Translations under genes and position numbers: made by a program
Shown: positions 1 to 31,139 of the stretch, piece by piece
Numbering within the stretch: the first letter of the stretch is position 1
Layout of the letters: every line of letters starts with the position of its first letter
From: a virus
Taxonomy: Duplodnaviria > Caudoviricetes
Length of the DNA stretch: 31,139 nucleotides
Virus record (IMG/VR): IMGVR_UViG_3300032305_000230
Location: 1-31,139 of that record
Strand: one strand, 5' to 3'
Notes under the pieces: generated by a model
The model's input: the letters and a program-made list of their open reading frames with translations, nothing else
What the model was told of the DNA's origin: nothing
The model's database searches: none

Positions 1-2205
1 ATTACGCCAGCAGATGAACTTGAGGCAATGCAAACTATTTCATTCCATAGTTTGATTCAGCGTAGTGTTAAAGGCTATCAAACTAACGTAGCTCAATCAT
101 TAGCTGTGATGCGTATTCCGCGTGAAGGGTTTATTGACCTTGAGGAAGCAACGGCTGGCTTGATGACAGGCTCTGATTTACGTAAGTTTGCTGATGCGTT
201 TTTAAGCCAAACTGATGCTGCTAAACGTGCTGCATTAATTGATGCTACTGCTACTGGTGGATGGAAAGATAAAGCCTTCTCAGTCTTTGTTAATAACATT
301 TTATCTCGCCCAGCTACGCATGTTAAAAATGCAATCAGTAATACTATGATGATGCCAGTTCGCATGATGGAACGTATTGGTGCTGCTGGTGTTGGCACAG
401 TTCGCAGAACAGTCGGGCTTGGTGCAGATGAACAATATTATTTTTCAGAAGTATTCTCTGGACTAGCAGGAACTAACCAAGCAATTAAAGATGGCTTTAA
501 CATGGCTAAGTTTGCAGCGCGTGAAGGGTATTCATCTACGCTTAATGATGCAAATAAGATTGAATTAGCTAAAGCAAGAACCGAGATTTTTGATTACAAC
601 GCAGATAGTCCATTAGCAGGATTCTTGAAGGCAACTAATTTTGTAGCTACGTTGCCAGGTCGTTCATTGTTGACAGCAGATGAGTTCTTTAAAGGCATGA
701 ACTTTAGGTTTGAGCTAGAAGCAATGGCAACACGTAATGGGATTAAAGCCTACGATGATGCAGTTAAAGCAGGCACTAAGTCAGTAGATGCTGAGAAGTT
801 ATATGATGATGCTGTGCAAAGTGTTTATGATAATCCACCAGCAGAGTTACAAACATTAGCACAAGAGGCTACGTTTACTAAGCCATTGGAAGGCTGGGCT
901 AAGAAGGCACAAGAGTTAATTAATGATGATTCATCTATTGGCTTTATGTTTAGGCTACAAATTCCATTTGTAACAACTCCAGTAAATTTACAGCTTCAAG
1001 TATTAGAAAGAACTCCATTTGCCCCAATAGTTGGAAAAGTTCGTGCAGATATTGCCAAGGGTGGTAAAGAGGGCGACTTGGCTTTAGCAAAGATTGGGAT
1101 GGGTACTGGTGCTGGTATGATGATGGCAGGATATGCGTCAGATGGAAAGATTACTGGTGCTGGCCCTGCTGATAAAGGTCAACGTGATTCTTTAACGCGT
1201 CAAGGATGGCAACCATATAGTTTAGTGTTTAACTTCTCTGATATGACTGAGACTCAAAAGGCTGAGTTTGCTAAATTGCCAGTAGATGTACGTTATGGCT
1301 CTGGTGATTATGCTGGTAAGGTTTACGTGTCCTATCAAGGCATGGAGCCTGTTGGTGCATTTATGGCAATTGCAGCTAACTACCATGAGTATGTTAAATA
1401 TGAAAATGACAATAGTAAAATCAATGCAATGAGAGCTGGTCTTGTTTATGGATTTTATGACTATTGGATGCAGAGTCCATTCTTACAAGGTATTAGCAAT
1501 ATCTCATCAGCACTTGGTGTGACATATCGTTCTAACCAAGATGATGCAGTTAAGTTAATGGATACACTAGGTCAATCACTTGTCAACTTTGCTGGTAGAA
1601 CAGTAGTTCCGTTAAGTGGTTTGGTATCATCTATTCGTGAAAAGACTGACCCATATCAACGTGAATATAAGATTGACCCTAATGCTGAAAGCAACTTGCC
1701 AACAGGCGTTAGACAAGGTATCAATGACGTATTGAATACTGTGCCAGGATTAAGTGACACATTGCCATTGAAGCTAAACTTATGGGGTGAGCCTGTAGAG
1801 TATGAGTATTCATGGTCGCCTATTCGCATGAAGGCTGGCAAACAGAATGAAGCTGACCAAGTTATTATTCAGAGTGGCTCTAAAGTTAAAATGCCTACAC
1901 GTAACATAAGCCATGAAGTTGAAAAAGGATTGAGCGTTACTGTTGATTTGTCGCCACAAGAATACAATGAGATGTTGCAGATTGCTAATGACCCAGCAGG
2001 GTTAAACTTGCAGACAAGGTTAGTTGAATTTGCAGATGAAATTAAAACGCTTCCATTGTATAGACAACAAGGGATGATTAGTAGTTTTGTTCAAGAGTCA
2101 TTTTCAAAAGCAAGAAAAATATTGTATGCTAACTCACCAGAGATACAAGATAGAATACAACAACGAGCAGATATTATTAGAGACGTAGGACAGGGAGCTA
2201 AATAG
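1..2205 (+). CDS. Large internal virion (ejection) protein, 5'-truncated
   Basis: Frame is open from base 1 (first ATG at 28 is probably internal). Long helical Ala/Gly-rich protein directly upstream of the tail fibre gene, the usual slot of the last internal virion protein in podoviruses. Confidence 0.65.
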   Translation: MTPADELEAMQTISFHSLIQRSVKGYQTNVAQSLAVMRIPREGFIDLEEATAGLMTGSDLRKFADAFLSQTDAAKRAALIDATATGGWKDKAFSVFVNNILSRPATHVKNAISNTMMMPVRMMERIGAAGVGTVRRTVGLGADEQYYFSEVFSGLAGTNQAIKDGFNMAKFAAREGYSSTLNDANKIELAKARTEIFDYNADSPLAGFLKATNFVATLPGRSLLTADEFFKGMNFRFELEAMATRNGIKAYDDAVKAGTKSVDAEKLYDDAVQSVYDNPPAELQTLAQEATFTKPLEGWAKKAQELINDDSSIGFMFRLQIPFVTTPVNLQLQVLERTPFAPIVGKVRADIAKGGKEGDLALAKIGMGTGAGMMMAGYASDGKITGAGPADKGQRDSLTRQGWQPYSLVFNFSDMTETQKAEFAKLPVDVRYGSGDYAGKVYVSYQGMEPVGAFMAIAANYHEYVKYENDNSKINAMRAGLVYGFYDYWMQSPFLQGISNISSALGVTYRSNQDDAVKLMDTLGQSLVNFAGRTVVPLSGLVSSIREKTDPYQREYKIDPNAESNLPTGVRQGINDVLNTVPGLSDTLPLKLNLWGEPVEYEYSWSPIRMKAGKQNEADQVIIQSGSKVKMPTRNISHEVEKGLSVTVDLSPQEYNEMLQIANDPAGLNLQTRLVEFADEIKTLPLYRQQGMISSFVQESFSKARKILYANSPEIQDRIQQRADIIRDVGQGAK

Positions 2206-2206
2206 C

Positions 2207-3670
2207 ATGGCAGATTATCCAATTAGTAACGTAGAAAGACGTATCGTGTACACAGGCTCTGCTGGTGTTGGCCCCTACGCTTTTCCATTTGAAGTGCTAA
2301 CTAATACAGACATTAACGTATATAAGAATGATACGCTATTGACGCTAACAACCAACTACACAGTTACGATTAGTCCCACTTTGGGAACAGGCTCAATTAC
2401 TCTTGTCGTTGCGGCTACAGGTTCAGACCGTATTACTATCATTGGTGCTAGGGCAATTCAAAGAACAACAGACTTTACGACTGGTGGCGACTTCTTTGCT
2501 AACACATTGAACGATGAGATGGATTCACAGACAATCCTTACTCAGCAAGTAGCAGAAACAGCAGAGCGTTCTATTAAAGCGCCTGTGACTGACCCTACTA
2601 CTATTGACATGACGTTGCCAAATAACACAACGCGAGCTAGTAAGTTCCTGTCCTTTGATGCTAATGGTAATCCACAAGCATTAAATTCTATTGGTACATA
2701 TAAAGGCAATTGGGCATCTGGTGTAGCGTATGTATTACAAGACATCATAAAAGATACATCTAATAATAATATTTATATTTGTATTACTGCACACACATCT
2801 ACTGGCTCACAACCTATATCATCTAATGCCGATGTAGCTAAATGGTCTCTTTTAGTAGACTCTGCATCTGCAAGCACAAGTGCAAGTAATGCTGCAACAA
2901 GCGCATCTAATGCCGCAACAAGTGCAAGTAATGCTTCTAGTTCTGCATCATCAGCAAGTTCATCTGCATCTACTGCAACAACTCAAGCAAGCAACGCTTC
3001 AACATCTGCAAGTAATGCGGCTACATCAGCAACTAATGCTGCCAATAGCTTTGATTCTTTTGATGATAGATACCTTGGCTCTAAAGCATCTGCTCCATCT
3101 GTAGATAATGATGGCAATGCTTTATTGACTGGCGCGTTATATTGGAACTCATCACTAAACCAAATTTATGTTTGGAGTGGCTCTGCTTGGAATCAAGCTG
3201 CGTTTGATATTACTGGAACTGGAGTTGCTTCATTTAATACTAGAGGTGGCGCAGTCACATTAACATCTACTGACGTAACTAATGCTTTAACATTTACGCC
3301 AATAAGTGCATCATCAACAAATACACTTACTAATAAAACGCTAACAAGTCCTGTGATGATAGGAACTTTAGTTGAAGATGTGTTTACAATTACGGATGCT
3401 GCTGGCTTTGCTATTGACCCTGATAATGGTTCAATCCAATTAGTAACTTTAGGGGCAAACCGTACTCCAACTGTTGCTAACTTTGCGGCTGGTGAAGCAG
3501 TAACCTTAATGATTGACGATGGCACAGCACGTACTATTACATGGACAACTATTGGTGTTGTATGGGTTGGTGGTACTGCTCCTACATTATCCACTTCAGG
3601 TTACACGGTGATTGAATTATGGCGAGTAGGTTCTACTTACTACGGTGCATTAGTTGGGAACGTAGCATAA
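2207..3670 (+). CDS. Tail fibre protein with T7 gp17-like N-terminal adaptor
   Basis: N-terminus YTGSAGVGPYAFPFEVLTNTDINVYKN...LNDEMD resembles the T7-type fibre anchor. Ser/Ala-rich repeat stalk, then FDDRYLG...GALYWN motif. RBS GGGAG upstream. Confidence 0.85.
   Translation: MADYPISNVERRIVYTGSAGVGPYAFPFEVLTNTDINVYKNDTLLTLTTNYTVTISPTLGTGSITLVVAATGSDRITIIGARAIQRTTDFTTGGDFFANTLNDEMDSQTILTQQVAETAERSIKAPVTDPTTIDMTLPNNTTRASKFLSFDANGNPQALNSIGTYKGNWASGVAYVLQDIIKDTSNNNIYICITAHTSTGSQPISSNADVAKWSLLVDSASASTSASNAATSASNAATSASNASSSASSASSSASTATTQASNASTSASNAATSATNAANSFDSFDDRYLGSKASAPSVDNDGNALLTGALYWNSSLNQIYVWSGSAWNQAAFDITGTGVASFNTRGGAVTLTSTDVTNALTFTPISASSTNTLTNKTLTSPVMIGTLVEDVFTITDAAGFAIDPDNGSIQLVTLGANRTPTVANFAAGEAVTLMIDDGTARTITWTTIGVVWVGGTAPTLSTSGYTVIELWRVGSTYYGALVGNVA
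2862..3045 (+). repeat. Low-complexity Ser/Ala/Thr/Asn repeats (ATSASNA-type) in the tail fibre stalk
   Basis: Protein reads SASASTSASNAATSASNAATSASNASSSASSASSSASTATTQASNASTSASNAATSATNAA. Confidence 0.85.
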
Positions 3671-4353
3671 TGATACTTAGTCACGCATTAAGAGCAAGTA
3701 ATGGAGCAATAGATGTAACTTATCTTGGAAGGTTTGATTCAGCAAGCGCTGCTGGCACAACCATTTCATTTAGTAGCGTTGATTTTGGAATTGAAAGTGC
3801 TACTAGAAGAATATACATATCTATTTTAGCAAACCCAGCTACAAGTGGCCCAACAGCAACATTAACAAGTGCCACTATTGATGGTAATTCAGCAACTATT
3901 ATTGCTGAAAATCCTTCATCAACAGCATCTATTGTTATCCAAGGATTAATTGCAGTTGCCCTTCCAACAGGAACATCAGGAACAGTAACATTAACATTTA
4001 GTCAAAACATTTTTGCTGCTTCTGGGGTAATATTTGTTTATGGAGTAACTAATCAAACTTCATCTATTGCAACTGCATTAGTTCAAGAGGTTAGTATATT
4101 ACAACTATCTAGCACAACATCTGAATCTAGCTCTGTATCTACTGCCTCTAGTGGATTTATGATTGGAACTCTTGCAACATTATTCACAGTTGATAATATG
4201 ACATACACAAATATGCCAATTAACTCTGGCTCTGCTTCTGCAACTAAATTTACTGGTTTGCAAACAAACACATCAGGAAGTTCAACAACTTATGGATTTA
4301 GTTGGACAGTAAATTCTCCATCAAATAGATATTTTGTAAGTTTAAAAGGGTAA
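3670..4353 (+). CDS. Putative distal tail fibre / receptor-binding protein (227 aa)
   Basis: ATG at 3670 overlaps the fibre stop (TAATG), a better start than 3619. Ser/Thr-rich, beta-rich and AT-rich. Confidence 0.55.
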   Translation: MILSHALRASNGAIDVTYLGRFDSASAAGTTISFSSVDFGIESATRRIYISILANPATSGPTATLTSATIDGNSATIIAENPSSTASIVIQGLIAVALPTGTSGTVTLTFSQNIFAASGVIFVYGVTNQTSSIATALVQEVSILQLSSTTSESSSVSTASSGFMIGTLATLFTVDNMTYTNMPINSGSASATKFTGLQTNTSGSSTTYGFSWTVNSPSNRYFVSLKG

Positions 4354-4357
4354 ATAA

Positions 4358-4762
4358 ATGTATATTAAATTAAAAGGTGGAGTTGTAGAACAATATCCTT
4401 ACTCCATTAATCAGCTTAAACAAGATAACAAAGATACTTCATTCCCTGCTGAAATGTCAGATGAAAGATTAGCTGAGTGGGATGTGCTTCCTGTAGTTCA
4501 AACAGCTTATCCGCAAGTAGACTATACTAAAAATGTAGTTGAAGGCGAGCCTGTTTTAATTGGTAACTCTTGGCATCAAGTGTGGACTGTTACAGACAAA
4601 ACACAAAGTGAAGTTGATACCATTGCAACACAGTTAAGAGCAGATGCGTACCGTAATGAATCAGACCCACTATTCTTTAAAGCACAGCGTGGTGAAATTA
4701 CACAACAAGTTTGGTTAGATAAAGTCAACGAAATTAAAACAAGATTTCCTAAAGGTAATTAA
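4358..4762 (+). CDS. Tail-fibre-associated protein / assembly chaperone-like
   Basis: YPYSINQLKQDN..TSFP motif, typical of small proteins following phage fibre genes; position supports this. Confidence 0.55.
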   Translation: MYIKLKGGVVEQYPYSINQLKQDNKDTSFPAEMSDERLAEWDVLPVVQTAYPQVDYTKNVVEGEPVLIGNSWHQVWTVTDKTQSEVDTIATQLRADAYRNESDPLFFKAQRGEITQQVWLDKVNEIKTRFPKGN

Positions 4763-4764
4763 AA

Positions 4765-5025
4765 ATGGATGACCAAACAACACGACTTAATCGTATTGAG
4801 GAAAAGCTAGACAAGGTTGGCGAAGCTATCATCTCTCTTGCCCGTATGGAAGAACGAATGATTACTTTGTTCAAGCGCATGGACACATACGATATGCAAC
4901 AATCTTTGCTTGAAGTAAGAGTAAACAAGATGGAAGTAAACTCTGCATCTAGTGCGTGGGTAGAGCGAGTTGTTTGGCTAATCGTTGGTGGCTTAATTAT
5001 GGGAACAATCTACTTTGGTAAATAG
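4765..5025 (+). CDS. Coiled-coil protein with C-terminal TM helix (XhlA/holin-like lysis-cassette protein)
   Basis: RLNRIEEKLDKV heptads followed by hydrophobic VVWLIVGGLIMGTIYFG; overlaps the endolysin start. Confidence 0.55.
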   Translation: MDDQTTRLNRIEEKLDKVGEAIISLARMEERMITLFKRMDTYDMQQSLLEVRVNKMEVNSASSAWVERVVWLIVGGLIMGTIYFGK

Positions 5026-5428
5026 TCGTTCATTAGATGAGCTTCATCCTAAAGTCAAAGAGCTTTGCGAGAAGTTTATTCACGCCTGCTCTACGCAAGG
5101 GATTGATGTAATCATTACTTCTACCTATCGTGATGGGGAAAGTCAAAATGCTATCTATGCTCAAGGCCGTACTAAGTCAGGTAAAATCGTTACCAATGCT
5201 AGAGCTGGTCAATCTTTTCATAATTTTCGTTGCGCTTTTGATTTTGTTCCCATTGTAAATGGCAAGGCTCAATGGTCAGACTTAAACTTATTTGAGAAGT
5301 GTGGAAAGATTGCAGAGATATGTGGGTTAGAATGGGCAGGTCGTTGGACTAAGTTCAGAGAGTATGCACATTGCCAGTACACAGGCGGATTAACTTTGTA
5401 CGACTTACAATCAGGCAAAACGTTTTAA
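5015..5428 (+). CDS. Endolysin, peptidase M15 family (L-Ala-D-Glu endopeptidase type)
   Basis: TYR..Q..IYAQGRT, SFHNFRCAFD (SxH...AxD Zn ligands) and WAGRW...EYAHCQ (third His ligand). Confidence 0.9.
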   Translation: MVNSRSLDELHPKVKELCEKFIHACSTQGIDVIITSTYRDGESQNAIYAQGRTKSGKIVTNARAGQSFHNFRCAFDFVPIVNGKAQWSDLNLFEKCGKIAEICGLEWAGRWTKFREYAHCQYTGGLTLYDLQSGKTF

Positions 5429-5437
5429 GGAGTAATT

Positions 5438-5824
5438 ATGTTTAGTGGTTTAGCTAGTTTGATTTTCCCAGCACTCATGCCAGCACTAACCGATGGACTA
5501 CGTGGCATCTTTGCTAAAGTAACAGGTGGCGCAGGCGGTACTCCACAGAATGTCAATGAGCGTATTCAACTCATGCAAGCTGAGACTGCTAGACTTCAAG
5601 CCCTTGCTGATATTGATAAGCCAAGTGGGGAGCCAAGTCGTTGGGTAACTGACATGCGTTCATCCTTTCGATACATTGCTATCCTCATTATATGGCTTGC
5701 TACTATTGGTGCCGTATTCACACCAGACATTGCTCAACCGATTACATTGATGATGCTAGACTTAAGTGGCGCATGTATGTCATTTGTTATTGGCGAGCGA
5801 ATGTATTTGAGTCTAAAAAAATGA
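5438..5824 (+). CDS. Putative holin (3TM-holin-like)
   Basis: Hydrophobic N-terminus plus two C-terminal TM segments after WVTDMRSSFR. RBS AAGGAG; adjacent to the endolysin. Confidence 0.65.
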   Translation: MFSGLASLIFPALMPALTDGLRGIFAKVTGGAGGTPQNVNERIQLMQAETARLQALADIDKPSGEPSRWVTDMRSSFRYIAILIIWLATIGAVFTPDIAQPITLMMLDLSGACMSFVIGERMYLSLKK

Positions 5825-6582
5825 GCGTTCATTTAGTTATCCCAGATGTCCAAGCAAAGGATGGGAATGACTTTACTTTCCTAAAGTGTCTTGGAAATTT
5901 TATTGTAGAAAAACAGCCTGACGTTGTGATTTGTATCGGAGATTGGGCAGACATGGAATCATTGTCCACCTATGACAAAGGATTAAAGTCATTTGAAGGC
6001 AAGAGGTACACCAAGGATTTATTTGCAGCCAGAGACGCTATGGATGCGTTGCTAGAACCGCTCTATAGATATAATAAGACTGCAAAGAAGAACAAGCACA
6101 AGCAATACAAGCCTCGCATGGTGATGACACTTGGCAACCATGAGAATAGAATCAATCGTGCTATCAATGAAGATAGTAAATTAGAAGGGCTGATGTCAAT
6201 TGATGATTTACCGTTTCAGGATTGGGAAGTACATCCGTTTCTTGACGTTGTTTGTATTGATGGCATTGCCTATAGTCATTATTTTACCTCTGGCCCCATG
6301 GGTCGCCCTATATGTAGCGCTCAAGCATTACTTACAAAGAAGCACATGAGTTGTTTTGCAGGCCACCAACAAGGCAGACAGATTGCTTACGGCAAAAGAG
6401 CTACGGGCCAGGAGATGACAGCTATTATCTGTGGGTCTTGCTATGAACATGATGAAGATTACTTAGGGCCACAAGGCAACCAACACTTTAGAGGCTTCTA
6501 TGTCTTGCATGATGTCAATGACGGCTCATTCGATGAGATGGCTGTGTCGATTAAATTTTTAAAAGAAAGGTACAACTACTAA
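5821..6582 (+). CDS. Calcineurin-like metallophosphoesterase
   Basis: Motifs IPDVQ, GDWAD, GNHE, HYF and GHQQ. Start at ATG 5821 (ATGA overlap with the holin stop) rather than 5692. Confidence 0.85.
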   Translation: MSVHLVIPDVQAKDGNDFTFLKCLGNFIVEKQPDVVICIGDWADMESLSTYDKGLKSFEGKRYTKDLFAARDAMDALLEPLYRYNKTAKKNKHKQYKPRMVMTLGNHENRINRAINEDSKLEGLMSIDDLPFQDWEVHPFLDVVCIDGIAYSHYFTSGPMGRPICSAQALLTKKHMSCFAGHQQGRQIAYGKRATGQEMTAIICGSCYEHDEDYLGPQGNQHFRGFYVLHDVNDGSFDEMAVSIKFLKERYNY

Positions 6583-6776
6583 TGATTAACCAGCAGGAAG
6601 AACAAGAAGAAGAATCAATGGTAGACTTGTGTGAAAAGATGCTTGGTTCTGAGATTGATGAGATTGCAGTAGACTCTGACAACGAGATTGTTTATATCTA
6701 TACTAGCAATGGCATGATTCAGATTAGTGGCGATGACTTACGGATGCACGTTTCATGTGATAAGTTTGATGATTAA
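6582..6776 (+). CDS. Small acidic hypothetical protein
   Basis: ORF track; TAATG coupling to the upstream gene. Confidence 0.6.
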   Translation: MINQQEEQEEESMVDLCEKMLGSEIDEIAVDSDNEIVYIYTSNGMIQISGDDLRMHVSCDKFDD

Positions 6777-6792
6777 TTAATGATTATCTCTA

Positions 6793-6821
6793 TTGCTTGT
6801 CTTTAATATTAGGCACATTAT
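6793..6821 (+). promoter_or_regulatory. Putative sigma70 promoter for pqqA
   Basis: TTGCTT(6793-98)-N17-CATTAT(6816-21), followed by a small hairpin AAGCA-CTTT-TGCTT (6829-42) and RBS AAGGA (6853-57). Confidence 0.5.
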
Positions 6822-6864
6822 TAAACACAAGCACTTTTGCTTATCATATATTAAGGACTACATC

Positions 6865-6936
6865 ATGTGGACTAAACCAACAGCTACTGAAATGCGTTTT
6901 GGCTTTGAAGTAACAATGTATGTTATGAATAAGTAA
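6865..6936 (+). CDS. pqqA: Pyrroloquinoline quinone precursor peptide PqqA (23 aa)
   Basis: Hand translation gives MWTKPTATEMRFGFEVTMYVMNK*, with the canonical W-x-x-P...R-x-G-F-E-V-T-x-Y signature including ExxxY. RBS present. Too short for the ORF track. Confidence 0.95.
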   Translation: MWTKPTATEMRFGFEVTMYVMNK

Positions 6937-7033
6937 GTTTTACGTAGACATAAACCAGCGTCAATGCAGTACAGAATCCTAAAGCAAAGGCGCTGGCGTA
7001 ACAAATAATATATTGTAAGATTACATCAATCAT
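6923..7033 (-). CDS. Small membrane protein (36 aa)
   Basis: MIDVILQYIICYASAFALGFCTALTLVYVYVKLTYS*, one TM helix. Last ORF of the leftward operon; overlaps the pqqA 3' end by 14 bp. Confidence 0.5.
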   Translation of the reverse strand: MIDVILQYIICYASAFALGFCTALTLVYVYVKLTYS

Positions 7034-7092
7034 TGTAAACAGTCTTTAAAATTAACTCGCAGTAATGAATAGCTTTTCTCACATTTAGTCAT
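7026..7092 (-). pseudogene. Deletion remnant of a DUF3310-like gene
   Basis: Strong RBS AAGGAG plus ATG (7092) opens only 20 codons. An overlapping frame reads VRKAIHYCELILKTVYND*, like the DUF3310 C-terminal KAIHY helix. Confidence 0.5.
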
Positions 7093-7167
7093 GCAATTCT
7101 CCTTTATAGTGGACATAATGTTAGCTATAAGCCACATATCATCCGTTAAGATACATGAAAGTAACTC

Positions 7168-7311
7168 TTACTTAACTTCATCTGCTTTTCCTGTCATCTG
7201 ATGGTAATTACCTTGCCCATCTTTAAGCGTAATCGTGCAGCTTTGATGCAAACTAGCCCACAATATCATGGTTAAAAATGTTACTAGGCATCCTAAGATT
7301 GCGTTATTCAT
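7168..7311 (-). CDS. Small membrane-anchored protein (47 aa)
   Basis: MNNAILGCLVTFLTMILWASLHQSCTITLKDGQGNYHQMTGKADEVK*; ATGA overlap with the upstream stop. Confidence 0.55.
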   Translation of the reverse strand: MNNAILGCLVTFLTMILWASLHQSCTITLKDGQGNYHQMTGKADEVK

Positions 7312-7850
7312 AGTGGGCCTATTGCGCTATCAAAGATTGCAAACGTGCTGCCAATGCCACGATTAACCTTGTCTGACTTGCTACGTTGCCAAGCGTACCA
7401 TCCTGCTGGCTTGTTTGTATTTAGGTAAGTCGTGCAATTGGGATTATCCTTGTCAACGATGATAGTCCTAGACTCAAACTCATTCATGTTGCGATTCATC
7501 TTTTGCTCGGCATCAAGCCTGTTTAACTCACGTTGTAAGTCGCCTAATTGCAAATGCTCAATGCGTTCAATATATTTTTGGCCTTCGAATACTTTGTTTG
7601 TCTTGCTGTAAAACATGGCTACCTTATTATCAATAGGGCATCTTTGTTTGTAGGCTACTTTGATATATTTGCGTGCCTTTAAATAAACTAAGTCATAGTT
7701 GAGACGGCTTCTGCTCTCGTATTGCTGAAGGATTTGCGCTGCTGTCTTTGGCCCATCGCTGATAAACTCAAGCAATCCAACCTGGCGCTTCATTGAAATC
7801 ATGCGAAGTAATCCGCGTTTGTTTACTGTGTTTTCTAATTTAATTTTCAT
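7308..7850 (-). CDS. Hypothetical protein, possible winged-helix DNA-binding N-terminus
   Basis: ORF track; RBS AGGA; basic, with a LLEFISDGPKTAAQI wHTH-like segment. Confidence 0.55.
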   Translation of the reverse strand: MKIKLENTVNKRGLLRMISMKRQVGLLEFISDGPKTAAQILQQYESRSRLNYDLVYLKARKYIKVAYKQRCPIDNKVAMFYSKTNKVFEGQKYIERIEHLQLGDLQRELNRLDAEQKMNRNMNEFESRTIIVDKDNPNCTTYLNTNKPAGWYAWQRSKSDKVNRGIGSTFAIFDSAIGPL

Positions 7851-7871
7851 GATAGTTTCCTAATAGTTGGT

Positions 7872-7930
7872 GGGGTACTAACGTAATTACGATTATAAAA
7901 GTTGGCACAATATATCGTACGCTTTCCCCC
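7872..7930 (-). ncRNA. Structured RNA hairpin with a loop E (sarcin-ricin type) motif
   Basis: Minus strand reads GGG-GAA-AGCGTA...TACGTT-AGTA-CCC, an AGUA/GAA internal loop flanked by stems. Confidence 0.45.
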
Positions 7931-7940
7931 ATTCTTTACA

Positions 7941-8204
7941 TTAAAATGGTACGTCTGAATCCATTTCATCTAGTGGTTGGTTCTGATAGGCATTACCCTT
8001 TGCCATCTCTTTTACTGGAGCTAGGTCAGGTTCTGCTAAGTTAGCAAAGCCATCCCAGTTCAATGGAATCGTCTCAAGTTTGGCAGCTAGGCCACCTGTC
8101 TTTGTTTCCATTACAACACCAATCTTAATCCAACGTGCTTTGGTGTCACCGTTCTTGTCTTTATATTCGCCATTCTTTGCTACTAAGTTATATTTTACAG
8201 CCAT
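7941..8204 (-). CDS. ssb: Single-stranded DNA-binding protein (short phage type)
   Basis: Beta-rich core, acidic tail DEMDSDVPF, and position beside exonuclease and annealase genes. Confidence 0.7.
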   Translation of the reverse strand: MAVKYNLVAKNGEYKDKNGDTKARWIKIGVVMETKTGGLAAKLETIPLNWDGFANLAEPDLAPVKEMAKGNAYQNQPLDEMDSDVPF

Positions 8205-8206
8205 GA

Positions 8207-8812
8207 TTATCTTCCTTTTAATCGTGTAATTACTTGTTCTACTTCATCGTTAAATTCTACTACTTTACTTTCAAGCTCTGCAATATAGGCATCATCACGT
8301 TCATACCGCTTGATGAATAGTTGCATATCTTTAGGTAACTCTGGACAAAACGAGACAAAATCTACCCACTTGCTGTGCGTACAAGACATCTGCCAAGCCA
8401 TCTGAGGAATGTACTTGGCTGGCACCTTGTCGTCAAGTAAATACTTCACGTGTGTTTTAGCCATAGGACATTTAATCTCAATCAAGCCATCATCTACAAT
8501 GCCATCAGGACTCGCGCCACTCATTGCAATCGTTGGATGGTCGATGAATGGAACTTGCTTCACAAACGTTGCGCGTTCTACCTCATACCATGCACGTGCG
8601 ATAGGCTCAAGCTCCGTTCCTCGTTCCATGTGAGCATTGGTATACCCTTCTGCATGTGTGCCTGTTAAACGCTCGCATACGAGTTCTATGCGGTAGTCTG
8701 CACGACTAGCTGCCTCGCCTGTTTTAATCTGAGCGATGACATCTGCAATACGACTAGCAGTAATCTTGCCTAGACGCATCTGGTGCCATGCTTCTGTGCC
8801 TTGTTCAATCAT
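8207..8812 (-). CDS. YqaJ/lambda-exonuclease family recombination nuclease
   Basis: QGTEAW...RLGKITAS, GTELEP, ASPDG, IEIKCP and QMAWQM motifs. Confidence 0.92.
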   Translation of the reverse strand: MIEQGTEAWHQMRLGKITASRIADVIAQIKTGEAASRADYRIELVCERLTGTHAEGYTNAHMERGTELEPIARAWYEVERATFVKQVPFIDHPTIAMSGASPDGIVDDGLIEIKCPMAKTHVKYLLDDKVPAKYIPQMAWQMSCTHSKWVDFVSFCPELPKDMQLFIKRYERDDAYIAELESKVVEFNDEVEQVITRLKGR

Positions 8813-8949
8813 TATCTAATCCTCGGGATTGGTTTTGAAAGCACATACTTGTGGCCCATCTGAGCTACAATTGCGGCTACTTGTCTATCACGCTTTTTCA
8901 TTGCTACTGATGGTGGTGATGACAATCTATAAAAGTTATTCAATAGCAT
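8812..8949 (-). CDS. Small basic hypothetical protein (45 aa)
   Basis: MLLNNFYRLSSPPSVAMKKRDRQ...; ATG 8949 with a GGGG RBS is preferred over 9027. Confidence 0.5.
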   Translation of the reverse strand: MLLNNFYRLSSPPSVAMKKRDRQVAAIVAQMGHKYVLSKPIPRIR

Positions 8950-9160
8950 TTTGTCCCCCGTATCTATACTCGGCAACGTTGCAAGACTCTCCAAACTTAT
9001 TAAAGACACCAATCCTGACTGTTTCAATTTTCATGCCTTTCTTTTTTAGAAGATGGATAATTGCAGATAGTCTGTAAATACCAAGCTCTACCCATGCTTC
9101 AAGCGGATTGACAGCTCTGTGTTGAATCAAGTAATTCTCTAAGCGTTCTTCTTGTGTCAT
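8936..9160 (-). CDS. Helix-turn-helix protein (HTH_39-like)
   Basis: TQEERL..YL....VNPLEAW.ELGIYRLSAII..L.K.G..IET pattern. Confidence 0.8.
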   Translation of the reverse strand: MTQEERLENYLIQHRAVNPLEAWVELGIYRLSAIIHLLKKKGMKIETVRIGVFNKFGESCNVAEYRYGGQNAIE

Positions 9161-9163
9161 GGC

Positions 9164-9748
9164 TTATCCCTCAAAGAGTGAAGCAATTTCTTTGGCCCGT
9201 GCAATGACTAAAGCCTCTGCCTGTTTGTTTCCTTGGCATGCGTTCATTGCTTTCTTGTATGCAACTGTTAGTGCTGCCTTATCTTTCGCTTTGCCTAGGT
9301 CTGCTAGGATTGCATCGGTATCAATGTCAATCTGTGGCAAGTCCTCGCCAGCAAAGATGTATAGACCAATACCAAAGCAAGCAATACATTTAGCCAGGCA
9401 TCGCATTGTCGCATCACTAATCTTACGTGCATCAGGATTTGTGATTGCATTATTGCGGTTATCCATAACTGGCAACTGCATACGCATCGTCTTGCCAAGT
9501 GCTGTAACGTTACAAAATACCATCATGGTGTCGTTATATACCTTTGGCTCTGGAAACTCCCATACAGCTTGTGGGTCTTGCATTAGCAATTGGTCTACAG
9601 CCCATGTCCATGATAGGTATGTGAGCTGGCCTTTCTTTTCTGTAAAATCGTTTACGTTAATCTTGCGTAGTTCTGCGTATGTAGTCATTATCGTGTCCTG
9701 TTGTTTAAGTTCATCCATTACTTCTGCTTGAAATTGTTGCTGACTCAT
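9164..9748 (-). CDS. Sak/Rad52-like single-strand annealing protein (DUF1071); probable main start at 9688
   Basis: LTYLSWTWA, LPVMDNRN, MRCLAKCIACFGIGLYIFAGED motifs; second ATG at 9688 preceded by AGGACACGATA. Confidence 0.88.
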   Translation of the reverse strand: MSQQQFQAEVMDELKQQDTIMTTYAELRKINVNDFTEKKGQLTYLSWTWAVDQLLMQDPQAVWEFPEPKVYNDTMMVFCNVTALGKTMRMQLPVMDNRNNAITNPDARKISDATMRCLAKCIACFGIGLYIFAGEDLPQIDIDTDAILADLGKAKDKAALTVAYKKAMNACQGNKQAEALVIARAKEIASLFEG

Positions 9749-9987
9749 AGGTTATTAGCCTCATTGTCAATAATCAATCCTTCTAAGGCATCCATGACGC
9801 GCTTAGATAATAGTTCTTCAATGTTTTGAGTGCTGTCAGTAAGTTCTACTGAGTGAATGGTAACTGAGTAAATAGTAGGACTATCACCAGTTCCGTATGG
9901 GTCTTTCTCTATGTCACATTCATAGATTACATCTAACTCTATGCCGTAGACTTCAAAAGTTTCTAATGTTCCGTCTTTAATTGCCAT
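9745..9987 (-). CDS. Acidic hypothetical protein, first gene of the leftward operon
   Basis: ORF track; RBS AGGAG. Confidence 0.7.
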   Translation of the reverse strand: MAIKDGTLETFEVYGIELDVIYECDIEKDPYGTGDSPTIYSVTIHSVELTDSTQNIEELLSKRVMDALEGLIIDNEANNL

Positions 9988-10026
9988 TATCGTCTCCTAA
10001 TAGTTAGTACCAAGCGGTACGTGTTC

Positions 10027-10135
10027 ACAATATATATATCTGTGAGCTATCTGTATAATGATTTATTTAAATCGACTTGTCAATATCGATAAGAAATTTT
10101 AATGGATATACTTTTAACATATAGATTATTATTTG
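10027..10135. promoter_or_regulatory. Divergent control region between the recombination and replication operons
   Basis: AT-rich gap between divergent genes, with -10-like hexamers and two AT-N11-AT boxes (10058-72, 10089-103). Confidence 0.5.
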
Positions 10136-10138
10136 TAT

Positions 10139-10185
10139 TGGCTAGGTTATGCAGACCGAAAAGGCGATTCATCTCCGCCCTGCCA
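10139..10185 (+). ncRNA. Three-way-junction structured leader upstream of the replication initiator
   Basis: P1 TGGC(T)AG/CTGCCA; P2 GGTT-ATGCA-GACC; GAAAA linker; P3 GGCG-N9-CGCC. Confidence 0.5.
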
Positions 10186-10223
10186 GCTTTTCTTTTGATG
10201 ATAACTTTTGATGAGGGTTTATT

Positions 10224-10910
10224 ATGCACTACTATCAGCACCACATTGGCGACTTTATTAAGGACACATCGTTCTTAACTAATGAAGAAGTCGGAATATA
10301 TGTAAAGCTAATATGGCTTTACTACGATTCTGAAAAGCCGCTTCCAAATGATATATTTACTCTTAGCATGAAAACAAATGCAAGGGATGTGCAGCCGATT
10401 GTTACTGGCCTGCTAGATATGTATTTCACTTTGCAAGAAGATGGATGGCATCATACTAGATGTGACCAAACAATTGCTGAATACCATAAGCAATTAGACA
10501 CAGCTTCTAAAGCTGGCAAGGCTTCTGCTGAGAAACGGAAACTAAACGCTAGTTCAACTACAGTTCAACATGAATCCAACGAACGTTCAACGACCGTTCA
10601 ACCAACCAATAACCATAAACCAATAACCAATAACCAACTAACTACAAAACCCTCGCGCGAAATCGCGCTTGTTGTTTCGCATGACTTTGAAACTTTCTGG
10701 CATACATATCCAAAGAAAGTAGGAAAGGATGCAGCGCTTAAATCGTGGAACAAGGCAAAGCCATTTCTTGATGATGTATTAAACGCATTATATTGGCAGA
10801 AAGAATCTGAGCAATGGAAGCGTGAGAATGGCAAGTATATTCCGAACCCATCCACGTATCTTAATCAGGGTCGTTGGAAAGATGAAGCACCAGTAGAGGA
10901 GTTATGGTAA
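10224..10910 (+). CDS. Replication initiator, DUF1376/YdaU family (lambda O analogue)
   Basis: N-terminal YYQHHIGDF..DT.FLT.EE.G.Y..L...YY..E.PLP; C-terminal FETFW..YPKKVGK..A...W and YIPNPSTYLNQGRW. Confidence 0.88.
   Translation: MHYYQHHIGDFIKDTSFLTNEEVGIYVKLIWLYYDSEKPLPNDIFTLSMKTNARDVQPIVTGLLDMYFTLQEDGWHHTRCDQTIAEYHKQLDTASKAGKASAEKRKLNASSTTVQHESNERSTTVQPTNNHKPITNNQLTTKPSREIALVVSHDFETFWHTYPKKVGKDAALKSWNKAKPFLDDVLNALYWQKESEQWKRENGKYIPNPSTYLNQGRWKDEAPVEELW
10552..10668 (+). repeat. Putative replication origin inside the initiator gene
   Basis: GTTCAAC at 10552, 10563, 10585 and 10596 (ATCCAAC at 10574), an 11-bp period; five tandem AACCAAT-like heptamers at 10604-38; inverted repeat GCGCGA-AA-TCGCGC at 10655-68. 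Confidence 0.75.
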
Positions 10911-11233
10911 TGTTAGAACATGACAAACTGCCGTTTAAGAAAATGATGGGCGCATTGACTACAAACTATAGCAAGCCAGAGCTTGACATCGAGATGCTGC
11001 GCTTATGGTGGAGCAAGCTAAAGGTCTATGAGTTTAATATGGTATCGCTGGCCTTGAGCAAGTGGATAGGCACAAACAAGAAGATGCCAACCATTGCAGA
11101 TGTGATAGAGTTATGCAAAGCACAAGAGAAGCGCGTATTTGATATGGCCTTGCCTCGTAGATATACAGATGAGGAGCGCCAGGCTAATCGTGATAGGCTT
11201 GCTGACATGCGTAAACAATTGGGGTGGCGATGA
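10910..11233 (+). CDS. Putative helicase loader (lambda P / G39P-like role)
   Basis: Directly follows the initiator (TAATG coupling, RBS GAGGAG). LWWSKL..Y...V..A...W......MPTIADV pattern. Confidence 0.6.
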   Translation: MLEHDKLPFKKMMGALTTNYSKPELDIEMLRLWWSKLKVYEFNMVSLALSKWIGTNKKMPTIADVIELCKAQEKRVFDMALPRRYTDEERQANRDRLADMRKQLGWR

Positions 11234-11463
11234 AGTGGTATCCTTGGGGCGCTTACGCAATAGTAAACTTCAAGTATAAGGCAGGAGATGTGGATAAGGT
11301 CATACGCATGAAAGGCTATGCAATTTCTAAATCCCCTCGCCTAGAAGGTGGCAATATCTATCAGGTGTGGATGCTGCCCTCTTTGCTGCTAGGAAAATTT
11401 GATGACGTGGAAAGTGCAAAGGCAAAAGTCGCCCAGCATTTAAAAGAGAATGAACCAAAATAA
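11230..11463 (+). CDS. Hypothetical protein
   Basis: ORF track; ATGA overlap at 11230. Confidence 0.6.
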   Translation: MKWYPWGAYAIVNFKYKAGDVDKVIRMKGYAISKSPRLEGGNIYQVWMLPSLLLGKFDDVESAKAKVAQHLKENEPK

Positions 11464-11740
11464 ATTTCTACGCCCCTTCGCCTATTTATTGGTTTTGGCA
11501 AAAAATGGCAAAAAGTTTAAAAAAATCGGTAAAAATAAACCAAAAGTTTAGAATTGTGGGAAAAAATAAACTCGCGCCATAGTTTTAAAATAATGGCTTC
11601 ATGCAAGGGCGTATAAATGACAATCAATAAAGAACCTATATCTCACTATCAAATTGATATTAAAATGCGCCTATGGCCTTAAAAATAGGCTTGGCGCGTG
11701 TTTAATAGTTTAATAACTCATGCCACAATCAAAAGGCAAT

Positions 11741-11764
11741 AAAAAAGCCCCGTTATAGGGGCTT
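11741..11764 (-). terminator. Intrinsic terminator of the leftward early cluster
   Basis: Minus strand AAGCCCC-TATAAC-GGGGCTT followed by a U-run, just past the stop at 11772. Confidence 0.8.
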
Positions 11765-11771
11765 GATTAAT

Positions 11772-11948
11772 CTACCACCCGTTATTTAATTGCCAGGCAT
11801 GGTTTATGTTATGCAAAAACGTTTTAGCGTCCACAACGTCAGTTTCGTAATATTCCGCGAATCTTTCTAATGTTAGAAAATTGTTTTTCCAATCTAAATA
11901 GATAGATTCTGCAGCGCTTTCCATTGGGTCAAGTGTTGATAAATACAT
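11772..11948 (-). CDS. Small early phage protein (58 aa)
   Basis: MYLSTLDPMESAAESIYLDWKNNFLTLERFAEYYETD...; the YLDWxNNFLT..FAEYY pattern is one I associate with small phage proteins. Missed by the ORF track. Confidence 0.7.
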   Translation of the reverse strand: MYLSTLDPMESAAESIYLDWKNNFLTLERFAEYYETDVVDAKTFLHNINHAWQLNNGW

Positions 11949-11950
11949 AA

Positions 11951-12418
11951 TTAAGCCCTTTTCCCGTCAATTGTGAATTCGTATTCATTCATTAAAATAG
12001 TTTCATCGATATACTCATCGGATTCTTGAAAGCGCAAATCATCACGCCAGGCTTGAAAACCTAAAGATAAGGCATAATTAAAGGCGTCCAAGGCCCCGCG
12101 CTCTTTAAAAGCACCAACAAAAGCCGTTTGCATTAATTCCCCAATGCAATAACCGTCTGATAATTGCATTTTATCGGCTTGTCGGAATGTTAAGCCCCTG
12201 AAGGCGTCATTTGTGGCATCTGTTGTAAAATCGAAACGTGATGAATCAATCTCATAATCTTTTAATCTAATGTGAAAACACGCGCAAAAATGCTTAATGC
12301 TATCCGCGCTCTCATCTAGCCAGGCATATTGTCCTTCACGGAACCATGCACGGGCTTCGTCCTTTGCTTCGTCTGTTAATTCGTCAAAAGTATAAATATC
12401 TAATATTTGTTGTCTCAT
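11951..12418 (-). CDS. Acidic early phage protein (YxFDEL...NEYEFT.DG family), function unknown
   Basis: Family-like termini IYTFDELTDEAKDEAR and NEYEFTIDG; RBS AAGGGG. Confidence 0.75.
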   Translation of the reverse strand: MRQQILDIYTFDELTDEAKDEARAWFREGQYAWLDESADSIKHFCACFHIRLKDYEIDSSRFDFTTDATNDAFRGLTFRQADKMQLSDGYCIGELMQTAFVGAFKERGALDAFNYALSLGFQAWRDDLRFQESDEYIDETILMNEYEFTIDGKRA

Positions 12419-12499
12419 AATAAAACCCCTTATCGTGTGTTTATCGTATCGGCTTAATGCAAGCCCTTAAACCCTCAATGCGAGGGCTTAAAGAATACA

Positions 12500-12790
12500 T
12501 TAAAACTTCGTCATACATTCGCGCAGGGTTCGCATTTCATCAGTCCAAGATTGTCCGCAGCAATAATCAGCGCCATATTTATCACTAAACATAATCCGTG
12601 AATATATCCCGTAATCTTTCCATAATGACAAAGGCAAGCGCAGGCGCCTGGCTAATGTTTCTTTGGTGTTAGTCCTGCAGCCTTTTCCAACAAAATCCAA
12701 AATGGCCGCTTGTTGTGTTTCTGTTAGATATTCGGGGCCATTCTTATGTTTGGCCTCATATATTGCATGTGAAAGATTATTTTGGTTCAT
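12500..12790 (-). CDS. Hypothetical early protein
   Basis: ORF track; RBS AAGGA. Confidence 0.7.
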   Translation of the reverse strand: MNQNNLSHAIYEAKHKNGPEYLTETQQAAILDFVGKGCRTNTKETLARRLRLPLSLWKDYGIYSRIMFSDKYGADYCCGQSWTDEMRTLRECMTKF

Positions 12791-12802
12791 GGTGTCGTGT
12801 CC

Positions 12803-12904
12803 TTATCGTAATAATGGTGAATTGGTTAATGCAAAATCAAAAGAGTAAAGAAAACCTATAAAGGCGATTGTCACTAGAATGTATAAAGCCCAATCGTGTC
12901 GCAT
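12803..12904 (-). CDS. Small membrane peptide (33 aa)
   Basis: MRHDWALYILVTIAFIGFLYSFDFALTNSPLLR* fills the gap between neighbouring genes; RBS AGGGG. Confidence 0.55.
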   Translation of the reverse strand: MRHDWALYILVTIAFIGFLYSFDFALTNSPLLR

Positions 12905-12905
12905 A

Positions 12906-13190
12906 TTAAGCACCCCTAAAATGTTTGTCATAAATGCTTTTATCGTTAAAAAGCTCGTTTTTAATTTGCTCAATCTTGCCACGTGGTGAGATATAAGCCC
13001 AAAAACTTATGCGAGTTTCATACCATGGTGAGTTTGGGGCATTTGTGATACTGATTAAAATTGTTTCAGTATTTGGTATTTCTGTTGTCTTGATGATTGG
13101 GGAAACTTGGAAACAAGGCTTATTGCAATAATAATCAATCTCATATTGTAAGTTTGCGAGCTTTCTTACTTGGTGCTTAGTTAATGTCAT
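12906..13190 (-). CDS. Hypothetical early protein
   Basis: ORF track; RBS AAGGA. Confidence 0.7.
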   Translation of the reverse strand: MTLTKHQVRKLANLQYEIDYYCNKPCFQVSPIIKTTEIPNTETILISITNAPNSPWYETRISFWAYISPRGKIEQIKNELFNDKSIYDKHFRGA

Positions 13191-13259
13191 TTTATCGTGT
13201 CCTTATCGTTTGCTTAACATCTGCTTAAAATTTAATCAGCTTGGTGTTTCGTTCGCTGA

Positions 13260-13342
13260 TGGCGCATTATAATCACAAGTCTTATTGCATGTGTTAATCA
13301 TTTGTTTTTATGATAAAGTGATAATCAATAAGTTTTATTTAT
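13260..13342 (-). promoter_or_regulatory. Leftward early promoter with a perfect -10 and paired upstream boxes
   Basis: Minus strand TATAATGCGCCA (13271-13260), no consensus -35, AT-N11-AT boxes at 13297-311 and 13328-342. Confidence 0.55.
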
Positions 13343-13358
13343 CAATGAGGTTAAGTGA

Positions 13359-13940
13359 TTGTTTGATATACCAAAAAAGAAGCCCACAATCGAGTTAAAA
13401 GAAAAGAAGCCCGACGCGCGATTCTATTCTGTTATCCCATTGAGGGCGATACATGACAAGAGATTAACAAGGGGGGATTATATTAATCTAATCTCTTTAT
13501 GCTCTTATTGCTCAAATAATGGCTTTACGTTTGTTGCATATTCCACCATTGCACAATTAAGAGGGTGCAGCGTACAAAATACTGCTAGGGGAATGAAGAA
13601 ACTGCAGAGCTTGGGATACTTTGAGATTGTTAGAAAAGGATATACGGGATTAAGAGGCGCATTAAAGAGGGTTATATTCGACGATTCATTAAGCATTGAA
13701 GATATTATAAGCATAAGCAATACACCAATTGAAACACCAACAATAGAGGCTCAAACTATGGCTAGATATAAGAAGGCAGCAACACCAATCAATCATCAGG
13801 CAGATGCAAATACACCGATAAGTTTTAATGATGCTGTACTAGCTGTTTCTCAATCTCTCAAGAGTGATGAAGATTTGTTAAGGCTAGAGCAATTAGTCTC
13901 TAAGGGGGTGACACTAGCGGAGTTATTAGAGGCTTTCTAA
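13359..13940 (+). CDS. Winged helix-turn-helix protein (HTH_36-like, replication/regulatory)
   Basis: YSVIP..AI.D..LT......L..LCSY....G......STIA...G.S....AR....L...GY pattern; TTG start with GAGG RBS. Confidence 0.75.
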   Translation: MFDIPKKKPTIELKEKKPDARFYSVIPLRAIHDKRLTRGDYINLISLCSYCSNNGFTFVAYSTIAQLRGCSVQNTARGMKKLQSLGYFEIVRKGYTGLRGALKRVIFDDSLSIEDIISISNTPIETPTIEAQTMARYKKAATPINHQADANTPISFNDAVLAVSQSLKSDEDLLRLEQLVSKGVTLAELLEAF

Positions 13941-14149
13941 TGGGTGGGTCATTCTAGCTAGTAAATATCAAGGGGGTTAGTGCGAATCGTGTGGTGTGTA
14001 GCGTGTGAGAGAATCGACCCTATGCCCCCCCACCCCATCGCTTAGCGGTAGGGGTACATGAAGCAATTTTTCGCTGGTTTTTTGTAGTAACAGATAAGTT
14101 ACCATGATGTATATAGCGTGTGTGTATGGCATGTAGGGATTAAAGACAA

Positions 14150-14376
14150 AGGAAAACCTAACCCGAATAAAATAAGTATTCAGATAAAAACACCTTACGG
14201 TGCGCTACTCTCGTTTATCTAATCTATACCTGTATGGTACCCACAGCTCTTGGCCCCGATTTTATCACTAACCTTGCATATAGCTTGCGTTAGCCTTTAA
14301 GGAGTACCCTGCGGTTCGATATGTTTATCTGCATCTGTCGTAGCTACATTTGCAAGGGCTGGGTAATGGCCCCGTT
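14150..14376 (-). ncRNA. Candidate ~230-nt highly structured non-coding RNA
   Basis: No ORF; near-continuous stems including a GNRA hairpin; duplicated CGGGGCCA and AGATAAAC motifs; upstream promoter. Confidence 0.6.
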
Positions 14377-14381
14377 CATTT

Positions 14382-14409
14382 AATATACACTCTTTATATA
14401 TTTTTGCAA
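14382..14409 (-). promoter_or_regulatory. Leftward sigma70-like promoter for the candidate ncRNA
   Basis: Minus strand TTGCAA-N16-TATATT. Confidence 0.55.
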
Positions 14410-14420
14410 GCTATTTATTA

Positions 14421-14449
14421 TGATATACTAAGATATACACTAGATATAT
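14421..14449 (+). promoter_or_regulatory. Extended -10 promoter overlapped by three phased GATATA repeats (putative RHH operator)
   Basis: TG-A-TATACT at 14421-29; GATATA at 14422, 14432 and 14443. Confidence 0.5.
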
Positions 14450-14460
14450 AAGGGGTTGAC

Positions 14461-14580
14461 ATGTGGTGGTGGGTATTAGGAGTAGGGTTAGTGGCATCTA
14501 TAATATGGGTGGCATGTGAGATAGTAATAGAGAAGATGTTTGACAATAGTGATTTAGGAGATTCAGACTATGGCTGTTAA
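14461..14580 (+). CDS. Small membrane protein (39 aa)
   Basis: MWWWVLGVGLVASIIWVACEIVIEKMFDNSDLGDSDYGC*; RBS AAGGGG. Confidence 0.5.
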   Translation: MWWWVLGVGLVASIIWVACEIVIEKMFDNSDLGDSDYGC

Positions 14581-14755
14581 TGAATACAACAAGTTCTTGG
14601 TGCGATTGACACCAAAGACCAGGGCAATGCTTGATGCTGCACATAAAGATAAGGAAATGCCTAGGGCGCACATTGTGAACCTAGCATTAAAGAGTTATCT
14701 TAAAGAATATAGTAATGTAGACTTAAATGCACGTTTAAATGCACTAAGCACATGA
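14570..14755 (+). CDS. Ribbon-helix-helix (Arc/CopG-like) regulator
   Basis: KFLVRL beta ribbon followed by two helices (TPKTRAMLDAA; RAHIVNLALKSYL); RBS AGGAG. Confidence 0.75.
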   Translation: MAVNEYNKFLVRLTPKTRAMLDAAHKDKEMPRAHIVNLALKSYLKEYSNVDLNARLNALST

Positions 14756-15102
14756 TATTAACACTTCCATATCCACCATCAGTTAATACGTATTGGAGAG
14801 CAAATGGAAAAAGACGCTTTATTTCTAAAGCTGGTGTGGAGTTTAAAAATGCTGTGCAGGAATATGTTATTGATAATGCAATTCCTAAACTTGGCAGCGC
14901 TCGCCTTCGTGTGGACATTGTTATTCGCCCTCGTAGTCGTCGCATATTTGATATTGACAATCTGCTCAAAGCTATCCTCGATGCTCTCATGAACGCTGGC
15001 GTGTACGATGATGATAGTCAAGTAGATGATTTACACATAACCCGTGGCGACCCATGCCCTAATGGTGCTTGCTTAGTAGTAATCGAGGTAATTAATGGCT
15101 GA
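14752..15102 (+). CDS. rusA: RusA-family Holliday junction resolvase
   Basis: LPYPPSVNTYWR, DIDNLLKAILDAL and DDSQV motifs. Confidence 0.92.
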   Translation: MILTLPYPPSVNTYWRANGKRRFISKAGVEFKNAVQEYVIDNAIPKLGSARLRVDIVIRPRSRRIFDIDNLLKAILDALMNAGVYDDDSQVDDLHITRGDPCPNGACLVVIEVING

Positions 15103-15556
15103 AAAAGAAGATACAAGGAAGATTAAACGCATCCCATCGCTTAAGAACTATGGTGGTGTGCGTACTATTCAGAAAACACTAGAACGTTCTGCAACACTAG
15201 AAGCCAATCGTGAGGCCGTCGCTTATGCCTTGCTAACAATGGCTAACACAAATCTTACTGACATTATGAGTTGGGATGAACATGGTAACATTAAGGTTAA
15301 AGCGTCGCACGATATACCAGAGCATGCGTTACAGGCGATTAAGAGTATCAAATCAAATACTCGCTACGATAAGGAAGGGAACGCGACTACGACACTTGAC
15401 ATCGAACTCTTTGATAAAATTGGTGTTCTTAGGTTATTGGCAAAAGCGTCTGGGTTACTCGACCAGGCTCAAGAATCTGACAAGCCTTCAGTAATTGGCG
15501 TAAACATTGTGGCTCCAGACCCTATAGATGCAGAGGTAATAGATGGCGAAAACTAA
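15095..15556 (+). CDS. terS: Terminase small subunit
   Basis: Directly upstream of and overlapping terL; AIKSIK...IELFDK..LRLL pattern. Confidence 0.7.
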   Translation: MAEKEDTRKIKRIPSLKNYGGVRTIQKTLERSATLEANREAVAYALLTMANTNLTDIMSWDEHGNIKVKASHDIPEHALQAIKSIKSNTRYDKEGNATTTLDIELFDKIGVLRLLAKASGLLDQAQESDKPSVIGVNIVAPDPIDAEVIDGEN

Positions 15557-17099
15557 AGAACAGTCTGCCAAACAGGTATCGTTTGACGGATTAAACCTAA
15601 ACTTTGCAAAGTCTCCAGAGGTATATAGGTTCCTGCAAGACGATTCGTTTGTGCAAGGGCTAATGGGGCCTGTAGGTAGTGGTAAGTCATACGCCTGCTG
15701 TGCAAAAATTTTTATAAAAGCGTTACAACAAAAGCCATCCCCTGTTGACAACGTGCGTTATTCACGTTTTGCTGTAGTCCGTAACAGTTATCCTATGTTA
15801 AAGACAACAACCATCAAGACATGGCTTGACTTATTCCCTGAGTCTACGTTTGGCCCTATGCTTTGGACTCCACCGATTACGCACCATATACGTTTGCCTG
15901 CAAAGGGAGACGCGGCTGGGGTTGACTGCGAGGTTATCTTCTTAGCACTTGACCAACCTAAAGATGTGCGTAAACTTTTGTCCTTGGAACTTACAGGAGC
16001 ATGGGTAAATGAAGCCAGAGAACTACCTAAAGCTGTTATTGACGGCCTTACTCATCGGGTTGGTCGCTATCCTACAAAGCGTGACGGTGGCGCGACATGG
16101 CACGGAGTCTTTATGGACACCAACCCAATGGATGATGACCATTGGTGGCACCGAGTAGCAGAGAAAGAAAAGGTAACAGGCTTATACGCTTGGAACTTCT
16201 TTAAACAACCAGGTGGGGTGATTGAAGTAGACCCTGCTAACTTGCCTGATAACCCAGAAGCCAATGACCATATCTTTGCGTCAGGCCGTTGGTGGAAGAT
16301 TAATCCTAAAGCAGAAAATCTAAATAATCTACCTGCTGGCTACTATCCACAGATGCTTGGTGGCAAGAACCTTGACTGGATTCGCTGTTACGCAGAAGGT
16401 AAATATACCTATGTGCAAGAAGGTCGCCCTGTGTGGCCTGAGTATAACGACCAAATGATGACAGCTACGATTGAGTATGACGATTCACAGCCTATACAGA
16501 TTGGCTTGGACTTTGGTTTAACGCCAGCAGCAGTCATTGGTCAGCGTTTAGCTAATGGTCGATGGGTTGTATTACATGAGATTGTTACTGAGGACATGGG
16601 TTTGGAGAGGTTTGGTCAACAACTACTTGCAGAATTAAACGCACGTTATCCTAAAGCACAGGTGATGATGTGGGGAGACCCTGCTGGTATGCAAAGGGAT
16701 GCCATTTATGAAGTCACCGCGTTCGATTATCTCAGGACTCTTGGTCTACGCGCACAACCAACCCATTCGAACGACTTTAAAGTCCGTCGTGAGGGGGCTG
16801 CTGCTCCTATGCAACGTCTTATTGATGGTAAACCTGGACTAATGGTGGACACTTCATGCAAGATGCTACGTAAATCCTTGGCTGGTGGGTACCATTTCAA
16901 GCGCGTATCAGTAGGGGCAGGGCAAGAACGCTTCCGTGATGCACCAAATAAGAACGAACATTCCCACGTTGGTGATGCTTTTGGCTATTTGATGCTTGGT
17001 GGTGGGGAACATAAGCGCATGACACGTAATCCACTTGCATCTAGTGGCCCTATCTTTGCTAAAACCGTGATGACTGACTTCGATGTATTTAAGTATTAG
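15543..17099 (+). CDS. terL: Terminase large subunit
   Basis: Walker A GPVGSGKS, Walker B AWVNE, motif III DTNP, nuclease motifs GLDFG and SHVGDA. Confidence 0.95.
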   Translation: MAKTKEQSAKQVSFDGLNLNFAKSPEVYRFLQDDSFVQGLMGPVGSGKSYACCAKIFIKALQQKPSPVDNVRYSRFAVVRNSYPMLKTTTIKTWLDLFPESTFGPMLWTPPITHHIRLPAKGDAAGVDCEVIFLALDQPKDVRKLLSLELTGAWVNEARELPKAVIDGLTHRVGRYPTKRDGGATWHGVFMDTNPMDDDHWWHRVAEKEKVTGLYAWNFFKQPGGVIEVDPANLPDNPEANDHIFASGRWWKINPKAENLNNLPAGYYPQMLGGKNLDWIRCYAEGKYTYVQEGRPVWPEYNDQMMTATIEYDDSQPIQIGLDFGLTPAAVIGQRLANGRWVVLHEIVTEDMGLERFGQQLLAELNARYPKAQVMMWGDPAGMQRDAIYEVTAFDYLRTLGLRAQPTHSNDFKVRREGAAAPMQRLIDGKPGLMVDTSCKMLRKSLAGGYHFKRVSVGAGQERFRDAPNKNEHSHVGDAFGYLMLGGGEHKRMTRNPLASSGPIFAKTVMTDFDVFKY

Positions 17100-17571
17100 A
17101 GAATTAAACGATAATATGCCCAAGATAAACGGGATAGTGTTTGCTCCGTTTGTTTTTGAACATGCAATGGACATTGAAGGCGGTGAGTTTGCTGGATATT
17201 CTGCACAGCGCATGGTTGGCGTAAAAATAATGCTAGAAACTCAAGCACAATTTGGATTTGCCTACACTTGTTTCCTACATGGACAGCCTGTTGCTGTGTT
17301 TGGCTCATCTTTACTGTGGGGTGGCGTTGCAGAAATGTGGTCTGTCATTGGAGATGTAGCTAGAACCAAGCCAATTGCCATGACAAAGATAGGAATTGCA
17401 TTTGCAGATATATCAGAGATAGCTATGGGCTTGCATAGATTGCAAATAACTGTTAAAACATCAGATAATCGCGCTATTAATTGGGCTAGAGCTATCGGTT
17501 TTATATCCGAGTGTACTATGAAGCAATATAGTGAGGATAGAGAGGACTTTAATTTAATGGTTAGGGGTTAA
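17083..17571 (+). CDS. GNAT-fold acetyltransferase-like protein
   Basis: LHRLQITV..DN.RAINWARAIGF..E..MKQY matches the C-terminal GNAT (RimJ/RimL-type) pattern. Confidence 0.7.
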   Translation: MYLSIRELNDNMPKINGIVFAPFVFEHAMDIEGGEFAGYSAQRMVGVKIMLETQAQFGFAYTCFLHGQPVAVFGSSLLWGGVAEMWSVIGDVARTKPIAMTKIGIAFADISEIAMGLHRLQITVKTSDNRAINWARAIGFISECTMKQYSEDREDFNLMVRG

Positions 17572-17573
17572 TT

Positions 17574-17822
17574 ATGGGAAGTAAAGTCGGTGGAAGCTCT
17601 AGTGCAGGAGTACAAAGTAAGGCATCTGGACAAAAATATGGAAGTTTAAATATGAGTTCATTTTACGATTTACAAAATGCTACAAATAGAGCCAATGGAA
17701 AAAAAGATTCTAAATCAACAGAGCCTGCTATAGATGAAAATTTAGGGTCAGTCTCATCTGTTTCTACTATTAGAAAAAATAGAGGTTTGTTGTCAAATTC
17801 AATGTCAGATACTTTAGGTTAG
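17574..17822 (+). CDS. Small putative virion protein (AT-rich, paralogue-like of the next gene)
   Basis: Starts MGS.. and ends R.LLS....TLG, like 17832-18071. Confidence 0.55.
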   Translation: MGSKVGGSSSAGVQSKASGQKYGSLNMSSFYDLQNATNRANGKKDSKSTEPAIDENLGSVSSVSTIRKNRGLLSNSMSDTLG

Positions 17823-17831
17823 GAGATAAGC

Positions 17832-18071
17832 ATGGGCAGTATTCTTGGTGGTGGTGATGGTGGTGCAGAAGCAGCAAGACAGCAATTGGCAATGCAACAA
17901 GCTGAAACAGAGCGCTTGCGTAAACAAGAAATGGAAACAAGGCGTGACTTGGGTGAGGAATTAGCATCTAAACGTCTAGCTCGCGCTCGTGGTGGCGCTC
18001 GTATGTTGTTATCAGAAGCACGTACAAACCCAGAAGAAGGCTTGTCTGCACAAACTACGCTAGGTGCTTAA
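17832..18071 (+). CDS. Small putative virion protein upstream of the portal
   Basis: MGSILGGG, coiled coil, RMLLS...TLGA; RBS AGGAG. Confidence 0.65.
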   Translation: MGSILGGGDGGAEAARQQLAMQQAETERLRKQEMETRRDLGEELASKRLARARGGARMLLSEARTNPEEGLSAQTTLGA

Positions 18072-18072
18072 C

Positions 18073-18222
18073 ATGGAAAAGACAAAGATGCAAAAGAAAG
18101 TGTCTAAAGTCATGCGTGAGTATAAGGCTAGCAAACTTAAATCTAGCTCTGGTGATAAAGTTGTAAACAAAGACCAAGCTATTGCAATCGCAATGTCTGA
18201 GGCAGGAGTAAAACGCAAATGA
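18073..18222 (+). CDS. Small basic protein (DUF6496-like, 49 aa)
   Basis: KVSKVMREYKASKLKSSSGDKVVNKDQAIAIAMSEAG; missed by the ORF track. Confidence 0.75.
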   Translation: MEKTKMQKKVSKVMREYKASKLKSSSGDKVVNKDQAIAIAMSEAGVKRK

Positions 18223-18374
18223 AAGCTGGATTATATGCAAACATTCATGCAAAACGTAAGCGTATTGAAGCTGGCTCTAAAGAAGAAATGCGTGAGCCTG
18301 GTTCAGAAGGCGCTCCTACAGATGCAGCATTTAAGAAAGCAGCTAAGACTGCTATGAAAAAGAAGCCTAAATAA
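18219..18374 (+). CDS. Small basic phage protein (51 aa)
   Basis: MKAGLYANIHAKRKRIEAGSKEEMREPGSEGAPTDAAFKKAAKTA...; translationally coupled on both sides. Confidence 0.75.
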   Translation: MKAGLYANIHAKRKRIEAGSKEEMREPGSEGAPTDAAFKKAAKTAMKKKPK

Positions 18375-18967
18375 TGGCTATTCAAGTAGAGCGCGAGTCA
18401 TCTACCACCAAGTCTAGGTTTGTATCGCCTACCTATACAGACAAAGATGGCGTACAGCAAGTTATTGGCTCTGATAGGTCAATGCCTATCATTGACGTAA
18501 ACCATCTTCGTTTGCATGAAGGTCGTGCATACTATGCTTATCACACACATAAAGATACAGGCAGATTGGCAGTTGGCTCAAGCATTAACATTGCTTTAGC
18601 TTTTCCAGCAGGAGTGGATGCTCATGCCGAAATTGATTATCAATGTGGTGGCGAGGCTGAGATTTATGTATATGAATCTCCAACAACAAGTGGTGGCACA
18701 GCCATGACTTTACATAGGCGCAATAGAGTAATTAATACAGCTAGTCAAGGCGTTGCTGTTTTAAATCCTACGGTAACCGCAGTTGGAACCGAGTTTTACT
18801 CAGAGCTGATTACAAGTGCAGAGGGTCAAGGGAATAGAAGTGGCGCTGGTGGTCGTGGTATTAGTTTTGAATTTATATTAAAGCCATTAACAACATATTT
18901 ATTCCGCTTAACTAATGTAAATGGGGCGTCACAAATGGCTGAAATGCGTATAGATTGGTATGAATAA
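18374..18967 (+). CDS. Hypothetical protein, probably structural (beta-rich)
   Basis: ORF track; coupled within the late operon. Confidence 0.65.
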   Translation: MAIQVERESSTTKSRFVSPTYTDKDGVQQVIGSDRSMPIIDVNHLRLHEGRAYYAYHTHKDTGRLAVGSSINIALAFPAGVDAHAEIDYQCGGEAEIYVYESPTTSGGTAMTLHRRNRVINTASQGVAVLNPTVTAVGTEFYSELITSAEGQGNRSGAGGRGISFEFILKPLTTYLFRLTNVNGASQMAEMRIDWYE

Positions 18968-19236
18968 TGAAGAAAGAACATAAGAATCCAGAGGGCGGAT
19001 TAACAGAAGCTGGGCGTAAATACTTTAAACGCACAGAAGGTGCTAATCTAAAGGCTCCTGTTAAAGAAGGCACAAACCCTAGACGCGTATCATTTGCAGC
19101 TAGGTTTGGTGGAATGAGTGGGCCTCTTGTGGATGAGAATGGCAAGCCTACTAGATTGAAGTTAGCACTAAAGGCTTGGGGATTTGGCAGTAAAGAAGCC
19201 GCACGTAAGTTTGCAAATACACATAAAAAGAGTTAG
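18967..19236 (+). CDS. Small basic phage protein (GGL..AGR...SF.AR..GM...LKAW family)
   Basis: Motif recognisable from small proteins near podovirus portal genes. Confidence 0.7.
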   Translation: MKKEHKNPEGGLTEAGRKYFKRTEGANLKAPVKEGTNPRRVSFAARFGGMSGPLVDENGKPTRLKLALKAWGFGSKEAARKFANTHKKS

Positions 19237-19244
19237 GAAACAAT

Positions 19245-20828
19245 ATGGCTGAAACTAGATTATCCCCAGAGCAAATTCTCAAGCGTCACGAGATTGCTTT
19301 GACCAAGAAAGAGGAGTTCCGTAGCCTGTACGATGAGGCTTACGAATTTGCATTGCCACAACGGAATCTGTATGACGGATTTTATGATGGTAAGGTAGGT
19401 GGCGCTAAGAAGATGAACCGTGTGTTTGATGCTACAGCTATTAACTCTACACAACGCTTTGCCAACCGCATGCAGTCAGGTATTTTCCCTCCGCAAACTA
19501 AGTGGTGTCGTCTTGAGGCTGGTACAGATATTCCTGCTGACCGTAAAGCAGAAGCACAAGGTGCGCTAGATGTATATACCGAGAAGATGTTTGCAACGAT
19601 TAAGCAATCTAACTTTGACATTGCAGTAGGCGAATCGCTACTAGACTTGTGCGTAGGCACATCTGTAATGATGGTACAGCCTGGCGATGATACTAGCCCA
19701 ATTAACTTTATCCCTGTGCCACAATTCTTAGTCGCTTTTGAAGAAGGCGCTAATGGTCGTGTAGATAATGTGTATCGTCGTATGCGTTTAAAAGGCGAGG
19801 CTATTCAGCAACAATGGAAAGACGCTAAGATTGATGGCGCATTAAAGAATAAGATTGACCAAAAGCCTACAGAAGATATTGAGCTAATTGAGGCTACTGT
19901 TTATGACCAAGTTAAAGGCGATTATGGTTACTACGTTATCCATAAAGAGAGCAAGACTTGCATTGTTTACCGTCGTATGAAGTTTAGCCCTTGGGTTGTA
20001 TCACGCTACATGAAAGTAGCTGGTGAAATCTATGGTCGTGGCCCGTTAATCACAGCATTGCCTGACATCAAGACATTGAACAAAGTGCTAGAGCTAGTGC
20101 TTAAAAATGCGTCATTAGCTATTGCTGGTGTTTATACTGCTGCTGATGATGGCGTACTTAACCCTAATACCGTCACAATCGCTCCAGGCGTGATTATTCC
20201 TGTTGCTCGTAACGGTGGGCCACAAGGCGAGTCATTAAAGCCTTTACCGCGCTCTGGTGACTTCAATGTTTCTCAAATTGTGATGAACGACTTGCGTATG
20301 AACATTAAGTCAATCTTGCTTGATGAATCATTGCCACCAGATAACATGTCAGCTCGCTCTGCTACAGAAGTAGTAGAACGTATGAAGCAGTTATCACAGA
20401 ACTTAGGCTCTGCATTTGGTCGTTTGATTAATGAAACGATGGTTCCATTAGTAGAGAAGATTCTACAGATTATGGATGAGCGTGGCATCATTGACTTGCC
20501 ATTAAAGGTGAATGGTCTTGAGATTAAGGTAACACCTGTGTCTCCATTGGCTATGTCACAGAACATGGATGACGTACAAAACATCTTGCAATACGCGCAA
20601 ATCGTACAGCAGTCTGGCCCAGATGGTCAATTTGCTATGAAAACCGATGCCCTATTGGACTTGATTGCTGATAAAATGTCTATTCCACAGGCTGTTCGTA
20701 ACTCACCAGCAGAGCGTGATATGATGAAACAACAAGCAATGCAAATGGCACAACAGGCTAGAGAACAAGCAGACCCAAATAATCCTGTTGACATGCAATT
20801 ATTGGAGGCGATGAAAAATGCAGGGTAG
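19245..20828 (+). CDS. Portal (head-to-tail connector) protein
   Basis: VFDATA, YGRGP..ALPDIKTLN and SATEV..R motifs of T7 gp8/Bbp21-type portals; 527 aa. Confidence 0.93.
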   Translation: MAETRLSPEQILKRHEIALTKKEEFRSLYDEAYEFALPQRNLYDGFYDGKVGGAKKMNRVFDATAINSTQRFANRMQSGIFPPQTKWCRLEAGTDIPADRKAEAQGALDVYTEKMFATIKQSNFDIAVGESLLDLCVGTSVMMVQPGDDTSPINFIPVPQFLVAFEEGANGRVDNVYRRMRLKGEAIQQQWKDAKIDGALKNKIDQKPTEDIELIEATVYDQVKGDYGYYVIHKESKTCIVYRRMKFSPWVVSRYMKVAGEIYGRGPLITALPDIKTLNKVLELVLKNASLAIAGVYTAADDGVLNPNTVTIAPGVIIPVARNGGPQGESLKPLPRSGDFNVSQIVMNDLRMNIKSILLDESLPPDNMSARSATEVVERMKQLSQNLGSAFGRLINETMVPLVEKILQIMDERGIIDLPLKVNGLEIKVTPVSPLAMSQNMDDVQNILQYAQIVQQSGPDGQFAMKTDALLDLIADKMSIPQAVRNSPAERDMMKQQAMQMAQQAREQADPNNPVDMQLLEAMKNAG

Positions 20829-23115
20829 AGATGATATTGCACGTATAGCTTCGGCTAGGGCAGTTGAAATTGCTTCAAGAGCAATTAGTCTTGCTTCGTC
20901 AGTCAAAGGCGAAAAGGGAGATAAGGGAGACCCAGGCGAGATTGTCCTTAAGAATGTTCCTGTTCCTGGAGAAAAGGGCGAGCAAGGCGACAAAGGCGAA
21001 CGTGGCTATACTGGAGCGCAAGGCCCTAAAGGTGATAAAGGAGATAGGGGCGAAAAAGGCTATGATGCTGTTGGCGAAAAAGGTGACAAAGGCGACAAGG
21101 GTGATACTGGCCCACAAGGTGAGCGTGGGTTTACTGGGCCTAAAGGATTTAAAGGTGACGAAGGCGAGCGAGGTCTAACTGGCCCAATACCTAAGCATGA
21201 GATTAAAGGACTTAAGTTTAGATTTCAGCAAGACGATGGAGATTGGGGCAAGTGGATTATTGTTCCAACAGGCGGTGGCGGTGGTGGTCGTGATGACAAA
21301 TTATTTGACCGTCAAAAAGAATTAGTAATTATTGCTGATGCCTATAAAAATAACATTAATCCTTTTCCAGATGCAACTGGTGGTGGTATGGTTTACCCTG
21401 GCGCTGGCATCCCTAATTCTACTGGTAGCGCATGGGGAACATCTTATGGTGTTACAGGTACAGGTAGTGTTGTATTAAGTGATGCACCTTCTTTAACAGG
21501 CGCAGTAACAATAGGCAGCACTACTGGTACCGCAACAGTAACATTAGGGCAAAGCACAGGCGCACAAACAGTCAACATTGCAACTGGTGTTAATAACTTA
21601 AGTGCTAAAACAGTTAATATAGGCACAGGTGCAACTACTGGGGCTACTAATATAACTATTGGGCCAACAGGAACTGGTTCAGGTAATACAACTATAAATA
21701 TCGGGGAAAATGCAAGGACTTCTAACACTACAACAGTTAATATTGCTACAGCAGCTACTTCTAGCGGTGTTTCAGTTATTAGACTTGGCACTATTGCTAG
21801 TGGAACAGCAAACATTGCTATTGGTTCAAATACCGCATCAGGTGCAACAACGATTAATGGAGAGGTATCTTTAACAGCAACAAACCAAGCAATTAATATT
21901 GGTGGCACAAACAGTACAGGCTTAATTACGCTAGGCAGACCAACAACATCATCACAAACTATTGACATAGCTAACGCTGTTCTTGCTACTGGTAGAACTC
22001 AAACAATTAACGTAGGTGCATCAGGTGCATCAGGCTCTACAACTAACATTGCTATTGGCTCTACAGCAGGTACAAGCACTACAACAGTCAATGGGGCAGT
22101 AACTCTATCAGCAACAACACAAGCACTTAATCTAGGCAATAGTCAATCAAGTGGTGCAATAACTGTTGGCGGTACAAGTGCTACTGGTGCAATTGCAATA
22201 GGGCAATCTACAGGCGCACAAACAGTCAATATTGCCACAGGTGCTAATACAGCATCTACTAAAACAGTTAATATAGGCACAGGCGGTACATTTACTACTA
22301 ATATTAATATGGGGAATACCGCAGGTAGCGGCACATTAACTTTTGGACAATCCACAGGCTCACAACAAATTAATATAGGTACAGGTGCTACATTAAATGC
22401 ACAAAATAAAAATATTTTTATAGGCACAAATGGTGCTGTAGGCTCAACAACTAATATTAGAATAGGAAATTCAGCAAGACCATTGACTGCTTTTATTTTC
22501 TTAGATGGCATTGTTACATATGGAACAAGTTTTGCACAAACACCTGTTACAGTTGCAAATTTACCATCAGGTGGAGATGCTCTTGTAGGAGACAGATATA
22601 TTGTAAGCAATGCATTAAGTCCAAGAGCAGGTTCAACTGTCGTAGGCGGCGGTGCAGCAACAATGCCTGTTTACTATGACGGCACTAATTGGATATGTGA
22701 TGCAGGGTTAGGCGCAACGACAGGAACAGGTAGTGTTGTTTTAAGCGATAGCCCAACATTTACAGGCATTGTAACTGCAAACAATGTTCGTAGTAATTCA
22801 ACAACAATAGCCAGCGCATCAACAATCACACCAACATCAAATACTACAAATCAATACACAGTTACTGCGCTTGCAGTTCCAGCAACAATTGCAGTACCTT
22901 CAGGAAGTCCTATTGATGGACAAAAACTTTCAATAAGAATTAAAGATGATGGTACAGCACGAGCATTAACTTGGACTACATCAGCAGGTGGGTTTAGAGT
23001 TATTGGTACGACACTACCAACGACTACAACAGCATCTAAGGTTACTTATGTAGGCTGTGTCTATAACTCACAAGACTCCTTTTGGGATGTTTTGGCTGTA
23101 GCAACTCAAGCATAG
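20818..23115 (+). CDS. Fibre protein with collagen-like (Gly-X-Y) stalk and beta-helical repeats
   Basis: GEKGDKGD-type triplets at ~20908-21189, repeated T(V/I)NIGTG units, and a fibre-type C-terminal domain; RBS GGAGG. Confidence 0.8.
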   Translation: MQGRDDIARIASARAVEIASRAISLASSVKGEKGDKGDPGEIVLKNVPVPGEKGEQGDKGERGYTGAQGPKGDKGDRGEKGYDAVGEKGDKGDKGDTGPQGERGFTGPKGFKGDEGERGLTGPIPKHEIKGLKFRFQQDDGDWGKWIIVPTGGGGGGRDDKLFDRQKELVIIADAYKNNINPFPDATGGGMVYPGAGIPNSTGSAWGTSYGVTGTGSVVLSDAPSLTGAVTIGSTTGTATVTLGQSTGAQTVNIATGVNNLSAKTVNIGTGATTGATNITIGPTGTGSGNTTINIGENARTSNTTTVNIATAATSSGVSVIRLGTIASGTANIAIGSNTASGATTINGEVSLTATNQAINIGGTNSTGLITLGRPTTSSQTIDIANAVLATGRTQTINVGASGASGSTTNIAIGSTAGTSTTTVNGAVTLSATTQALNLGNSQSSGAITVGGTSATGAIAIGQSTGAQTVNIATGANTASTKTVNIGTGGTFTTNINMGNTAGSGTLTFGQSTGSQQINIGTGATLNAQNKNIFIGTNGAVGSTTNIRIGNSARPLTAFIFLDGIVTYGTSFAQTPVTVANLPSGGDALVGDRYIVSNALSPRAGSTVVGGGAATMPVYYDGTNWICDAGLGATTGTGSVVLSDSPTFTGIVTANNVRSNSTTIASASTITPTSNTTNQYTVTALAVPATIAVPSGSPIDGQKLSIRIKDDGTARALTWTTSAGGFRVIGTTLPTTTTASKVTYVGCVYNSQDSFWDVLAVATQA

Positions 23116-23123
23116 GATAAAAC

Positions 23124-23288
23124 ATGAAAATAGATTTTGAGTTTGAAACAAAATATGGTGTATATCGTGATGCGTTGTATTTAGAAGATACTCATAATTT
23201 TACAGAGCAAGAAGTAGATGCCATGAAACAACAGCGTGTTGATAATTGGATTGCTATTGTTGAGAATCCACCAGAGGCTATTGAGTAA
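23124..23288 (+). CDS. Small fibre-associated protein (54 aa)
   Basis: MKIDFEFETKYGVYRDALYLEDTHNFTEQEVDAMKQQRVDNWIAIVENPPEAIE*; RBS AGGA; TAATG coupling to the next gene. Confidence 0.75.
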   Translation: MKIDFEFETKYGVYRDALYLEDTHNFTEQEVDAMKQQRVDNWIAIVENPPEAIE

Positions 23289-25333
23289 TGGCTGATAGAT
23301 ATTGGGTAGGTGGTACAGCATCTTGGGATGGTACAGTAGGTACTAAGTGGTCAGATACGTCTGGCGGTGCTGGCGGTTTTTCTGTTCCTACTACTGCGGA
23401 TGATGTATTTTTTGATGTTGCTTCTGGTGTAGTTACTTGCACGATTGCTACTGGTAACACAGGTGCTAAATCAATTAATTGCACAGGGTTTACTGGAACA
23501 ATTGCAGGTTCAGCAAATATAACTGTAGCTGGCAGCATTACTTTATTTGTTACTCAAACCTATACTTATACAGGAACAGTAACAATCACAGGTACAGGAA
23601 CGCTTACAACTGCTGGAAAAACATTTAATGCAGTAACGATTGATGGAGTTGGAATTACAGTAACACTTGGTGATGCGTTCAATGGTGGAAACATTAGTTT
23701 TATTGTTACTAGAGGTACATTAAATACCAACAACTATGCACTTACTTGTGGTGCATTTCAGTCTTCAAACTCAAACGTTAGAACTATTAATCTTGGCTCA
23801 AGTGTATTAACAATTATTGGCGGTTCAGGTGAGGTATTACAATTTACAACTGCTACAAACTTAACATTTAATGCTGGAACATCACAAATTAATGTTCAAG
23901 GTAGCAATATTAATATTCAGGGTGGAAATTTAACTTTTTACAATCTTAATTTAACAACACAAAATTCTACAAATAGAAATTTGCAGGGAAATAATACTTT
24001 TAACAATTTAACATTTACTACTGGTAGCGCAGGGTTATCTCAAACAAATTTATCTGGCAATCAAACTGTTAATGGCACATTTACCTGTGCAGGAACTTCT
24101 GTTATCTCTAGGGGTTTTGTTCGTTCTGACGCTATTGGTGCAACTAGAACAATAACTGCCAATGCTATTTTAGCTGATGATTGTGATTTCAGAGATATTA
24201 CTTTAGCTGGTGCGGCAGCAGGTGCAAGTCCAACAAGAGCAGGTGATTGTGGTGGAAATAGTGGAATTACATTTCCTGCGGCTAAAACAGTTTATTGGAA
24301 TCTTGCTGGAACACAAAACTTAAACGCTACTGCTTGGGCAACAACTTCAAATGGAAGCCCAGCTATAAATAACTTTCCGCTTGCTCAAGATACAGCAACA
24401 TTTACAAATGATGGTTCAGCAGGAACTGTAAATTTTAATCCAATATACAACATTGGTTCTCTTGATTGTTCTACAAGAACAACTAGCGTATCTCTAAACT
24501 TTAATAATCAAACCAATTTTTATGGTTCATTTACTCTTGGGTCAGGAGTATCCGTTGTAACAGGTGTAGCTACTCAAACCTTTTGTGGTCGTGGCACACA
24601 AACATTTACATCTGCTGCTAAAACAATAATTTTTTCATTTGTAGTTGACAAACCTGCTGGCGCATTTGAATTAGGCGATGCTTTAATTGTAACAAGGAGT
24701 ATCGCACTTACAAGAGGTACATTTAATGCTGCTGGCTATAACTTCACTTGCACAACATTTGATTCTAATAATGCCAATACTAGAACAATTACAATGGGTA
24801 GTGGCTTATGGACATTAAGTGCTACAGGTACTGTATGGAACACAGTCACTACAACAGGGCTTACATTTAATAAAGATTCTGCAAATATATTATTATCAGA
24901 TACATCTACATCGGCAAGAACCTTTTCTGGTGGCTCACTAACATTTAACAAATTAACGATTGGTGGCGCAACAGGAATATCTACAACTACAATTTTTAGT
25001 GCTTCTACATTTAGTGAGCTTGCATCTACAAAAACAGTAGCACATACTATTAGTTTTAATGCTAATCCAATTATAGGCACTTGGTCTGTAACAGGTACAT
25101 CAGGAAATGTAGTTACAGTAAATAGTAGTTCAGTAGGAACAAGACGAACAATTAATCTAACAAACGCTACTACTGGAATTGACTATTTAAGCGTTAAAGA
25201 CATTGGTGTTAGCACTATAAATAAGTTTTATGTTGGTGCAAATTCTACTGATAGCGGTAACAACCTAAATGTGTATTTTATTGCAGCACCAACAAGTGGA
25301 GTAAATAGTAACTTTTTCTTTTTATTTGGATAA
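23288..25333 (+). CDS. Adhesin-like beta-helix virion protein (681 aa)
   Basis: RYWVGG...W...SGG....VPT..DDV.FD start, echoed near aa 335 (VYW...W.TTS.G.....P.AQD.A.F); Thr/Gly/Asn-rich. Confidence 0.7.
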   Translation: MADRYWVGGTASWDGTVGTKWSDTSGGAGGFSVPTTADDVFFDVASGVVTCTIATGNTGAKSINCTGFTGTIAGSANITVAGSITLFVTQTYTYTGTVTITGTGTLTTAGKTFNAVTIDGVGITVTLGDAFNGGNISFIVTRGTLNTNNYALTCGAFQSSNSNVRTINLGSSVLTIIGGSGEVLQFTTATNLTFNAGTSQINVQGSNINIQGGNLTFYNLNLTTQNSTNRNLQGNNTFNNLTFTTGSAGLSQTNLSGNQTVNGTFTCAGTSVISRGFVRSDAIGATRTITANAILADDCDFRDITLAGAAAGASPTRAGDCGGNSGITFPAAKTVYWNLAGTQNLNATAWATTSNGSPAINNFPLAQDTATFTNDGSAGTVNFNPIYNIGSLDCSTRTTSVSLNFNNQTNFYGSFTLGSGVSVVTGVATQTFCGRGTQTFTSAAKTIIFSFVVDKPAGAFELGDALIVTRSIALTRGTFNAAGYNFTCTTFDSNNANTRTITMGSGLWTLSATGTVWNTVTTTGLTFNKDSANILLSDTSTSARTFSGGSLTFNKLTIGGATGISTTTIFSASTFSELASTKTVAHTISFNANPIIGTWSVTGTSGNVVTVNSSSVGTRRTINLTNATTGIDYLSVKDIGVSTINKFYVGANSTDSGNNLNVYFIAAPTSGVNSNFFFLFG

Positions 25334-25338
25334 ATATT

Positions 25339-25605
25339 ATGGCACTATTAAAATCAGTAAACACAACATTTGGAATTGATGCAACTTATTGGAACATCTT
25401 TTCTATTACAGAGGACTTTAAGAATAAAAATCTTGAAGTGGTTATCAACGGCTATGTAAGCAAAGAAGTGCGTGACGAAAATCACAATCCTGTTGCATGG
25501 CAGAACCTAACATTTACAGGCGATGAATATATTAAAGATGCCACTCGTGAAGCTGTGTATTTGGCATTAAAAGCTAAAGACTTTTCTGATGCTACGGATG
25601 CTTAA
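25339..25605 (+). CDS. Fibre-associated / assembly protein
   Basis: MAL.K...T.FG..A.YW.I...Y.ALK...F..A.DA pattern; follows the fibre genes. Confidence 0.6.
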   Translation: MALLKSVNTTFGIDATYWNIFSITEDFKNKNLEVVINGYVSKEVRDENHNPVAWQNLTFTGDEYIKDATREAVYLALKAKDFSDATDA

Positions 25606-25946
25606 TGGATAACATAAATCTTGATACTCGCAAGAGTATGGGTAAAAGAAAAGATAATTCTGAAAAAGGCATGGGATATTTTGGCCCAATGAAACGCCCA
25701 GATGGTGGAATTTCTACAGAAATAAGTATTGGAACAAATATTGGGGGAAAAGAAGTTGATATTCCTTTGATGGTTCCTACATTAGAAACTAAAGAACTTA
25801 AATACTTATTAGACACGCCTGTAGATAGCAAATCATTTATGCAAAACATGCCACAGACTATTATTAAAAAAGCGGTTGAACATGCCAACATGAGAATGAA
25901 AATGGGCAAGTCTCCATTTAAAATGGCTGATGAGGAGTTTGAATGA
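25605..25946 (+). CDS. Phage hypothetical protein
   Basis: KG.GYFG...STEISI...IPL.VPTL...HA..R...GKSPF pattern. Confidence 0.65.
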   Translation: MDNINLDTRKSMGKRKDNSEKGMGYFGPMKRPDGGISTEISIGTNIGGKEVDIPLMVPTLETKELKYLLDTPVDSKSFMQNMPQTIIKKAVEHANMRMKMGKSPFKMADEEFE

Positions 25947-26218
25947 TGCAACTAGACGGATGGGAAGGACTAGAATCACAGCAAACAGACATTCGTGATG
26001 TCGAGCAAGCGCGTGAAGATTTAAGTAAGCTATGCCATCGAGTGTTAGCATCTAACGAAGAAGGTAAAAAATTAATGGAATGGTTACGCCAAACCATATT
26101 AGAGCATCCTGTAGCCGTGCCAGGAGCTGACCCTAGCTTTGCATTTTATCGTGAGGGTCAATGTAGCGTTGTACGGGATTTGGAATATCGCATAAAACAA
26201 GCAAAGGAACTTAAATGA
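25943..26218 (+). CDS. Bbp19-like protein
   Basis: EGKKLMEWL...FYREGQCSVV pattern; directly upstream of the scaffold. Confidence 0.75.
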   Translation: MMQLDGWEGLESQQTDIRDVEQAREDLSKLCHRVLASNEEGKKLMEWLRQTILEHPVAVPGADPSFAFYREGQCSVVRDLEYRIKQAKELK

Positions 26219-26988
26219 CCGAAGAAAATAACCAACCCCAAGCTGAGGAAAAAGTCAGCGAAGGCTTATTGGATAACGCTTCATTTGAAAGTCAGCAAGA
26301 AGTAGATACAAACAAGACAGAAATTAGTCATCTACAAGCACCAGAGGATGACAGCCCTCTTGAGCGACCAGATTGGTGGCCTGAGAATTTCTGGAAGAAG
26401 GATGATGCAGAGCCTGACCTTGAAGCTATTGCAAAGTCATGGACAGATTTACGTAAGCAGATTAGTCAAGGTAAACATAAAGCCCCAGAAGATGGCAACT
26501 ATGATTTATCTGCATTTGGTAACACACCAGAAGATGACCCTGTTCGCCAACACGTTGCAGGCTGGGCTAAAGAGTATGGTGTAAGCCAGGTTGCTCTTGA
26601 TGCGCTAGTAAGCAAAGTCGTTGAGATGGGCGGAGAGCAAGTAGAACAAGTTAAATTTAGTGCTGCTGCTGAGAAGAAAGCCCTTGGCCCTAATGCTGAT
26701 TCAATCATTCGTGGCATGACAGAATGGGGTGCAGGCTTAGTCAACAAAGGCATTTGGGGTAAGGATGACTTTGAAGAATTTAAAATCATGGGCGGTACAG
26801 CCAATGGTATTAAAGCGCTAATGAAACTTCGTGAGTCTTATGAAGGTCGAATCCCTACGCACTCAGCTCCTGTTGATGGCGCACCATCTAAAGATGAATT
26901 GATGGGCATGGTTGGAGACCCAAAATACAAGACAGACCCAGCATATCGTGCTAAAGTAGAACGTATGTTTAATCAAGTATTCGGTTAA
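26215..26988 (+). CDS. Capsid scaffolding/assembly protein
   Basis: Acidic, with RPDW.PE.FW and C-terminal DPKY..DPAYR.KVE; upstream of the capsid gene. Confidence 0.8.
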   Translation: MTEENNQPQAEEKVSEGLLDNASFESQQEVDTNKTEISHLQAPEDDSPLERPDWWPENFWKKDDAEPDLEAIAKSWTDLRKQISQGKHKAPEDGNYDLSAFGNTPEDDPVRQHVAGWAKEYGVSQVALDALVSKVVEMGGEQVEQVKFSAAAEKKALGPNADSIIRGMTEWGAGLVNKGIWGKDDFEEFKIMGGTANGIKALMKLRESYEGRIPTHSAPVDGAPSKDELMGMVGDPKYKTDPAYRAKVERMFNQVFG

Positions 26989-27009
26989 GCATATTCTCCA
27001 ATAGACTTT

Positions 27010-27034
27010 TACCCACTTCGGTGGGTATTTTTTT
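27010..27034 (+). terminator. Intrinsic terminator after the scaffold gene
   Basis: TACCCAC-TTCG-GTGGGTA followed by T7. Confidence 0.9.
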
Positions 27035-27075
27035 GCCTGCTTAATAAATATTTTTAATTAAACTGGCAAAGTCTA

Positions 27076-27104
27076 TTGTATTTATTTATTAAGTATGGTA
27101 TAAA
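27076..27104 (+). promoter_or_regulatory. Putative promoter for the capsid operon
   Basis: TTGTAT-N17-TATAAA with an extended TG. Confidence 0.55.
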
Positions 27105-27245
27105 GCGCATACGGCATATCACATTGTGACCCGTAATTCAAGTAAACTTGACGAATGGCTGACGTAAATAGCAAGCAAAGGCCCGTTATTCGACGGCACA
27201 CCACAGCACAAAACTTTATTTTAATTCGTTATCAGGAGATACAAA

Positions 27246-28091
27246 ATGAGTATTGCATTGTCAAATGCTTTTGTAACCCTCTTTGACGCAGAAGTTAAAC
27301 AAGCATACCAAGGTAAAGCAATGTTGGTAGGTGCTGTACGTCAGCGTCGTGGGGTTGAAGGTTCTACAGTTAAATTTCCAAAAGTAGGTCGTGGCGTTGC
27401 TACACCTCGTATTGGTCAAACAGATGTTACACCATTAAACGTTGGTTTTTCTAACGTTACTTTAACATTGGAAGATTGGATTGCTGCTGAATACAGCGAC
27501 ATTTTCAGTCAACAAAAAGTAAACTTTGATGAGCGTTCAGAGCTTGTTCAAGTGCTAGGTAATGCTATTGGTCGTCGTCAAGACCAATTGGTATTAAGCG
27601 CATTGGCAAACTCAGGCACATCATTATCAGTTGGCAACGACGTTGGTGCTACTGACTCTAACATGAACGTAGCTAAACTTCGTCAAGCTAAAGGCTTGTT
27701 GGACAAAAACAACGTTCCACCTATGGACAGACATATTGTTATCCACTCAAATGGCTTGCAATCATTATTGTCAGAAACTGCTGTAACTAGCTCTGACTTT
27801 AATACTGTTAAAGCACTTGTTGCTGGTGAACTTGATACATTCTTGGGTTTCCAATTCCATGTATTAGGTGACCGTGCAGAAGGTGGCTTGGCAATTGATG
27901 GCAACTTAGACCGTACATGTTTTGCGTTCCACAAAGATGCAATCGGTTATGGCGAAGGTATTGCTCCAAAAACAGAAATCAATTACATCCCAGAAAAAAC
28001 ATCATTCTTGGTTGCATCTATGTTCTCTGCTGGCGCAACTACTATCGATGCCGAAGGTATTGTTTCAATCGTAGCTCGTGAAACAGCTTAA
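27246..28091 (+). CDS. Major capsid protein
   Basis: AFVT.F..EV..AYQ, V.FP.VG, A.GR..DQ and FLGF.F motifs; RBS AGGAG; follows the scaffold. Confidence 0.9.
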   Translation: MSIALSNAFVTLFDAEVKQAYQGKAMLVGAVRQRRGVEGSTVKFPKVGRGVATPRIGQTDVTPLNVGFSNVTLTLEDWIAAEYSDIFSQQKVNFDERSELVQVLGNAIGRRQDQLVLSALANSGTSLSVGNDVGATDSNMNVAKLRQAKGLLDKNNVPPMDRHIVIHSNGLQSLLSETAVTSSDFNTVKALVAGELDTFLGFQFHVLGDRAEGGLAIDGNLDRTCFAFHKDAIGYGEGIAPKTEINYIPEKTSFLVASMFSAGATTIDAEGIVSIVARETA

Positions 28092-28103
28092 GGAGAATAG
28101 ATA

Positions 28104-28382
28104 ATGGCTTATTCAGCAATTGGTTTTTCAACCGTAGCAGCTTCTAAAGCTGGTAACTCACCTGCAATTTATGCGTACAAGACTGCTGATGCAGTTGCAG
28201 ATGTTAATACAACTGGTTACTTCAACGCTCTTTCTACAACATTAAGCGTAGGTGATTTGATTTATGCAGTAACATCAACAGGCACTACTGCTGTTGCTAC
28301 TTTACTTTATGTTCTTTCTAACGCTTCTGGCGTTGTTGACGTAAATGATGGTACAACACTAGCTAATACTGATGGTGATTAA
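28104..28382 (+). CDS. Capsid decoration/cement-like protein
   Basis: Y.T.D....V...GYFN......L..GD.I pattern; RBS AAGGAG; shares a terminator with the capsid gene. Confidence 0.6.
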   Translation: MAYSAIGFSTVAASKAGNSPAIYAYKTADAVADVNTTGYFNALSTTLSVGDLIYAVTSTGTTAVATLLYVLSNASGVVDVNDGTTLANTDGD

Positions 28383-28395
28383 TAAGTAAGAAACT

Positions 28396-28430
28396 AGCTA
28401 CCCTGCTCAAAAGGTGGGGTAGCTTTTATT
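28396..28430 (+). terminator. Intrinsic terminator after the capsid genes
   Basis: AGCTACCCTGCT-CAAAA-GGTGGGGTAGCT followed by TTTATT. Confidence 0.8.
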
Positions 28431-28446
28431 ATATGTAGAGGATAAT

Positions 28447-29061
28447 ATGGCATCTGGTGATTCTGGAGTTTCAATCTGTTCTGACGCATTGCTAATGCTA
28501 GGGGCAAAGCCAATCTCATCTTTTACCGAAGGCACAGACGAAGCCTCTATTTGTGACCGCCTATACCCAGACATTCGTGACCAAGCTCTAATGATTTACC
28601 CTTGGAGTTTCTCATTTAAAAAGACGCAACTCGCGCAATTAGTAACTACCCCAACAAACGAATACAAGTATGAGTATCAATTGCCTGCTGATAGGCTTGG
28701 CGCACCACGCGCTGTATATTCATCTAATGGCCTAAATGAAATGCCAATGGTCAACTATCGTATTATGGGTGCAAAGTTATTAACTAATGAAACAATCGTG
28801 TATGTTGATTATCAATACTACACGCCTGAGACTGAGATGCCTGTGTGGTTTATTCAGCTTCTTAAATACTTAGTTGCATGGCATATCTCTATCCCTATTA
28901 CTGACCAAACAGAAAAGGCTGCTTATTGGCAAAGCGTAGCCGTTGGTTCTCCTGGTGAGAATGGTCGTGGTGGTTATATGCGTACAGCAATGAATATTGA
29001 TGGGCAAAATCAGCCAGCCAATAGCATTAAAGACTTCTCACTAATTTCTGTAAGAGGATAG
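28447..29061 (+). CDS. Tail tubular protein A (T7 gp11-like adaptor)
   Basis: IC..AL..LGA..I.S..E, YPWSF and Y.LP.D motifs. Confidence 0.85.
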   Translation: MASGDSGVSICSDALLMLGAKPISSFTEGTDEASICDRLYPDIRDQALMIYPWSFSFKKTQLAQLVTTPTNEYKYEYQLPADRLGAPRAVYSSNGLNEMPMVNYRIMGAKLLTNETIVYVDYQYYTPETEMPVWFIQLLKYLVAWHISIPITDQTEKAAYWQSVAVGSPGENGRGGYMRTAMNIDGQNQPANSIKDFSLISVRG

Positions 29062-29064
29062 TAA

Positions 29065-31139
29065 ATGGCTCGTTTTGTTACAATGCAAACGAACTTCACG
29101 GCTGGTGAGCTAGACCCTCTTATCCGCGCACGTAATGATTTGAAGTCATACGGCAATGCTTTAGAAAAAGCAACTAATATCATATGTCAACCTCAAGGTG
29201 GCATTACTCGTCGTAGTGGTACACGTTACATTATGTCTTTGCCAAACGCAGGAGCAGACTCTGCTGGTAATGGCGTTCGCTTAGTTCCATTTGAGTTTTC
29301 TACATCTGATAGCTACATGCTGTGTTTTACGCATAATCGGATGCACATATTTAAGAATGGCGCATTAGTTACTAACATTAATGCGACAGGCAATTCTTAC
29401 TTAGTCACAAGTATTACATCTGCAATGTTAGACGAATTATGCTGGACACAATCTGCTGATACATTAATTGCCGTTCATCAAGACTTAGCCCCAGTAAAAA
29501 TTGTGCGTGGCGCAAATGATGCGTCATGGACAGCAACAACTATTGCATTTGATAGCACAGCAAAATATGCGTTTACATTAGGATATAGAAATCCACCAGG
29601 AACATTAACGCCATCTATTGTAACGGGTAAAATTACACTTACTGCATCACAGGCCGTAGTTACTGGCACAGCTCAGGCTGGCTCAACATCTACTACAATT
29701 AAATTGGCAGCCGCAGCCTCTGCTACTGATGATGCTTACACAGCAATGTATGTCACTATTACTGGTGGTACTGGCTCTGGTCAAACAAAACTTATTACAG
29801 ATTATGTTGGCTCGACAAAAGTTGCAACAGTAAATTCTGCTTGGACAACAACGCCAGATGCAACTTCAACCTACTCATTGGCTGTATTTAATTCTTTATT
29901 AGAAGGCCAGTATATTAATGCTACGCCACAAGGCAGAGCAAAGATTGTGCAATACGTAAGTGGCACAGTAGTCAATGCTGTAACTGAATTTCCATTTTTT
30001 GACTTAACAGCAATTCCTAATCAAAGTTGGGAAATTGAAAGTGGTTATGAACCTGTATGGTCAAGCACTCGTGGTTATCCTCGTACCGTAACATTCCATC
30101 AAGGGCGCTTATATTTTGGTGGAAGTAAAACTAGACCCTCTACCATTTGGGGTAGTCGTGTAGGTCAGTTCTTTGACTTTGAAGCGTCAGAAGGTTTTGC
30201 TGACGATGCCGTAGAAGCAACACTAGATACCAATACATTTAACGCGATTACAGATATTATCTCTGGTCGTGACTTACAAATCTTTACGACTGGTGGTGAG
30301 TTCTATGTACCACAACAAGGTCTTGAGCCTATTACCCCAGCATCGTTCTTTGTAAACACAGCAGGGCGCAATGGTAGTAAGCCAGGCGTTCGTGTTCAGT
30401 TACTAGACGCAGGCACATTATTTGTTCAGCGCCAAGGAAAGTCATTAAGCGAAGTTTCATTTAGCGATACGCAACTTACGTATGTTACTAGCAAGATTTC
30501 ATTATTATCAGGGCATTTGCTTAAAGCACCAAAACGCATGGCATTGCGTAAAGCAGTAGATACTGATGAAAATGACTTGTTACTTATTTCTAATGCTACA
30601 GATGGAACAATTGCCGCTTACTCATTATTGAGAGCTGAGAACGTTATTGCCCCATCAGAGTTTATTACAAATGGCGGTGAGTTTTTAGATGTTAGTGTAG
30701 ACATTACTGATATTTATACTGTAGTAAAACGCACTATTAATAGTACGGTTCAATACTATGTAGAAAAGTTTGAGCATGGGTTATTAACTGATTGCTCTAA
30801 AACAGGCGGAGCAGTATCATCATTAACAGCTACACATTTAGCCGCTAAGACAGTAAATCTTTTACTTGATGGGTTGGTTCAAGCTGATACAGTTGTTGCG
30901 GCTGGTGGCTCCGTAACGCTTCCTAGAGCGTCTACAACAAGTTATCAGGTAGGATTACCCATTGCTATTGAAGCTAGAACAATGCCAGTTGATATTAAAC
31001 TGCAAACTGGTACGCGAGTTGGCTTTAAGAAACGTATTGTAGAAGTTAATGCGCTAGTGTTAGAAACTCAGCACATGAAGATTAATGGCGTTGAAGTTCC
31101 GTTTAGAACATTTGATACTGCTAATATATTAGATGCTGA
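29065..31139 (+). CDS. Tail tubular protein B (T7 gp12-like nozzle), 3'-truncated
   Basis: MARFVTMQTNFTAGELDP...PQGGITRRSGT and GYPRTVTFHQGRLYFGG; the frame is still open at the window end, so it is absent from the ORF track. Confidence 0.9.
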   Translation, partial: MARFVTMQTNFTAGELDPLIRARNDLKSYGNALEKATNIICQPQGGITRRSGTRYIMSLPNAGADSAGNGVRLVPFEFSTSDSYMLCFTHNRMHIFKNGALVTNINATGNSYLVTSITSAMLDELCWTQSADTLIAVHQDLAPVKIVRGANDASWTATTIAFDSTAKYAFTLGYRNPPGTLTPSIVTGKITLTASQAVVTGTAQAGSTSTTIKLAAAASATDDAYTAMYVTITGGTGSGQTKLITDYVGSTKVATVNSAWTTTPDATSTYSLAVFNSLLEGQYINATPQGRAKIVQYVSGTVVNAVTEFPFFDLTAIPNQSWEIESGYEPVWSSTRGYPRTVTFHQGRLYFGGSKTRPSTIWGSRVGQFFDFEASEGFADDAVEATLDTNTFNAITDIISGRDLQIFTTGGEFYVPQQGLEPITPASFFVNTAGRNGSKPGVRVQLLDAGTLFVQRQGKSLSEVSFSDTQLTYVTSKISLLSGHLLKAPKRMALRKAVDTDENDLLLISNATDGTIAAYSLLRAENVIAPSEFITNGGEFLDVSVDITDIYTVVKRTINSTVQYYVEKFEHGLLTDCSKTGGAVSSLTATHLAAKTVNLLLDGLVQADTVVAAGGSVTLPRASTTSYQVGLPIAIEARTMPVDIKLQTGTRVGFKKRIVEVNALVLETQHMKINGVEVPFRTFDTANILDA

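Follow-up and report, generated by a model that had tools for sequence, protein, structure and literature searches.

The virus record analysed here encodes an intact precursor peptide of the redox cofactor PQQ and none of the enzymes that mature it. We predict, and from the genomic evidence consider probable, that this phage PqqA is made in infection, matured by host enzymes and keeps methanol dehydrogenase supplied with PQQ. The window, by which we mean the whole stretch of 31,139 nucleotides, is the whole virus record (CheckV completeness 92%), with phage genes on both sides of pqqA. The gene is the last of the plus strand before the late (+) and early (-) blocks converge, in the following setting:

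5015-5428, + strand: M15-type endolysin, by profile match (late block)
5438-5824, + strand: ORF of the late block upstream of pqqA
5821-6582, + strand: metallophosphoesterase, by profile match (late block)
6582-6776, + strand: 64-aa ORF at the end of the late block upstream of pqqA
6793..6821, + strand: candidate sigma-70 promoter, TTGCTT-17 nt-CATTAT, 7/12 consensus matches, picked by eye from an alignment
6829..6842, + strand: predicted 5-bp hairpin at the likely transcript 5' end, a possible mRNA stabiliser
6853..6857, + strand: ribosome-binding site AAGGA, 7 nt 5' of the ATG, read from the sequence
6865..6936, + strand: pqqA, 23-codon PQQ precursor peptide (Glu15, Tyr19), by Pfam and TIGR profiles; identical peptide in the genomes G437 and G439
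6923..7311, - strand: three small convergent ORFs (47, 35 and 36 aa), variable between relatives
8207-8812, - strand: YqaJ exonuclease, an early recombination gene, convergent with the late block
9164-9748, - strand: Sak annealing protein, an early recombination gene
15543..31137, + strand: terminase large subunit, portal, scaffold, major capsid and tail tubular genes, by profile matches; MEP301-like

Translation of 6865-6936 (+), 72 bases, gives 23 residues and a stop, with Glu15 and Tyr19 at the ExxxY spacing. The peptide scores 40.7 bits against Pfam PF08042 (cut-off 21.1, E 2.2e-10) and 39.3 bits against TIGR02107 (cut-off 20), both about twice the curated cut-offs, and it has the traits of the family (a Glu-x-x-x-Tyr core near the C-terminus, an N-terminal leader and a length in the 23-24 aa range). 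The sequence-only reading had claimed a 23-codon PqqA ORF with its own ribosome-binding site and had proposed a PqqA HMM as a check; the translation, the AAGGA site and both profiles bear it out. The whole record has one copy of pqqA. An AGGA, GGAG, GAGG or AAGG motif lies upstream in 106/106 distinct viral pqqA copies. A 47-aa reading from the in-frame TTG at 6793 was rejected, the open frame being just 26 aa in the relative G046, and every one of the 120 pattern-fetched viral copies starts with MW at the ATG (the pattern itself fixes MW); the short frame in G046 and the MW start of the viral copies therefore place the start of pqqA at 6865. Searches with the peptide found no family in PHROGs and no match among PDB sequences. 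Rfam gave nothing at the pqqA locus, nor did the repeat search among the families displayed, and no tRNA or tmRNA was found in the window.

The three small minus-strand ORFs at 6923-7311 gave no Pfam match. The last of them, which is hydrophobic, has a 14-nt overlap with the stop end of pqqA; the stop and start of the 35-aa and 36-aa ORFs overlap as well. Homologues of the 47-aa ORF were identified at two related loci (L268, L249) and a partial homologue of the 36-aa ORF at a third (L080). Both neighbours of pqqA are antisense in 32/87 loci, a count from a crude ORF caller that is indicative only.

The closest cultured phage is MEP301 (MW452941), with which the window shares a terminase, portal, capsid and tail-tube module and its gene order, with 79.5% identity for TerL and 79% for portal and capsid, and pqqA occupies the same lysis/recombination junction in both. 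Two complete close relatives of 33.9 and 36.1 kb (G046 and G047) have TerL identities of 98% and 96%, and in TerL and capsid trees they form with the window a supported clade apart from MEP301. The window phage is thus a relative of MEP301 at family-like depth and, by the tree test, not of the same genus. Tail-fibre genes are also present on the plus strand. Two long low-complexity ORFs lie 3' of the portal gene (20818-25333), one of 765 aa with collagen repeats and one of 681 aa without a family match; both are missing from, or only partly common to, most relatives compared, and they probably encode head or tail fibres. A marginal Rfam match to int-alpA (10135-10201, +; 36.1 bits vs 35.8) in the gap that separates the divergent early blocks may be due to chance.

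In these metagenomes pqqA is a short repeat able to mislead assemblers, with a depth 10-100x that of its flanks in most sequencing runs compared, so a misjoin was a real risk, and many contigs in those runs have just the 72 bp in common with the window. Unitigs of run X1 tile 5700-8200 at a depth of 19-24 with zero differences (X1 is possibly the source sample, and so is not independent). An 11-kb contig of run X12, from another study, joins 6328-6914 to 7106-7600, with different DNA in the variable stretch 3' of pqqA, and at the loci L248 and L249 the DNA on either side of pqqA matches that of the window. A chimeric join, of which the sequence-only reading had warned, was looked for and not seen; both flanks are joined by a contig of another study, and the pqqA locus is therefore not a misassembly. 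A search with the exonuclease only gave 21 loci, nine of them at least 80% identical and 12 distant (34-57%). In six of the nine close relatives pqqA is at the same junction, and the other three (L250, L251, L253) end before the late-gene side; the fetched DNA of the 12 distant ones has no pqqA. In independent assemblies, then, a host-type gene sits between phage genes on both sides, as befits an auxiliary metabolic gene.

We identified candidate expression signals of the gene's own. The TTGCTT-17-CATTAT arrangement is kept in 6/7 close relatives, window included. A consensus scan called no promoter or terminator for the window pqqA (3 promoter-like sites vs 3.6 expected). The window hairpin alone is not significant (z -1.15). 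Across eight relatives 89.7% of its cells are paired, and the two compensatory pairs come from a single sequence; it is kept in all seven close relatives and broken in MEP301 (15/500 shuffles, a weak signal). Among viral copies, 37/106 have a perfect TATAAT upstream (11.6 expected) vs 0/117 host copies, and the 28 bases 5' of the ribosome-binding site fold better than shuffles in 51/108 viral, 11/123 host and 11/106 control windows, although these promoter and hairpin counts are inflated because the viral loci are related and so are not independent samples. With matches at 5/6 TATAAT positions hosts are enriched too (60 vs 31.3 expected), and the viral and host sets both exceed expectation. 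A terminator at 6930-7030 (fold z -2.66) is not claimed; it lies inside a small antisense ORF and there is no U-tract on the plus strand. From these signals the pqqA message would appear to be self-standing and stabilised.

Codon variation points to selection on the peptide. In a set chosen by exonuclease and not by pqqA (the window and six relatives; L250, L251 and L253 left out), pooled pS is 0.386 and pN 0.072, giving a pN/pS of 0.19 over the 21 pairs of seven sequences, pairs that are not independent. Amino acid changes occur only at residue 6 and residues 20-23, with residues 7-19 invariant in the seven sequences, and Arg11 is encoded by both CGN and AGA codons among copies. Glu15 and Tyr19 are intact in all seven, and also in the cultured phages whose peptides were available. 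Synonymous sites vary while residues 7-19 are fixed, and therefore selection acts on the peptide and not on the DNA; pqqA is under purifying selection in the phage.

Lacking from the window record are PqqB, PqqC, PqqD, PqqE and PQQ dehydrogenase, so the earlier claim that no other pqq gene is present holds under profile search. Since pqqA occurs without pqqB, C, D or E, this is not a pqqABCDE operon; it matches the orphan pqqA copies of hosts. The same arrangement prevails in the 50 longest records (46 of the 120 pattern loci and four exonuclease relatives), in which 8-9 of 50-51 are at least 90% complete: none of the 50 has PqqD or an integrase, none has PqqE over its cut-off, and none of 51 has PqqB or PqqC. 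Positive controls for the PqqC, PqqE and PqqD profiles were detected. One of the 50 (G010) has a PQQ dehydrogenase, and within 9 kb it encodes a PQQ methanol/ethanol dehydrogenase, formate dehydrogenase alpha, pqqA and a TIGR04557 quinoprotein-associated SoxYZ-like carrier; pqqA beside these two dehydrogenases fits a role in methanol oxidation. The G010 record covers 72 kb of a large phage (CheckV 20%), with the cluster at L399:7990-16787 (G010:C1 about 33990-42790), near DnaK, IbpA, ClpS and CsgG-like genes, and its dehydrogenase is full-length.

Phage pqqA is widespread. A pattern scan of IMG/VR yielded 120 loci (107 distinct nucleotide sequences) from 4 of 64 parts, from which we estimate about 2000 pqqA-bearing stretches; the pattern fixes the peptide core, so these loci show spread and not conservation. 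Compared by neighbourhood they form three large groups, with 13 singletons left over. One group consists of small phages in which exonuclease and annealing genes lie near pqqA, another of T4-like phages in which clamp loader and polymerase do, and in the third pqqA lies 3' of the major head gene. In GenBank, 12 of 50,697 phage records match PqqA. Nine of these are Methylophilales or Methylophilaceae phages, belonging to six named phages (Venkman, MEP301, P19250A, MEP401, MEP402 and, in four records, Melnitz); the other three are one spring-water genome and two weak Acinetobacter matches. Those cultured phages that match clearly all infect methylotrophs. In none of the five matching cultured-phage records examined is pqqA annotated. 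In Melnitz MZ577097 (L404:2461-2580) a hypothetical protein is annotated opposite pqqA, just before tRNA-Leu, and the true gene was apparently missed.

Within the phage family of the window the gene is accessory and dispensable. A terminase search gave 80 loci, and the records of 36 of the longest were searched for pqqA (control 5/5); none of the 36 has it, including 0/12 that are at least 90% complete. Eleven of those 12 have a GC of 0.46-0.62, whereas pqqA-bearing members have 0.38-0.41, and the high-GC relatives probably have other hosts. Two low-GC relatives also lack the gene, one 98% complete (G071) and one with the junction covered (G072). The same junction minus pqqA is seen at L374:10317-10441 (G071) and L360:9481-9600 (G072), which are natural controls.

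The host is likely a member of the Methylophilaceae, judging by the peptide and the likeness to MEP301. The suggestion of the sequence-only reading that the peptide resembles that of this family and that the host belongs there is thus supported. The exact 23-residue peptide occurs, among cellular genes, in 2/151 Methylophilaceae-family genomes (G437 and G439), both with PqqD and PqqE over cut-off and with PQQ-dehydrogenase matches. In each the identical copies are tandem stand-alone pqqA pairs, about 180-200 bp apart, beside ABC-transporter genes; the G439 pair also adjoins a methionine sulfoxide reductase gene (loci L406-L409 cover both genomes). Of the viral peptides, 53/120 are identical to a sampled host peptide and 44/120 are one residue off. 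The degenerate pattern of the IMG/VR scan, applied to GTDB, matched 126 stretches in 5 of 64 parts; most belong to Methylophilaceae, and some from Methylophaga and Burkholderiales carry other peptide types. Nucleotide distance to host pqqA singles out no genus: G439 has 5 differences and six hosts of several genera tie at 6. A capsid search of 361 Methylophilaceae-family genomes, run without a positive control, found no match and gives no host link.

Host genomes carry pqqA in several copies. According to the accessible part of PMC4109929, Methylophilaceae have 3-12 pqqA copies per one pqqBCDE, and all 20 host-side genomes that we sampled (chosen for having pqqA) have 2-9 pattern matches each. 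The 1.3-Mb genome of Ca. Methylopumilus universalis (G051, L400-L403) has three pqqA copies, all away from pqqBCDE, with no match to the pattern within 6.5 kb around that cluster; each copy has its own ribosome-binding site and a terminator-like hairpin. The several host copies per genome suggest that precursor dose is under selection.

The phage copies are like these orphan genes of Methylophilaceae (PMC4109929): the peptide is the same or differs at one residue, each gene has a ribosome-binding site of its own, and pqqBCDE lies elsewhere. They differ in being phage-borne and in having a perfect TATAAT and a 5' hairpin more often, and the window copy also differs in lacking a clear terminator and in running into a convergent ORF.

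Phage PqqA is already in print, and the window is another case of a known type. The guess that it had been noted in freshwater viromes proved correct: in the portion of the text available, Coutinho et al. (2020; PMC7678222 / 10.1101/2020.04.02.019802) report PqqA in the Lake Baikal T4-like virus population VP_266, likewise with a predicted Methylophilaceae host and a proposed boost to PQQ and methanol oxidation. VP_266 is T4-like and also encodes methanol dehydrogenase, whereas the window is a small MEP301-like phage with pqqA alone, whose complete relatives are 34-36 kb. Viral pqqA, pqqD and pqqE have been listed as phosphorus-cycling auxiliary metabolic genes of reservoir sediments (PMC13188868), where, in the accessible part of that article, pqqA is read as phosphate solubilisation and no peptide- or host-level analysis is given. 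PqqA figures only as a host peptide family in the part available of PMC11118758. All nine records of the OM43/LD28 phages MEP301, Venkman, P19250A, MEP401, MEP402 and Melnitz match PqqA, and none is annotated as pqqA where checked. The term pqq is absent from the main texts of PMC8024684, PMC10580990 and PMC8163748, and in PMC9004378 it refers to the medium only (papers on MEP301, MEP401/402, Venkman and Melnitz). Within the openly available main texts that it covered, our literature search found no paper on how widely phage pqqA occurs, on small phages that carry the precursor gene alone, or on pqqA in cultured phages.

The way in which the phage gene would act follows the host pathway. PqqD binds the leader of PqqA and PqqE cross-links its Glu and Tyr, and each PQQ made uses up one peptide. 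The parts played by PqqD at the leader and PqqE at the C-terminal Glu/Tyr are given in the accessible text of PMC10906245. We suggest that the intact host-type peptide is likely made during infection from the phage gene and is likely converted to PQQ by the PqqD, E, B and C of the likely Methylophilaceae host, and that the PQQ so made would help keep methanol dehydrogenase stocked with its cofactor. The phage would in effect add one stand-alone precursor cassette to the 3-12 host copies around a single enzyme operon. Its own promoter and 5' hairpin could let the phage message outlast host messages, and the benefit to the phage is one that we infer. The gene resembles cyanophage psbA, likewise a host gene with a consumed or turned-over product, carried by phages that infect one host group but belong to unrelated families. 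For psbA, expression and function in infected cells have been shown. Unlike psbA, pqqA is a 72-bp gene for a substrate, and its function is here a prediction from sequence.

Some points count against the supply of PQQ as the benefit. By our own reasoning, PQQ is recycled, so cells may need little new PQQ per infection, and, as noted above, two low-GC relatives do without the gene. The precursor may also not be what limits PQQ: in Acetobacter extra pqqAB raised PQQ only 29% vs eightfold with the whole cluster, according to the accessible part of PMC7936290. In a Hyphomicrobium overproducer, by contrast, pqqA expression was up about 3.5-4.3-fold, with pqqE also higher (PMC9851590, as far as that text was available).

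Other accounts of the gene have to be set beside supply to methanol dehydrogenase. PQQ has radical-scavenging activity, and the cofactor might be made and the benefit lie elsewhere in the infected cell, as a redox buffer or antioxidant or through other PQQ enzymes. The rarity of PQQ dehydrogenase among the long pqqA records (only 1/50) is in keeping with this, as are the ABC-transporter genes by the identical host copies and the methionine sulfoxide reductase gene in G439. Yet in the one phage record that has such an enzyme, a PQQ alcohol dehydrogenase, pqqA clusters with it and with formate dehydrogenase, the clearly matching cultured phages are all phages of methylotrophs, and a literature search on PQQ, antioxidant, reactive oxygen and phage infection returned nothing on the question by title; we consider this account unlikely. 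The sequence-only reading had offered as its alternative a decoy that titrates PqqD/PqqE. Surplus peptide would tie up these enzymes, or draw off SAM and reductant, and the host would make less PQQ. Such a decoy would need no partner enzymes, which agrees with their absence from 50-51 records, and the strong-promoter features suggest high output. However, the same 23 residues are encoded by two Methylophilaceae-family genomes with PqqD, PqqE and PQQ-dehydrogenase matches, and a peptide identical to the host substrate makes a poor dead-end decoy. A dead-end decoy would also be expected to lose Glu15 and Tyr19, which are intact in 7/7 sequences and in cultured phages, and the G010 gene lies beside a dehydrogenase. 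The decoy is thus disfavoured, and we judge it very unlikely.

The remaining accounts concern the DNA itself. In four relatives (L248, L252, L254, L268) the likeness to the window extends as far as the pqqA stop (6936), and in two others with another C-terminus, ICNR for VMNK (L249, L255), it ends inside pqqA (6924). Crossovers thus appear to fall inside pqqA, which with these end points, at its stop codon or 12 bases short of it, is also a crossover point. This ending of likeness, and the many contigs with only the 72 bp in common, would suit a gene kept mainly as a homology patch for swapping by the Sak/YqaJ module, with a peptide that matters little. A patch accords poorly with the excess of pS over pN, the fixed residues 7-19 encoded with both CGN and AGA at Arg11, and the ribosome-binding motif in every distinct copy, and we rate it quite improbable. 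That pqqA is an attachment site for host pqqA, or host contamination or a misjoin over a 72-bp repeat, is least probable of all and largely refuted. The excess depth of pqqA, the many copies in hosts and a resolvase domain in the relative G001, as in MEP301, gave it some footing. Against it, there is no tyrosine integrase in the window or the 50 records and no resolvase in the window, G046 or G047; the two complete relatives lack both recombinase families. At 80 host loci no phage structural or replication genes lie within 3 kb of pqqA (compared with a set of phage-locus proteins), and the same flanks recur in independent contigs and in cultured MEP301. An attachment site would pair an integrase in the phage with a prophage by the host gene, and this pairing was not found, the record being 92% complete.

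We therefore keep to phage PqqA as a probable source of PQQ for the methanol dehydrogenase of the host. A broader proposition, which we put forward tentatively as a real possibility, is that precursor-only pqqA is the signature auxiliary gene of methylotroph phages, as psbA is of cyanophages, that unrelated families have gained it repeatedly and given it a strong promoter and a 5' hairpin that stabilises the message, and that it raises burst size by supplying the host's peptide-modification pathway with the one part that is consumed. If this is true, no metabolic gene known from a phage is smaller than pqqA, and its 72 bp would serve as a marker tying thousands of aquatic viral contigs to methylotroph hosts. 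The gene is usable as a host marker: the low-GC family members examined have it, apart from two, and none of the 11 complete high-GC members does. Its role can be tested now because pqqA sits unannotated in cultured phage-host pairs (MEP301, P19250A and Venkman). The Methylophilaceae (LD28, Methylotenera and OM43) are abundant aquatic methanol oxidisers. Were their phages to provide PQQ precursor as a rule, methanol oxidation would continue in infected cells, with a bearing on one-carbon turnover.

Follow-up and report, generated by a model that had tools for sequence, protein, structure and literature searches.

In the window studied here, which is the whole of an IMG/VR record of 31,139 bp representing a podovirus-like genome estimated to be 92% complete, an intergenic region lies between a replication-initiator-like HTH gene and the RHH-rusA-terS genes. 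The question that this locus raises is whether the region is itself a gene and, if so, what kind of molecule it produces and what such a molecule may do for the phage. The original prediction, made from the letters alone, saw in it a promoter-driven, structured and undescribed phage ncRNA, and this is borne out by a conserved promoter, compensatory changes in the helices, discrete RNA contigs and the lack of any Rfam match. The minus strand at about 14375–14157 is a stand-alone gene of a structured non-coding RNA of ~219 nt.

The terS-terL-portal operon adjoins this gene. The RNA strand is always opposite to rusA, diverging from the RHH-rusA-terS operon, and the next gene on the 3' side, an HTH gene of ~195–218 aa, is convergent with the RNA in the three loci examined (the window and the viral contigs L095 and L091). 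The region had been described as free of ORFs, and indeed no conserved ORF was found inside the RNA in 101 homologues, where the longest closed ATG-ORF has a median length of 19 aa. Since there is no conserved internal ORF and the next gene is convergent, the RNA is regarded as the product of its own gene and not as a leader. The closest cultured phage is MEP301, a phage of OM43 (Methylophilales), with a terL protein identity of 79.5%. Because of this relationship and the lake origin of the metatranscriptomic runs described below, the host of the window phage is presumed to be a related freshwater methylotroph; both OM43 and the freshwater methylotrophs related to it are abundant bacteria with a streamlined constitution.

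The sigma-70-type promoter TTGCAA-N16-TATATT (minus strand, 14409–14382) is present where it had been placed and is kept in the relatives. As many as 77 of 83 distinct upstream sequences carry TTGNNN-N16–18-TANNNT located 6–7 nt ahead of the ACGGGG head of the RNA, the −10 element being TATATT in 41 of these 77 and TATAAT in 11, and the remaining six have apparent TG-extended −10 elements. The 5' end of the RNA was deduced from the promoter spacing, and the 3' end (...CGGGUUAGG) from an RNA contig abutted by the sequencing adapter. No terminator conserved across the lineages was found 3' of the RNA in the alignments, and a terminator-like combination of P5 with a U run is confined to the window's own subgroup. 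Because a conserved terminator was not found, the 3' end may be made by processing or by trimming back to the pseudoknot.

The secondary structure was evaluated in three alignments: A1, built by MAFFT from 38 non-redundant sequences; A2, containing the 67 distinct sequences among 98 matches; and A3, containing 38 distinct sequences of the marine set, that is, of loci anchored on the RusA of MEP301. Both A2 and A3 were obtained by fitting to the covariance model R1; A1 and its slid controls are free of model fitting. In A1, 99.2% of the cells are paired versus 33–56% in the slid controls, and 12 of 31 pairs have changed on both sides. The corresponding values are 99.5% versus 40–53% for A2, with compensatory changes in 18 of 27 pairs, and 95.3% versus 32–46% for A3, with 20 of 27. 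RNAalifold run on A1 gave compensatory changes in 11 of 31 predicted pairs. Because of the model fitting of A2 and A3 and the relatedness of the aligned sequences, the shuffle counts do not represent probabilities. Five to six helices (P1–P5, with P6 optional) and a pseudoknot, listed in Table 1, are kept by compensatory changes, which is the behaviour that the original prediction had proposed to look for in homologues upstream of RHH-rusA-terS. The G-U pairs are compatible with the minus-strand reading only. The folding energy of the single sequence, which had been named beforehand as a further test, turned out to be no better than that of shuffled sequences (z = −0.14 for 14150–14385 and z = −0.40 for 14157–14375 on the minus strand; z = +0.87 on the plus strand). 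This test is a weak one, and the covariation outweighs it; because the single-sequence folding energy is ordinary, the above-chance signal is carried by covariation and expression.

Table 1. Coordinates of the RNA gene, its structural elements and the neighbouring features of the window (A1, MAFFT alignment; marine set, alignment A3)
Feature	Position	Strand	Description
−35 hexamer	14404–14409	minus	TTGCAA, RNA promoter
−10 hexamer	14382–14387	minus	TATATT, RNA promoter
RNA, ~219 nt	14157–14375	minus	covariance model match 14154–14383, 206.6 bits
P1 hairpin	14356–14372	minus	GGGC (14372–14369) / GCCC (14359–14356), loop CAUUACCCA
Pseudoknot 5' strand	14361–14364	minus	ACCC in the P1 loop; pairs with 14161–14164, 100% paired
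P2/P2b hairpin	14329–14355	minus	UUGCA-AA-UGU ... ACA-GA-UGCAG, conserved internal loop
Junction strand B1	14323–14329	minus	(G)AUAAAC; invariant in A1, AUAAAC kept throughout the marine set
P3 domain	14241–14314	minus	long-range helix CCGCAG (14314–14309) / CUGUGG (14246–14241)
P3a, within P3	14304–14301 / 14257–14254	minus	CUCC / GGGG; compensatory in the marine set
P3b, within P3	14294–14289 / 14272–14267	minus	variable hairpin
P4 hairpin	14226–14240	minus	GUACC / GGUAU
Junction strand B2	14209–14221	minus	UAGAUAAACGAGA; invariant in A1, GAUAAAC(G)AGA kept throughout the marine set
P5 hairpin	14190–14203	minus	GCACC-GUAA-GGUGU; stem sequence and loop variable
P6 hairpin	14165–14181	minus	GAAUA / UAUUC; optional
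3' tail	14157–14165	minus	CGGGUUAGG; GGGU (14164–14161) is the pseudoknot 3' strand
Downstream DNA block	14008–14086	minus	GAAAAAUUG, then CCCC...GGGG hairpin, then G-run; possibly linked, outside the mature RNA
HTH gene, replication-initiator-like	13359–13940	plus	HTH_36 (Pfam); replication-initiator and DnaD-like PHROGs
RHH gene	14570–14755	plus	followed by RusA, terS, terL onwards on the plus strand (Pfam and PHROG scans)
DUF1376 / helicase-loader replication module	10224–11233		Pfam and PHROG scans
Recombination genes	7.3–10 kb	minus	

The helices vary in different ways. P1 is nearly invariant in the freshwater set and its covariation is supplied by the marine set, in which one pair is GC in 31, AU in 6 and UA in 1 of the sequences and another is CG in 33 and GC in 5. 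P2/P2b is 100% paired, with compensatory changes in 3–5 of its 8 pairs depending on the alignment (A1, A2 or A3); in the same alignments they affect 4–5 of the 6 pairs of P3 and 4–5 of the 5 pairs of P4, where up to four pair types are found per position. The interior of P3 is variable and is missing in MEP301 and in L098, and one contig (L113) deletes the entire P3–P4 block. The CTAAC/GTTAG hairpin proposed inside this domain is lineage-specific: elsewhere UCUC/GAGA, UCCC/GGGA or UCCA/UGGA occupies the same place, and MEP301 and L098 have none of it. The stems of P5 have many differing sequences, with loop insertions of 50–90 nt in four lineages, and RNAfold predicts this hairpin 0–10 nt (mostly 2–5) after the GAUAAACGAGA strand (B2) in 60 of 62 distinct P5–P6 segments. 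A second hairpin, corresponding to P6, is predicted in 31 of the 62, the window's own segment not being among them; the equivalents of P6 elsewhere are AAUAAA/UUUAUU or GAUAAU/AUUAUC, and it is missing in MEP301 and L091. From the stems listed in the original prediction, P1, P2, P3, P4, P5 and the optional P6 are thus backed by the comparison, while GATA/TATC and AGATAAA/TTTATCT were rejected since the alignments show that they are not kept in the relatives.

The first loop had also been suspected of forming a pseudoknot with TGGGTA at about 14240. The loop does pair, but its partner is the 3'-terminal CGGGU (14161–14164). In 5 of 37 distinct sequences one pair of this pseudoknot changes from C-G to U-A, and there are zero breaks. 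These 5 sequences, a divergent clade, have the P1 loop ACCU for ACCC and the 3' tail CAGGU for CGGGU, and because this clade compensates in an otherwise invariant pairing, the pseudoknot between the P1 loop and the 3' tail was accepted; the pair change is probably a single evolutionary event. RNAalifold suggested a pairing of AGCCC with the 3' GGGUU, which was rejected because P1 covaries and the ACCU/AGGU clade fits the loop-tail pseudoknot only.

The repeated 8-mers reported for this region, marked by GATAAAC (at 14213 and 14323) and CGGGGCC (at 14252 and 14368), are located as described and are the only two. They had been taken as a sign of two related domains. This idea holds for the two exposed (G)AUAAAC strands, each of which lies near the 3' side of a hairpin and is conserved, and nothing beyond these strands speaks for it. 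Because the junction strands are invariant and the helices are variable, a folded binding or catalytic core is suggested. Together with the invariant internal loop of P2 and the long-range pseudoknot, this gives the conservation pattern of a tertiary-core RNA and not that of a seed-pairing sRNA or a repeat-based sponge.

Four lake or freshwater metatranscriptomes from four studies contain one short contig each that matches the RNA, all of them lying within 14157–14368: 232 nt at a depth of 81.5 in run X15, 151 nt at 12.2 in X18, 155 nt at 11.5 in X19 and 157 nt at 3.8 in X20. These are assembled contigs, which have strand, exact ends and level outside their reach and the depths of which can be compared with each other only roughly. 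Illumina adapter sequence adjoins the RNA at 14157 in X15 and at 14368 in X18, and for this reason the contig limits are considered to be the ends of short molecules and not breaks. The 3' end is 4 nt beyond the pseudoknot strand, where conservation stops, and the observed 5' end is 7 nt short of the promoter-predicted start, a shortfall that is usual for such libraries. No RNA contig of the four runs covers 13950–14156 or 14369–14543, which gives a weak hint of the transcript limits; elsewhere in the stretch compared there is one X15 contig, at 14556–14600, with a depth of 2.7. X15 also contains phage mRNA contigs, with depths of 5.9–23.8 over the 20 kb compared and of 127.6 for a capsid-like gene (27119–27680), so that the RNA occurs alongside an ongoing infection. 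Of the eight longest contigs listed for X15, the one of the capsid gene alone is deeper than the RNA contig. The matching RNA contigs are 95–99% identical to the window and thus come from close relatives of the phage.

In blastn comparisons of RusA-anchored viral-contig loci, positions 14155–14461 form a discrete conserved block. It is conserved above the flanking genes, as for example in L008 (77% versus 67% overall), and a core of ~52 nt persists where the RusA identity drops to 68%. A pattern derived from this core matched 95 viral contigs, and in 185,579 species genomes the same pattern matched only one 2.7-kb MAG contig binned as Saccharibacteria. A single short contig among so many genomes suggests that the RNA is not a common prophage feature; as a clue to the host this contig was rejected, being too short and having no prophage context. 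The covariance model R1 found the RNA in 98 of 98 sources searched, with scores of 206.6 bits (E = 1e-55) in the window and 86.1 bits (E = 2e-22) in MEP301. Of 80 freshwater and 80 marine loci, 64 and 54, respectively, have it upstream of rusA, the loci without a match mostly having too little upstream sequence. There was no match of R1 in Pelagibacter phage Hodr, the next-nearest cultured phage, and none by blastn of 13900–14600 against the cultured-phage collection.

In four close relatives (L011, L012, L015 and L017), the RusA proteins of which are 87–92% identical to that of the window, there is no RNA match between the conserved flanks. In L011, the one of these four in which the replacement was read in detail, the promoter and the block downstream of the RNA are kept, and the place of the RNA is taken by a leader, the gene of an HNH endonuclease of 147 aa and ~330 nt of non-coding DNA. 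An Rfam search of the HNH cassette loci gave nothing. Because of these four relatives the RNA is probably accessory and not essential.

The RNA represents a real, expressed and pseudoknotted family of MEP301-like phages, undescribed as far as our searches show. Rfam 15 (4227 models, including pRNA, 6S, tmRNA, RNase P, SRP, Y RNA, self-cleaving ribozymes, riboswitches, HEARO and group I/II introns) gave int-alpA only (10135–10201) for the whole window at the gathering threshold; for 14050–14500 at E ≤ 10 it gave only a chance match to EBv-sisRNA-1, of 11.8 bits versus a gathering score of 58. ARAGORN found 0 tRNA or tmRNA genes in the window. The earlier statement that the sequence could not be matched to tRNA, tmRNA, introns or known ribozymes therefore stands. 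The region has neither the tandem repeats nor the partner genes of a type III antitoxin RNA, a CRISPR-like array, a retron msr-msd or a bridge or omega RNA, and scans of 13 neighbouring ORFs with Pfam and of 30 ORFs with PHROGs revealed no reverse transcriptase, Cas, IS110, TnpB or IscB. A cis-regulatory leader or riboswitch does not fit either, the next conserved gene being convergent in the window, L095 and L091 and a conserved terminator being absent from the alignments. The family recognised by R1 has the loop CAUNACCC(A) on P1 and GUAG...GAC internal loops in P2, then AUAAAC and P3/P4; its 3' part has GAUAAACGAGA, P5 and a tail, C(G/A)GGU, which pairs with the P1 loop. The window has all of these. 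No description of the RNA was found in the literature, and an ncRNA is not mentioned in the accessible part of the MEP301 paper (PMC8024684).

The family belongs to a known kind, the stand-alone structured phage RNAs without an assigned function. It shares with the ornate orphan RNAs raiA, ROOL and GOLLD the stand-alone gene, the phage association and the abundance in environmental RNA, as well as the invariant junction nucleotides, the covarying length-variable helices and the pseudoknot. In contrast to these RNAs, it is smaller (~190–250 nt), has no Rfam model match and is so far limited to MEP301-like podophages.

What the RNA does can be proposed only tentatively. The explanation that we favour, at a probability of roughly 0.35, is a trans-acting folded RNA in which the invariant junction strands constitute a protein-binding core and which serves an accessory phage function. 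Such an RNA would act in trans, at the phage-host interface. The (G)AUAAAC and GAUAAACGAGA strands, the P2 internal loop and the pseudoknot would form a three-dimensional core, and this core would bind a ligand, in all likelihood a protein. Several points speak against this reading: inspection of the RNA revealed none of the known protein-binding motifs, the RHH and HTH genes also occur in relatives without the RNA, and the conservation pattern would suit catalysis or base pairing as well.

A DNA block that may be linked to the RNA, containing GAAAAAUUG, a GC hairpin and a G-run, is situated 70–320 nt past its end. Among 70 distinct freshwater downstream stretches, 57 carry it on the RNA-sense strand and 0 carry it on the opposite one; the pattern used detects it in just 2 of 25 marine stretches. 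No RNA contig of the four runs lies over 14008–14086, and contigs can miss rare longer forms. Short direct repeats flank the block, and the only candidate for iterons near it is a weak three-copy 14-nt family. A G-quadruplex is not claimed here, since the strict pattern was found in just 23 of 100 downstream stretches.

This block brings in the possibility, which we consider doubtful, that the promoter fires into an origin-like region beside the initiator-like HTH gene and that the structured RNA is the 5' part of a replication-linked transcript, serving to activate or prime replication as do ColE1 RNA II, the T4 origin transcripts or mitochondrial LSP-CSBII. ColE1 RNA II, the T4 origin transcripts and the mitochondrial 7S RNA with CSBII combine a host-polymerase promoter with a structured RNA directed towards a G-rich element. 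Here, too, a promoter-driven structured RNA points at a G-rich element on its own sense strand, the convergent neighbour (13359–13940) resembles initiator and DnaD-like proteins (PHROGs) and carries HTH_36, and L011 keeps both the promoter and the block and exchanges the cargo between them. The repeats flanking the block agree weakly with this idea, as does a replicon dependent on host polymerases: according to the accessible part of its description, MEP301 encodes neither a DNA nor an RNA polymerase (PMC8024684). The mature RNA, however, stops well before the G-run, unlike the known transcripts, and no RNA contig covers the block. The HNH cassette can take the place of the RNA, a separate DUF1376/helicase-loader module exists at 10224–11233, and the block is rare in the marine stretches. 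Regulation of host or phage mRNAs by base pairing of the invariant single strands appears unlikely as well. The exposed invariant strands of 6–13 nt and the high abundance of the RNA contig would suit it, as would the CUCCUU segment, which we take to resemble an anti-Shine-Dalgarno sequence. Nevertheless, there is no complementary stretch of at least 12 nt elsewhere in the phage window, 11-mers are at the chance level, and the size, the six helices and the pseudoknot make the molecule far more elaborate than typical seed-pairing sRNAs. The catalytic variant, in which the junction strands and the loop-tail pseudoknot would be the active site of a new ribozyme that releases the RNA, for example by excising itself from a longer transcript and so making its own 3' end, or that acts on a host substrate, seems distinctly improbable. 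Invariant junctions, a pseudoknot, variable peripheral helices and a defined 3' end without a conserved intrinsic terminator are what one would expect of it, but no Rfam self-cleaving ribozyme model matches, and exonuclease trimming to the pseudoknot explains the 3' end equally well. If this reading were true, the ribozymes would form a family peculiar to phages that infect streamlined methylotrophs of aquatic habitats.

The position of the gene also recalls the pRNA of phi29, which is phage-encoded, has its own promoter beside the packaging genes and possesses a conserved 4-bp loop interaction. The RNA described here has a similar size, its own promoter, the terS-terL-portal operon next to it, a conserved and covarying 4-bp loop-tail contact and an abundance of the same order as that of the capsid mRNA contig; the ACCC loop and the GGGU tail might accordingly be imagined to pair between molecules, which would then assemble into a ring or a chain on the portal or the terminase. 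We nevertheless hold such a packaging or assembly role to be very improbable: the Rfam pRNA model does not match, these phages have terS and terL, the loop-tail pairing may well be intramolecular, and natural relatives with a 92% identical RusA have no RNA, which argues against a packaging requirement. A cis-acting leader or riboswitch of a downstream gene deserves hardly any credence. The RNA begins directly at the promoter and a small same-strand ORF comes next in some lineages, but the ORFs after the RNA are not conserved and none of the RNA contigs extends past the conserved 3' tail, and the gene order, with a convergent next conserved gene, largely refutes this reading. As for explanations without any RNA, namely a DNA site (an operator, a pac site or the structured ssDNA offered as an alternative in the original prediction) or a gene of a small protein, their probability is close to negligible. 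The locus is indeed a repeat-rich intergenic control region, but the compensatory changes occur in helices spanning up to 70 nt and in a pseudoknot with a range of 200 nt, the G-U pairs suit the minus-strand reading only, RNA libraries contain short adapter-bounded contigs, and the longest ORFs have a median length of just 19 aa.

The conservation and the pseudoknot of this RNA, its contig depth in X15 and its lack of annotation in the one cultured phage suggest that annotation centred on proteins has overlooked a function exerted by RNA where phage and host meet. Direct functional testing has become possible, since a covariance model and about 100 distinct sequences are now available for the family, along with a phage-host pair that can be cultured, MEP301 and OM43 strain FZCC2181. 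The copy of MEP301 is single and unannotated; it occupies positions 33424–33611 on the plus strand of the record, in the gp53-gp54 spacer, and overlaps the end of gp54. It is too divergent for blastn and was recognised by eye and by the covariance model only. In this copy the exposed strand is lengthened to AUAAACGAG, which is present in two copies.

In the lake metatranscriptome run X15, assembled contigs are 93–97% identical to many genes of the phage across the 8000–27999 part of the window compared, and among the eight longest of them the sequencing depth reaches its maximum on a capsid-like gene (27119–27680). A close relative of the window's phage was therefore in active infection of cells in the X15 sample.

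In the related contig L011, the RNA gene is exactly swapped out, with the same promoter before the exchanged segment and the same downstream spacer after it, and its place is taken by a leader of ~110 nt, a gene for a 147-aa HNH endonuclease and ~330 nt of non-coding sequence. The same gap is found in three other relatives (L012, L015 and L017), the inserted sequence having been read in detail from L011. Scanning of this region of L011, L015 and L017 against Rfam gave no match. The replacement in L011 has the look of a mobile cassette, or of a different cargo carried by the RNA's transcription unit.

Features flanking or replacing the RNA gene
Feature	Location	Strand	Remark
18-nt direct repeat, ATATACAC...ATATA	window 14383-14400 and 14433-14450		copies 50 nt apart
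HNH cassette replacing the RNA gene	L011:183-1126	minus	read in the L011 sequence
Second conserved non-coding block	window 14008-14086	minus (RNA-sense)	70-320 nt downstream of the RNA

The L011 relative also retains the conserved block downstream of the RNA, which consists of CAAAAAAC-AGCGAAAAAUUG followed by a CCCC...GGGG hairpin, the interior of which is variable among relatives, and then by U-GGGGGGG. Among 70 distinct freshwater downstream stretches the block is present on the RNA-sense strand in 57 and on the opposite strand in none. A strict G-quadruplex pattern matched in only 23 of 100 downstream stretches. Possible roles for the block are those of a terminator, a G-rich switch or part of an origin.

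On the promoter side, one copy of the 18-nt repeat overlaps the RNA promoter at its −10 region and the second is on the side of the RHH gene; repeats of the TATATC type are kept in the RNA–RHH promoter spacer of relatives. The RHH protein may use the repeat as an operator between divergent promoters. The GATATAC motif has eight plus-strand copies, all within 10.1–15.3 kb (10105–15311), and one on the minus strand; several stand immediately before gene starts (10105, 13365, 14422 and 14432), and the motif may act as a promoter or regulator element of the early region.

An int-alpA RNA motif (RF02996) at 10135–10201 on the plus strand scored 36.1 bits, marginally over the gathering score of 35.8; it sits immediately before the replication gene with the DUF1376 domain (10224–10910). 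No integrase was found among 13 ORFs scanned against Pfam or 30 scanned against PHROGs.

The RNA itself occurs in natural variants: one (L113:2404-2562) is devoid of the entire P3–P4 domain, and four lineages (L115, L117, L136 and L140) carry structured insertions of 50–90 nt in the P5 loop. A full copy (246 bits) lies on the 2735-bp contig CAZPCB010000025.1, the sole match in the genome-contig pattern scan; the MAG containing it is labelled Candidatus Saccharibacteria, and the contig is probably of phage origin and mis-binned.
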